Shown: positions 1 through 64,000 of the stretch, one piece after another
Layout of the letters: each line of letters begins with the position of its first letter
How positions within the stretch are numbered: the first letter of the stretch is position 1
Origin: Macrostomum lignano
Taxonomy: Eukaryota
NCBI GenBank assembly: GCA_002269645.1
Contig: NIVC01001476.1
Span: 1 to 64,000 of the forward strand
Direction: 5' to 3'
DNA: 64,000 nucleotides
Position numbers and translations under genes: made by a program
Notes under the pieces: generated by a model
What the model was told of the DNA's origin: nothing
The model's database searches: none
The model's input: the letters and a program-made list of their open reading frames with translations, nothing else

Positions 1-3000
1 GCACCAGATCAAATCGATCTTTTGTACATGCAGCGCGAAAATGAAACACATTATATATACATACAAGATATTAGTTCTTTTTTAAGAGAAAATAGAAATA
101 GATATCCACTATGTAGAAATTGTTTTACATTTAAAAAAGGATGAAACAGCTCTTAAAACCACCAACGATTTTGTTTAGATCACAAATTTACTAATGCTAT
201 AATGCCAGCATCTGAAGATGCAACCCTAAGTTCAACAACATTATTGGCAGTTAAAAAACCAATAGTAATATATGCTGATTTTGAAGCAACAAATGTTCCC
301 TTAAAAGAATCACAGACGGTATCTGATGACGATCATGCAAAGCATGCGACCCTACGGGACGGTGAATGCACAAAAAAATTGGCACAACAGTTTCCGAATA
401 GTTATTGTATATATGTACACTCTGTAGCTGATCATATATTTAAATCAAGGATGATTACTTACCACGGTAATGATGCAGCTAAGCACATGGCAGAATCATT
501 AGTAAATGTATTTGAATATATTCAAAATCAATATGATAAATTATCAAAAAATATTAATATGACAAATAAGGATAGAGACAATTATAAAAATGCAACAAAT
601 TGTTTTATGTGCAAAAGACATTTAAGTAAGAATAATAAGATACGAGAACATTGTCATCTAACAGGAAATTATCGAGGGGCAGCATGTAGATCATGTAATG
701 CAAAAGAAGGAAAAGGATGTAAGGAAATACCAGTATTTTTTCATAATGGTTCCGGATATGATTTTCATTTCTTAGTTCGAGAATTGCTTCATTTAGGAAA
801 GGATGAATATGAAATAAATATATTACCTAAAACATCAGAAAATTACATATCAATAACATATGGTAAGAAATACTCCCATCTAGTTTTTCTAGATTCCTTG
901 AGATTCTTATCAACATCTTTAGCAAATGTTGTTTCATCATTAGTTCCAAAACCATGGGATTTAGAAATAGTAAAGAAAAACTTTCCAATCTTATTGAATC
1001 GTTTCAAAAAAGAAAAACTATCCGAGGAAGAACTAATGCTATTAACTCGTAAGGGCATCTACCCATATGAATATGTAACATCTGAAGACGTATTTTTTCA
1101 TACCGAATTACCCCCAATTGAAAAGTTTTATTCAACATTATCACAAACAAACATAAGTGAATCGGATTATGAACACGCTCAAAAAGTATGGAAATACTTT
1201 AATTGTAAAACATTTAAAGATTATCATAATCTATATCTTAAAGCAGATGTTCTCCTATTAGCTGATGCATTTGAAAACTTTAGGAATCATACATATGAGA
1301 ATTTTAAAATTGATCCCGCATATTGTTTCAGTGCACCGGGATTAACATGGGCTTGTGGTTTGAAACATACAGATGTTAAGATTGATTTACTAACTGATCA
1401 TGATATGTTGTTAATGATTGAGAGAGGAATTCGCGGCGGATTCTCGGGTGTACTAGGAGATAGATATACTAAAGTAAATAATAAATATCTTCCAAATTAT
1501 AATAAAAAAGAAAAATCATCATATGTATTATATCTAGATGCAAACAATTTATACGGTGGTTGTATGAAACAAAAATTACCAATAGCTGATTTCCAATGGG
1601 AAGATGACCCCGATTATTACAAAAATATTCCCGAAGGAAGGGGCTGTATCGTAGAAGTGGATTTGCAATATACTCGGGAAGCAAAAGCAAAAACATATAA
1701 ATATCCTTTAGCTCCAGAGCATTGTTCAGTTAATGAAGATGATTTATCACAAACACAAAAAGATTATCTTAAAGTAGATAATGCAAAACATCTAGCAACA
1801 AAAAAATTAATATTAAATTTACATGATAAGAAAAACTATGTAGTGCATTATAAGCTTCTACAATTTTATGAAAACAGGGATTAAAAGTGTCTAAAGTACA
1901 TCGAACAATATCGTTTATTGAGGAAGATTGGTTAGCTAAATATATTGACTTTAATTCAAATCAGAGACAGATGTCAAAAACAAATTTTGAGAAAGATTAT
2001 TGGAAATTAATGAATAATGCTTTTTATGGAAAAACGGTTGAAAATATTAGAGATAGAACCCAATTCCATTTAGAAAAGGATATTGATAAAGCAAAGAAAT
2101 ATTTCTCAAAACCTAACTTTAAAGACTTTATAAAATTTGATGATAACTTTATGGGTATTCATATGAGAAATAAAACAACAAAATTTCTTAAACCAATATT
2201 TATTGGAATGGTTGTTTTAGATTTGCAAAGCTAGTAATGTATGAATACTATTATGATGTTATAAATAAAACATGGCCAGATAACTATCCAATATATGCAG
2301 ACACCGACAGTTTGGTATTTAAGGTTGAAACAGAGGATCGGGCAAAGCCGCGAACCAAAGGTTCGATGTCTATAAAGATATGGAAAAAATTAAGGATACA
2401 CTGGATACCTCCGACTATCCGGATAACCATCCTTTAAAATCAGATCAAAATAAAAAAGTTGTACTTAAAATGAAAGATGAATTAAATAGCAAAATCATAA
2501 CCGAGTTTATAGCAATAAGATCAAAATGCTATGCATTTAAGTTTTAGGACAGGAGGGAGAGGTAAAAAAAATAAAAGGGGTATCAAGGCAGCAGTAAAAA
2601 AGATAACATTTGATGATTATAAAAACGTACTTTTAGATTACCTTAATACAATTGAAAATTATCATGCTCCACAATATCGATTAAATTCAGATAAGCATCA
2701 GATGTTTGTCATCGAGACAGATAAAAAAACATTAAGTCCATTTGATGATAAAAGATATTTAGATGATAAAATTAAAACATATCCATATGGTTTAAAAGAA
2801 GAGATAAAAAATATGATAAAAGATAAAAAACAAAAAGAAGATATAATAAGTAAATATAATGAATACAAAGCGGCAATAAATAATTATTATTACGATTGTG
2901 ATTGTGAATCCGAATGTGATTGTGAATATAATACATTTCTAGAATATGAAAAAGATATAGATAATTATTATTCAACATTTCCAAAAGAACTTAAAAAATT

Positions 3001-3073
3001 AAATAAGGAAAAAGTCTTGAATAACTGGAAGAGATTAACAGAAAAATTACTTATCGGGTCTGTAAAAAACTAA
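1..3073 (+). CDS. polB: Protein-primed family B DNA polymerase (pPolB), 5'-truncated by the window and split by single-base indels
   Basis: Exo motifs YADFE, FHNGSGYDFHF and YLKADVLLLAD; a CxxC...REHCHLTGNYRGAAC insert; Pol motifs YLDANNLYG, KLMNNAFYGK, YADTDS and DDKRY. The frame is continuous after 1-nt corrections near 138/157, 1878, 2226, 2348, 2546 and 2586. Confidence 0.96.
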
Positions 3074-3406
3074 AGCATGTAATTGTTTGAGCAAATCATT
3101 AACTTCAATTTCATATATTATTGAGCACCAATTATCCTCACAGTCGGCAGGGTAACTTAAACAATCCTTTATTTTTTTCCTAAGTTTTTTTATTTTTCTA
3201 ACCAATCTATCTATTTCAATTTCAATTACTATTTCAGCATAAACAATATCTTGTCTTAAAAAACGTTTTCTTTTATCTATCTCATATCGGATGGGAAACA
3301 TATCGTCCCCATACTCATGATATTTCTGAGATATAATTATATTTATTTTTTTATTAATATCATTAAGTTCACGCTCTTTAGTGATAAGGATTTTTATCGT
3401 ATCCAT
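3047..3406 (-). CDS. Polinton hypothetical protein, 119 aa, coiled-coil-like
   Basis: Clean ATG ORF overlapping its neighbours in the compact viral layout; no family recognised. Confidence 0.55.
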   Translation of the reverse strand: MDTIKILITKERELNDINKKINIIISQKYHEYGDDMFPIRYEIDKRKRFLRQDIVYAEIVIEIEIDRLVRKIKKLRKKIKDCLSYPADCEDNWCSIIYEIEVNDLLKQLHALVFYRPDK

Positions 3407-3753
3407 TTTCTTATAAAAAATTTAGTCTTCGTCGTCATCCTCCCAAACACCGCCAATTTTACAGTCCTATCACTCTTTTTATTATTTGTTTGTTTTAGTT
3501 TAAATTGCAATCCACCCTCGTTGCAGTATTTCATAACAAACGCTTTAGGTTTATTAATAACTAAAACAGGAAAATTTTTAACATCATCTCCGCTTAGACA
3601 TAAAATTTTTTGCCCATCTAATTGTAAAAATATTGATTGAAGCCCAATAAATTTAACCTGTCTCAAACATACAATATTATATTCTTTATTCTCCAACATA
3701 TTGGGTGTGAGATAATTAATCACATTAGAATCGGTTTTGAACCAGCTCTCCAT
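3394..3753 (-). CDS. Polinton hypothetical protein, 119 aa, beta-rich
   Basis: ATG preceded by TAAAA like the other element genes; no family recognised. Confidence 0.6.
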   Translation of the reverse strand: MESWFKTDSNVINYLTPNMLENKEYNIVCLRQVKFIGLQSIFLQLDGQKILCLSGDDVKNFPVLVINKPKAFVMKYCNEGGLQFKLKQTNNKKSDRTVKLAVFGRMTTKTKFFIRKWIR

Positions 3754-3779
3754 TTTTAATCTAAAAAAATAACAAAAAA

Positions 3780-4313
3780 ATGAAAGACATTTATGTTTGT
3801 AATAAATGTAATGTGACTATGCACAGAGGGCAAACAGCAAACGGAGATATATATCATATGTGTTATTCATGTTCTAAAATATATCAATTTGAAAAAACAA
3901 AAAAGATTGAAAACTCATATTACTATTTTAAAAACACAATTTTAAGAAATCTTACAAGAGACATTTCTGATCCAATTTTAATTCCCGGAAATAATGTTTA
4001 TTTATATAATAACTTTTTCCATTTAAATAAAGGAAAGGGATTAAGTTCGAAAGACTCTGAAAGGATTTTAATTTTAGTTGGATATTATTTCAATTTTCTT
4101 ATTCGAGAGAATACAAAGTTTATAAGGATAGGTAACATACCTAACGAAATGTTATTGAAAAAGTCATTGGAATTTTTATGTATTGATAAAAAATTTAAAC
4201 CTAGGATCAGAAGAGAGTTACCACTTTGGGAAGAATATATAACATATGCATTAGAAAAACTAAACAACCTGAAGTTCTACGCACTTCCTGACCGCGGCTT
4301 TGTGCCCCAGTAG
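3780..4313 (+). CDS. Zn-ribbon protein resembling poxvirus/NCLDV late transcription factor VLTF3 (A2-like)
   Basis: N-terminal CNKC-x17-CYSC. Downstream segments YFKNTILRNL, FLIRENT, LLKKSLE, KKFKP and LWEEYI resemble VLTF3 by eye. Confidence 0.6.
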   Translation: MKDIYVCNKCNVTMHRGQTANGDIYHMCYSCSKIYQFEKTKKIENSYYYFKNTILRNLTRDISDPILIPGNNVYLYNNFFHLNKGKGLSSKDSERILILVGYYFNFLIRENTKFIRIGNIPNEMLLKKSLEFLCIDKKFKPRIRRELPLWEEYITYALEKLNNLKFYALPDRGFVPQ

Positions 4314-4321
4314 CAATAGTT

Positions 4322-4768
4322 TCAGGTTCGTAAATCTAATGTTTCTATCGGTGGAGCTTTGGGTTTGTCCAAACGCAATTCTTTTAATTCCATATCGGTA
4401 AAAGTTTCAACATCTAAAATTCTATTTCTATCTTTTAAATATTTTTCATATAATTCAACCGCGGTTGATAATTCATGAATCGTTATCTCTCCGTCATCCA
4501 ATATTTTTTGCACATATAAATATAATTGATTTTTATATTGTTTTGCAACATCTCTTAATGATTTATATTTTTCCTTTCTTTTTTTAAGATATAATTTAAT
4601 TGCTAAAAGTATTGATAAGTTCCTGATCAATTCAAAACCTGATATTGACCCAATTGAAATACCTAAAAATAATTGAGATAAATTAAGAGTTGGAATAGAT
4701 TGTAAAATACCTAAAACGATTACACATAACATTGATAAGCTTCCAAATCCAATATTGAAAAAATCCAT
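4322..4768 (-). CDS. Predicted membrane protein (two N-terminal hydrophobic segments, charged tail)
   Basis: 148-aa ORF; hydrophobic residues ~5-58 are followed by KLYLKKRKEK. Confidence 0.6.
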   Translation of the reverse strand: MDFFNIGFGSLSMLCVIVLGILQSIPTLNLSQLFLGISIGSISGFELIRNLSILLAIKLYLKKRKEKYKSLRDVAKQYKNQLYLYVQKILDDGEITIHELSTAVELYEKYLKDRNRILDVETFTDMELKELRLDKPKAPPIETLDLRT

Positions 4769-4897
4769 ATTTCTTATATGGTTTGAAACTCTTCTTACTT
4801 TTTTAGTATATAAATCATAATCATAGTTATACGATCAACATTACTTAACATCTGACCTTTACGTTGGTTGAACCGGTCGCGTTCCCATTTATCTGCT

Positions 4898-5224
4898 TCA
4901 GATACCGACATTCTCGTCTATTTTTAATAGCACCAAAATGAATTCCCCACGCTCTTTGGGGATTTGTCCCGAGCTCAATAGGTATTGTATTGGAGTTATT
5001 CTTTCTTTTTTCTCCCATTTAAATCCTATTTTCCAAAACTCTTGAAGTATAATATGATTTTTTAATAACTTAATTAATTCTTGAAGTTTCTTATTATCCT
5101 GAACATTTACAGTACTAAATAAAAATTTGGTATGAGATTTGAATGTTTTTATATTTGATTCTTGTTTAGGAATAGGAATAATAACATTATTTTGCCGCAT
5201 CGATGGAGTTCTACTAAAAGCCAT
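4898..5224 (-). CDS. Polinton hypothetical protein, 108 aa
   Basis: ATG in TATAAAATG context; compact position after the fibre gene. Confidence 0.55.
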   Translation of the reverse strand: MAFSRTPSMRQNNVIIPIPKQESNIKTFKSHTKFLFSTVNVQDNKKLQELIKLLKNHIILQEFWKIGFKWEKKERITPIQYLLSSGQIPKERGEFILVLLKIDENVGI

Positions 5225-5267
5225 TTTATATATAAATATTTATGTATCGGTCGCAGCATTAGCTGAT

Positions 5268-7310
5268 TTAAGTTATTTCGGTTTGTGGCCGTTCCAAATA
5301 TGCGGTCGCAGCAAAATCATATCCTGCTGATGTGCTACCACAAACGGCTGCACCACGAATAAAATGTGCAGCATCCGATCCTCCAGTTCGAGCACCAAAA
5401 CCCATAAGAGATCCCGTTTTATCTAAAGTTCCCCAAGTTCCACTATCATATGTAAAAAAGTTTTGCCCAATTAGCGTATATGTATTAGCTGATACATTGT
5501 ATGTGCTTATTTGATACCAAACTCTTTGATTTAAAATATTAATTTCAAAAAGATGCCAATCGCCGTTATCAATATTAGCATAGGTTATAGTTTGATCTGC
5601 GTCATTAAGAACATCATTACGAACTGTTGCTCCGTCTGATTTTATATTGCTCCAAACAACCCCAACTCTATCATGCCATTCACTCGCAAACACAATCAAG
5701 CCGGCGCGGGTTGTTAACCCGGATCCAAATTCACTTGTTGGACGTTCGTGACAATATGCATAAAACCAAACAGCGTCAGCTCCATCTCCTGTAGCATTAG
5801 CAACTCGGAAATAGAAGGAGGCGGAGATATTACGAAAATGGGTGAAATTAAATTGCAACGCTCCAGACTGACCACTTGCTTCATCAGTAATTCTACTCCA
5901 TTTTGATAATCAATATAAGTAGCGCTACCAACAAAACTTCCAGTTGGAAAAATATCACCGGCTGTGGTTGGGTTTTGATATCCAGTCCAATTGCAAATTA
6001 CAGGCTCGTACAAAGCGGCATCGATTGCAGGTATTCCATCCAATTTTATTTTATCGTTAAAAGACATTCGGCCATCCGCCGTTTGTGTTACTCGCGTATC
6101 AACATAACCTTTAGTAACAACAGAACTGTTATTGTTTATAGTAGAGATATTAGTAATTGTATTACCTCCCATATCAATTGATTGATTAACCACTCCCAAA
6201 TTTAAATCAAGAATTGTAAACGTCTGTCTATAAATCTGGAAGGTTGACAGACCCGGGTTGGTTGAACCCGAAGTTGATGTAAGACAGAACAATCTGAAAT
6301 ATGAATATGTTTTATCAAAATTTTGTGTGACATTAATTGTTTGAGTTGAGTTATTTATTGCTACAGAACTATCCGCAGGTATTAATACGTCCCAACTTGT
6401 ATTGTCATTACTTCCCTCAAATCGCCATGATGCTGGGTGCTCGGTTGAAGGTGATGGCCTACCACGTAAATCAATTTTATAACACATTATTGCGGAAGGG
6501 CATTGGACTTGAATCCAATAATCGGTTTGAGTATTATTTGTTGCCCAATCTGTTGAATCATTTCCATCAAACGCTTTCCAACTTGCAAAATCAGTTGTAT
6601 TAAATGCAGTGCTTGCGGTTATTGCAAAACCATTTCCACTCCAATCTGCCATGGTAGGTATGTGACCAGTTTCAACCGTTTGGAATCGATCCTGCTTTAA
6701 GGCTCCACCCCAACTAAATTATCAACCTCCGTTTTGGTATAGGAATCAGTTATATCTCTTTTTAAATTTAAGGAATTATCAACTTCAGTTTTGCTATAAG
6801 AATCAGTTATATCTCTTTTTAAATTTAGGGAATTATCAACTTCAGTTTTGCTATAAGAATCAGTTATATCTCTTTTTAAATTTAGGGAATTATCAACTTC
6901 AGTTTTGGTATAGGAATCAGTTATATCTCTTTTTAAATTTAGGGAATTATCAACTTCAGTTTTGGTATAAGAATCGGCCGTATTGCGTTTTAAATTTAAT
7001 GAATCATCTATTTGAGTTCGAGAATAAGAATCAGTTATATCTCTTTTTAAATTTAACCCATTGTCAACTCTGTTTTTGTATATGAATCGGCTACGTTCCG
7101 TTTTAAATTTAGGGAATTATCTATTTGAGTTTTGGTATAGGAATCTGCAACATTTCTTTTTAAATTTAGTTTAGTATCAACTTCACTTTTTTTATAACCT
7201 TCATCTTCATTAATATATCGGTTATCTCCGAATGTAACACTTATTCCACCAGAAGTACCACCACCAGTACTTGATGTTCCGTTCCATGAGGGTGTTCCAG
7301 AAAATAACAT
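5268..7310 (-). CDS. Fibre/receptor-binding-like protein: 19-aa repeats, F5/8 type C (discoidin) domain and L-type lectin-like domain; frameshifted
   Basis: One frame after 1-nt fixes near 7066, 6710 and 5890. Repeats KRDITDSYSKTEVDNSLNL; discoidin-like AWKAFDG...WIQVQ...WRFEGSND; lectin-like ELTDEASGQSGAL, SASFYF..GADAVWF and MGFGARTGG. Confidence 0.75.
6725..7170 (-). repeat. 57-nt coding tandem repeat (~7-8 units) in the fibre gene
   Basis: aacttcagtt recurs at 6781 and 6838 (period 57 nt = 19 aa). Confidence 0.95.
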
Positions 7311-7393
7311 TTTTTACTGTCTATTTTATAGAGTCTAAAAAATCAACGCATGCTTTGCATGATCATCTTAAATACTTCGGGTTTACACGAGCT

Positions 7394-7780
7394 TCATTCG
7401 AAAGTCGATATAAAAAATACAACGCGCTTGCCGCAATAACTTTTATCAAATGTTTGAAATTGTTCGTGATAATCTCCACATAAACGATTTTTAGTATGAT
7501 TAAATTTATCTTTTATTTCCTGTAACGGAGGAAGCGCGTATGAATCAAAAAAATAAACAAGTTTTGGTTTTGAATAAACTGCTGACCAATGAACACCATT
7601 TTCTTTTGTTGTTTCAATATTAACAATGAAAGATCCATATTGTGGTAAGTCTTTTATCTCATCTCGCATAACACATCTGAATGGTTTTATTTTTAACTGC
7701 CGCGCCCAATTTGTTAATTCGATATTGCTTGTTGTGTCTGTTCCATATCTTTGTTTAAAATCATCCCACGTCATGGTCAT
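7394..7780 (-). CDS. Adenain-like cysteine protease (Polinton PRO); C-terminus probably frameshifted and extending to ~7325
   Basis: Catalytic pattern GVHW, FFDSY, QFQ and YCG. Confidence 0.9.
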   Translation of the reverse strand: MTMTWDDFKQRYGTDTTSNIELTNWARQLKIKPFRCVMRDEIKDLPQYGSFIVNIETTKENGVHWSAVYSKPKLVYFFDSYALPPLQEIKDKFNHTKNRLCGDYHEQFQTFDKSYCGKRVVFFISTFE

Positions 7781-7781
7781 T

Positions 7782-7964
7782 TTATGTTCCTGAAAAACTC
7801 TTGGTTTTAGTTAGTTTCGTAGGTGTGGGTTTTAACAATTCCTTTCTTATTTTATCAGCTTGTAACTGCCTTAATTTTGCTAGTTCTAGTTCGTAATTAT
7901 CTTCAGCTTTTTTAACTTTTTCTGATTGTTTTTTTAGTAAATTATTATTATTATTATTACCCAT
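7782..7964 (-). CDS. Small basic coiled-coil protein (~60 aa, MGNNNN...)
   Basis: ATG at 7964 in TAAAAATG context; its TAA stop abuts the protease ATG. Confidence 0.55.
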   Translation of the reverse strand: MGNNNNNNLLKKQSEKVKKAEDNYELELAKLRQLQADKIRKELLKPTPTKLTKTKSFSGT

Positions 7965-8008
7965 TTTTACTATAGGAAACGGACAAAGTCCTCGAACCAA
8001 AGGTTCTA

Positions 8009-8791
8009 TTAAACCTGTTTTATACGTAAAATTACTGTTATTGATTGCCCACCAAAACTTATTAATCTATCGCTTTCATCTACAATCCTAATATAAATTG
8101 ATTGAACATTATATTGATTTAATGGGTAATATATTGGGGTTTGAGGTGAACAATCATTTTCTCTCCAATTGGAACAGCAAGAAATGGGATTGAATAAATA
8201 ATTCCACGTTGAACCAAAACTCCATTATTATCTGTTATATAACCACCGTTTGATATGTCGGTTGTTATATTAATTGTATTAACTCCACCCTCAATATTTC
8301 CACTGTATCTCCGGTGCTTGATGTGGTAACTATTCGGGAATTAAATCCAAGTATGGTTCTGAGTGAATTTGCAATTGTGAAATCAACCTGATATCCGGAT
8401 CCTAGTGATAGTGTGAATCTGCCAGATGGTAAATCAACCCTATAACAATCGCGCCTGCTACCCAATCGCCGTTAGATGTTAATTCTCCTTCTATATAAGC
8501 ATTCAAATCAGTATAGCTATACGCTCCTGGGTTAACGCTAAATGTTGTCCAATTGGCTCCGGAATCTTTAGAATATCTAAATTGATTATTTGTTGCATTA
8601 ATTAATTGAGGCATGTTAAAAACCGAAAATAGTATCAAACCTATTTGATAACTTAGGCTTTGATCAAGTTGTAATGGATCGCGCAATTGAATCCGTTGCT
8701 CGCTGGTTGTCATTATAAACTGTAATGTTGTACTAAATTTTGAATTAGTTCGATCTACCAATTGTTTTATAGTATCTAAATTTGTAGCCAT
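8009..8791 (-). CDS. Minor capsid (penton, single jelly-roll) protein; frameshifted
   Basis: LINATNNQFRY, PGAYSYTDLN and LRTILGF, then C-terminal IYYPLNQYNVQSIYIRIVDESDRLISFGGQSITVILRIK. Joined by 3-4 single-base corrections; TAA at 8011-8009. Confidence 0.85.
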
Positions 8792-8869
8792 TTTTATAGT
8801 GGAAGAATCGGACGAAGTCCGCGTTCCGAAGGAACGATCGTACCGAAGGTACGCGACCCTATGGGGCGA

Positions 8870-9631
8870 TCATTCTTCTTCCTCATCGTCTTCTTTTATA
8901 AGATCTTTTAAGATTCGATTTTTCCTTTCTAACCTCGGATTGATATAAATATGTTTGTATTGGCTATCATCCCAAATTTTTTTACACATACTTTTAAATG
9001 GTTTTGTATCCAATCCAGGATTAAATCTAGCGTGTATATTTTGTAAATCATAATTATCTAAATCAAACATTACACAACAGCTAGCATTCTTTTTTATAAT
9101 CGATTCTAATTCTCTAAAGGATTGAGTAAGATAAAAAGCTCCAATTCCATCTCCTCTACCACTAACAAAAATTTCCTTTTGTAATTCTTGATCACCGTCA
9201 TTAATACAATCATCAAAAATAATTAGTGTTTTATCATTTTTTGGAATTTGATCATAGCCTAATCGGGTTGATACTCTAACAGTTGGGGCTCGTTCGGTAA
9301 TGTTTTCGGGGTGTTGTGCCATTGTTTTACATAAATCCTCAATGTCTGCTAGATTAAATCGCGGTTCGTCATCATCCTCATATTGCTCATATGCTCTTAA
9401 CATTCTAAACAATACATCTTTTTTTAATTTGTTTTTTAATCCATGTTTAAGAAATTCATAATATTTTATTCTAGGTTTGTTAGTATAAATTATTATATTA
9501 TTATAGTCTAACATTCCATCTGTTGTTAATAAATCGTAAACAAAGTGTGTTTTTCCTTTACCTGATCCTCCGATTACTAAACAAAGAAAAGGATCATTTG
9601 GAAATATCTTATCGTGTTTTGCCTTTACCAT
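8870..9631 (-). CDS. A32/FtsK-family genome packaging ATPase
   Basis: Walker A GGSGKGKT, Walker B LIIFDD, and the GRG...YLTQS motif. Confidence 0.93.
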   Translation of the reverse strand: MVKAKHDKIFPNDPFLCLVIGGSGKGKTHFVYDLLTTDGMLDYNNIIIYTNKPRIKYYEFLKHGLKNKLKKDVLFRMLRAYEQYEDDDEPRFNLADIEDLCKTMAQHPENITERAPTVRVSTRLGYDQIPKNDKTLIIFDDCINDGDQELQKEIFVSGRGDGIGAFYLTQSFRELESIIKKNASCCVMFDLDNYDLQNIHARFNPGLDTKPFKSMCKKIWDDSQYKHIYINPRLERKNRILKDLIKEDDEEEE

Positions 9632-9682
9632 TTTTAAAGAAATAATTTAAATAGGCGCGATGGTCGGAGACCTGCACTCATT

Positions 9683-11153
9683 TTACAATGGTGCGTCCCG
9701 AACAATCGTGCCATCAGCTTTAGCAATTGACATATATTCCTCTAGAAACAATACGTGGGCGTCAAGTGCCTGATTACCGGTTTTATTAATCTCTAACATA
9801 TAATTAAGTCCAATATTGGCTACGTTTTCTTTCTGTGCCGTTAGATCATAAACAACCACTGGATGAATGTTTAGAAACTCTGTGGGTGTGTACTGAGGGA
9901 CGGCATACGCTTCATTTTTAGCATAATCTTGATAATATTTTATAAAATCATTAACATTATTATTTGCAATATTTAGATTAAGAGGATCTTTAACCGGATA
10001 ATATTGATCATCAACCTGCAGGCGGATATTCTGAACATTAAACTCGTTAATAGCTGCAGCCGCATTGTCTGTTGCGGTGGCTGCTTGTTCTGCTATGGCA
10101 CCGGATTGAAGCCAATATAAATCCCCATTTGCTCTTTTACTCCTTCTATTTGTTATTTTAAACCAAACAAAAATATATCTCACCCGACGTTTTGATGTCA
10201 GTATTTGCCACTGGAATGAATCCTGGTTATTATTAATGGTTCGCATAAAATGTCGACGATTCAAATAAAATATTTCCTGATCATGCGTTAACTGATTATC
10301 GATGTGTTTTAAAAGTGGGGCTGTTACCTCAATAGTTGGTACGACTAATTGAATTGAATCTATACGAACTGCTATATCGGTTGAAATTGAGGTTCCATAA
10401 AGTATCCTAGGCTGATATCCACCAGATATTTGCAACTGTATCCCAAATTTTAATCCTTTCCATACCCGATTTGGTGAGAAGAACCCAAATAGCGGAAGAT
10501 TGAAAAGTCCTGCTCATATGCTGTTGCTGTGGTTAAAACCGCGACTGGGAATTTTTCTGACGATCTATAAAACCAGTATTAATATCTTTTGTATTAGTCA
10601 TAGTGGTTACAACTGGAACTATGTTTGTATTAAGGTAAACAATTAGCGCTGCAGTATCTGCACCGGCTGCGTTTTGTACATTAGGGAAAACTACTGCTTG
10701 ACCGTTACCTTTATCCGGCATCCACCCAACATTATCACCAACTTGTTTTGATAAATAAGTATAATTTAAATGTTTCAAAACTCCATTAATCTCTGCGGGG
10801 TTTGATGATGTCTCAACCTCAGCACCATTAACAGTTAGTTGAGCTTGGGAAAAACATTTATAAAACCAATCATTTTCTATTATTATTCCGGATCGATCTG
10901 CGATATCTCCGGCTGCAAGAGCAGTTCCATCATTTCTAGTATACAACCATCTAACGCGGAAAAACGCATTTTTCATATCCAATATAGTGTTGGTTGCGCC
11001 GATGTCAAAAGTTACCGTTCCAGTAGTAAAGTTATTTGAATTATCACTTGTTGGTAGGGTATAATTTAAATCTCTTGCTCTGACCTCATTAATATACTGT
11101 CGGTGCTTTTTGAAATGAAATTTATCACTCCACATAGTTTTTGTTTCAGCCAT
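9683..11153 (-). CDS. Major capsid protein (double jelly-roll), split by two indels near 10490-10545
   Basis: FSQAQLTVNGAEVE, LPLFGFF...GLKFGIQL, NIRLQVDDQYYP and HPVVVYDLT motifs typical of Polinton MCP; ~490 aa when joined. Confidence 0.88.
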
Positions 11154-11187
11154 TTTTTTAAGTTAAAAAAGTTTTTTATGTTAAAAA

Positions 11188-11859
11188 ATGAGTCAATTTA
11201 TGGACGTTGATGGAGAGTTAGCGATTTATAAAGAGAAGCAAAGATATTCTGATTTTGTTAGAAATTTACAAAAAAGAAAGTTAGGAATACAATTAGCTGG
11301 TGAAAGATTTGCTGCTCCTTTTGTTAATCCTATTACTGGGAAAATTAGTGAACTAGAAAAAACAGATAAAGATCTTCTGGAAAAAATTGCTAAAAATACT
11401 GAGCCAAAAGAGGATGAAATTTTGGATGAGCCGCCTGCTTATGAGACTGATCAAGCAATATTTAGAGTTGCAGAAATTAGACGTGAAGAGATTAGGGGTG
11501 GAGTTGAACAATATCCGAGACCTGCACCAACTAGTATTGCTGTTACAGATTTAGGTAATAATAATTATCGAATTGGTGGAGTTGATAAAAATCGGAATGA
11601 ACTATATACAGAATTGGGTGGAGCATATAATATTGTTATGAACCCTAGGGTAAAGTTTAACCCTGATTTATATACTAGGGATGAATTAATAAGTGCTAGA
11701 ATTTTTTATGATGAGTTAGGAGGAGCTGTTAAAAATACCAGCTTGTATAAATGGATTGTTAATTCTATAAATAACAAACCAGCTGTTGGTGATGGATTTA
11801 AAACACCGCGAAAACTTGTTTTAGCTGCTGCGAAAGCTGCTGGACATACTGGAGTTTAA
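11188..11859 (+). CDS. Polinton hypothetical protein, 223 aa
   Basis: Clean ORF; N-terminal LQKRKLGIQ...PITGKI resembles a recurrent Polinton accessory ORF. Confidence 0.7.
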   Translation: MSQFMDVDGELAIYKEKQRYSDFVRNLQKRKLGIQLAGERFAAPFVNPITGKISELEKTDKDLLEKIAKNTEPKEDEILDEPPAYETDQAIFRVAEIRREEIRGGVEQYPRPAPTSIAVTDLGNNNYRIGGVDKNRNELYTELGGAYNIVMNPRVKFNPDLYTRDELISARIFYDELGGAVKNTSLYKWIVNSINNKPAVGDGFKTPRKLVLAAAKAAGHTGV

Positions 11860-11886
11860 TTAATTGTTAAATTTATTTTTTATAAA

Positions 11887-12504
11887 ATGGATGAAACAAA
11901 AATTTGTAATAAATGTAAAGAAGAGAAAATTTTGGATTATTTTAGATTTCGTAGAGATCAAAATAGATATTATAGTATTTGCAAACCTTGTGAGAGAAAG
12001 TATGATAAAGAATGGTATGAGAAAAATCGTGAATATAAGCTTCAATGGAAAAAAGAATATGATAAAAATAATATAGAAAGGCGCAGAAAATATCAAAATG
12101 AAAGAAGATTAACTGATGAAAATTACAAACTTATTTTAAACACACGAAATAGAATATATTCTCTTCTAAAATCTAATAATGCTCGAAAAAATAATCATAC
12201 TGTTGATTACCTTGGTTGCTCAATTGAATTCTTTACTGATTGGTTAAATTTCACAAAACATTATTATGTGCCAAAAGATTATATTGGTGTTTTGCATGTT
12301 GACCATTTTATTCCTGCTTCATCTTTTGATTATCGCGATGAAGAACAAATTAAAAAGTCTGAAAATTGGAGAAATAAAAGATACTTAGTTGCTGTAGATA
12401 ATATTTCAAAAAATGATAAACAACCAACCATAGAAGAATTTGCAAAACAATTGGTGCTTTCATGTATTTTTAAGGCTATTAAAAATGAGCCAAATAGTGT
12501 TTGA
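11887..12504 (+). CDS. Free-standing HNH-type endonuclease with N-terminal Zn finger
   Basis: CNKC...CKPC; helical LNTRNRIYSLLK..YLGCS; HVDHFIPASSFD...NWRN...DNISKND (HNH fold as in NCLDV/phage homing endonucleases). Confidence 0.85.
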   Translation: MDETKICNKCKEEKILDYFRFRRDQNRYYSICKPCERKYDKEWYEKNREYKLQWKKEYDKNNIERRRKYQNERRLTDENYKLILNTRNRIYSLLKSNNARKNNHTVDYLGCSIEFFTDWLNFTKHYYVPKDYIGVLHVDHFIPASSFDYRDEEQIKKSENWRNKRYLVAVDNISKNDKQPTIEEFAKQLVLSCIFKAIKNEPNSV

Positions 12505-14087
12505 AGGAGGATTGTTAGATGTTCAAAAAGGATTAACAAGCTTACCACCAATCTTTACTACTGGAAGGTATACAAATGAATTACACATCCCATCTTACAA
12601 CTTCGCGGGTGGAGCTCGAGCTGTGCCCGAGTGGTAGATGCAAAGCTACTGCTAGTCACTATTAGTGGCAACACCAGCCGCTCACTCAATCCCCTAAAGC
12701 TTCAAGTACCACTTTGTTTTCGAAAGATTACAAAGGAACAGAGGTAACTCCTCTTCCCAACGGTAACAAGCTTGAAGATAAATATATGGGCAAGAGTGAA
12801 TCGAAAACCTAACCTCATATGACTTGAGTATGGTTGAGATGCAACGACTGTACGCTGGTGGGCTTGAAGGACTTAGTCAATCCTTATGATAGCTTAAGAC
12901 ACAGTCTACTCCTTTGTGAAAGCAAAGGTATAAAGGCCGGGTTGACTCGACTCGATCTCCGATTAAATCCTGATAATACTCCAAAAGCCGATTCAATTCC
13001 CATTAACGGTATTGATTGGTTAGCATACTATCATGACTTAGCATACAGAGATGCTGATAAGAACTCACCCGAGGAAGCATTAAGATTAAAACATGAAGCC
13101 GATCAAAAAATGATTCAAGGATTAGATAACTTGCAGGGATTATCAGTAGGTCAGAGATTAACTAGGTGGATGGTTAAAAAGATTTTGCAGTCTAAAGTTA
13201 AATTTGGTTTGGGAATTAATTATAATCAACATGGAAATAATTGTGTTGAGTGTTTACTATTAAGTGGCAGTGGGTTAAGTTCTGATGAGGCAAAGATTCT
13301 TCATAAAGAATATCGAAAACCTAAATTTTATAGAAAAATCATGAACTTCAAAAAGAATGAAATTTGGTATGCTGATTTAATGTCGATGCCGAAAGATCTG
13401 GGATATAAATATATCTTAACCATATTAGATGGTTTTACTCGATACGCGTGGGCTGTTCCTTTAAAATCCAAAAAGGGAGAGGAGGTTGCTGCTGCTTTTA
13501 GAAGTCTTGGAGAAAAAAGCGAACGTTTGTGTGTTGACGAAGGAAAAGAATTTTACAATCCTCATATGTATAAATTATATCATTTTGAAAAAGGACAAGA
13601 AAGGAAAAAAGACGCGAATGGGGAGTATATTAATAAAATTTATTCTATTTATGGAGAGAGTAAAAACGCATTAATAGAAAGATTTAATAGAACTTTAGGT
13701 AAGAAATTATGGTTTCAGTTTAGTCTTAATGGTAACCAAAAATGGGTAAAAATATTACCAGACGTAGTGAAAGATTATAACAATTCATATCATTCGGCGA
13801 TAAAGATGACTCCTCAACAAGCTTATAACAATCCTGAAAACGTTAAAGTTACTTTTGGAAAATTTGAAAAAAATAAAAAGAAATCTTTTAAGGTTGGTGA
13901 TTCTGTTTATATCTATAAATGGAAAGATAAGTTTGAAAAAGGAAGAAAAGGATATTGGAAGATAAGTGAGAAATTTACTATCAGTAAAGTTTTAAATACC
14001 AATCCTACAACCTATATAATTGCTGATAAGGACGGTGAAGAAATATTGGGTTCGTTTTATGAGAACCAACTAATATCAGCGAACTAA
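12485..14087 (+). CDS. Parvovirus-type phospholipase A2 domain fused to rve (DDE) integrase; interrupted by a group I intron (exon 1 12485-12610, exon 2 ~12936-14087)
   Basis: Exon 1 ends ELHIPSYNFAG. Exon 2 continues xGLTRLDLRL..PINGID..YYHDLAY..EAD (PLA2), then LHKEYRK, WYADL, VDEGKEF, IERFNRTL, YNNSYHSAIKMTP and FKVGD (integrase). Confidence 0.9.
12611..12936 (+). ncRNA. Group I self-splicing intron (IC1/IE-like core, ORF-less); 3' splice G at 12935 or 12936
   Basis: P1 cgggU/Gcccg with U.G at 12610/12625; P3 12672-78/12854-60; P4 12682-87/12794-99; P5abc; P6a/b; P7 a[c]gactgt/acagtct; J8/7 UAAGAC; P8; P9 with GAAA loop. Confidence 0.92.
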
Positions 14088-14097
14088 GTTCGAACAA

Positions 14098-14322
14098 TTA
14101 CTTGAGACAACATGGTAGTAAATTTTTTATAACAAACAAAAACAATATTATTACTATAATTGTTACTAATATTATTATTGACATTTGTTCAACTGTTATC
14201 AAACTTAAATTTTCATTAAGTTCATTAATCGGCACATTTCCGATGTAGGAATAGTTTACCTTCATTTTTTTATATATATTTTTCACAATAAATGTCGTTT
14301 CTGTTATAGAATAATAGTTCAT
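14098..14322 (-). CDS. Small single-pass membrane protein, 74 aa
   Basis: TAAAAAATG start; hydrophobic IIILVTIIVIILFLFVI near the C-terminus. Confidence 0.55.
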   Translation of the reverse strand: MNYYSITETTFIVKNIYKKMKVNYSYIGNVPINELNENLSLITVEQMSIIILVTIIVIILFLFVIKNLLPCCLK

Positions 14323-14338
14323 TTTTTAAATATTTTTT

Positions 14339-14653
14339 TCACATAAAAATTTCACTTTCATTCTCTGAATCACTGGTTTCATATGAACTATTTGTTGATT
14401 CGGAATCTGTTGATCTAACCTCCCAATCATCCGAATTTAAATAATCTCCAAGTTGAAATATTAACTCACCCTCTTGTTCTAAATCATACATCTCATCTAG
14501 CTCTAATGGATAAAGTTTTAGGTCGTGCTTGTCGTCATATTTTAAATAAACTTCATCAATTATTCCATTCAAAATATGTTGTTTTATTATCTCTGCATTT
14601 TTAGCAACAGTCTCAAAAGTATCACTAACAGAAAAGGTGTAAACTCGGGTCAT
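14339..14653 (-). CDS. Acidic hypothetical protein, 104 aa
   Basis: TAAAAATG start; D/E/S-rich tail. Confidence 0.6.
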   Translation of the reverse strand: MTRVYTFSVSDTFETVAKNAEIIKQHILNGIIDEVYLKYDDKHDLKLYPLELDEMYDLEQEGELIFQLGDYLNSDDWEVRSTDSESTNSSYETSDSENESEIFM

Positions 14654-14707
14654 TTTTAGTAACAGAAAAAGACCCTTCGCGCCTGCGGCGCGGGCAAGGG
14701 GTTATAG

Positions 14708-14978
14708 AGTAGTAGTATAGAAAAAGACGCTTCTAGATCAGACCTTATTTTAATGGCCGTTTGTAAGGTCTTAAGAGGGGGGACGCGAGGGGGGTGTTAG
14801 GGAGTGTTTGGAAGTGTTGGGAAGTGATTTTTATTGTTAGGGGTGATTATGGGTGATTAGATGTGTTAAGGGTGTTTAGATGTGTTTTTTTATTTACCCC
14901 CCGTGTCCCCCCTCTAGACCCTTAAAACGGTCATTAAAAAAGTGCTCTGGGTCTAGAAGCGTCTTTTTATATACTACT
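14708..14978. repeat. Right terminal region of the Polinton: ~85-bp imperfect inverted arms (14711-14796 / 14896-14978)
   Basis: AGTAGTATAGAAAAAGACGCTTCTAGA... at 14711 matches the reverse complement of ...TCTAGAAGCGTCTTTTTATATACTACT ending at 14978. Confidence 0.9.
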
Positions 14979-15269
14979 GATTCCACCTACTTACAGTAGA
15001 AAGCAGATAAATATTAAGCAAATGTTTCAGCAAAAACAAACAACGCGAATACAATACGTAAACTGCTAAGTCAACAGAAAACTATTCCAATTCGAAGTTA
15101 AGTGAAATTTTATGTTTTGATCTGTGCTTAACAGTGCAAAAATTAACAGAATCAATAAAAAACAATTGTAAAAACTTCGCGACCGTTTTTGCATAAAAAT
15201 CCAACAGTAAGAACTTAAATAAATATTACCAAACACTATGACTATTAACAACTACTATCAGCTAATTTG

Positions 15270-16035
15270 ACCAACTTAAAATCCGGATTTTCTGTGCTGT
15301 CGTGCTGCCGATATTCCTTTACGGTCTCGAAGCTCTGCCGGTCACGGAATCTCGCAACCAGGCTCTCGACGCCACCTTCAGAGCTTTGCTGCGGTTTGCT
15401 CTCGATCTCCGCTACCCTGAAGGGCTGTCAAACCGTGCGCTCGCTGCTCGCTCCGGCGTCCCACCAGTGAGCTCCCTCCTGAGAGCGCGGCGACTTCGCG
15501 GCAATGTGCTACGCAGCTACGTTCGAGGGGAAATGAACCCCCTTGCGGTTGTCGTGCTCAATCCGCTATGCGCATACATGCGCAACAGTCTGCCGAGTCG
15601 GCCGATTTGGTGGCCAACCAAGGAAGTCGCAAAAATACCCACCCAAAAATTGTAGTAGTACTAAGTAGCTGACGAGGCGTTTTGGCTTAATAAGACAGTC
15701 ATAGTTACTCCTGCCGTTTACCCAAAGTTGCATTAATTTTGCTTTAGTTTTTTTTACATGTAAGTCGCATTTTTGGCCAAAAAACTACGTCGCATTTTTG
15801 TTAAAACTAAGTCGCATGGCCGACCGAATTTTGGAGGTTGCGCATGCATGTCTATGCGACCCATACCGTCGCGGACATGCGCGCACTGAGACGCTTCTAA
15901 AGAACTTTGCTAGTGACCTTCAAGCCATCTACCTCACCCCACTTGAGGCCACTTCCTGCCCCTCTGAGCTTTTTCGCGAGCGTGTGAGCGCTAAGGTTTT
16001 TGACTCTATAGCGTCTTTTTATCTATCTATCTACC
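15270..16035 (+). mobile_element. 5'-truncated RTE-clade non-LTR retrotransposon (RT C-terminal region), split by a MITE
   Basis: PIFLYGLE..LDATFRALLR..RARRLR, then VLNPLC|DPYRRGHARTETL across the MITE; ends in a (TATC)n tail. Confidence 0.75.
15573..15850. mobile_element. hAT-type MITE (~280 bp), copy 1
   Basis: TIR CATACATGCGCAAC/GTTGCGCATGCATG; 8-bp TSD gctatgcg/tctatgcg; homologous to 57486-57771. Confidence 0.85.
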
Positions 16036-16066
16036 AGCTAATTAATAAAAATATTAAGTAGCACAC

Positions 16067-16663
16067 CTGATCCATAGCGTTAGCGGCGTCGTCCTCCGAT
16101 TCGAACGTGACAAACGCCTTCGGCTTGTTGTTGGCTTTGGAGTCGCCAAACCGGCCGGCGAGGCCGCCAGCGCGATTCTCCATAGCGATGCGCGAGATCG
16201 GACCGAACGGGCTGAACGCCGACCGGAGCATATCTGGATGGATATTGTAGCCCTGCACGAATAGAGTGTTGCCACGGGGCTTATTGGGCTCGGCGCTGTT
16301 CCCTGACGGGGTAGCTGGCGCCGGATCCTGTACGCCGCCAGAAACGAAGCTGTCGTAGAGATTCGAGCGCGGCCGCTTGGCTGGCGGCTGCTGCAGCTGA
16401 TTCTGATGCTGTTGAATCTCGTCAGAGCCGCCGCCAGTAGGCGAGTAGGGCCGATAAGCGGAGACTGGGCCAGTCGAATCGCGGCCTTTCTTCATCAATA
16501 CCCGAGGCGGGCAGGCGCTTTGTATTTTAATTTTGCCCAGTTTCACCAGGCGCTCAGCCGCCACCCTGGCATCTTCGTTAGGCTTAACCGGCGTTTCCTC
16601 CTTCTCGCGATTTGTCTCGGCCTCGGCCGCTTGCCGGCTGCGCAGCTCAGTCAGCTGTTTTCT
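16067..16663 (-). CDS. NELFE: Negative elongation factor E, internal coding exon containing most of the RRM
   Basis: AERLVKLGKIK and RGNTLFVQG..MLRSAFSPFG..AFVTF match NELF-E; AG acceptor at 16665-64, GT donor at 16066-65. Other exons were not located. Confidence 0.85.
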
Positions 16664-16755
16664 CTGCGGCGATTGACAGGCACAGTTAAAATATACAATT
16701 TTTGTAGATCTAAGGTTAACCTTGACCCGGTGAATTAATCCTAAAGCAGAGCAGA

Positions 16756-17320
16756 TAGTAGAGTAGAGTCCTTACTTGGAGATCGGGTAGAGTATGGTCT
16801 CAACTTGGAGATATGGTAGAGTAGGGTCTCAACTTGGAGATCTGGTAAAGTAGGGTCCTTACTTGGAGATCTGGTAGACTGGTAGAGTAAGGTCTCAACT
16901 TGGAGATATGGTAGAGTAGGGTCTTAACTTGGAGATGTGGTAGAGTAGGGTCTCAACTTGGAGATGTGGTAGAGTAGGGTCTCAACTTGGAGATATGGTA
17001 GAGTAGGGTCTTAACTTGGAGATGTGGTAGAGTAGGGTCTCAACTTGGAGATGTGGTAGAGTAGGGTCTCAACCTGGAGATATGGTAGAGTAGGGTCTCA
17101 ACTTGGAGATGTGGTAGAGTAGGGTCTCAACTTGGAGATCTGGTAGAGTAGGGTCTCAACTTGGAGATGTGGTAGAGTAGGGTCTCAACTTGGAGATATG
17201 GTAGAGTAGGGTCTCAACCTGGAGATGTGGTAGAGTAGGGTCTCAACCTGGAGATGTGGTGGAGTAGGGTCTCAACCTGGAGATGTGGTAGAGTAGGGTC
17301 TTAACTTGGAGATCTGCTAG
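16756..17320. repeat. 29-nt minisatellite (ggtagagtagggtctcaacttggagatgt)
   Basis: Direct tandem periodicity of 29 nt. Confidence 0.95.
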
Positions 17321-19369
17321 AATAGAAGCTCAGCTTAAGGAAAGACAATTTTAGGCCAAAGAAACAATCCATTTAACTTACCAATTGCTTTAACAATGCA
17401 TAATTTTGCAGCAGCATTTCCTCTTCTTCAGTATTTTTCTCAGGAAATTTATTTGATTTCTTCATAGTCATTAAATTAAAGCCTAATGATTGTGGGTAGA
17501 AAGAACCTGAAAAAGAAGACATAAGATTTTAATGGTTGACTAAAAATACTTTATTAGTATATTATCTATTACTATTACTAAAAAAGCAACAATTTTTTAA
17601 TTACTTTTTTACTTTCTTTTTGGAAAATTTGCAAAACTCATTTGGCTAGTGTAATTTCAGAGGTACTCATTTGTTTGAATATCATAATGCATATAATGAT
17701 TTAATGTAAGGCTGCAAAAATCATTTATTTATTCCAAACTTACTTGAACCTAGATATTCCAGAATACTATAAAAGAATATTTGCATATACTATGGAGCTC
17801 CAAAAATGATTGGATTGGATTAGCTTATGATAAGTTCTTGAGGAATGTTCTTATGTATTGGCTTTAAATGCTACCTTCCATTGAGCAAAAATTTTAGAAG
17901 TTAGCAAATCACTGTAGTCCTGCATTAACACAAATATACAAGCTTTGCACATAGACAAAATTTAAGCAGATCTAGCAATTAGGCTATTATTTAGCTTCCT
18001 AGTGCATGCTTTTGGTCTGTTGCACAAATACAAGATATTGTTTTAAACAAGCAAGACTGTGCTTGTGCACAAACAAATGAAGAAGAAAAGCATTTTTTGT
18101 CAATTGCCATTTAGTTTATACAGCCTTGAACAAAGTCACAATTTGACAGTGCTGCTATGCATCTTTTGTTTGAAGAAATAATAGTTAGGGGTTTGAGACC
18201 AACTATTTCTAGTTCTATTCACAAGAACTAGAGCATCACCATCTGCCAAAAGGCTTCTACTAACATGATCTTGATGATGACAAGCACAACACATTGTCAT
18301 TGCCTTAGCCAATATGTTGCAGCTTTTATATTGACATATAGACATATTATTGCATAATTGACAGATTCATAGCCAATTGCAAAGGCAATATCAAGCAGAT
18401 GCCGCTGCTTTTTGCCTTTATGTTGCAGTGTAAAACCAAGGACTATAAACATAATCTATGGACAATGCAGTTAGTGCTAGCTGTCAACCTATCATAGCTA
18501 GGCCTTGATCAATTATTTATTTAATTTTCTATTTTACAATACTGAATATACCATTATATAGTGTCCATCATATTTATATATAAGATGAGTTAGAAGTCAA
18601 GATAAAACTTTCAACAAAAAACCTACTTTCAGCAAATTGATTTTTAGCAAATCAACTTGCTACTAGTGACTAAGCATTGGCCTCTAGTAAAAAAATTATT
18701 AGGCCTAGCTTAAAATTTGGGATTTTAATGAGATTTTAAAAACTATTTTGGTATTTTTATTTTATTTGATGAATCTTACTTGCCTAAAAAGATACTTTAG
18801 TCTTAAAAATTTGTCATTGTGACAGGCCTTTTGGCTCTGTCTTTCTAAACTCCTAACTATTAATGCTAGTATTTATTAAATATCCTACGAGCTGCCACCA
18901 AAGTTGTACAGGTATTGTTCCTGTTTGCCAATTAAGCAATTTTTGCGTGTATAATAGGATCAGCAAAGTTATAACAATCTATTAAGGTATAATTATAGAA
19001 CAGACATTCTATCATAGGCACTAGCAAATGAATTATTAAGGTATTTTAGAGACATATTATAGGCACTGGTACATCATGTAATAAAAAAGGTATTATAACA
19101 GTTTGACTATTCTATAATTTGAATCTAGTTTATTTATTCTAACTTTAGTCTCCTTAGCTGTAATAATTATATGTAGTTTATTATAAGGTTCTAATAATAG
19201 GTATTTTGTTTAATTGGTTTCCATTTCTAAGAAATGTGACTCATATTTAAACATGTAAGTTCTAGTCTTTTCTGTAAGCATGTGGCAGCCTTAGACATAG
19301 ATCAATCAATTTAGCATTTGAAAACCATAGCACACTGATTTGGTATATACTGACTAAATTACTGATTGA

Positions 19370-21127
19370 ATGATGACAGTTAGCCACCCAATTGGGATGC
19401 AACACAATAGCAAGTCATCTCAGCCCAAGGAGAATTGGTTGCATGAAATGATGGAGCAACAAGCTGAGACACTGCAAGAGCAACAATGTCTACTAGAAGC
19501 ATTAAGCAATGACTTACAAGGATTGCGCAACAACAACACCCTGGAGCCATGGGAACTGACTCACCATTAGCCATAGGACTCCTGGGGCCAGCGCAACAGA
19601 TGTCTAGTGCCTTTGACTCCTCACTGCAGCACCAACAAAGGTGTCTAATTAGTGACACCCAGCACATGCAATGCACAGCAACCACAATTCCATCAACTTC
19701 AGTATTCCAGTATTCCACTTCCAAGGACACCGCTAGCAAGAGGTCAACTTTGATAGCAGCAGTAGCAGCAGCAGCAACAGTCGAGTTTGCACCTGTTGCC
19801 CTATCAGCTATGGCAACAAAGCGCTATATGCTACAAGTGTGATTGTGAGCATTGCAGCAATGAGTGCCCACATTGACAGTCAGCTAACACCATGCCCCAG
19901 CTTGGGAAATGGGATGGCTGGATGCGCCATTGGGGGCAACGCCATCCAGCAGCAGAGCCAGTGCTAAGGTCCTCACCAAGGACTTAAGCCACTTAACAGG
20001 CCACTGGTAAGACCACCTTTGCACTTATATAGAACACTATACCCAAGTGCCTGCAAAGAGATCCATTTCTAACTGGTAAGATTCAAGGGCATTATTTTGC
20101 TTTTCTGCTTGACATTGGCTCCAAGTGTAAAGTCCTAGGATTCAGCACCTGGCATCAACTATGTACCGACAACCTGACAATATATCGCCAAATCAAGCCT
20201 TCTCTAAAATGCATAGTGACTTACAATGGCAGATCTATCAAAATGGCAAGCCAACTATCTATTAAAGTTAAGATTGGAAATTTTGAGCCTACAGTCAAGT
20301 TTTTGCTCGCAAAGGGATCTCATGACAACATCTTGGGTTTTGAGCTCCTTGAGAAGTATAGCAACTTGTTGGACCTTGTAGTCGGGATGCTGTTTTTCAA
20401 GGATGGCACTGCTATACCACTTGGCTATATGCAAACTGAAGCCACTATGTGCAGAATTTATATGGCTGAGAGCACTACTGTGCCACCACTATCATCAGCC
20501 TAAATCAAAATCAAATTAGAAAAAAGGCATGAAGCTAATCAAGGGACACCTACTGTGATTGAGCCGCTGAAACCAGCTTGCTACAAAGATGAAGTACAGC
20601 ACCTAGATGCCACGCCTACCTTAATATATCAACAGTGAATGAAGAAGGCGCTATCAAAATGAATAGGCCTAATTGAGGTACAACAACAAAAAATGTGACC
20701 GAATACACTCGTTGGGATAGTGAGACTGCTCCAAATGCCCAAATTGCAATTTTTCTTGTTGCCTAAGCCAGAAGCCTCAGTCAATCAGGTCCAAGATGAA
20801 GACCCCGACACTTGGATCAAGGAGATTGACATCAGCAAGAATCTGTCCAGTGACCAGCGACCAGCGTGCTCAAGTCATTGAGCTGCTAAAGTACAATACC
20901 ATCTTCTCTCAGGGGCCACACAATCTTGGCCAAACTCATTTAGTCACCCACAATATCATGCTGAAGGACAAAGATCCTGGTGATCATCCCAAAGAAGGAT
21001 GGCAGCCTAAGAGTTGTACAAGACTTCAGGAGTTTAAACCAAAAGTGCAAGTAGGCCTACTTTACATACTGGATACCAAACATCCAAGAAGCATTCGCCA
21101 GCCTGGAAGGAAGCCAGCTATTTAGCA
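19370..21127 (+). pseudogene. Degenerate Ty3/gypsy LTR-retrotransposon gag-pol fragment
   Basis: Protease-like FLLDIGS and ILGFELL; LGQTHLVTHNI; RT start IPKKDGSLRVVQDFRSLN..IPNIQEAFASLEG; stops and deletions. Confidence 0.8.
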
Positions 21128-21603
21128 AATTCATTACCCATATAGATTTTAAGCTAATGATTAAATAAAATAAAGCAGTTAATCATTACAATCCACACAT
21201 TGCAAAATTGCCATTAAAACGAATTGGAAAACAAAACACCCCCCTAACTTTTGTTATCTCAATATTGTTTGCTGCAACACATGCTTTTAGATAAAAATAC
21301 CATTTTTAGTTAGATAAATTAATGTAAAATCTAGCAAAACAAACGTATTCGTAATCGTTTAGCAAACTCAAGTCTAGCAAAGCAAAGCAAACTCAAGGAA
21401 AATAAGGTAAAACGTTTATTTAAGTAGCAGTAACTTCTTAGAAACTATTGATAAAACAGAATTTCTTTAAAAAAGTATATCCTTAAACAAATCTAACTGT
21501 TATGTTTTAGCATGTAAAACTAAATATTTTTATATTTCTAAAGTGACGTAAAATTTTGAGTTTAGAATATACACGATGAAAACACAACAGAATGTTTAAT
21601 TTT

Positions 21604-22001
21604 CGAAGAGCTTGCGTGCACGGTGCCAGCCGTTCACGTAAGCTCAGAATTGCGTGCACGGCGGCTATCTACCTAGTGCTTTTTTTGCATGTATGCAGCC
21701 GTACACCTAGTGTTGTAATTGCGTGCACGGCAGCCGGCAATTGGCCGGGACTGGGGCCCTTAAATCCACGCATTGGCATTGGCAAACCTAATTAAAAAAT
21801 ATTTTTACTATATTGTTTTATAATGTTTTATCCCCCGTACACCATGGACTGCAAATGTAATCTTAATTCATTGTTTTTTTTGTTAACTTGAATATTAATT
21901 CGAATAGTATATGACTTACTGTATAAGCCTATAAGATATAGCTCTGCCGTGCACGCAATTCTGAGCTTACGTGAACGGCGGCCGTGCACGCAAGCTCTTC
22001 G
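21604..22001. mobile_element. MITE with ~60-bp TIRs and 9-bp TSD (Mutator-like)
   Basis: CGAAGAGCTTGCGTGCACGG.../...CCGTGCACGCAAGCTCTTCG, flanked by tttaatttt on both sides. Confidence 0.85.
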
Positions 22002-22169
22002 TTTAATTTTTGCAAATTAAAGGTTGAAAATTATCTTTCTCGTCCGCAATCATGAAATAAGCAAATTAGCATATTCTTGTGTTAAATAAAAGGTTTGCTT
22101 TTTTAAGATTTATTTTGGTTTCTATTATTGCTATCTATACTATTATATTGCTGTTATTATTGTAATATT

Positions 22170-22559
22170 GAGCCTCTTCATATCGCTGGTTTGAAAAACG
22201 GAACCAGTTCCGAACCGGTTCGACGCTCTTCATATCGATGGTTCGAAAAACAGAATCAGTTCCGGAACATGGTTCTGGTTCTAAAATATGGTTCGAGAAA
22301 TTTTCTCGAACCGTTGTCATGTTTACACTTTGACTTTACCAGTAAAATATATTTGAAATCGTCAATTTTTATTATTGTTATATAATATAATTATTCCTTT
22401 TTTGTCATATCCAAGAGGAAACAAAGTAAAAAAACGACAAAATTAAATTGTAAAGACTGTCAAACATAAAATGGGTTCGAAGCTCCTCATTTCACACTGG
22501 TTCTGGTTCTAGAACTCGAATTTATTCTGGTTCTAGAACCAATTGCCGTGAAGAGGCTC
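22170..22559. mobile_element. MITE with GAGCCTCTTCA TIR; related ends and internal sequence recur at ~45260-46400
   Basis: GAGCCTCTTCA...TGAAGAGGCTC; possible 3-bp TSD att. Confidence 0.65.
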
Positions 22560-22902
22560 ATTGTTATTACCATTAATAATAAACCCAGACCACAAAATAA
22601 CAATTTTTTTTCGCTTTTCTGAACTAGCTTACATTTTTTTACTTTAGATTCTTGTTTTTCATTTCATTTTATTTTAAAGACCTACATTATTAAGATTATT
22701 TTAATGTTCCTAAGCATTTTAAATTAGATAAATGAATTTAATTTTAACATTTTACTTTAATTCTATTGGTTTTTTATATTTATAATATTATATCCTGCTA
22801 ATGGCTTTTCTTTGGCCTATATTAGTAACAGTATGGTTTCAATTTTCAGTATTTATTCATGGCATAAAACAATTACAACTAGAAACCATTATTAGGTGCA
22901 TG

Positions 22903-23960
22903 CCATAGTCTGGATCGTGCTGGCTGCATGCCCGAAAAAAATTTTCTAGGCCATAATGCACGCCAAAAAAAATAGTTTTGCACGCCAAAAAATTGGCTCG
23001 TCTAGGCCATAATGCACGCAAAAAAAATAGATTTGCATGCCAAAAAAATTGCATTGAGAAAAAAGTGTCAAGCCTGTCAAAAGCTGCCGATGTACAGACA
23101 GCGGGAGAGCCCTTGCTTCCGCTTGTCCACGGCCTTGCTGACATCGTAGCGTGTTGCCCGCGCATAAAAAAAAATGGCGTACGATGTTTGTGCAGCCGCC
23201 TGTCGGCGTCACCGCTGTAATAAAGCTGCGCACACTCGTCTAGGAAGCGCTCACACGATTGGCTTCCTAAAGGTGGCAGCATCCACTGCAGCTTCGTCCT
23301 GAGCTGAAGTGTGTTGTTGCTCTGACCACCCTGCTGCTGCTGGGAACGCATAGTGGAGTAAAATGACTCCACTAAGGCTTCTAAAAGGTTAGATAAAATT
23401 GCATTTCTGTTATTGGATACAGAAAAAATGTATAAAATAAAAGAAAATTTACCAGAACCACCACGACACAGTGCGAAGTCCAGCAGTGCGCAAGCTTTCT
23501 GCCCAGCCAGATTGAAGACGCGTGGGTCGTTATAAAACGACCGGTAGATGGCGCATTCATCTACTGTGGTGACAAAACGATTGCCATCTTGTGTTTCAAC
23601 TGCCAGGTGCAGAGCCAGATCTGCTAGATGTTGCGATGGGGCGCGCTTCAAAGTAAAGTAAGGCAAAGAATGTTGTTTGTTTAAGTTGATTACAAAGTCT
23701 ACAAAAACAACAATTTGAATTATGATGAAAAAAGTAAGCGTATGTGCATTTAAAGTTGGAAAATTTTTAAGAATTATATTGATGAATGCAATATATGCCA
23801 ATGCACGCCAACTTTTAGTGTGTGTGCCATTGCACGCCAACTATGCACGCCAACTTTTAGTGTGTGTGCCATTGCACGCCAACTATGCATGCCAACTTTG
23901 GCGTGCAAAGCAAATGCACGCCCGAATTTTCGGGCATATACTACATGATCCGGACTATGG
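22903..23960 (-). mobile_element. Non-autonomous hAT-like DNA transposon carrying an intron-containing transposase-like 3' fragment
   Basis: 17-bp TIR CCATAGTCYGGATCRTG; perfect 8-bp TSD GGTGCATG; coding piece GGS|EALVESFYSTMR joined across a 72-nt GT-AG intron (23452-23381). Confidence 0.8.
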
Positions 23961-24259
23961 GGTGCATGACTAAGACTGCCATACACCAAGACCACCACAG
24001 CTATTACTGGCTAGGCCCTACTGGTATTGTCATTGAGAAGAGCTACCAATCTTTTAGCATTGCTATTCCTCTCATAGGTTCTTTTCTCGCAGCCTTGTCT
24101 TGCTGGCTCTCCTACCTACTTATCTTCTCTTTAACACCATCTAATAATCACATTGAGCCAAATTTCTCCCCTAGCTCTCCCAAGTGTGATGGTCTTGGTC
24201 AAGGGCATAGGGAGGGAGAGATAGGGGGGATGTATCTTTCTCCCAAAGAGCGTAACCAA

Positions 24260-25047
24260 AGGCTCATTCCATATAAGCATGGTCGTAACATGACAGGTTA
24301 TTTTTACTTATAAAATGAAATCTAATAATAGAATATACTAAACCAATATTTTAAATGAAAGATTATTTTGTCTAGAATATATTTATAGAGTTTCATATAG
24401 ATATCATCATTAGTATAAATGCTATTAAACCTTAAATGACATTTATGGTCGTAACGACAGGATTTTTGACATATAGAAACTAAAAGGTAAAAGTCTTATA
24501 ACATTTTTCATTTTTGATATTTTGCAATACATTTTTAAAATTTGACTAAGAACATCTTTAGAAATCATACTCTTTTATTAGAATATATAAACTCAAAAGG
24601 CAACAAAGATACAAAAGAAAAGGCAGCCTTATGGTCGTAACATTATGGTCGTAACATATTTTTTTCTGTCAATTCAGTAACTTTGAGGTACTAATACATT
24701 AAAAATATAATAGATTATTTGGTCACCAATGCTTTTATCTGATGATGCAAGTACTATACTTTTATCTATAGTTTGTTTCAACCTTCAAAAGCTTTCTATT
24801 TGTTTTTAAAAGGTACAAAATCTTAATGATGTCTTTTGCTTCGAAAAATGTCCAAATTTTTACAAAAATGACTTTTTGCCAATTGATAACATACTAATCC
24901 AACATTTTACCATTCCTTTATTCTTAGATTGTATATATTGCACAATATAAACATTTGGTAAAAAAATAGGCTAATTAGGCAATGGCAAGCAAAAATATTG
25001 ACTTTTTTCTATTTTCCAAATATGTCCATCTTATATGGAATGAGCCC
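24260..25047. mobile_element. MITE with GGCTCATTCCATATAAG TIR and internal ATGGTCGTAAC repeats
   Basis: 17-bp inverted ends; the motif recurs four times internally. Confidence 0.65.
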
Positions 25048-25636
25048 AAAACTTTTTTGTTGCCCTTTGTTGCTCTACATGCTACCATGTGACTCTGTCA
25101 TAGCACTATCCCCCCTCCCCATAGAAAATTCACCTAGGTGTATCCCCCCATAGTAAATTCTTGGCTATGCCCCTGGTCTTGGTGTGTGGCAGTCTTGGTC
25201 CTACATCTATATTAAGAATTCTCCTTATTTCTCTTGACTCTTGCAAGAAAGTTGTAAGAATTTATAGGGAATTTACAAGCTATAAATATAGATATGGATA
25301 ATAATAATCCATGGATATAGATAGCTATAGTAAAAAAATAAGATATGGCTATAGATATAGATATCAGAAAAAGGGCATATCAACTTAAGTTCATAAAGTG
25401 AAGCCCAAGTAACCTATGCACACATATGTCATTCTGCTCATAGTGACACAAAGAAGCTAAATGTAGCAAAAAAAGTGACAAAAATTGGACTTGGGATATG
25501 GGATAATAACTAAGGACATAATTAGGGACCACCATTTCCCATTTCATTTATATAGTCAATAGACCATGGCATAATATTAATTTCATTGGTGTTTAGCACA
25601 CTTACTAATAAATCTTTAATACTTTCCAGTTGAGCA

Positions 25637-26987
25637 ATGGGCAAAACACTTAAACTGGTTGCTTGTGGCAGCAAGGGTTGTGGCAAGACATCAATCCTTG
25701 AACAGTTAATTTATTGCAACTATTCAAATTCGACGTCTTCAAAGGTGAGTTAAAAAGCTTTTATTAATAATTTCTACTTATTTCATTTATTGTTGTCCTT
25801 ATCAAATTGCACAGCAAAAATTTGCTTTGTATCTTTGTTGTTTTCTTTTCAGCCACAATTCCCTCATACTATTGAAGATACCTATGTTGCTCACATTGAG
25901 TCAGAGCGAGGCGTCAAGGAGAAAGTTCGCTTTTATGAGATCGGTGGCTCATCAGTGAGTTTTGAATTGCATTTGAGCAAGCCATCTATCTTTGTGAATA
26001 GTGCAGTTAAACTGATTGTTCAAATAAGCCTCTTTCATTTTTTAGGACATCAAGTCAGTCAGCATACCTAAGCACTTTGTTGTTGGAGCAGATGTAAGTA
26101 CAAGGTCTAGCATAGCACTTTTATGTACCAGTGGCCCAGGCTCGATTCCAAGTGCAGTCAAATTAATCTGGGGTTAAATTGAAATCTCGCTCGTCCATTA
26201 AAGCCCTTGAGGGCCAATCCCCAAGGCACAGTGAAGTGTACATGGCTGACGATGAGTAATCTCAAGCTAGTGCCGCTGTACACCCCTGTGTGAGTGTGTA
26301 CCTGTGCGTATGACTGCGTACGTATGGGCAGTAATGCCTCTCGCTGATTGTGTGACAATGTCGCTTTAAGTGCGCCAGGGTGCGCAAAACCCGTTGCCAA
26401 GAACAAAGCAAAGTAAGTTTGTTGCAGGCAAGTTACCAATAATTTACCTTTCCTTGCGCAGGCATTCGTGCTAGTGTACGACACCACAGACCTCGGCTCC
26501 CTTTCATACCTGGACGCTGTGAAACGCGAAATTGAGAAGAATAAAGATCGCAAAGATGTGTTATTGTTTCTGTTGCTTGGCAACAAAAAAGATCTGGACG
26601 CTAGTAGTCGGACCAGTGAACTGGCGGCCAAGTTTGTCAACAAGGAGAGAAGTGGGTACTCATATCAGTAGTCTAGCATGATTTTTATTTTAATGTAGTC
26701 ATGCAGTTTCGATTATTTTTGTGGCTTGTGTATGACAATTGGCCTAGGCTTGTCGTGCGATTCTCGCGCATTAGGGCCAACCCCCACCTCCCCCTTTCGC
26801 CATGATGTACCATACATATACTATACATGATATACTCATTGATTTAACCTTTGCAGTATTCCGGCACTTCACAGTCACCGTTCAGGATCGCCAATCATTA
26901 ATCGATGCATTCGTTGCCATAACAACTAAGATTACTACGCCGCCAAGTAAATCGGGATTTCCATTCGTCAAGAAAGATCCTAAATGA
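25637..26987 (+). CDS. NKIRAS: NF-kappaB inhibitor-interacting Ras-like protein (kappaB-Ras)
   Basis: Exons 25637-25744, 25853-25954, 26046-26093, 26462-26651 and 26857-26987, all GT-AG. Motifs CGKTSILEQL, IEDTY..IESERGVKEKVRFY, LGNKKDL and QSLIDAF..PPSKSGFP. Confidence 0.93.
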
Positions 26988-27689
26988 TTGATCAAAAAAG
27001 CATTATTTGATTTATCAAGACACGTTCAACTGAGTAGTGTTTCTAGTACATGCATACTGAGTATTGTTTTGGCAATTAATTAGTAATCGCGAAGATATGC
27101 AAACTGTTTTGAAGCAGCCTAATTTTCACGGTCTTTCACTGCATACATCCTACAGTAAGTGTAATATTATCCAATCCTATCATTGTAATTGCCTATGCTA
27201 ATGCTTCTTCCCGACCGTAACTGTTATTACCGAATCACTTTTAATGCAGCTTTAAACTTGAAATATAATGGACTCGCATGCCTTGGCTTAAGTGTCATCT
27301 GCACATTTGCACCACCCCTACTAAGCGGAACAGGGTCCAAATTCAGGATGTACGTATATTCATTATGTTGTTCTTATATTCCAGATAGGTACATGTATTA
27401 TGTTAACAAATGGGTATGCTAGACTATGGTTATGATCCAATCTAGCTCTTTTGGCGTTGGCGTTGTAAGTTAAGTAGAGTTGGCCGTAGTTAGTAACGTG
27501 ATATCAGAGCGGCAATGATTATAGAATACCATCGTTGTACATGTATGTCCTCACCCGGCACCTGTGGGATGATCCTGCTCTAATGGGATCGGGGAAAATG
27601 AAAGTTTTTCGTTCTTAAATTAACAGATGAGAGTCTGATTTGTAGCCTAGATTCTTGATTGGGAACCTAGGGGACGCATCGCGGGGTCG

Positions 27690-27930
27690 CCAGCACCAGC
27701 TGATTATAAGGGGCGCTGACACCAGCTGATAAGGGGCGCTGACACCAGCTGATAAGGGGCGCTGACACCAGCTGATAAGGGGCCGCCAGCACCTGCTGAT
27801 AAGGGGCCGCCAGCACCAGCTGATAAGGGGCGCTGGCACCCATGCAGCTGATAATGGGTCGCAAGCACCAGCTGACAATGGGCGCTGGCACCAGCACCAG
27901 CTGTTAAGGGGCGCTAACACCAGCTGCGCT
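27690..27930. repeat. 23-nt minisatellite (caccagctgataaggggcgctga)
   Basis: Tandem periodicity of 23 nt. Confidence 0.9.
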
Positions 27931-28702
27931 GACAAGGAAGCTACGTGCCTTCTGCACTTCCTCACTGTTCAAATCAAATTTAAAACGGATCTGAACATTG
28001 CAAACATTGATTTGAACTATTGAGCTATTTATAGCGCGGTACCATGAACTGACCATTAGGAGGCGTAGAGATGAGGTACATGTACATCTTCGAATGATTC
28101 TGTACTCACTATTGCCTTCCAATAAAAAAATCGCCGTTTCGATTTTGTGATAATGACTCATCTACACCGTCATTAAGCTGTTAAATCGCACGACACGTAT
28201 ATTTTACCGTTTTTTTTCATACGTTGTAATTTCTCAGTATACATTGGACAAAGCAGATTAAGAGTAACTCTCTAACCCTCAGTTTGGCCACCCCAGGTTG
28301 CCAATGACGCGAAGTGTACAACGGCGCTCAGTATCCATGGGGTTGGGCTCTGCAGAGGCGGGTGTGAATCCATGCAATTGGGGCAGGGAAGTGCATGCGA
28401 GACTCCTGAAGTCGCACGCCTGTACTCGCGTTTCCGTACTTGCAGTCTTACGGCTTCTCTTACCCCCGCGCTCGCGTGCTTCTAAAAATTGTCTGCTCTG
28501 AACTGCAGTGGCTGCACTGTGAGCATATAGGCTGCATAGTAGAAAGTTTTACCCCTGCAACAATTTACCTGGGAAAACACTGCTGTTACTGCTCAGGACA
28601 GAAGGGTGAGACGCTGCGCATCAATAATATGGGAGGCCAAGCCGCTACAACTAAATATTAGTTCCTATATGTGAAAGCCATCGCAGATTGATACCAGAAG
28701 CA

Positions 28703-31700
28703 ATGGGCACGACTGTAGAGGATGTGCTCACCTGTCCTGTGTGCTTGAGTCGCTTCACCGACCCCCGGCTGCTGCCCTGCCAGCACACCTTCTGTCTGCG
28801 GCCCTGTCTGGTGAACATCTACGACGAGTCAGTGCGGTCAATCCGATGCCCGCTGTGCCGCGAGCTCAGCCGGGCTGCCCGAGGCCCGGAGAATTTGCCT
28901 CGGAACCTCACAGTCACGGCACTGCTTGGCGTGCAGCAGCAGCAACGTCAGCAGACGCCTCCGTCGCAGTCGCAAACGAATCGACCTCAAGTAGCTGAAA
29001 GCTCGACTGAGTCACCAGAGTCGGAGGTGGAACTGAGACGTCGTCTAGACGCATCGGCTAGTCGGCTGAGCGCCGCCGTGCCCGCCCTGCTTTCCGAGGC
29101 CGCCCGCCTTCGCTCCGTGGCCGCCGATATCGAGGCCTCCTCGGCCAGACAGAGCGCCCGGCTGGCTGCCTCTGTAGACTCACTCGCCGAGCAGCTGGCG
29201 GAGCGACGAGCGCAGCTGCTAGCCGACATCGCGGCGGCCTCGGCAAGCCGGCTGGAGTCCCTCTACGCCGCGCTGGACTCGCTGGAGGTGGAGGCGGCCA
29301 GCGCCAGCAGCTGCTGCGAGTCGCTGCCGCCGCCCGGAGCGCCAGTGGAAGAACTCCGTCGCCGACTGGACGCTTGCGAAGACGCCGCCAGGAGACTCGC
29401 CGGCGCCGCGGTCGCCGACTGGTCCGAGGTGGCGACCGATGTCGGCGGTTCTGCGGCGGTCGAGTTGCCGGTGAACGCGGAGCCAGTCAGCCGGGCCATC
29501 GCGGCTTTGGGCCGCCAGTCGTCGCTGTCGGGCGGCGGCTACCCGGCGGAGCTGCTGGTGGCCAACAATTATCGGACGCCGTTGAATCCTCAGCGCGCTG
29601 GCAGTCGGCAACAGCAGCCGCAGCGTCAGAGCCGAATTCCCGAGCGTCAAAATCTCTCCGCTTCGGATGACAGCCGAGGCGGCGGCGGCGGCGGTGGCGC
29701 ATTCATAAGTTTTGCTAATCCGGCATTTCGCGGAAATCGACGACCGCCAAGACTGAGCTCCGACAACGCAACGTCTGGCGCGGCCGGCAGTGGCGCAGGC
29801 GAACGGGGAGTCGGAGCTGGAGGCGCAGGGGGTAGGGTTAACGCATCAAGACGAGCAGCGAATGCAGCAATCCGAAGGCAGGAACAACAGCAGCACAATA
29901 ATCAACAGCAACAGCAACAACAGCAGCAACAACAGCAGCAGCAACAACAGCAGCAGCAACAACAGCAGCAGCAACAACAGCAGCAGCAACCGTCAGATGA
30001 TGAGTCGCCTTCCTCGTCGGAACCCCATCAACAGCTGACAATGGTCCAGAGGTCGGGAACTTTTGTTCTGTCGCGCGCGAATCGACCGGTTGCATTTCAG
30101 GTTTGTTTTAGTGATTCGTTTTTTTATTAATATTTGTTTCTTGGAAAATACTGAAACGCGAATTGCCTGGGAGTCTATTCGAATACCCTGTCTGAACTCA
30201 ACTCAGCCTTCATTTAGCTTCGATCCCCAAATCCCCTCTCCAGGTGTCCCTGGACGGCAACGGCGACCCGTCGGACCTATCGGTGTCCGCCGGCGAGGAC
30301 GCCTCCTATTTGGCTCGCAGCGCACCGTGTGGCGTCTTCGGCCTCGGGCCCAGCGCCGAGGTCGGCCAGCTGAGCGCGCCGCGCGGCATCGCGGCCTGTC
30401 CCCGCACCGGCGCCCTGTTCGTGGCCGACTCCAACAATCACCGACTGCAGGCTTTCTCTCTGACTGGTCAGGTTCGGCTGGCGTTCGGGCGGCGCGGCTC
30501 TGGCCCAGGAGAATTCGAGTGCGTCACCGGGGTGGCGGTGGACCCGTCTTCCCGGCGGGTGTTCGCCACGGACCGCTACAATCACAAGGTGCTGGTGTTT
30601 GACTACCAGGTGAGGGTGTCAATTTTTATAGTGTACGTTCTAACTACAGATTCTATTCCATGCCACTCCGTGAAAACCCCGCGGTTCAGACCATAGACTG
30701 TAGCTTCTGCTGCTCTCCAGCATAAGTAGCAGCAACTACGAGGTGTCTGTGGCCCAAACCCCCCCCCCCCTGGGTTTTCGGGGCCTCGGAGACGGCCGCT
30801 AAATACATTAGCAAATGATGGAGTGACTAATCTAGGTAATATAGAATCTGCAGTGGCTCTAACCGCTAGTTGAATGCTTGAATGACCATAGAAACATCGA
30901 TATGTACATGTAGCTGCGGAATTTTGTAGGATTGTTAGTAGCTAGTGTTGCCAATCATAACGAGAAGCGGTAGTTTAAGTATTTAAAAAGATCAGATTTT
31001 GGTAGCTTTTGACGATCGAAATGGGAATTTGGACAATCAAAACGGAACGCCATAGACATTAAAGCCAGGCCACAGATCGCACCTTAGTCATGAACTTAAG
31101 CAGTTTAGCAAAGTCTACTGAGGGAGGCTTGGCCATAGACTATAACTTTGGACATTCAATATGGGAAAAGCCATTGTCATTAATTTTTGCGGGCTTAAGC
31201 GTCCCTTTTCCGGGCGTCAATGTGACAATTCGTGCCTTGAATTGTCTATGGTATTTTCTATTTCAGTAATAGAGCGAAATAGAACAACAGTGTGAAACAG
31301 AGACCAACAAATAACAGCAAAGTTTATGCGCTTATAAGCATGCAAAGAGAGACGATCAGTTAGTTAAATTAAATTAGTCTTTCAGGCCGTGGAAATCGAA
31401 CGTACAATTTTGAAATGTTCCATAGAAATTCACACTGACCGATGGAGCTGGCACAGCCTGCTCAACTTGTCCTTCAGCAAGACGATCTCGAGCAAGGACG
31501 CTCGTCCTTTGTTCGCAGTGTCGAATAGAAGAAACGCAAATAATTAGCCAGAATCGACTTTGGAATTCGCAGCAGATCCGTTGACAGTTTCATTTCTTCC
31601 AGAAAAGTCTTGAAGCGGCTCACATTGTCCTCCATCTGCCGGGCGGAGGAGTCCGGTATTCCATCTCGTTCAAGCTGATTTAACTCTTGCATCACGTCCT

Positions 31701-34504
31701 CCGGAATGTCGAGAATCTTTTCTGATTCTATCTTGCGCGAAAATTCTTCGCTCAGTTCCTCCAAATACCGGCTGTTCGACTCGGATGATACCCACGCCAG
31801 CTCTTCGGTCGACATACCGGAAACCATTTCTCCCGGCAGATTGGAATAATTAATTAAATGGTTGATCATTTTCAGAACTCAAGCACAGCTTAGTCCTGAC
31901 AGATTTGAAAAAATATGCATTTAGCATTTTTCTAGCTCCTTCAGTTTTACTGTCCATCTCTAGACCTGGACCATCAAAACTTCGTCTATGGCCCAGAGCT
32001 CGCAAATCAAAAGAAAGAATGGCCATAGACATTTCAACTGCATTCTATGTAATAACACAGAGCCCGGAATTTTCGACATTGATGCCCGGAAATCTCTTGC
32101 ATTAATGACAATAATAATGTTATGTTAATGTTAACATTAATGTTATATTCAATACGGGAATCGGACTGAGATTTTACAGCTCTCTGTCCCTCTCTCCCCT
32201 GTTTGTTCGTCTTTGGCCTGAAAGCGACCCCATTGAATAGCGCCACCAATTCCTGTAGCAGATCCGCCAGCAGCTGACTGATGCGATTGAACAAGGGTCA
32301 GCCATCGCAGGAGCTGCAAGAATCTTGCAAATCAAGAAAAACAAGCGCATTCCGAATCGCTGCCAACTTTCGACTCGATGACAGAGTGCAGAATCCCTTC
32401 CTCGCGGTGGTCGTAAAGAAGGATTGTGCAAGGCCGATCAGGAAATGAGAGAATTCTTGCTTGAGAAACTCGATGAAAATCCTTTCCTGACGCTGAAGGA
32501 GTTCTGAGTTACTTTTGTTTCGCGTCCGGTAACGGGCACTTTGTTCACTTTTAAATATTCCAGTGGCCTTGAGATTTAGAAAATACATTAAATTGGGCGA
32601 ATTCCCATTTTTATAGTACATTCCACATTCTTTGGTTGTGTATTCCCAAGCCGCCCGATCGAGTCTGTGGCCTGGCTTGAATGTCTATGGCGTCCCTCCC
32701 AAATTCCTATTTAGATCGTCAAAAGCGATACACAGTAGAAAGAATTTGGCTTTGTAAAAATATACAAAAGTGTTGCCTATTCGCTGCATGCATTTCGTAG
32801 CAAGTCAGAAAATGACACAGTCGTTTAAATATACAAAATATTTACACGCTTTGAATTTTCCCATCAGGGGGAGTTCCTTCGCCAGTTCGGCGCTGAGGGC
32901 TCCGGGCCCGGCCAGTTCCGCTATCCATGGGGCGCCGCCGTCCACTCCGGCCACCTGTACGTGGCCGACAAAAAGAACCACCGAGTGCAGGTGTTCGACT
33001 TGGACGGGCAATTTCTGTCCAGCTTCGGAGAGCACGGCCGCTCGGACGGGCAGTTGGACAATCCGCACTTTGTCTGCGTCAGGCCGGACGGAGCGTCTGC
33101 CTTGGTGTTCGTGTCCGACAGCAACAACAATCGGGTGCAGGTGGGGCCTAGAATTCAAATTGGCGCGATTCTAATGTATTTGCCTGCACACAGGCAAGAA
33201 TATTTAGTCTCTTACTAGCAATCTAGTGCTCCCCCTTCAGGGTGCCCAACAAGCAAGCGACGAAAATATATTTATGTGAATCCTATTTGCCTTGACACCT
33301 ACAGCAACTCCCCCAGTAAGCCTTGAAATCTCTGTAGTTCCCCCAGTAAGCCTTGACATCCTTGACATCCTATCACCATTGACACCTGTGTGACCGAATC
33401 TAGATGTATAATTTAGATAATAGGTCCTACATGTATAATCTAGAGATATCCCTGTCCCCAATCAATAGAGATATCCCTGTCCCCCAATCAATAGAGATAT
33501 CCCTGTCCCCCAATCAATAGAGATATCCCTGTCCCCCAATTATTAGAGGTATCCCTGTCCCCAATCAATAGAGATATCCCTGTCCCCCCAATCAATAGAG
33601 ATATCCCTGTCCCCAATCAATAGAGATATCCCTGTCCCCCAATCAATAGAGATATCCCTGTCCCCCAATCAATAGAGATATGGCCCTGTCCCCCAATCAA
33701 TAGAGATATGGCCCTGTCCCCCAATCAATAGAGATATCCCTGTCCCCCAATCAATAGAGATATCCCTGTCCCCCAATCAATAGAGATATCCCTGTCCCCC
33801 AATCAATAGAGATATCCCTGTCCCCCAATCAATAGAGATATCCCTGTCCCCCCAATCAATAGAGATATCCCTGTCCCCAATCAATAGAGATATCCCTGTC
33901 CCCCAATCAATAGAGATATCCCTGTCCCCCAATCAATAGAGATATCATTGTCCTCCAATCAATAGAGATATCCCTGTCCCCCAATCAATAGAGATATCCC
34001 TGTCCCCCCAATCAATAGAGATATCCCTCTCCTACAATCTAGAGATTTCCATATATCCCAGATATATCAACAGTCTTGAGAACCACTGCTAAATCTACAT
34101 GTAGAGGACTATTACATGCATCTAGTGATCTACGACACTATACATTTCAATAATGCTCTCGCAGTCACGGACGCAGAAACTATAAAAACTCGCCATATTT
34201 AACTTATCAGGCCTTCGAAAGTACCGACGGCGGCTTCCGTTTCAAATTCGGCGTTGAAGGCTCCGGCGCGGGTCAGATGCGTCATCCGCGCGGCCTCGCC
34301 TGCGACTCAGCCGGCCGCATCATCGTGGTGGACGCTGGCAACAGCCGGCTGCAGGTTTACCAGCGGGACGGCGCCTTCCTCTGCCACTGGGGCGCCACAG
34401 GGCGCCGGCCCGGCTGTTTTAAAGGCGCCGAAGGAATCGCCGCGCTGCCGGACGGCAGACTGGCGGTCACCGACCGGGACAACAACCGGGTGCAGCTGTT
34501 TTGA
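28703..34504 (+). CDS. nhl-1: RING finger-NHL repeat protein (nhl-1-like TRIM-NHL)
   Basis: Exons 28703-30100, 30244-30609, 32868-33140 and 34211-34504 (phase-0 GT-AG). RING CPVC..LPCQHTFCLRPC..RCPLCR, coiled coil, poly-Q and NHL repeats (GxFxxPxG..VAD..NHRVQ). Confidence 0.88.
29881..29990 (+). repeat. CAG/CAA poly-glutamine tract in nhl-1-like exon 1
   Basis: Mixed (CAG)n/(CAA) run encoding ~30 consecutive Q. Confidence 0.95.
31005..32726 (-). mobile_element. TIR-bounded element with a Crypton/DUF3504-like tyrosine-recombinase N-terminal fragment, in nhl-1 intron 2
   Basis: ~65-75-bp imperfect TIRs (GCTTTTGACGATC...GCCATAGACATT.AAGCCAGGCCACAGA). ORF 31474-31869 FKTFL...ILANYLRFFYSTLRTKD resembles the Crypton SAM-like domain. 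Confidence 0.6.
33444..34030. repeat. 25-27-nt minisatellite (aatcaatagagatatccctgtcccc)
   Basis: Tandem units varying in C-run length. Confidence 0.95.
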
Positions 34505-34669
34505 AATATTCTGTTCCTTTTATCTGTTGTGGTTCTTTTGATTGCATTCCCTATACGGTTGTGCGATGATGAGGCTTTCTTTTTATATACACTGCATGGG
34601 TATCATGAGCTGTGTATTGATTTCACATTGCATGGCATACATGCTTTTCGTGCTCTTTTTCTAGATGTT

Positions 34670-35075
34670 TGGGGCTGTGTCCTCGATTCTAGCTTGTTGG
34701 GTGTTTAGGGCTGTGTTCTCGACTCTTGTTGGTTGTTCAGGGCTGTGTTCTCGACTCTTGTGGGTGTTCAGGACTGTGTTCTCGACTCCTGTGGGTGTTC
34801 AGGACTGTGTTCTCGACTCTTGTGGGTGTTCAGGACTGTGTTCTCGACTCCTGTGGGTGTTCAGGACTGTGTTCTCGACTCTTGTGGGTGTTCAGGACTG
34901 TGTTCTCGACTCTTGTGGGTGTTCAGGACTGTGTTCTCGACTCCTGTGGGTGTTCAGGACTGTGTTCTCGACTCTTGTGGGTGTTCAGGACTGTGTTCCC
35001 GACTCTTGTGGGTGTTCAGGACTGTGTTCTCGACTCCTGTGGGTGTTCAGGACTGTGTTCTCACTACTCTGGGTG
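34670..35075. repeat. 31-nt minisatellite (ggactgtgttctcgactcttgtgggtgttca)
   Basis: Period of 31 nt; explains the overlapping repetitive ORFs. Confidence 0.95.
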
Positions 35076-36886
35076 CTCAGGCCTGTGTTTAGATGTGTCA
35101 TGAAGTGCTTCGACAAGCTCCCATACGTTTTGCAGGCAAGCACAGGTACATGCAGCTAGGATTAAAAAGTTACTGGACTAGCACAGTTTTATCACATATC
35201 GCTTGTAGTTCAGCTGCGATCCAAGTCACTTTCACGTTCACTTTGATTTTTAATGTATCAAAAAACAAATAGCGCTCAGTGCTCATTGGCGCCCATGGCA
35301 TAAGGGCTTTGTTGTGCTTGCTTGAGATGCTTATTTTCAAACCCAACTGCCTATTCTCTATCTCATGATGCAACATGATGGCGCGACTACAAGGCGCGCA
35401 AAAGTTACGATTTTATTTTTTTACAAGTCAAATTGCCAATTTTCATAGAAATATATTAATGCAAACAATATAAGCACTATTCAACGTTTACAATATCAAG
35501 ACGACTTTGTGTTTAACAGATCTAATCTACGATCCAGCAAGTCACCGAGCTTGTGACTGTGAGTGAATGCGCGGGCGCTTAAAGAAATTTTAAATCGAGT
35601 TAACAAAAAGCCGAGTTTTTTTCTCAAACTACATTGTTTTATTCAGTACGCTTACTTACGCGTGTGTAGCATTTGTAAGTAGTATATCAACAACAATTCT
35701 AGCCGCAAAAGAGAAAGAATTCACGCTTTATATCAAAGCATAGTCAACCAGAATACAATGTTAGCTAAGAAAACGTGTAATTATAACGAAGCTTATAATT
35801 AATTAACCTGTGTGCCGCGTCAACTCGATCAGGCTATCAATAATCAGGCTTAAATAAGTAGAGCAGATGGGATTAGCAATAATTGATCACATACATATAG
35901 AGGGATTAACAGAAGCTCGCTAGAGATTAGGAGATTCTCATTTTATCATCATAAAACTTTGCATAAAACAGTTTAGCAGAGTAACAATTAGCGTCAATTA
36001 CGTTAACAATCAAGTTTAAATAAATGATAAATATCTACACAGGAGGGTACAAAGCGGGAGTGAATTCATTATTATAAGAAATGATAATGTTAAACAATTA
36101 GAAGCAAGCGATGGCATGCGTCCTGTAAAATGTTTTAGACCGAATCAGTTTTTGGACTTAGCGTAGTATATTTCAATAATGATACAAACAATGGGCACAA
36201 AGCAGAGAACTGGAAAATTGAAAAAGCGGATGTCTACTACAGCTACTAACAGTAGTCGGGCTGAGAGTTTCTCCTGAGAGAAGCCCCCCATAATTAGCAT
36301 CGATTGGCTACTGAAGATTCCTTAATTCCTTAGTTCTAGTTCTAGAGTGAACCAAAGAGTCCTCTATGCAAGCTTCGCTCCTCAGTTAAACTGACACGGG
36401 AGATCTCGCATTGGCAAACAAAGCTTGAAACTTTATTCAAGCAAAAGAAGTCTTTTTCACTCTATCCAAAAAACGACGCCGTCAGGTTTAAAAAAAGATT
36501 TCTAGGATCGCCGATAGTTCTTGGTTCGAGAGTACTGCTCGAAGTACATCAGTGTTAGTCTATTTCATCAATGCAATAGGTTGAACATGTCCAGGGCGGT
36601 GTGTGTGCACTGCAGCTTAAACAGTTTTTACCATAGACAACTAAGGGACCTTTAGTAGCCAATCAATGCAAACGGGGGCATCGCGGAGCAAAATTACACC
36701 ATGATTTCGTCTATGGCCTAAACCAACAGCATAACTGATGCCCGCAACTGCTATGGCCTAGACGCCAAACATGTACATGAACACTGTTTTTATATTCCTT
36801 CACCCGTGCCTATCGCACACTCCCATAAAGTTAAAAAGTCACGTGACCCACATCGAACCAAGCAAAAATTCTAAATTAATGTAGCT

Positions 36887-39289
<2,403 letters not shown>

Positions 39290-39456
39290 ACTGCTGGACG
39301 TGCTGTATGAGTGCGAAGACCACGCCAGCTTTGCTGAATTGAATGCAGTCGGGTTAGAAGTTTAAGCATCATTGACTTTAGTCATTCTTGGACTTAAATT
39401 TATCTTAGCCTCAATTTTGTTTGAAATCCATTCTGGGTTTTTAAGCATCAAAATCA

Positions 39457-40302
39457 CAAGGACCACTAGAAGAAGGACGGGACACTTCGTTTCTTGGAAA
39501 ATTTATTAAAGGCTGATTTTCACTGAAAAATGCACTACCGAGATAGGAACTTTTCACTTTTTTCACTTTAAAATGGTGATAGCTTTTTATTGGAAGCAGA
39601 TACAAAGCTCTTTTTTTGATATAACTTACAAAACATGTTGCTTCAATGGATTTTATAAAGATTTTTTTACAATCAATTGATCTTCATATTCTTTTATTTT
39701 AGTTACTAGCTATATCATGCAGCAATTATAGTTTAAAGCTAACTAGTGACTAACTTGAATTTTACAATATCTTTTTAATTGAATGCATCTATTTATTAGC
39801 AATATATCATTAAAAACAGTTGGCTATAATTATATGCCCAATTCACTGCTTATTCATTTAAGTTTTATACTTATCATATAAAATAAGTATTTAATTATGT
39901 AGCTATACCTTAGCTATACTAGCTATGCATATAATTATAGCCAACTGTTTTTAATGATATATTGCTAATAAATAGATGCATTTAATTAAAAAGATATTGT
40001 AAAATTCAAGTTAGTCACTAGTTAGCTTTAAACTATAATTGCTACACGATATAGCTAGTAACTAAAAGAATATGAAGATCAATTAATTGTAAAAAATCTT
40101 TATAAAATCCATTGAAGCAACATGTTTTGTAAGTTATATCAAAAGAAGAGCTTTGTATCTGCTTCCAATAAAAAGCTATCACCATTTTAAAGTAAAAAGT
40201 TAAAAGTTCCTATCTCACTAGTGCATTTTTCAGTGAAAATCAGCCTTTAATAAATTTTCCAAGAAACGAAGTGTCCCATCCTTCTTCTTCTAGTGGTCCT
40301 TG
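39457..40302. mobile_element. Foldback element: ~380-bp inverted arms, ~90-bp spacer, 8-bp TSD
   Basis: Arms 39457-39837 and 39927-40302 are near-perfect reverse complements, start with CAAGG and are flanked by caaaatca on both sides. Confidence 0.9.
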
Positions 40303-43300
40303 CAAAATCACTGTTGCAATCCTAAGTCCAAAATTAGGATGCCAACTGGGCATCTATCAAAAAGGTCAAAATCAAATAAATATCAACATCTCTACCCTAC
40401 CCTTTAACATTGGAGAAGTCTGCAGACTCCATGTTGATGCTTCAAATGAAATATGAATTAAAGAAAATTAATGGAACTTTAATCTAAATACTATCTAGCT
40501 TGGTTTAAACAAGGCAATAATTAGGAATCTGGGATCAAAATTTTGGGCGCCAAAATTAAAGTGGATATGATAATCATTCGTGGAAATGAAAATACCAATA
40601 CCAATACCAAAAGAAGATAGAAGAAAGATACTTTAATTAAAGAATAAAAAGCTCTGGGTCTAAAATTCCAAATGATGAGCTACAACTAAAATAAAGTTAG
40701 TAGGCTAAGAAGCCTAAATATGACAACTAGTTTATACATATTCTAGCATAAACTGCAATAGACCAAGGGTAGACCTAGACTTTAGTTACAAAATTGGTAA
40801 CTTTTTAAATTATTTTTCCTTTGATATTATAATTTTGATTAAAACTATAAGCAAAACTTGTAACATCATTGATATATTTCATTATTTAAATAATAAGCTT
40901 TCTTAAAGGGGATGCTTTGAATAGCCTTTATGTATAGTTGATGCAATTACATCAAATGAGACTTTAAAAAAGAGACTAAGCCAATTAGATTAACAAAATA
41001 AATAGGACTACTTTAGTTTGCTTAACAAAAAATGCAAAAGTATTTACTTTTATTAGATTAGGCTACTTTTTTAACATAAATGGATCTTAGTCATTTTGTC
41101 AATTGGAAAGATTAGAAAAGAATGTTTTATAGTTGATTGCTTTATTAATTGCAAATATAAGATCCAAATGACTAGACTAGAGTTCTGCCATAACCAAATT
41201 TTTCCTATATCTATATCCATAGCTGTATTTTGAAAATTTTCCTGTAGCCTATCCATATCCATATTTGTAGCTAATAAACTTTCTGTAACTATTGTACAAT
41301 GCCAAGACCTGGACCCTAATGGACACATCATAGAGGCAGCTAGATACTGCACATATGGCCATGCTATATGTGGCATTTGGAATGTGCAGCAATTTTGTAT
41401 TGAAAGTTAAATATCTTAACTTTAACCCTTCACTCCTATTCCAAACTCAATATGCATATAGTGTCAAACATATATGTCTTTGTTGTTTGAATTCCCCATT
41501 CTAAGGACTTAGGAGCTTTTCTCATATTGAAAGTGAAAATATTCATCCTAAATTTAGCCCTCAACATCCCAACCCCATCCTAGTCCCTGACCATAGAGAC
41601 TTAAAAGCTTCCTTTGAAAGTGAAAAAAATCATCTTGACTTTAGGCTACCACCCAATCCCAATATATACATGGTATTAAAACTCTATTGCTAAGTTTCAA
41701 AATATATGCAGGGACTTAGAGCTCTCCTTGGAATGTGAAAACATTAACATTAACTATTAACTTAAGCCTTTACCACCCAACTACAATATGGACATAACAT
41801 TGACAATCTATGTTAATGCTTGAGTCATAAATTCTAGGGACTTATGAGTTCCTCCTACTTTGAAACTGCCAACATTCATTTATTTTTACTACTGTAACCT
41901 TATCAAATCAATAGGTCTAATGGTCTTTTAATTCTCAATTGAGTGATATTACTAGGCCCTAGATATAAGAACTAGATATTAAGCAATATGTGTTCCCATA
42001 ACTATATATATATTTATTATTTGTATGCTTTGCCATTTATAATTTGTATTTTTTATTATTTGTAAGCCATAGCCATATCTATACATGCCTAACATCTATC
42101 CAACCTGTCTAAACTAGGTGGGTGAAATGGCTACCAGCCAAGGTAAGTTGCAAAATTAAAAATGCAAAAAACAAAAATTGGAAAAAGAAAAAAGAAGAGG
42201 AAGAAAAAAAGAAAAGAAAGGAAAGAGAAGAGAGAGAAGGGAAAGAAAAGAGAAAAAGAAAGAGAAAAGAGAAAAAGGCAAGAAAAGTCATATACAAAGT
42301 AAAAATTAAGTCACAATTGGGGGAACTAAATCGCAATTTAGAGAAACCAAGTTGCACCAGACAGGTGAAATTTTGAGGTTGGGCATGTATGACTATATCT
42401 ATAGCTATGGCAGAACTCTCTCTCGACTAGATATTTTGTTAACTTACTAATGCTCAGTGTTTGGCATGGGGGATATGCAGTTTTTGCGCCTTGTGTAAAT
42501 TTTTGCATCTGAGTTCTCTACTATAAAACCTAGCATAGGTTGCAGTGGCAGAACCAGGAGCTTAACTTGAAAAGTCCAAGCGCCAAATGACTTTATAGGT
42601 AGACATTTTTAATGACTTTAAGGGGTTCGTATGCCTATAAAAACGGCTTTTCTGGGGTGAATGGGAGTCTCTAGCCAGCAAAGAACCCTCCTTTACATTT
42701 GCTACTACCTAGGTATATATCCAATATATATACTTCTAACATAATGATTGAATTCGCAAACATCAACATAAATTTGGCTGCAATTTGCTTGCAGATCATG
42801 ACTAAGAAACTAAGAAATACCATTAATACAAAGATTTGAGATCCACTCTATTAGAAAGTATAACCCAGAACTTATAGTCAGGTAGAACAAGGCAGCAAAA
42901 CATATTGTGTATATAGGCAAAAAGGAAATTATACTTCCAAATTTGCGCCCCTGATGGGCAAGGAAATTTGGGCCATATATTTAGAATTTGTGCAATTGCG
43001 CCTGTGATAATCAAATTTATGCCAGGCGCAAATTTGTGCCTGACTTTGAATATTGCTAATGTTAGGGGGCCTATATATAAAAAGAAATATAATTATATAA
43101 TGCAAGTTAGGACTTAAGACATTGCTATATTATAAATAGAATTAGGCCTATAAAACCCTTAAAAGAAATTGTAAAAAGGCCTATGCTTCTATAAAAGGCC
43201 AGTTAATGACTAGTGACCATATTTTTATATATTTAGTTTTCAAATCAAAGGATATTAGCAATATTTTATCTTTGTATAAGTGTTTTTATTATGATTTATG

Positions 43301-46300
43301 ACACACACAAGGGCAGATTTGGGGGGGGGGGTTTGGTCATAGGTTTATGGTGTCTTACTACTAAGTTGATATGGTGCCTATTGTCTACCACTTTCAAGAT
43401 TGGTTACAAGTGAAGTGGTGACCAATGTACCTTTGTAACGCCATGCTAGCTTAGTCTATCTAAGCAACTTGTTTTAAGGCTTATGTTTAATTTATGGGTT
43501 TTGTTAAAGTAAAACTTTAATTTTTTTGAATTTATTTAATTTAGAAATAGTTTCAAGAACTTAAATTTAGCAAGCTTAAAGTTTATAAGTTTAAAAAATA
43601 AAGATCACTAGTGGCCTATATCTAGGTAAAGGTCATCTATAGTTAATACAAGCTTCTATTCTTCTTTATTTGCTCATCTCTAATCTTTTATTCCCTCTCT
43701 TATAAGGTAAGAAAATTTACAGACATTTCTGCTAAAGATAAGAAGGGAGAAGAGGGGATTGAGGAGAGAGAAGAGAAAAAGGAGGTAGGAAAAGAGGGGA
43801 AATGGGGAGAGAAGGGGAAGAAAGAGAAGAGAGGGGAAAAAGGAATAGGGAGAAAAGAAAGGAGAGAAATGAGGGAAAAGATGAGCAAACAATAATTATA
43901 AAACCTGCAGAATTGATTTTGAGATAGAAATATTTTCAAACTAACACTCCATGCTAAGATGATTTCAAAATTCAAAATTGCATATTTTTAACCCTAACAT
44001 TCTTAGAAAAATGAGATATAGTATCTAATTCCATGCCTTAAATAGCATTTGCCTTAAATATTTGTATTTAATATTATTTATTAGGCCTAGCCTAATGCAC
44101 TCCTTAGAAAATTGTGAGTCTATTAGGCCCCTAATCCAAGTCCTATCTTTTTATAACTATAGGCCTAACTTACCGTTTGGGAGTCCATAGTAAATCTATG
44201 AATGCATAGACACATTAGACAGACACACAGAGTTTTATAAAATTTGATTCTGATAATTTAAAACTTTGCTTTTGGTAGGCCTAATGTTAGGTCTCTGTTT
44301 ATTAGATCATATTTATATATATAAATAAGTATATAGGGCTTAACATCCTATTTTATTGGTAAAAGCATATGCAGTATAATAGTGATATATAATATAGAGG
44401 AATAGGGTCATAAATATGAATTGGAATTGCATGGAATAGGATGCAGGGTAAAGGTATAAACAATTTGCAAAGCAGTAAATCATTGTTAGGATAAGTAGAA
44501 TGTGCATTTTGTGTTAGAATTTATAAGTAGCACTATAGCAGGTAAGCAGGGAATATATAAATATATACAGACAATGGAGTTTAAGTTCGGAGTACAATAA
44601 ATAGGATTTTTTATATTGCACACTATGAATGTTTATTTAATACCATTTTTCAAGTATCAGCTCTATCACTATCAAATGGAACAAAGTCTATTAGGCCCCT
44701 ACTGATAGGCCTACTGATAGAGTTTGACTAAGCATTTTAACTAGGCCTATCAATGAGTTTATTTCTAAGTTTAATAAAAATTATTTTATTGAATGACATA
44801 GGCCTAACAAATACAAATAGCAGTATATATTGATAGGTCGTAGGTGTTATGTAGTCATGTTAATTACTTTCCAAATCCTGACTTGGCTTCTCTGATGCCT
44901 CCACTTCTTCTGTGTGCTGACTTGCCTCTCCTTTGCCACTGACACTGCTCAAGTTTTTGTTGCTGTCCATGCTACTCAGGTCTACTGAATTTAGAAGGCT
45001 GCCGCTGTTATTGAATTCCTCTTGCAATTTTTCAAGGTCAGTCTGCTTTTCTTTAAGTCATTTCTTTAGTGTCCTGTTTTCCTCCTTGACATTGTTCAGT
45101 TGTCGCTTAAATGTCTGTCTCTCGTTCTATTTATTTCTATTAGCAGCCTTATTAGCAGCCTATCTTTGTTCTCTCTCAGTCTCTGCGCTGTTGTTTCTGC
45201 ATTTCGAGCAGCTGACATTCTGGTTTTTAGGAGAGGAGTTCTGGTTCTGGAATCGACTGCCGTGAAGAGGCTCCTAGATGATCATTATCGCCCTAGAAGT
45301 TCTATAAATTTTATTTTAAAATTTAAAATTTAAAATTAGGCCTAAACAATTTTGTACATTTAAACTGTAAGTGCTAGATAAAATAGATAAAACAGCTAGG
45401 TAAAACTTTTGACAGGTTCATCGAAGAGCCTCTTCACGGCAAATCGATTCTTGAACCAGAATCGGTTCGGATTTCCAAGAAAAAAAAACAGTATAACTAT
45501 TTAACTTTGTTGAATGTTTGACTGCCTTAACAGCCTCACTTTGCACAATTTCTCACTTTCTTCTTGGCTATTGCCATTCAATAATCACAGTTTTAAAGCA
45601 CTAATATCCCTCTAGTTTAGGAGACAAAAAGTTATAGGCCTACTTTACAATATTGGTTTTGGTTCTAAAACCAGAAGAAGCAATATGAAGAGCCTCGAAC
45701 AGATTAGGTTGGCCTGAAGAAAGAGGATTACGAATGAAAAAAAAATTCAGCAAAAATTATATATTCATGCATTAAATAAGAACAGTTAGTTAAGCCACGC
45801 GGTTTTAAATTATAAAATTTCATTTGAAAATTTTTGAAATTTTTAATTTTCAAATTTGAAATCAAGTTGCAAATTTGAAAGTTTGCAACTAAAAATTATG
45901 AGATTTGATGAAAATCATCTTCAGTTATTGCTGGATTTTTATTTATTTTCATGTTGCTTAATTACACGTTTAGTAAGGCTATATAATGTTCAACTCAGCG
46001 TGAAAGTCTCTAAGCCTTTTCTTTTTAACAATTCCAGAACCAGAATCCATTTTAAGCTTTTCATATGGCCTGTTCGGTTTTCAGAACCGGTTCCAGAAGC
46101 GTGTTTTGGTTCTGGAATTTGGATTGAGAAATTTTCTTGATCCGTTATCATGTTCACACTTTATTCTTTAACAGTAGAATATATTTGAAATTGTTAATTT
46201 TTATTATTATCAACATATTAATACTCTGTTGTTTGTCTTATCCAAGACAAAGCAAAGTTAGGGCCTAGGCCCCCCTAAGGAAAGACAAATTTAGGTTTTA

Positions 46301-46935
46301 AAATACTAGGCCTAACAAACATAAAATGGGTTCGAAGCTTTTTATTTTCCTACCAATTTTGGTTCTGGAATCGGAATTAGGCCTACTCTTGTTCTGGAAC
46401 CAATCTTTATAAAAAAAGCCTAATTGAAGTCCTATGGATGTTATATTTATAACACCTTCTTCTGGTTATAATGCAAAGCAGAGCCTATGAGTGTAGTAAA
46501 ATATTTTTGACCAACCTTTTATATTAAATATATTTTAAGTTTTGATAAAATTTTTAGTTTTTTACTTTTTTAATAGGCTAGGGCCTAGTTTTGCTGTGCC
46601 TATTAGGTAACAACTTTTAGGCCTATAGGCCTACTATCTACTTTTTAATCTTAGGCCCTATCTATCTGGTACTGGCAAAAACTGGCAAAAATAGGCTTAT
46701 TCTTCTTTAATACTTTTGTCTATTATAGGCCTAAAACTGATTTCTGCAGGTAGCCTATTGTTGCAAAGGATCTGGCTAGGCCTATTTTAGTATTTGGACT
46801 ACTTTTTTTAGGCATGGCGTCCATGTCTATAAGTATGGAGCTTATAGGCAGGCATTGCAGCTATGTCTATAATATTAAAGCTTATAAGCATAGTAGCTAT
46901 GTCTATAATATTTGAGCTTATAGGCACAGCTATTA

Positions 46936-48964
46936 TCTCTACCTATAAAAACCAAAACTCTGTCTGTCTGTGGACAAATTACTTCGCTATGGACTCCCAA
47001 ACCGCTCAACCAAATGACACCAAACTTTACACCCACCCTAAACTTACTACGGAAAATGTCTTAGGCTACCTTTAAATTTCCTAGACTCAAGTCTTCCTAC
47101 CTAAAAGTACAAAAAACTGCTCAAAATGTGCAATTTTTTCACTTAATCCTCCATAGTGCCGTTCCACTTTTACCGATTCTCTTCAAATTTGACACAATCA
47201 ATCTTCAACTATTTTGGAACAATCATGTAAAATTTCAAGTCTCAAAGTTAATCCTGAATGGCGCTGTGTACTTTTAAAGTTAGGCTGCTTTTTTCAGCAA
47301 GGCAGCCACCCCAACCTCCGCCCGCCTGCCTCTCTTTCCCGATCCCAATCTGGGCCCTGATGTGTAAAAGGTTTTCAAAATTGACTAACTTTCAGCTGCC
47401 ATAAGTTTGCTCCAAATAAAGCGATTGACTTTAAACTTGACACAATTCTTCATTGACTCATTCTCTGTCTACATGTAAAGTTTCAACTCTGTAACTCAAC
47501 CGAAAAAGAAACTGTAAGCATGTAAAGTTTGTCTGCTTTTTCTGTTGTTTGTGCCACTCACTCACTTATTCTCCCAGAGCCAGACAAAGGGTCAGGCGAT
47601 AGGGCTAAATGTACATAGCAAATGTACAGTGTTTTGGAATAACTTTTTAATAGCCTTCTCTGCACCCCGAGAGTGGAGAGGCTACGTTTAGCCATAACAG
47701 TTTAGTGAGAAATTCTAACCACTGCCCTCCCCTCTGTATAGGCAAACTCTGTAGCAGTTTAACAGTGGATGGCAATTGGCAAATCGAGGGAATCCAGCAT
47801 TGTTTGTAAAAGCGAAAGATTTATGAAAAGGCGATGCGATGCAATGCAATACAACCTTACTAAATTAGGCACACCAGACAGCATGGAAATTTTAAGTTTC
47901 TCTTAAAAGTACTTTAAAATTTAAATGGCCTCCTAAGAAATGCATATTTCCTTGGTTGTTAGACTGATGCAGACTGCAGTGGAGCTGAAGATACACAAAT
48001 TCCTTTCAGGGCTGCAAATTGGCAAGAAAAATGACGTGATCAAAGCATGAGAATAACGATAAGAGTAGTACGTCCCACAAACTGGCTTTCGAAGCAGGGA
48101 TTGGCAGACTTTTATTTCAAAAGCCAGATAAAGAATCCAGCTTATGTGCGGGCCAGATGAGAGTGGAAAGGAGAAGGAATAGACTATTCGAAGAGAGGAG
48201 AGGCGAGAGGGGGATAAGAGAAAACATGGATGATAAGAGGAGAGACAAGTGGTGAGGAGAGAGCAGAGAAGAAGGGAGGAAGAAGCGAGAGGAGGGGAGA
48301 AAGGAGGGAGAGGAAAGAGTAAAGGTGAGAAGAGGTGAGAGATGAGACAGAGGATCAATGAGAGGAGAGTAAAGAAGAGTGAGAAGAGAGTAGAGATGAG
48401 AGAGGAGAAAGATGACAGAGAGTCAAGAGGAGAGGAGAGAGTAGAAAGGATAGAGAAGAGAAGAGATAAGAGGGGGAGAGAGGAGTGAGAAGAGAAGAGA
48501 TAGAGATAAGAGAGGGGTGTAAGAAGAGGGGAGAAAGGAGAGATGAGATTGTAGAGATGAGACAAATGAAAAAAGAGATGAGAGAGTAAAGATGAGAGAT
48601 GAAAAAGGTGAGAGGAGAGTGCAGAGAGACGAGAGAAGATAATAGAGGAGAGAGAGAGTATAGAAGAGGGAAGAGAAAAGAAGAGAAGAGTAAGGAAAGA
48701 GAGGAGTCAGAAGAGGTGAAAGAGAAGAGTACAGAGGAGATAAGTGAGAGAACGTATAAGAGAGTAAAGATGACAGATGAGAGAGCAGAGATGAGGGTAA
48801 ACAGACGAGAGATGGGAGAGTAGAGAGAACAGAGGAGAGAGAAGAGATTACAGAGACTAGAGGAGAGAGGAGAGACAGGGAGGGAGAAGAGGAAATAGGA
48901 GAATGAAGAGGGGAGAGAGTAGAGAGGAGAAGAGAGATGGGAGAAGAGAGATAAGAGAGAGAGA

Positions 48965-49011
<47 letters not shown>

Positions 49012-49777
49012 CGCAGAGCAGAGAGAAAAGATAAAAGAATGGAAAGGAGAGATGAGAGAGTAGAGGAGAGAGTTGAGAGATGAGAGAAAAGAATAGAGAG
49101 GAGAAGGAAGAGACGAGAGAAGAGGGGGAGAGAGGAGAGAGGAGAGGAGAGAGAAAACGAAAAAGTAGAGAGGAGGGAGGAGAGGAGAGAGAAAAGAAGA
49201 GGGAATTGAGATGAGATAAGAGATATGAAAGAGAAGAAAGATGAGGGAGGATACAAAAGAAGATGGGAGAGAGGAGAGAGGAGAGGAGAGGAGAGAGAAA
49301 ACGAAAGAGGAGAGAGGAGAGAGGAGAGCAGAGAGAAAACAAAAAGTAGAAAGCAGAGAGGAGAGGAGAGAGAGAAAAGAATAGGGAAGAGATGAGGGAA
49401 GATATGAGAGAAGAGAAGAGAGAAGAGAGAGGAGAGACGAGGGACAAGAGAGAAGAAAGGAAACAGAAGAGACGATAGAAATTTTAAAAGATCCAAGGGA
49501 CATAGGGAGAGTCAGGGAGAGGCCAGAGTTTGCCAATACATGTTTTAGAGTCAGACAGACATTGCCTGACATTCTGCGCAGTACCCCAGCCAACAATATC
49601 AACGTTTGCCTCAAACCCTAATTTTACACGAATGTGCTCCACTTTATGTCTACCTCTATCCTACTAACTATTAACAAGTTTTTGTTTGTGTATGGCCTTA
49701 GATTTCAGAATACATGCAAAAGTAGTTCTGGGTATTGGAATTCCCCGGGTTCAAAATCCGCGGGTTTCAACAGCTTG
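46936..49777 (+). mobile_element. Non-autonomous Helitron-like element, copy 1 (contains a long AG-rich tract)
   Basis: A|TC 5' end with TATAAAAA..CTGTCTGTCTGT; 3' GC-rich palindromic ccccgggt..ccgcggg then ACAGCTTG|T. Confidence 0.75.
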
Positions 49778-51717
49778 TCTCTAACTATAAAAATGAAAAC
49801 TCTGTGTGTCTGTGGACAATTTTGATCGCTATGGACTCCCAAACCGCTCAACCAAATTACACCAAACTGTACACCCACCCTAAACTTACTACAGAGAATG
49901 TCTTAGGCTACCTTTTAACTTCCTAGACTCAAGTCTTCCTACCTAAAAGTACAAAAAACTGCTCAAAATGCGCGATTTTTTCACTAAATCCTCCATAGCG
50001 CCACTCCACTTCTACCGATTCTCTTCAAATTTGATACAATCAATCTTCAACTATTTTGACACAATTGTGTAAAATTTCGAGTCTCAAAGTTGATCCCAAA
50101 CGGCATTGTGCACTTTTAAAATTTGGCTGTTTTTTTCAGCGAGGCAGCCACCCCAACCTCCGCCCGCCTGCCTCTCTTTCCCGATCCCAATCTGGGCCCT
50201 GATGTGTAAAAGGTTTTCAAAATTGACTAACTTTCAGCTGCCATAAGTTTTCTCCACGTAAAGCGATTGACTTCAAACTTGACACAATTCTTCATTGACC
50301 CATTCTCTATCTAAATGTAAAGTTTCAACTCTGTAACTCAACCGAAAAAGAAACTGTAAGCATGTGAAGTTTGTCTGCTTTTTCTATTGTTTGTGCCACT
50401 CACTCACTCATTTCCCCAGAGCCGGACCAAGGGTCAGGCGATAGGACTGAATGTACATAGCAAATGTACAGTGTTTTGGAATAACTTTTTAATAGCCTTC
50501 TCTGCACCCTGAGAGTGGAGAGGCTACATTTAGCCATAAAAGTTTAGTGAGAAATTCTAACCACTGCCCTCCCCTCTGAATTGGCAAACTCTATAGCAGT
50601 TTAACACTGGGTGGCAATTGGCAAATCGAGGGAATCCAGCATGGTTTGTAAAAGCGAAAGATTTATGAAAAGGCGATGCGATGCAATGCAATACAACCCT
50701 ACTAAATTAGGCACACCATGGAAATTTTAGGTTTCTTTTAAAGGTACTGTGTAAATTTTAAATGGCCTCCTAAGAAATGCGTATTTCCTTGGTTGTTAGA
50801 CTGATGCAGACTGCAGTGGAGCTGAAGATACACAAATTCCTTTCAGGGCTGCAGCCTGCAAATTGGCAAGAAAGATGACGTGATCAAAGCATGATAACGA
50901 CCATGAGAGTACTACGTCCCACAAACTGGCTTTCCAAGCAGGGATAGGCAGACTTTTACCTCAAAGGCCAGATAAAGAATCCAGCATTCCAGCTCATAGC
51001 TGAGGGGCAGATGAAAGTGGAAAGAAGAAGGAATAGACGATTCAAAGAGAGGAGAGGCGACAGGGGATAAAAGAAAAGATAAAAGATAATAGGAAAGATG
51101 AGGGGGTGAGGACGATGAGAGAGAGGGGAGAAGAGGGGAGAGAGGAAAAGTGAGAGGAGAGAGCAGAGATGAGAGAGCTGCAGATGAGAGGAGAAAAGAG
51201 ACAGCAGAGAGGAGAGCAGAGAGGAAACAGGTGAAAGAAGAGATGAGAGAGTAAAGGGAAGAGAGAAGAGATAAAGATACATCTCTACATCTCTAAAGTT
51301 GTAGAGATGAGAGAGGTGGAAGGAGAGATGAGAAATGAGAGATGAGAGATAACGGAGAGAGGAGAGTGGAGTGAGAAAAGAGAGGGAGACAGAATATAGA
51401 AAAGGGAAGAGAAGAGAAAAGAAGAAAGGAGAAAGGAAAGTGAGGAGTCAAAAGAGGGGAAAGAAAAGAGTACAGAGGAGAGAAGTGAGAGAACATATAA
51501 GACGGAAATGCCAGATTAAAGAGGGGGATGAGAGGGCAGAGACAAGAGTGAGCAGATAAAAGATGGGAGAGTAGAGAGAACAGAGGAGATGTTACAGAGA
51601 CAAGAGTAGAGAGGAGAGACAAAGGTAGAGAAATGAGTGAGAAGAGGGGAGAGGAAAGGGGAGAATGGAGAAGGGAGAGAGTAGAGAGAGGAGGAGAGAT
51701 AAGAGAGAAAGACAGAG

Positions 51718-51811
<94 letters not shown>

Positions 51812-52366
51812 GAGAGAGGGGGGAGCAGAGAGAAATGAGAAGAGATAAGAGAGAAAAGATAAAAGAAGAGAAAGGAAAGATGAGAGAGCAAAGACGAGAA
51901 AGAAAAGAGGTGAGGGAAGAGACAAGAGAAGAGGGGAGAGATGAGAGAGTAGAGGAGAGAGTTAAGAGAAGAGAGAGAAGAATAGAAAGGAGAAAGAAGA
52001 TAAGAGAGAAGAGGGAGTGAGAGGAGAGAGGAGAGGGAGAGAGAGGAGGGAGATGAGAGGAAACAAAGAGACGATAGAAATTTTAAAGGATCCAAGGGAC
52101 GTAGGGAGAGTCAGGGAGAGACCAGAGTTTAGCAATATATGTTTTAGAGTCAGACAGACATTGCCTGACATTCTGCGCAGTACCCCAGCCAACAATGTCT
52201 CAAACCCTAATTTTACACGAATGTGCTCCATTTTATGTCTACCTCTATCCTACTAACTATTAACAAGTTTTTGTTTGTGTATGGCCTTAGATTTCAGAAT
52301 ACATGCAAAAGTAGTTCCGGGTATTGGAATTCCCCGGGTTCAAAATCTGCGGGTTTCAACAGCTTG
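49778..52366 (+). mobile_element. Non-autonomous Helitron-like element, copy 2, head-to-tail with copy 1
   Basis: Same 5' and 3' ends; junction CAGCTTG|TCTCTAAC; diverged from copy 1. Confidence 0.75.
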
Positions 52367-54809
52367 TTATTAATATAAAATGCACATTTTGTAGGGCTCT
52401 CTTATAAGCAAATGATGGCTTAGTGGATATGTCAATTGCCTTGTGATTGTGTATAGCCTAGGAAGGTTCAAATCCTAAGAGGTTAGCATTTTTTTAATTT
52501 AAATTATTTTAACAAACAGAATTTTTCCTATCTTGAACTTTTTAAGTTTTTTAATTAAAATAAAATAATAACTTAAATTAATTTTTTAATAAAAGTAATT
52601 TGCTTAATCTTAATGTGTAGCCACAAGTATATATGTAGCTATATGCCTATATCTGTAAGTATATCTGTGACTGTAAGTACTGCTAGCCTAGATAGGGCCA
52701 GTAAGTATTCAAACTTATAGATTATTACAATTTTTATATTATAAGAAGTTTGCCACATTTTTGTTCATGCTCTTCAGTTATTGCTAGATTTTTATTTATT
52801 TTCAAGTTGCTTAATTACACGTTTAGTAAGGCTATATAATGTTTAACTCATGACAAAGTGCAGCCAATATGTATCAAAAAAAATTATTTTTTCAGTAGCT
52901 ACATATATAATTCTGGCCGCACTTTAAGATTTAGTGTTACTCTTAAAATTTTAATTTAATTTAGTTTCTAAAAGTTTCAAATAAAAAACTCTGACCACTT
53001 GGGATTCAAACCTTTTCATACAATCATAAGGCAATTAACTTATCCACTAAGCAACCATTTGCTTATAAGAATACACAGAATACACAGCCTCACAGAATAC
53101 ACATTCTATATCAATGATTATATACATGGCAGCCATGCCTATAAGCTCCAATATTATAGACATAGCCATCTACCATGTCTATGTATGAACCCATTCAATA
53201 ATAACAACACAGCCACCCACCATATCTCTAAGTGTGAACCCATTCAATATTAATGACACAGCCACCTACCGTGTCTCTAAGTGTAAACCCATTCAATATT
53301 AACCACACAGCCGCCATGCAAGTTTCATCGACATGGCGGCCATGTCTCTAATAGTGACTAGTTCTATACTTATATATAGCCATGGTAGCTGTGTCTATAA
53401 TGTAGAAACTTGTACATATGGCAGCCGTGTCTATAAATATAGACCTAGTCACTATTAGAGACACGGCCGCCATGTCTAAGTTTTTGCATTATAGACACGC
53501 CATAGTGTCTCCAAGTGTGGCATTTAATATTTTGGTTGTATTATATTTATTTCTTATCAAAAGATAAAGAAAAATACTAAAAATGAAATTAGGCAATTGG
53601 CTATGTAGAAAATTTATATGAGACCTAGAAATTATTTATAGTAAAAATATTTTTTGGGCAAAAATTATCATAGTACAATGTCTTAATATATAAATATAGC
53701 CTTATATAGCCCTAGCCTAGGTAAAATACATTATAAAAGTTTAAAATGATTTACAATGACAAAAAGTGTCATTTTGTTTAGACAAATAAGATTTATCAAA
53801 TGGGATAAAAATAATTGTTAAAAACTTTTAAAACCTTATTGGAGTCCCTATTTATAAATAAACCCTCAAGATATTTAGATAGAATTTGTATAATTGGCAT
53901 GAAAAGCAGTTTTAACAAATTTTTAAATATCAAGTATTAGGCAAGAACTTTTGACTCTTGTTTGCAAAATTCATGAGAAATGTTTTTTGTTTATTATAGA
54001 ACTTATCATTATCCCTAAGCCTAAGAATTATTTAATTAGGTCTAACCTTTAGGCATTAATTAGGCATTTTTACAACTTACCCCTGGTCTACCACAATTTA
54101 CGGTGACCAGATCAAGCCAGATTGGCCAGCAGTTGCGCATGTATGCCATATAGTAACAAAAAAACAATGGGTTTATTTTTTGGGCCATATGGGGTTTTTT
54201 GGCCCCTTGAAAATCTTATTAGCAATTTAATTTTTGGTATCAGAGACCAATCTGGCAACTTTATTTTCCCCATGCCAGTTGCCAATCAAGGTGATTTTGA
54301 AAGTGTAATAAATGTGCCATATAAATCTAAGTTGTGGCAAATAGTCATCACAATATACTAAATCTCTTAGATCCAACTGGTATTTCAGTCTAAAACCTGA
54401 ATGCCTGAACCGATTTTTTCAAACTTGCTTTATTTAATTGGAAATTCTTGTGAGATTATGTGGGTGTAATTGCATTTAAAAAATTGAATCGGAAGATGGT
54501 TAAGTATTTGAAAAACTTCTTGCAGTTTTCTTGCAATATTTTCTTGCAGTGAGGGCTCAATATGTCTATGGCTATAGACTAAACTTCAACTTCTTGAGCT
54601 GAGGCTACACTATAAATAATTACATATGAGTATTTGAAAACATGCTTTTTTGCATAAAGGAGAGAATCAGCCAGTGCACTTTAAAAGTATTGAAGTATTG
54701 TGCAACTGTGTATAGGCCTTACTGCTATATAGCACTCAATGTGTATATCACTGCTATGACTGCAGTGCCAAAGCATATATGGCTAATGCTAAAAATGATC
54801 TGGATTGCT

Positions 54810-55065
54810 TGCTGTCTGAGGAATGCTTGCTGTCTGGGAGATGCTTGCAGTCTGGGAGATGCTGCTATCTAGGAGATGCTTGCTGTCTAGGGGATGCTTG
54901 CTGTTTGGGGGATTGCTTGCTATTTGGGAGATGCTTGCTATCTGGGAGTTGCTTGCTATCTGGGAAATGCTTGCTATCTGGGAGATGCTTGCTATCTGGG
55001 AGATGCTTGCTGTCTAAGGAATGCTTGCTGTCTGGGGGATGCTTGCTTTCTGGGGGATTCTTTGA
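54810..55065 (+). repeat. 18-nt minisatellite (ggagatgcttgctatctg)
   Basis: Tandem units; same family as 61850-62170 in the opposite orientation. Confidence 0.9.
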
Positions 55066-55739
55066 GTTAGGCTAATAAAGAAAGGTCTAAGGCCCTGAGC
55101 TCCTGCTGTAGACCAGAATATGCCCCAGTCAGTGACAATATACACTAAGAGTTTGTGCTTGAAAGGATAAGCACTATTTGCTAATTGAGAATGGGTTTTG
55201 GGTTGATGAAAGAAACTTTTTTGGCTGATGAAAGTTTTGATTCATGGCAATTTGGTGTCATTTTTAAGGCCCTGCCTCCCCCACCCCCAGCAGGGGGCTA
55301 AATGGCTAGTAAGTTGCTAAAATTGACAATGTCAGTAACAAGTCCCAGACAATCTCATTCCCATAGTCATATAGTGCATATATGTTTAATGAGCCTTGGA
55401 AATATATCCTTGAGAATTTGGCTAGTTGCTAATATGCAACCAAAAATAACCATTGGTAACTGGATTTTGAGCCCCAAGGGCCAGCTGGCAACTGAATTTC
55501 CAACCTAACCTAGACAACAACTAGACACAGTCTAATTTTTAGCAATAAATCTTTTACCAATGGGTATTTGGATACAAAAACGCGAGAAACTGTGTCCTAC
55601 ATATGCAATGCAAAACTTAAGCAAGAAAAATGTAGTCTCTGCCACATACAATAACTTGGCCAATGTGGGTGATCAGCTTGTCCAGTTCCTTTCGAAAAAT
55701 AGATTTTTCTGTCCATCTCAAACATTATAAAGCTGCTTC

Positions 55740-56480
55740 TTTAACCATTGCTGGGTCTTGAAAATGCACCTGGCTTAGGCTGTTCTTGATGTGGTTGTCT
55801 AGCCAGCAGTCACACAAATTCAAAGCAGGGGAGTAAGGGGGCTGATTAAGGATCTCCACTTGTTGATTTATAATGGAGTCTTGCACAGACTATTTAACAT
55901 ATGGTTGAGCATTGTCATGCTACCATACCAATTCATTAAGATATATAGAACAACTTCTCAGAGAATGCCATTTGTTGCCCATACTTTGAACAAACTGGGT
56001 ATACAGGTCACCATCAAGGCTCTTTCTGTATGGCAGTGCTTGAACACAAAAATCTTTATTGCCAGTGAAAACAATGCCCAACATGCATTTCAAAGGTGTT
56101 AGCTTGCTGGTAGGAACCTGTGGTTAGGCTGTATCAACCAATATCTAAGCCTAAGCATCCTTCTGTATGAACTCTATATCATATCAAACCCATATCTTAT
56201 CCTCAACAGTGTAGATGTTGTTTTGCTGCTCACCTAATCTCACAAAACAGTCCTTGATAATGGCTGCATGCAGTCTCCTCTGCTCCATCTGCTGTGCTAT
56301 CAGAATCTTTGGTACCCAGAAAGAAGCAACATCATGAAATTTCAGGATATCTATCAGGATTCTGTAGATATTTGTAGTAGGTATCTCAGTCTTCAAAAAT
56401 CTCTCACACAGTGATATGCAGATCATCACTGACAAGCATCAAAATTTCTTGCAACCTGTCATCCCAACTTGCAGAAACAG
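55740..56480 (-). pseudogene. Degenerate mariner transposase
   Basis: WVPKIL (WVPHEL-like), TVEDKIWV, HDNAQP and PPYSPALNLCD motifs, with stops and frameshifts. Confidence 0.8.
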
Positions 56481-57485
56481 GCTAGCCACATTGGGGCAGG
56501 TCTTCAAATTATGTCTATCTTCTAGATTTATAAATCTACCAGCCAGTTTTTGATGGTGGCATAGCATGGTGCTTAGTCATTCCAACTCTGACTTAGTATA
56601 CAGTTAATTTTTGCAGCATTCTTGCCAAGTTGCTATTCTATATAAGCAAAAAACTGGGCCTTTTCCTTATTGTAACTCATTTCATTATTTCACTCATTTC
56701 ATCTATAGAAAAGTATGATAGGCAACTTAGAAACAGAAAGACAACTACTAACTTTAGGCACCAGTAAAAAATGCTTTGAAACCACAGCTCTGGTTAGAGT
56801 TTGTGACCATAGAAATTTAGGTTGAAGTACACATTGCACTATAGAAGCTAGGCTTCACATTCTTCCTGATAGATTTTAAATATTCAACTGAGAGCCCAAA
56901 CTCTACATAGCTGCTTGGCCTATATACATGTGCTTGTGTATAATTTTTCATTCATTTGTATACTTGTACTGCAGTTTAGAAGTTACTATATGGGCTAAAT
57001 ACTTTTGGAACACAATATTATTATCATCATAAGTCCCTAGCCATTATGTCCATTGATACACATTTTTAAATAATGACTTTTCTTGACCATCTTTAGTCTA
57101 AAGAAATTTTTCTTAGCTATACTTGGCCTTAGCCTTTTTTCTATTTCATTCTTTCAATTGCCTATCTAATCATTTGTGGCTTGCCTTTATTTCCTTATTT
57201 CTCAACCTTAAAAATAATATTTAACTATTGCCTTTAATATTCTATCACTTCTTGCAATATGCCTAAAGAAATGGAAATTCTTTTTTACATTAGATCTATA
57301 AAGTATTTCATTTCCTTTTTGTAGATTCTTGTCATTTCTTTTTTAATTTAAGTATTTCCCAGGAAAGGCCTTGCATCCTTCTATAGGTAGGTCTTCATAC
57401 CAAAATGACAAAAGCTCTTAGTTGCTTTTTTCTATTTTTTATTTAGCTTTCTTATATATAGCAAAAAGTTTCCATGACCTATCAC

Positions 57486-57771
57486 CATACATGCGCAACA
57501 GTCGGCCAAGTTGGCCGATCCAGCCAACTGATTTGGCAGCCAACCAAGGAAGTTGCAAAAATGCCCATCTGAAAAAACACCTAAGTAGTAGTACTAAGTA
57601 TCTGACAAGGCATTTTGGCTTAATAGTTACTCCTGCCATTTACCCAAAGTTGCGTTAATTTTGCTTTAGGGTTTTTTTACATGTAAGTCACATTTTGGCC
57701 AAGAACTATGTCGCATTTTTGTTAAAACTAAGTTGCACGGCCAACCAAATTTTGGAGGTTGCACATGTATG
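57486..57771. mobile_element. hAT-type MITE, copy 2
   Basis: TIR CATACATGCGCAAC/GTTGCACATGTATG; TSD cctatcac/cctattac. Confidence 0.85.
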
Positions 57772-58899
57772 CCTATTACTATGAAACTCAGTAGTATTTT
57801 ATTTTATAGATATTTTTTGCTCTAAATATTGTCTAGTTTTGCCAGTGTATTTGTAACTCATCTAATCTATATCCTTTAGTGCTAATTTTAGTGCTAATTA
57901 CAATTCTGTATCTTAAAGCAGTTTCCTCAAGTTTTTATAAATCTAGCTATAGAGCATTTGTATCTTTTAGATATAATATTATTAGCAAATGAAAGATCAT
58001 TTTTCATGTTTATGCATCTTTTATGCATATGCATGTATAGTAGTATAAAGTTGTTTTTAACATTATTGAAGGTTCTATAGTTATTATACAGGGTAGCCCA
58101 CATAATGTGCCTGGTTTAAAGTAAAAAATTAATAACTTTGTCATTTGCAACCAATGTTGACAAAACTTTAGCATATTGTTGCCCACAAGTATAATATTAT
58201 ATTTGCAAAATTTATGCACAAAAGCACTCACATACATCCACATGCAAAGCAAGGTGAATGTGGCATGCCTGCAGCTTGCTTTTTTAACATTCAAATTTGG
58301 ACCTCCATTTGTATGGTGTACTTCCAACAAGTACAATTGATCTTTTTGGTATAATGATAATAATCTTATAGTGACAACTGACAATAATATTATCTGCCTA
58401 CTGACTTGGCTACTTTCTTGTCTTCAGCACCTTGTTGCAAAGAATCAGAGCTTATGCAACATTTTTGCTATGATTTAGCTGCCCATATTTAAAAAAACAT
58501 TTAGCTTTTGATCTTATATTATAACTATTGTTTCTTTCTTAAGGAGAATGATGTTTGATGCATCTACCTTGAAAATGAAAGCCAGCCATCTAGCTTAAGA
58601 TATCAGCATCACTTTGGAGCTTTGCCATCAAAGCCTCTTTTAAAGCCATGGCTTAATCCTAACTGTTACTTTCCATTTGATGTTTGGCCTACCATAGTAT
58701 TTCAGCAATCCCTCTCGAGTCTTTACTTCTTAGCCATTCCCCCATGAGTCTTGATAGCTAAGCCTTTTCCCGAATGACCTTGAAATTTAGATACTATGAG
58801 TTACATGTCTAGCCTGTTAGCATTTATTTGTGTATAATGCTTGTCTAGAAATAATATCGAATTCGAAAACTTTGGAATTCATGTCAACTCAATGTTGCA

Positions 58900-59277
58900 A
58901 TGTCCTCTGGACCAATCATTACTAAAGTTCAATGGGGCTCTATACTGGTGAGTGGCAAGGACAGGCCCTACAAAGATGCTAAAGTTTGGCCAACAGGCAG
59001 TCGCGCTTGGGACTGGTCTGAGACAGGCACCTCGCATAACCCCGGGGTTCAACCAACTGACCTAGATGAACTGTTTGACAAAAGCCACTACTTGGACGCT
59101 TTGGTGATCTCCCGCGGCATGGAGCTGGTGTTGCAAGTTCCTGAGAGTACTGTTCTGTATGCCAAGGAGCGATGCGCTCAGGTCTTTGTACTGCAGACTG
59201 AGGAGGCTGTCTTTAAATACAACGAGCTGGTGCGCGAGGGCCAGAGAGTTGCTGGATTATTCCACTCCACCTGCTGA
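58900..59277 (+). CDS. AAMDC: Mth938 domain-containing protein, intronless CDS
   Basis: WGSILV..YKDAKVWPTGSRAWDW.ETGT.H.PGVQP..LVISRGM..LQT..AV..YN.L...V.GLFHSTC. Confidence 0.96.
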   Translation: MSSGPIITKVQWGSILVSGKDRPYKDAKVWPTGSRAWDWSETGTSHNPGVQPTDLDELFDKSHYLDALVISRGMELVLQVPESTVLYAKERCAQVFVLQTEEAVFKYNELVREGQRVAGLFHSTC

Positions 59278-61849
59278 TAGTGCTTGATTCATTATTGAGT
59301 CTTTTAGCATCTTCATGCTAAAATCCTGCCATGCACCATGTAGCCTAGCTTCTTGCTGTGAGTCTAATCAACTTAACTCAGTGTAATAAATTGCTTTTTT
59401 GCTGTTTTACTTCATGGTTTTGGTTAAAAAGTTAAGCTTTAAAGACTCTACTGCACTAGCTATCTATTTTATTCTGTCCTGTTCAGAAACTAACCTATAC
59501 ATGTAGCTGTTCGAACAACCTATTTTGTTGTTTGAGTACCCTCATCATAGTTCCAGATTGGAGCTCAGAATTTGGGTCTGCTGGCTCTTCCCACATGCAA
59601 GTACTTAAAGGTGTTGCTGCTTTTGCGGTCCTTCATAACACATCGCTTTTTACAAACTCTGGAATTATATTTTTACCAAAAGTATATATCTGAAATTCTT
59701 TAATTTTTTTATAAATACTCACGTGCCCACCAGATTGTTTTCTAACGCCTGAGTTGATCAAGAACATGCGCGTAAGTCCACTTCTCCGAACTGATTTTTT
59801 TCCTGTGAAGCAGTTTTAAAACCTTGGTAGTGAGGAAGTGATCTTAATTTGAGCATGTTATGCTCAATGTTATTTTTTAGTCTAATGCGAACTTCAGAAA
59901 AGTTTTCTATCAGGAAAGTACAGCTCATGCTTGTGCGGCAGTAATAAAGATCCTATTGCGTGAAGCGAACACCAATGAAATGCGTTATAGAAATCATATA
60001 TATACTAGCGTTCAGTGAGAATGAAGCCTGTCCGCCCTCGTCCCTTAGTCCCCTCTCGCCCTCCTGCGCTCGTGTCCTCGCCCCCTTGCCGCACCCGGCT
60101 CTCCGCCTCTTCGCCTCCTCAACTGCTCCGCTAGCTTGCCTCAAGAATCGAGCCTGAACTCTGCTATTCTGATCTAACAAAGAGATAAATCTGGACAAAC
60201 GTCAATTCGTGCAACAGTATCGATAAGTATCCTGTGGCTCTATTTTCACAGAATTGCTTAACAAATTTGCGAGATCAATGTCCTATAAAAAATTGCAACC
60301 AACATGAATTAGTAATAAACATCCTTGTTGAAGGTTAGAGATCGAGAGAAGCAAATCGCGAACCTTTATTTGTTTTAGTCGTTATCAGCTGCTTTCAAAC
60401 GGCATACATTCATGTAATACAGCTGCAGTATGCACATGTAAATGGATTCATTGTGCAATTTACTGTATAAGAACCAAAAAACAGTTTCTCTATAATTAAT
60501 GGAAATACTGAACAAGAATTATATGGGAGCTACATGTATGAAGTTTGCTACTACAATGTAGCAGGAATTTTGCTAGTAGCGATTGGACTTCGCACGGAAT
60601 ATAGCTAGATATTCTAGCTCTTTGATATTGATTATGTTTTACCGCAGAAGGCAGGTACTTAAAGTTTTAACATACATACCACTCTCAGCCTAAGTATACA
60701 AGCTGGTAGTGACCGCACGAGCTAGAAGCTTTAATACGATCGTACAACATGTACGGATCAGAGTTGGCTGACTAACTTTGTCAATAAGCAAACACACTAA
60801 GAGAACAAGGCACCAAGTTCGGCTAGCAAAATCCTTGCTATAAAATTCCTTCTTGTAAGCTTCGGCTAGCAAACTACGGCTAGAATATTTCGGCAAGCAA
60901 ATTTCTCGACGGCATTTAATTGGGCTAGCTATAGCATATCGATCGTGCCTGCACCCAAGAAAAAAACATGCCGGACTTTAAAATAAGACACATTTAATTC
61001 TCATAACGCTATCGATTTTCAGTATGGAGCTTCTATCAACACTAAGAGCGTTTTTAGGCCAGGCCAGGAACATCTGAAGCCATAAATGACCATGAGGTTC
61101 TGTTCTGGCTAATTTTTACGACGTGCTAACAGAATAAATGAAATTAAAATTAAAATCCAGAAAACGTACGAAAAATTTATAATAGTCGTAGCTGTTTAAT
61201 TTAGGTATCTAAAAAACTTAAAAAAGTTACCTTTGACGATAACAACTTGTTTTAACTTTTGTAAGAGTAAATTATTTTCAAAAAAATGAAATCTGACGAG
61301 TTATAGAATATAAAGGTCCCTCGATAAACCTCTTTCCTTACGATATTTTCCAAACTTGACCGCTAAAATACCATACAATTGGAACTAAAATATATCAATT
61401 GCGTAAGAGCCCCCCTCCCAGGGCTGAGCCACAGGGCCTTTGCTTGCCCATTACTTATAAACTGAACTGAACTTTCTTTACGAGAAAGGAATGATCAATG
61501 TTCCGGAGCATCGATTGGCAGGAAAATAGAAGGAATTGCACGTTTTTACATATTTACTACAAGCGTAATTGTGCAAATTTTAGAAAATTTTCGATCTCGT
61601 AAATTAGGTTCTACTTCTAGGGCTAGGCCAGGCCTACTAATCAAAAATTTCCAAGTTATATGAAAGATGGTTCCTTGTAGAATTGTTGTCAGTTTTAGTC
61701 AGCTACTAGCAATCTTTGCCCCCCGATGGGGGACATCTGGATAGAATCTCTGTTCTCTACAAGTAACAAAAAGACAGCCAAATAAAGCCTTCACAAAGAC
61801 AACAGACAAATTGCTCAAATGAAGTGCAATGCAAAAAGAAATCATCCCA

Positions 61850-62170
61850 AGACAGCAAGCATCCCCCAGATATCAAGCATTCCCCAGATAGCAAGCATCC
61901 CCCAGATAGCAAGCACCCCCAGATAGCAAGCACCCCCAGATAGCAAGCACCCCCAGATAGCAAGCACCCCCAGATAGCAAGCATCCCCAGATAGCAAGCT
62001 TCCCCAGATATCAAGCATTCCCCAGATAGCAAGCATCCCCCAGATAGCAAGCACCCCCAGATAGCACGCACCCCCAGATAGCAAGCATCCCTCAGATAGC
62101 AAGCACCCCAGATAGAAAGAACCCCCAGATAGCAAGTATCTATCCTTAAATAGCAAGCATCCACCAGACA
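61850..62170 (-). repeat. 17-19-nt minisatellite (ccccagatagcaagca)
   Basis: Reverse complement of the 54810-55065 family. Confidence 0.9.
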
Positions 62171-62269
62171 AAAAGTATATAGTGCAACATTTCCTTTTAG
62201 CTTTCTAGGGGCTCCTTTATGATTGGCATGACGCTTCTTATTACGTTTAAAAATGTCTCTCCTGTGTTT

Positions 62270-64000
62270 GAAATGGTGACTATTTTATGTTTGAATTGGT
62301 GGCTTTTTAATGTTTGGCATGGTGACTCTTTAATGTTCTACATGGTGGCTCTTTAATGTTTGACATCGTGCCAGTTTTATGTTTGTCATGGTGGCTCCTT
62401 AATGTTAGAAAGGGTGGCTCTTTAATGTTTGACATGGAGTCACATATATGTTTCACATGGTGGCTCTTCTATGTCTAACTTGGTAGCTCTTTTATGTTTG
62501 ACATCGTGGCTCGTTAATGTTTGACATGGTGGCTCTTTAACGTTCGACATGGTGGCTCTTTAATGTTCGAAATGCTGGCTCTTTAATGTTTGACATGGTG
62601 GCTCTTTAATGTTCAACATGGTGGCTCTTTATTGTTTGACATGGTGGCTTTTTAATGTTTGACATGGTGTCTCTTTAATGCTCGACATTGTGGCTCTTTA
62701 ATGTTCTACATTGTGGCTCTTTAATTTTCTACATTGTTGCTCTTTAATGTTTGACATGGTGGCTTTTTAATGTTCTACATGGTGGTTCTTTAATGTTCTA
62801 CATTGTGGCTCTTTAATGTTCTACATTGTGCTCTTTAATAATTGACATTGTGGCTCTTTAATGTTCTACATTGTGGCTCTTTGATGTTCGACATGGTGGC
62901 TCTTAAATGTTCAACATGGTGGCTCTTTATTGTTTGACATGATGGCTTTTTAATGTTCGACATGGTGGCTCTTTACTGTTAGAAATGGTGGCTCTTTAAT
63001 GTTAGACATGGTGGCTCTTTAATGTTCTACATGGTGGTTCTTTAATGTTCTACACTGTGGCTCTTTAATGTTCTACATTGTGCTCTTTAATATTTGACAT
63101 TGTGGCTCTTTAATGTTCTACATTGTGGCTCTTTAATGTTCGACATGGTGGCTCTTAAATGTTCAACATGGTGGCTCTTTATTGTTTGACATGATGGCTT
63201 TTTAATGTTCGACATGGTGGCTCTTTACTGTTAGAAATGGTGGCTCTTTAATGTTCAACATGCTGGCTCTTTAATGTTTGACATGGTGGCTCTTTAATGT
63301 TCAACATGGTGGCTCTTTATTGTTTGACATGGTGGCTTTTTAATGTTTGACATGGTGTCTCTTTAATGCTTGACATTGTGGCTCTTTAATGTTCTACATT
63401 GTGGCTCTTTAATTTTCTACATTGTTGCTCTTTAATGTTTGACATGGTGGCTCTTTAATGTTCTACATGGTGGTTCTTTAATGTTCTACATTGTGGCTCT
63501 TTAATGTTCTACATTATGCTCTTTAATATTTGACATTGTGGCTCTTTAATGTTCTACATTGTGGCTCTTTAATGTTCGACATGGAGTCACATATATGCTC
63601 GACATGGTGGCTCTTTAATGTTTACATGGTGGCTCTTGAATTTTTGACATTGTAGCCTTTTAATGTTCGACATAGTGGCTCTTAAATGTTTGACATGGTG
63701 GCTCTATTATGTTTACATGGTGGCTCTTGAATTTTTGACATTGTAGCCTTTTAATGTTCGACATAATGGCTCTTTAATGTTCGACATGAAGTCACGTATA
63801 TGTTTGATATAGAGTCACATATATGTTTTACATAGTGGCTCTTTTATGTTTGACATGGTGGCTCTTTTATGTTTGAAATGGTGGCTCTTTAATGTTTGAC
63901 ATGGTGGCTCTTTAATGTTCGACATGGTGGCTCCTTTATGTTCGAGATTGTGGCTCTTTTATATTAGACATGGTGGCTCTTTAATGTTTGACATGGTGGC
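62270..64000. repeat. 23-nt satellite (catggtggctctttaatgtttga), runs off the window end
   Basis: Period of 23 nt, with variant blocks repeated at higher order. Confidence 0.95.

Follow-up and report, generated by a model that had tools for sequence, protein, structure and literature searches.

Genes and features of the locus

We analysed a 64,000-nt window of Macrostomum lignano DNA. Approximately positions 1–14,978 of the window make up the right-hand portion of a Polinton-like element, as judged from the ORFs, the Pfam matches and a terminus (Table 1). The gene complement agrees with that of Polintons and adintoviruses, with a polymerase, an rve integrase, a packaging ATPase, a jelly-roll capsid protein and one terminus in view. 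The only Pfam match of the polymerase gene is an Endonuclease_7 domain (E 2e-7). The AGT-type motif at the right end is presumably a mark of the Polinton terminus, and the GC content increases past 15 kb. An ORF with an F5/8 type C domain (5714–7310; Pfam E 5e-12) lies beside a 57-nt tandem repeat and is probably a fibre gene in pieces. In the host DNA, a long, near-perfect inverted repeat was found at 39468–40288.

Table 1. Features of the Polinton-like element and helices of its predicted intron, in window coordinates.
Feature	Position	Strand	Remarks
Polymerase	202..3073		Several ORFs; identified by eye from ORF 202–1884 and subsequent pieces
Packaging ATPase			Pox_A32 match, E 1e-7 (Pfam)
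Jelly-roll domain (DJR-like)			E 0.0014 (Pfam)
rve integrase fused to PLA2 domain			rve E 1e-6 (Pfam)
Polinton gene, function unassigned, 223 aa	11188..11859	+	Conserved; bounds the nuclease slot on the left
Free-standing HNH/endonuclease VII-like nuclease, 205 aa	11887..12504	+	Intact ORF
PLA2-integrase exon 1, 42 codons	12485..12610	+	Last base is the U of the P1 U-G pair
Predicted group I intron, variant B, ORF-less	12611..12944	+	3′ end 12936 (sister-intron alignment) or 12944 (frame, P9.0, P10)
P1	12606–12610/12625–12629
P3	12672–12678/12854–12860
P4	12682–12687/12794–12799
P7	12846–12850/12902–12906
P9	12911–12917/12922–12928
PLA2-integrase exon 2	12945..14087	+	Remaining PLA2 domain fused to rve integrase; first in-frame ATG 13110
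Polinton right terminus (probable)	14700..14978	.	Ends with AGT-type repeat on minus strand

Related elements are present on many contigs of the assembly (loci are numbered L below). A contaminant of non-animal origin was ruled out as their source, since Wnt genes share contigs C952, C506 and C67 with these elements. The Wnt matches frequently appear as 2–4 copies of near-equal similarity; the assembly therefore contains duplicates, and copy counts exceed the number of independent events.

The HNH nuclease

The nuclease gene lies in a slot between two conserved Polinton genes. The gene on its left, which had no match in a Pfam search, precedes both types of slot nuclease (see below) in most loci of the window's family (family 1). 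The original prediction described an intact HNH gene overlapping the PLA2 start by 20 nt, close upstream of the intron. All of this was borne out: the ORF is uninterrupted, it runs 20 nt past the PLA2 ATG (12485), and 106 nt separate its end from the 5′ splice site.

The encoded protein consists of an N-terminal Cys4 zinc ribbon, long helices and a beta-beta-alpha core (D139, H140, N163, N172), which in the predicted structure (pLDDT 95.8) is made of strands 136–140 and 164–168 and helix 169–175. Across 84 aligned sequences (the query and 83 of the 150 matches listed), H140, N163, N172 and K175 were invariant, and D139 and the two CxxC motifs were kept in at least 90%. By motif and modelled core, the slot protein is a beta-beta-alpha-Me nuclease. 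A Pfam search of the ORF gave no HNH family match, and the PHROG search matched endonuclease VII (E 1.7e-11). Fold searches were suggestive at most: Foldseek with the structural model returned nothing at E 0.001, its weak top rows being the Cas9 HNH domain and ScoMcrA; the best VIA match (Z 6.2) was to an unrelated protein, and Hpy99I reached Z 4.2 over residues 1–41. The zinc ribbon is also similar to Hpy99I at E 0.0045.

The family is very large, with 15,606 matches to the window protein, and is common in phages, where its members are annotated as endonuclease VII. A metagenome scan recovered 26 distant relatives, and no intron was found around the nine of them that were searched. A word-index search gave only three relatives, all weak. 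The HNH genes of the slot fall into at least seven subtypes at 85% identity, with the greatest divergence in the N-terminal part.

The PLA2-integrase gene and its group I intron

The PLA2 domain is matched poorly in the window (PF08398, E 0.015), whereas uninterrupted sister alleles score above the cut-off (E 3e-8 to 4e-9). These intron-less alleles fix the insertion point exactly after 12610. On its sequence and predicted fold, the insert that begins there is a group I intron. P1 contains a U-G pair at the 5′ splice site and an internal guide, and P3, P4, P7 (with the G-binding pair) and P9 can all be formed. Two intron variants, A and B (the window's), occupy this site in family 1, and a third is found in a second Polinton family (family 2). 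The commonest strands pair fully in 98 of 109 variant A introns parsed, 17 of 24 variant B introns and 17 of 26 family-2 introns, and compensatory changes between the three keep P3, P4 and P7 paired. The fold has a z-score of −3.2 and was equalled in 0 of 100 shuffles. An Rfam scan of 16 kb gave no RF00028 match; the insert was matched only in a narrower scan, at 31.8 bits (E 1.9e-6), and did not reach the gathering score of 50. A family-2 intron (L147) scored 85 bits with the same model, and a variant A intron (L066) gave no match. An A-rich bulge motif at 12762 is taken by us as a sign of the IC1 type. The intron holds no ORF above 50 aa, as had been predicted, and the HNH gene adjoins it in the manner of a collaborative homing pair.

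The intron was earlier placed to end at 12936, and alignment with sister introns likewise makes G12936 the final intron base. That end conflicts with the reading frame: exon 2 read from 12937 hits a stop after two codons, and the same junction occurs in the variant B copies compared. A sequencing error at 12937–12944 was rejected as the cause of the frame problem because it recurs across variant B copies. The in-frame candidates are G12935, G12941 and G12944. Variant B has two extra bases (12943–12944) relative to the sister alleles. Among the four starts tried, guide pairing was strongest for G12944 (−10.8 kcal/mol, vs. −7.2 for 12937 and −9.8 for 12936), and P9.0 is possible with G12944 by eye; an end at this base drops the conserved Pro-Gly codons of the PLA2 calcium loop. 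We lean towards 12944 over 12936 as the probable 3′ end. A second splicing round at the look-alike site 12938–12942 is conceivable. The variant B guide is complementary to exon bases after the intron, which has the appearance of a 3′ splice-site shift.

Variant A introns end with A instead of G in 80 of 109 copies (e.g., L042 and L066, on G000:C374 and C2858); their P7 retains the G-binding pair and shows compensatory changes despite the terminal A. The family-2 introns end with G in 24 of 26 copies. Group I introns with a terminal A exist elsewhere; the available portions of the literature that we consulted held no precedent for them. When the window intron (12611–12936) was compared with that of L042, P2, P2.1 and the P5 extension were nearly letter-for-letter common to variants B and A, and the P3/P4/P6/P7 core of variant B was wholly re-coded. 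By this comparison, variant B is a chimeric ribozyme. The intron of L020 (G000:C249) is broken by an insertion of ∼830 nt. Optional 30-nt double-hairpin inserts, with the second hairpin in common, occur at several unrelated positions, among them the L066 intron, the PLA2 start region of ∼20 loci and other places in family-1 loci; presumably they are akin to the mobile double-hairpin elements of fungal mitochondria.

Contigs from seven sequencing runs, guessed to be RNA, were searched with one variant B and one variant A locus. No exact intron-removal joint was found, a result that is uninformative on splicing or expression, and the sole contig joint across the window intron has the letters of the genomic intron-less L036 allele. 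The 55 exon-2 codons that precede its first ATG match the integrase in conservation (pN/pS 0.08–0.09, vs. 0.07–0.09 for exon 2). This is indirect evidence for splicing in the intron lineage; variant B may owe the conservation to shared history.

Slot occupants and intron variants in family 1

Of 504 candidates from the exon-2 search, 150 were scored, and 120 of 122 additional matches were taken in. We classified 136 family-1 loci; L030 (exon 2 absent) and L138 (contig end) were excluded. The slot holds the HNH gene at 97 loci (96 genes and one fragment) and, at 37 loci, an unrelated gene for a 167-aa Eco47II-like PD-(D/E)XK nuclease (PF09553, E 4e-4 and 4e-6), a match to a restriction-enzyme family; a phage match for this second nuclease was sought and none was found. 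Both genes together occur at 0 loci, and the two loci with neither lack the upstream part. Variant A of the intron is present at 109 loci, variant B at 24, and three loci have no intron. The combinations are HNH/A (77), PD-(D/E)XK/A (30), HNH/B (17, including the fragment), PD-(D/E)XK/B (7), HNH/no intron (3) and no nuclease/A (2). Full flanks are available for 124 loci, which group into 76 clusters showing the same combinations, so the copies are not independent. All intron-less loci retain HNH (three, or two after collapsing).

The HNH gene and the intron had been expected to occur together. The counts do not show this: 94 loci have HNH and an intron, 37 have an intron with the other nuclease and three have HNH without an intron (Fisher p 0.56). 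Slot type and intron variant are likewise independent (p 1.0). Some slot nuclease is nevertheless found at 131 of 133 intron loci, the remaining two being those without the upstream part. The unit is thus a nuclease slot with interchangeable occupants, rather than an HNH-intron pair. The splice position carries C, not T, in L036 and in the intron-less family-2 loci L139–L150. This C would abolish the U-G pair, and such alleles may be refractory to the intron.

Intron-encoded relatives of both nucleases

The integrase of family 2 is 59% identical to that of family 1, and its gene carries an intron at the same PLA2 insertion point. We inspected the 26 family-2 loci that were the best nuclease matches (26 of 112). 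The PD-(D/E)XK ORF lies downstream of the intron 5′ end in 26 of 26, and upstream of exon 2 in all 25 loci where exon 2 was found. In L147 the ORF runs for 228 codons into the ribozyme core; by eye, it occupies a loop closed by a 12-bp stem, and its product is 66% identical to that of the free-standing family-1 gene. Uninterrupted full-length family-2 matches number at least ∼17 among the matches listed. Neither nuclease was found in up to 2.3 kb upstream of nine uninterrupted family-2 loci.

Outside this genome, the best of the 15,606 matches to the HNH protein (P0005; 43% identity, E 2e-36) has a C-terminal tail that matches the translated intron core, at E 1e-12 for variant A and 5e-10 for the window intron. 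It was the single positive among 153 proteins covered by this test; its cluster has seven members, on contigs of 5–42 kb. A tail of the same kind was found in five of nine outside PD-(D/E)XK homologues (best E 2e-14 to 2e-7), and in a sixth by eye. P0005 and the outside PD-(D/E)XK homologues with such a tail are likely intron-encoded, with the intron location and the host gene read from the protein tails. Judged by sequence, both slot nucleases come from families also resident in this intron lineage. Relatives of P0005 or of exon 2 were sought in viral contigs and none was found; five viral-contig matches to the intron pattern were dismissed as chance, since none had an Rfam match.

Some further family-2 and related copies were observed. 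A nuclease inside the long intron of L224 (G000:C1464) was ruled out; a minisatellite of roughly 480 nt is present instead. The family-2 exon-1 copies of L212–L218, L220 and L223 all give way to unrelated sequence at one shared codon; a second exon 1 and intron start lie close by in some of them, and they are possibly deletion derivatives. L225–L228 belong to a third lineage of decayed and more divergent intron-less PLA2 copies.

Exchange, diversity and selection

Five locus pairs were compared, three of them being the closest differing pairs. L061 and L064 differ in the slot only, L013 and L055 in the intron only, and L016 and L044 in both, with flanks mostly 92–100% identical. The HNH gene and the intron have thus been exchanged between copies independently as well as jointly, and the slot gene behaves as a free-standing homing endonuclease gene does, being optional between conserved genes and mobile relative to its flanks. 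On flank trees, slot type changes 18–21 times (shuffled mean 30–31) and intron variant 14–18 times (shuffled mean 21). Among 34 windows along the region, synonymous diversity peaks in the two beside the insertion site (0.28 and 0.26, vs. a median of ∼0.12). Linkage is low along the whole region, so that ordinary recombination is able to produce mosaics; correlation with the intron variant (r2 up to 1.0) is confined to the bases beside the insertion site. Slot-type linkage is highest, though weak, over the final 21 nt of exon 1 (mean r2 0.15, vs. 0.05 beside the slot).

The ORF is intact in 66 of 96 HNH and 27 of 37 PD-(D/E)XK copies, with the catalytic motif present in 62 and 26 of these; the other 30 and 10 copies fall below the intact-length cut-off. 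The dN/dS values, at 0.19–0.54 for HNH and 0.15–0.37 for PD-(D/E)XK, are below 1 and indicate purifying selection on both nucleases.

Proposed homing and its alternatives

Collaborative homing has been documented in a few phages. We suggest that the slot nucleases likely promote their own spread and that of the intron through homing of the kind known from phages. The more specific reading, that they act as homing endonucleases of the free-standing type and target PLA2 close to the insertion site, the intron being co-converted and protective, we put at a probability of roughly 0.6. Two elements would share a nucleus as integrated, replicating or co-infecting copies, and the slot nuclease would break a sensitive PLA2 allele at or near the intron insertion site. 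Repair off the donor would transfer exon 1 together with the nuclease gene, and in many cases the intron as well; the intron would split the target and so shield its own allele (collaborative homing). Intron-less carriers would survive via variant target bases, and family 2 would represent the composite state, with the nuclease within the intron. Homing is supported because PD-(D/E)XK is found inside the family-2 intron and the outside relatives carry intron-core tails, because slot occupancy is exclusive (0/136 with both), with swaps on near-identical flanks and a diversity peak at the site, and because the nucleases are under purifying selection and uninterrupted family-2 loci have no upstream nuclease. 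Counted against it are the lack of correlation between HNH and the intron in family 1, with HNH at three loci without an intron; the scarcity of intron-less targets (133/136 loci are intron-plus) for nucleases that are yet conserved; and the low linkage throughout the region, together with a very large HNH family common in phages. Homing as originally proposed for HNH and intron thus receives strong indirect support from the intron-encoded relatives of both slot nucleases, and the pairing of HNH with the intron is the part that failed.

As the main alternative, the slot nucleases might home without the aid of the intron, cutting exon 1 or the slot of a competing allele regardless of it; the introns would then be unprotective passengers that once encoded a nuclease, since lost or relocated. 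Slot genes do swap with the intron staying identical (L061/L064, L001/L016), slot type is independent of intron variant, the nucleases have been conserved despite the rarity of intron-less targets, and the HNH subtypes differ mostly N-terminally; a turnover idea has been raised for phage loci in the available text of PMC10448857. We nevertheless regard this explanation as unlikely, as slot-type linkage has its peak, a weak signal, just before the insertion site and not beside the slot, and the intron-encoded form of PD-(D/E)XK suggests the insertion site as the target.

An intron-independent service to the element appears quite improbable. The nucleases would act in a restriction-like attack on co-infecting virus or host DNA, or in genome resolution or packaging, with mosaics arising from general recombination and the adjacency of the intron being coincidental. 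Recombination is indeed general across the region, PD-(D/E)XK matches a restriction-enzyme family, the phage relatives of HNH are annotated endonuclease VII, and packaging or restriction has been proposed for an HNH protein of a Polinton-like virus (PLV) in the available text of PMC12220804. However, family-2 elements without the intron have no such gene upstream, relatives of both nucleases are located in an intron loop typical of homing genes, and two unrelated folds substitute for each other at one position. Finally, nuclease and intron could be inactive relics, imported once and now carried passively by transposition. The shortened copies of both nucleases and the fragmented polymerase gene of the window fit such decay, which we consider very improbable given dN/dS values well under 1, compensatory changes that preserve P3, P4 and P7 in all three intron variants, and swaps between near-identical copies, which are recent.

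Comparison with known systems

Bonocora and Shub reportedly described in 2009 polymerase introns of T7-like phages with adjacent free-standing relatives. In these phages, members of one nuclease family occur both as free-standing genes next to the polymerase gene and within its intron, according to the available part of PMC3984707. The homing arrangement proposed here resembles theirs in that a single nuclease family is found in both states at the same site, and differs in that both states are within one animal genome, in two Polinton families, and that the shared nuclease is Eco47II-like PD-(D/E)XK. F-CphI and the psbA intron of S-PM2, a collaborative homing pair, belong to a phage (PMC6083498 and PMC3984707, in part), whereas the present locus lies in an animal-integrated Polinton. 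Here, the slot is filled by either of two unrelated nucleases, a single site hosts two intron variants and homing is proposed from sequence; the catalytic motif is D-H..N..N.

Protist PLVs have group I introns of 309–376 bp and free-standing HNH or GIY-YIG genes (PMC12220804). In the available sections of that paper, the introns are confined to a small number of protist groups and lie in a short gene that precedes the capsid gene, with no link to a nuclease reported; here the host is an animal, the gene is PLA2-integrase and nucleases are intron-encoded. A parvovirus-like PLA2 domain is known from animal Polintons as Adintovirus PLA2X (PMC8502044, in part) and is present here too, but as part of a fusion with the rve integrase and interrupted by a group I intron. 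Neither "homing" nor "endonuclease" appears in the main text of PMC8502044. In other literature that was available in part, collaborative homing has been invoked as an analogy for entomopoxvirus helicase-nuclease pairs; the comparison also included bioRxiv 10.1101/2023.08.22.554363 and PMC11296320. Animal group I introns are described mainly from the mitochondria of placozoans, anthozoans and sponges, with putative rDNA spacer introns in sharks (PMC8393795, in part). In the literature compared, in which subscription journals are thinly covered, animal Polintons were nowhere described as carrying group I introns together with homing nucleases; the tables of PLV ncRNAs in PMC12220804 might be relevant to this novelty. 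Homing by a free-standing nuclease and an intron is already known from phages, and its proposed occurrence in an animal-integrated element is likely the new aspect.

Taken at its widest, the homing reading would describe a live ecosystem among the Polintons of an animal nucleus. Self-splicing introns would gate integrase-PLA2 expression, some of them splicing at a displaced 3′ site or despite ending in A; two unrelated nucleases would compete for the introns and co-mobilise them; a new Eco47II-like homing family would exist outside and inside the same intron, and every stage of mobile-intron assembly would be present in one genome. We offer this wider picture tentatively and with some doubt. 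The genome holds more than 150 nuclear copies of group I introns in an animal, and one nuclease occurs in it both outside and inside the intron, alongside natural target alleles with and without the intron. With these forms coexisting, the proposed route from a free-standing nuclease to a mobile intron is directly testable in vitro. If true, the proposal would add an Eco47II-like family of homing endonucleases and natural ribozymes with a terminal A, and it would be evidence that Polinton copies meet and fight within animal cells.

What the first reader, a model, noticed from the sequence alone, without database searches (positions are those of the whole stretch)
12606..12945. Group I self-splicing intron inside the PLA2-integrase gene of an animal Polinton
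Seen: the PLA2 frame breaks at YNFAG| (U12610) and resumes ~326 nt later, and the insert folds into a complete group I core. Pairings: P1 (cgggU 12606-10 with Gcccg 12625-29, U.G at the splice site); P2 (12631-52); P2.1 (12655-69); perfect 7-bp P3 (12672-78/12854-60); 6-bp P4 (12682-87/12794-99); A-rich J4/5; P5a with the A-rich bulge GGUAACAAGC (12762-71); L5b GAAA (12722-25); P5c; the 11-nt tetraloop receptor CCUAAC/UAUGG in P6a/b (12808-13/12829-33); P7 with G-site (12844-51/12901-07); J8/7 UAAGAC; P8; P9 with GAAA loop; and a plausible P10 (12938-45 with 12616-23). Knowledge: the P5abc, A-bulge and receptor set is the Tetrahymena-type (IC1) architecture, while GCAACGACU at J6/7-P7 is IE-like. 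The insertion falls in the YxGxG Ca-binding loop, a conserved site of the kind group I introns favour. To my knowledge group I introns are not described in animal nuclear DNA or Polintons. Inference: a virus-borne ribozyme delivered into an animal genome. The 3' G is uncertain: 12935 gives FAG-AGLT in frame, while 12936 gives FAG-PGLT but needs a 1-nt correction.
Basis: partly seen in the sequence, partly recalled or inferred. Interest (0 to 1): 0.96.

Follow-up and report, generated by a model that had tools for sequence, protein, structure and literature searches.

The report
Group I intron in animal Polinton
A 325-base ribozyme-type (group I) intron interrupts the phospholipase-integrase gene of a virus-like Polinton element integrated in an animal chromosome, a place where this kind of intron has not been reported in the literature searched.

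Summary
Window 12611-12935 (+) matches Rfam's group I intron model over its full length (42.9 bits, E 1.3e-9; below the curated score of 50, and found only when a short stretch is searched). The two flanking frames encode the two halves of a parvovirus-type PLA2 domain fused to an rve integrase. 139 of 197 relatives read straight through the site and none encodes the insert. Splicing after U12610 and G12935 is in frame and gives a YxGxG-type calcium loop, one residue longer than in relatives. The host element is a Polinton (protein-primed PolB, A32 ATPase, integrase), and the contig is animal (a Pbx-type homeobox gene lies 23 kb away). Corrections: the claimed P10 is no better than chance; the IC1/IE subgroup was not testable; group I introns were reported in Polinton-like viruses of protists in 2025, so only the animal setting is new. 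Self-splicing is inferred, not shown, and the element's polymerase gene is broken. About 24 relatives' gene calls break off at the same site, which hints at a shared intron.

The parts
12485..12610 (+). Exon 1 of the PLA2-integrase gene (42 codons, ends ...YNFAG on a complete codon)
   Evidence: Translation. Residues 11-42 match the N-termini of uninterrupted relatives P0001 (E 8e-19), P0004 (9e-16) and P0027 (6e-7).
12611..12935 (+). Group I intron, 325 nt, 44% GC, with no internal ORF of note
   Evidence: RF00028 at 12627-12928, 42.9 bits, E 1.3e-9, full model. Helices verified. Fold z = -3.2 on the sense strand only. Absent from all relatives' proteins.
12606..12629 (+). P1 hairpin: 5' exon end plus first intron base (12606-11) paired with the internal guide (12624-29); U12610-G12625 wobble at the 5' splice site
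   Evidence: 6/6 pairs; also present in the MFE.
12631..12669 (+). P2 (12631-52) and P2.1 (12655-69) hairpins
12672..12678 (+). P3 5' strand; pairs with 12854-12860 (7/7)
12682..12799 (+). P4-P5-P5abc domain: P4 12682-87/12794-99; P5 12692-94/12788-90; P5a with AACAA bulge at 12765-69; P5b with GAAA loop at 12722-25; P5c 12740-54
12800..12840 (+). P6/P6a/P6b with an internal loop (12808-13 / 12829-33) that fits 10 of 11 positions of the GAAA-tetraloop 11-nt receptor
   Evidence: Receptor parts as described in PMC2275092.
12844..12851 (+). P7 5' strand with bulged C12845 next to the G12846-C12906 pair (the expected guanosine-binding site); pairs with 12901-12907
   Evidence: P7 duplex -7.8 kcal/mol. 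The role of the pair comes from general knowledge of group I introns.
12861..12894 (+). P8 hairpin (4 + 5 bp)
12911..12928 (+). P9 hairpin with GAAA loop
12935..12935 (+). Terminal G of the intron (3' splice site); the only choice that keeps the frame as the sequence stands
   Evidence: Codon phases.
12936..14087 (+). Exon 2: remainder of the PLA2 domain (HD dyad) plus rve integrase core, 383 codons and stop, no internal stops
88..2848 (+). Protein-primed family-B DNA polymerase gene of the Polinton, with an Endonuclease VII/HNH domain; broken (frame changes)
8870..9631 (-). A32-type packaging ATPase of the element
   Evidence: PF04665, E 1e-7.
36887..39059 (-). Host gene: Pbx/Extradenticle-type TALE homeobox (PBC domain exon and homeodomain exon); marks the contig as animal
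   Evidence: PF03792 E 2e-55; PF00046 E 8e-16.

Best explanation
Window 12611-12935 is a group I intron lying in sense orientation inside the PLA2-integrase gene of a Polinton (Maverick) element integrated in an animal nuclear genome. It splits the codons of the PLA2 calcium-binding loop. The expected mechanism is the standard two-step group I reaction, which is inferred here and not shown. First, a free guanosine bound at the P7 site (G12846-C12906, next to bulged C12845) attacks the bond after U12610, which sits in a U-G wobble in P1. Then the terminal G12935 takes that site and the freed exon end attacks after it, joining 12610 to 12936. The result is one open frame of 42 + 383 codons encoding a PLA2 domain (loop F-A-G-A-G, HD dyad) fused to an rve integrase. 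The fold is probably held together by a Tetrahymena-like P5abc arm, whose GAAA loop can dock on the receptor-like loop in P6a/6b. The intron has no endonuclease gene of its own, so it is carried passively by the element.
For: Shown: full-length RF00028 match, E 1.3e-9. All core helices pair, with the U-G at the 5' site, the P3/P7 pseudoknot topology, and GAAA loops in L5b and L9. Stability is specific to the sense strand. Exon 1 and exon 2, searched separately, land next to each other on uninterrupted relatives. 139 of 197 relatives read through the loop and none encodes the insert. Pfam's PLA2 profile is covered at positions 2-66 in the intron-less P0001, but only at 21-68 by exon 2 alone. 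Exon 2 has no stops, keeps 66 of 77 strongly conserved columns (its nearest full-length relative keeps a similar share), and keeps all but one of the near-invariant H/D/E columns. Element identity: pPolB family, A32 ATPase, rve similar to retroviral integrase cores. Animal host: PBC domain plus homeodomain, and the named pPolB relatives come from mussel, clam, Hydra, a sea anemone and a hemichordate. Inferred: catalysis, in vivo splicing, and the tertiary contacts.
Against: The score is below Rfam's curated gathering score (42.9 against 50), and the hit disappears when 4.5 kb or 64 kb is searched. J3/4 (CGC) is not A-rich, which I believe is atypical. P10 is not above chance. The spliced loop would be one residue longer than in every relative examined. 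No covariation evidence exists, because no homologous intron DNA was examined. The element's polymerase gene is broken by up to 4 frame changes, so this copy may be decaying and the ribozyme may no longer be under selection. No expression data were available.
Confidence: 0.72

Rival explanations
1. The insert is a genuine group I intron by descent but is now an inactive relic. The Polinton copy is decaying, the ribozyme no longer splices, or does so inefficiently or only with protein help, and the PLA2-integrase gene is effectively dead.
For: The polymerase gene of the same element is broken by up to 4 frame changes. No capsid or protease gene could be recognised among the short ORFs. The score is below the gathering score. 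The junction is one residue longer than in relatives. The share of conserved columns kept is lower than in most relatives (0.857 against a median of 0.968).
Against: All core pairings are intact, including 7/7 in P3, 6/6 in P4 and 6 contiguous pairs in P7. Exon 2 has no stop in 383 codons and keeps its catalytic residues. The nearest full-length relative shows the same lower conservation share, which points to a divergent clade and not to decay. The frame changes in the polymerase could be assembly indel errors in AT-rich DNA.
Confidence: 0.2
2. The insert is an ordinary spliceosomal intron, or an unrelated insertion, that resembles a group I intron only by accident.
For: 22 in-frame GT/GC-AG combinations exist around the insert. 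The host is an animal with a spliceosome.
Against: The stretch bounded by homology starts GG, not GT/GC. None of the 22 combinations reproduces the junction defined by relatives: the good GT donors either delete the conserved block before the loop or add residues that break the YxGxG pattern. A chance full-length model match at E 1.3e-9, together with a P5abc arm and a receptor-like loop in the right places, is very unlikely.
Confidence: 0.03
3. The element does not belong to the animal chromosome. The contig is a chimera, or the element comes from a protist or other associate sequenced along with the animal.
For: Composition changes sharply near 14-16 kb. Group I introns in such elements have so far been reported only from protists (PMC12220804). 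No terminal inverted repeat or target-site duplication could be checked, because the left end lies at or beyond base 1.
Against: The element and the Pbx-type gene lie on one contig 23 kb apart. The closest named polymerase relatives are annotated in animal genome assemblies on multi-megabase contigs. A change in composition is expected for a recently integrated element.
Confidence: 0.05

Closest known systems
Group I introns (RF00028) in Polinton-like viruses of protists (Paulinella, Desmodesmus, Rhodomonas); PMC12220804, 2025
   Same: The same Rfam family, similar size (309-376 bp against 325), carried by small integrating dsDNA virus-like elements. Those authors describe them inside 'genes' of about 50 codons, much like the 50-codon read-through ORF that exon 1 gives here.
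   Different: Those hosts are protists, the introns sit just upstream of the capsid gene and not in an integrase, and exon continuity was not worked out. Here the host is an animal, the element has pPolB and an integrase, and both exons are identified by homology.
Tetrahymena-type nuclear rRNA group I intron (the P4-P6 domain with P5abc; described in PMC3439887 and PMC2275092)
   Same: P2 and P2.1, a three-way P5abc arm with an A-rich bulge, a GAAA loop on P5b, a receptor-like internal loop in P6a/6b (10 of 11 positions) and a GAAA loop on P9.
   Different: This intron sits in a protein-coding gene and not in rRNA, and has a short 3' domain (P9 only). One receptor position differs, and J3/4 is not A-rich. 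Subgroup membership was not tested, and the resemblance to the Tetrahymena intron rests partly on my own knowledge.
[quoted passage not shown] 1994)
   Same: A group I intron inside a protein-coding gene of a eukaryotic dsDNA virus.
   Different: That is a giant virus of algae that is not integrated in an animal genome, and its intron belongs to a different subgroup.
Mitochondrial group I introns of sponges, cnidarians and placozoans (PMC5360047, PMC10964413)
   Same: Group I introns found in animals, in protein-coding genes.
   Different: Those are organellar, often carry homing endonuclease genes, and are not on a nuclear chromosome or in a virus-like element.
Adintovirus PLA2X and PLA2 proteins of Polinton-like viruses (PMC8502044, PMC11296320)
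   Same: The same parvovirus-VP1-type PLA2 domain (PF08398) in Polinton-related elements of animals.
   Different: There it is fused to a pX-like domain or stands alone. Here, and in a family of relatives of about 370-470 aa, it is fused to the rve integrase. No intron is reported there.

Membership tests
Group I intron | Significant full-length match to the family covariance model (sequence plus structure) | tested here: met
   RF00028, model positions 1-253/253, 42.9 bits, E 1.3e-9 for the 651-nt search, which is about 1e-7 when scaled to the window.
Group I intron | Reaches Rfam's curated gathering score (an annotation threshold, not a biological criterion) | tested here: not met
   42.9 against 50 bits. 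The hit is also lost to the speed filters in 4.5-kb and 64-kb inputs.
Group I intron | Conserved core P3-P9 with P3 and P7 crossing (pseudoknot), plus J8/7 | tested here: met
   P3 7/7, P4 6/6, P5 3, P6/P6a 6, P7 7 with one bulge, P8 9, P9 7.
Group I intron | 5' splice site after a U in a U-G wobble within P1, formed with an internal guide sequence | tested here: met
   U12610-G12625 within a 6-bp P1. The site coincides with the end of exon-1 homology.
Group I intron | Terminal G at the 3' splice site, giving an in-frame ligated product | tested here: met
   G12935. Codon phases. The product loop fits YxGxG but is one residue longer than in relatives.
Group I intron | P10 pairing of the 3' exon with the guide sequence (common but not universal) | tested here: inconclusive
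   The best pairing, 7 of 8, is matched by 31% of shuffles.
Group I intron | Compensatory base changes among homologous introns | not tested
This needs DNA from relatives.
Group I intron | Guanosine-dependent self-splicing | not testable with these tools
   No expression or biochemical data are available here.
Subgroup IC1 (Tetrahymena type) versus IE | Subgroup-specific core and peripheral features (P5abc, P2/P2.1, P7 characteristics, 3' extensions) | tested here: inconclusive
   [quoted passage not shown] No subgroup models were available. PMC10964413 gives only the basis of the classification.
Polinton / Maverick | Protein-primed family-B DNA polymerase | tested here: met
   More than 4,400 relatives, many with PF03175 + PF02945, aligning over window 88-2848. 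The gene is broken here.
Polinton / Maverick | Retrovirus-like (rve) integrase | tested here: met
   PF00665; PFV integrase core, E 2e-6. More distant relatives carry chromodomains.
Polinton / Maverick | A32/FtsK-type packaging ATPase | tested here: met
   PF04665, E 1e-7.
Polinton / Maverick | Double jelly-roll major capsid protein, penton protein and cysteine protease | tested here: inconclusive
   None was recognised by Pfam, PHROGs, PDB sequence search or a homology search of one candidate ORF. The ORFs are short and possibly broken. No structure prediction was made.
Polinton / Maverick | Terminal inverted repeats and target-site duplication | not testable with these tools
   The left end is at or beyond base 1, and no matching inverted repeat was found.
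Parvovirus-type PLA2 domain (PF08398) | Profile match plus calcium loop and HD catalytic dyad | tested here: met
   Exon 2 alone scores 19.2 bits (cutoff 23.9) over profile positions 21-68, while the uninterrupted relatives P0001 and P0005 pass. The HD dyad and the downstream D are kept. The loop is completed only across the splice.
Spliceosomal intron | GT/GC-AG boundaries at the junction defined by homology | tested here: not met
   The insert begins GG, and no in-frame GT/GC-AG pair reproduces the junction.

The most novel reading that the evidence does not exclude
The intron is not a one-off. A group I intron at this calcium-loop site is shared by a sizeable minority of PLA2 and PLA2-integrase genes in animal Polintons and their relatives. 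It is actively removed from polymerase-II-type transcripts in animal nuclei. That would be the first ribozyme-type intron operating in animal nuclear gene expression, overlooked until now because standard Rfam scans with default filters and the gathering score miss it.
Probability: 0.3. Interest if true: 0.85.

Novelty: new member of a known kind. Interest (0 to 1): 0.66.

Why it matters
[quoted passage not shown] The animal cases I found described are mitochondrial (PMC5360047). A well-formed group I intron in a protein-coding gene on an animal chromosome, brought in by a Polinton, extends the 2025 finding in protist Polinton-like viruses to animals and to the integrase gene. It shows a route by which ribozymes reach animal genomes. 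It also raises a testable question: can such an intron splice from nuclear mRNA-type transcripts in an animal? There is a practical lesson too. The hit is invisible to routine whole-contig Rfam scans, so such introns may be systematically missed. The short upstream 'genes' and N-terminally truncated PLA2 or integrase gene calls in databases may be their footprint.

Tried and rejected
(1) Whole-window Rfam scans at the gathering and E-value thresholds found no intron. This proved to be a filter effect, not evidence of absence. (2) Rfam scans of the rest of the element in 4.5-kb pieces found nothing. A positive control of the same size also missed the known intron, so these negatives say nothing. 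(3) blastn and nhmmer with the intron as query found no second copy in the window. (4) A blastn search of the intron against phage genomes found no match. (5) A spliceosomal reading was enumerated and rejected. (6) P10 was tested and is not above chance. (7) A host look-up by the RING-finger ORF found nothing on record, so the host is named only as 'an animal'. (8) Capsid and protease genes were not identified. The 250-aa ORF next to the ATPase has no detectable relatives. (9) No terminal inverted repeats were found within the window. (10) I considered whether the Endonuclease VII/HNH domain is a homing endonuclease for the intron. I rejected that, because the domain is an integral part of the polymerase throughout this large family (compare PMC10748475). 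(11) The supplements of PMC12220804 held no searchable table of its intron hits.

Full report
OBSERVATION. An ATG at 12485 opens a frame that ends ...PSYNFAG on a complete codon at 12610 and then reads into a stop inside the insert. A second frame, with its codon phase at 12936, reads AGLT..., carries an HDxxY motif and continues into an rve integrase core. The stretch between them, 12611-12935, is 325 nt long, not a multiple of three, and has no ORF of note.

IS IT A GROUP I INTRON? When 12450-13100 is searched alone, Rfam's RF00028 matches 12627-12928 on the + strand over the whole model (1-253 of 253) at 42.9 bits, E 1.3e-9. That is below the curated gathering score of 50. The hit is also lost to Infernal's speed filters when 64 kb or even 4.5 kb is searched. 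P1 has six pairs, with U12610 in a wobble with G12625. P2, P2.1, a perfect 7-bp P3 and a 6-bp P4 follow. P5 leads into a three-way P5abc arm with an AACAA bulge and a GAAA loop on P5b. P6/P6a/P6b enclose an asymmetric internal loop. P7 has a bulged C next to a G-C pair. P8 follows, and P9 has a GAAA loop. The sense strand folds better than all 100 shuffles (z = -3.2), whereas the antisense strand does not (z = -0.8). The unconstrained fold recovers 65 of the 84 nested model pairs. The internal loop at 12808-13 / 12829-33 fits 10 of the 11 positions of the GAAA-tetraloop receptor as its parts are described in PMC2275092. It differs at position 6, where that paper reports tolerance to change. 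The proposed P10 is not above chance. J3/4 is CGC, which I believe is unusual. Subgroup (IC1 or IE) could not be tested.

IS THE INSERT NON-CODING, AND WHERE ARE THE JUNCTIONS? I searched the two exons separately and by reference. The exon-2 product has 126 relatives, many carrying both PF08398 (parvovirus-type PLA2) and PF00665 (rve). Exon 1 residues 11-42 match the N-termini of P0001 and P0004 (E 8e-19 and 9e-16), and exon 2 resumes two residues further on in the same proteins. In a set of 197 relatives with a PLA2 match, 139 read continuously through an aromatic-x-G-x-x-T loop, and none has extra residues there. Pfam shows the split directly: the profile is covered at positions 2-66 in the uninterrupted P0001, but only at 21-68 by exon 2 here. 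Splicing after U12610 and G12935 keeps the frame and gives F-A-G-A-G-L-T. This fits YxGxG (P0045 naturally has G-A-G-T), but it is one residue longer than in every relative examined. A spliceosomal reading fails: the insert begins GG, and none of the 22 in-frame GT/GC-AG pairs reproduces the junction defined by homology.

STATE OF THE GENE. Exon 2 has no internal stop and covers relatives almost end to end. It keeps 66 of 77 columns that are at least 90% conserved, and all but one of the near-invariant H/D/E columns. The nearest full-length relative keeps a similar share, so the lower figure looks like a trait of the clade. Apart from the intron I count no breaks in this gene.

THE ELEMENT AND THE HOST. 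The ORF at 202-1884 belongs to a family of more than 4,400 proteins, many with PF03175 (protein-primed PolB) plus an Endonuclease VII/HNH domain. The named members come from Mytilus, Ruditapes, Hydra, a sea anemone and a hemichordate. Relatives align collinearly over window 88-2848 in up to five pieces in three frames. That means up to four frame changes (one to four, depending on the relative) and no inserted DNA, so the polymerase gene is broken or the assembly has indel errors. With the A32 ATPase and the integrase, this supports 'Polinton'. Capsid and protease genes were not recognised, and no terminal repeats could be checked. The flank has minisatellites, GA microsatellites and no tRNA genes. 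It also encodes a PBC domain (E 2e-55) next to a TALE homeodomain. To my knowledge that gene class is specific to animals. I saw no sign that the contig is human.

A LEAD FROM PROTEINS ALONE. The PLA2 part, searched on its own, has 219 representative relatives. Most are stand-alone proteins of 80-250 aa, and some are fusions of 370-450 aa. About ten gene calls carry unrelated residues immediately upstream of the junction. Fourteen begin within six residues of it, and three separate clusters begin M-P-G-T. Of the 25 calls that start inside the domain, 14 start in its first ten residues (P between 4e-9 and 9e-4, depending on the assumed span). This is what an interruption at the same site in other elements would produce, but it does not show that those interruptions are introns.

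STEPS LEFT OUT. Because the host is an animal, I did not fetch DNA of the element's relatives by look-up, pattern or accession. There is therefore no covariation test and no direct comparison of intron-containing and intron-less alleles.

LITERATURE. RF00028 introns of 309-376 bp were reported in 2025 in Polinton-like viruses of three protist groups, inside 'genes' of about 50 codons (PMC12220804). A 2024 review states that nuclear group I introns are so far restricted to rRNA genes, and that metazoans lack group I introns apart from basal lineages and some sharks (PMC10964413). [quoted passage not shown] PLA2 domains are known in adintoviruses and Polinton-like viruses (PMC8502044, PMC11296320). 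I found no report of a group I intron in an animal Polinton or in animal nuclear protein-coding DNA.

VERDICT. This is a real and well-formed group I intron in a new setting. Its activity is unproven, and the copy that carries it may be decaying. I rate it a new member of a known kind, with interest 0.66.

Noticed in passing
window 88-2848 (+): The Polinton's protein-primed DNA polymerase carries an Endonuclease VII/HNH domain, as do many relatives. Here it is broken by up to four frame changes, with no inserted DNA. Either this copy is decaying or the assembly has indel errors.
   Followed up: partly
window 12450-13100 compared with longer inputs: The intron is reported by Rfam only when a short stretch is searched. 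It is missed in 4.5-kb and 64-kb inputs and lies below the gathering score. Routine scans would overlook introns like this one.
   Followed up: yes
relatives P0003, P0023, P0043, P0018, P0009, P0243, P0263, P0325 and others (proteins only): About 24 of 197 relatives' gene calls start or diverge exactly at the point where the window's intron sits, and three clusters begin M-P-G-T. This may be the footprint of same-site interruptions in other elements.
   Followed up: partly
window 5714-6652 (-): An element ORF with an F5/8 type C (discoidin) domain, E 5e-12. It may be a surface or attachment protein of the element.
   Followed up: no
window 6717-7197: A 57-nt unit repeated 8.5 times (80% matches) inside the element, between recognisable ORFs.
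   Followed up: no
window 9683-10435 (-): A 250-aa ORF next to the packaging ATPase with no detectable relatives among 5.8 billion proteins and no Pfam, PHROGs or PDB match. Its neighbour at 10533-11153 is equally unassigned.
   Followed up: partly
window 14711-14737 / 14952-14978: A 27-nt inverted repeat (96% complementary), with arms 214 nt apart, just beyond the integrase stop and near the probable right end of the element.
   Followed up: no
window 36887-39059 (-), 28688-30130 (+), 16031-16564 (-): Host genes: a Pbx/Extradenticle-type homeobox gene in two large exons, with a 21-nt x 46 satellite (37508-38502) between them; a RING-finger ORF with a long polyglutamine run; and an RRM-domain exon.
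   Followed up: partly
window 48360-49472 and 51603-52061: Long, imperfect GA-rich microsatellite blocks with extreme purine skew. The long 'ORFs' listed there are artefacts of the repeat.
   Followed up: no
window 62265-64000: A 23-nt satellite of about 76 copies that runs to the end of the window.
   Followed up: no
window 53331-53475 (+) and 45240-45460 (-): Weak matches to the microRNA families mir-4536 and MIR7533, far below their gathering scores and lying next to tandem or inverted repeats. They are probably chance hairpins.
   Followed up: no
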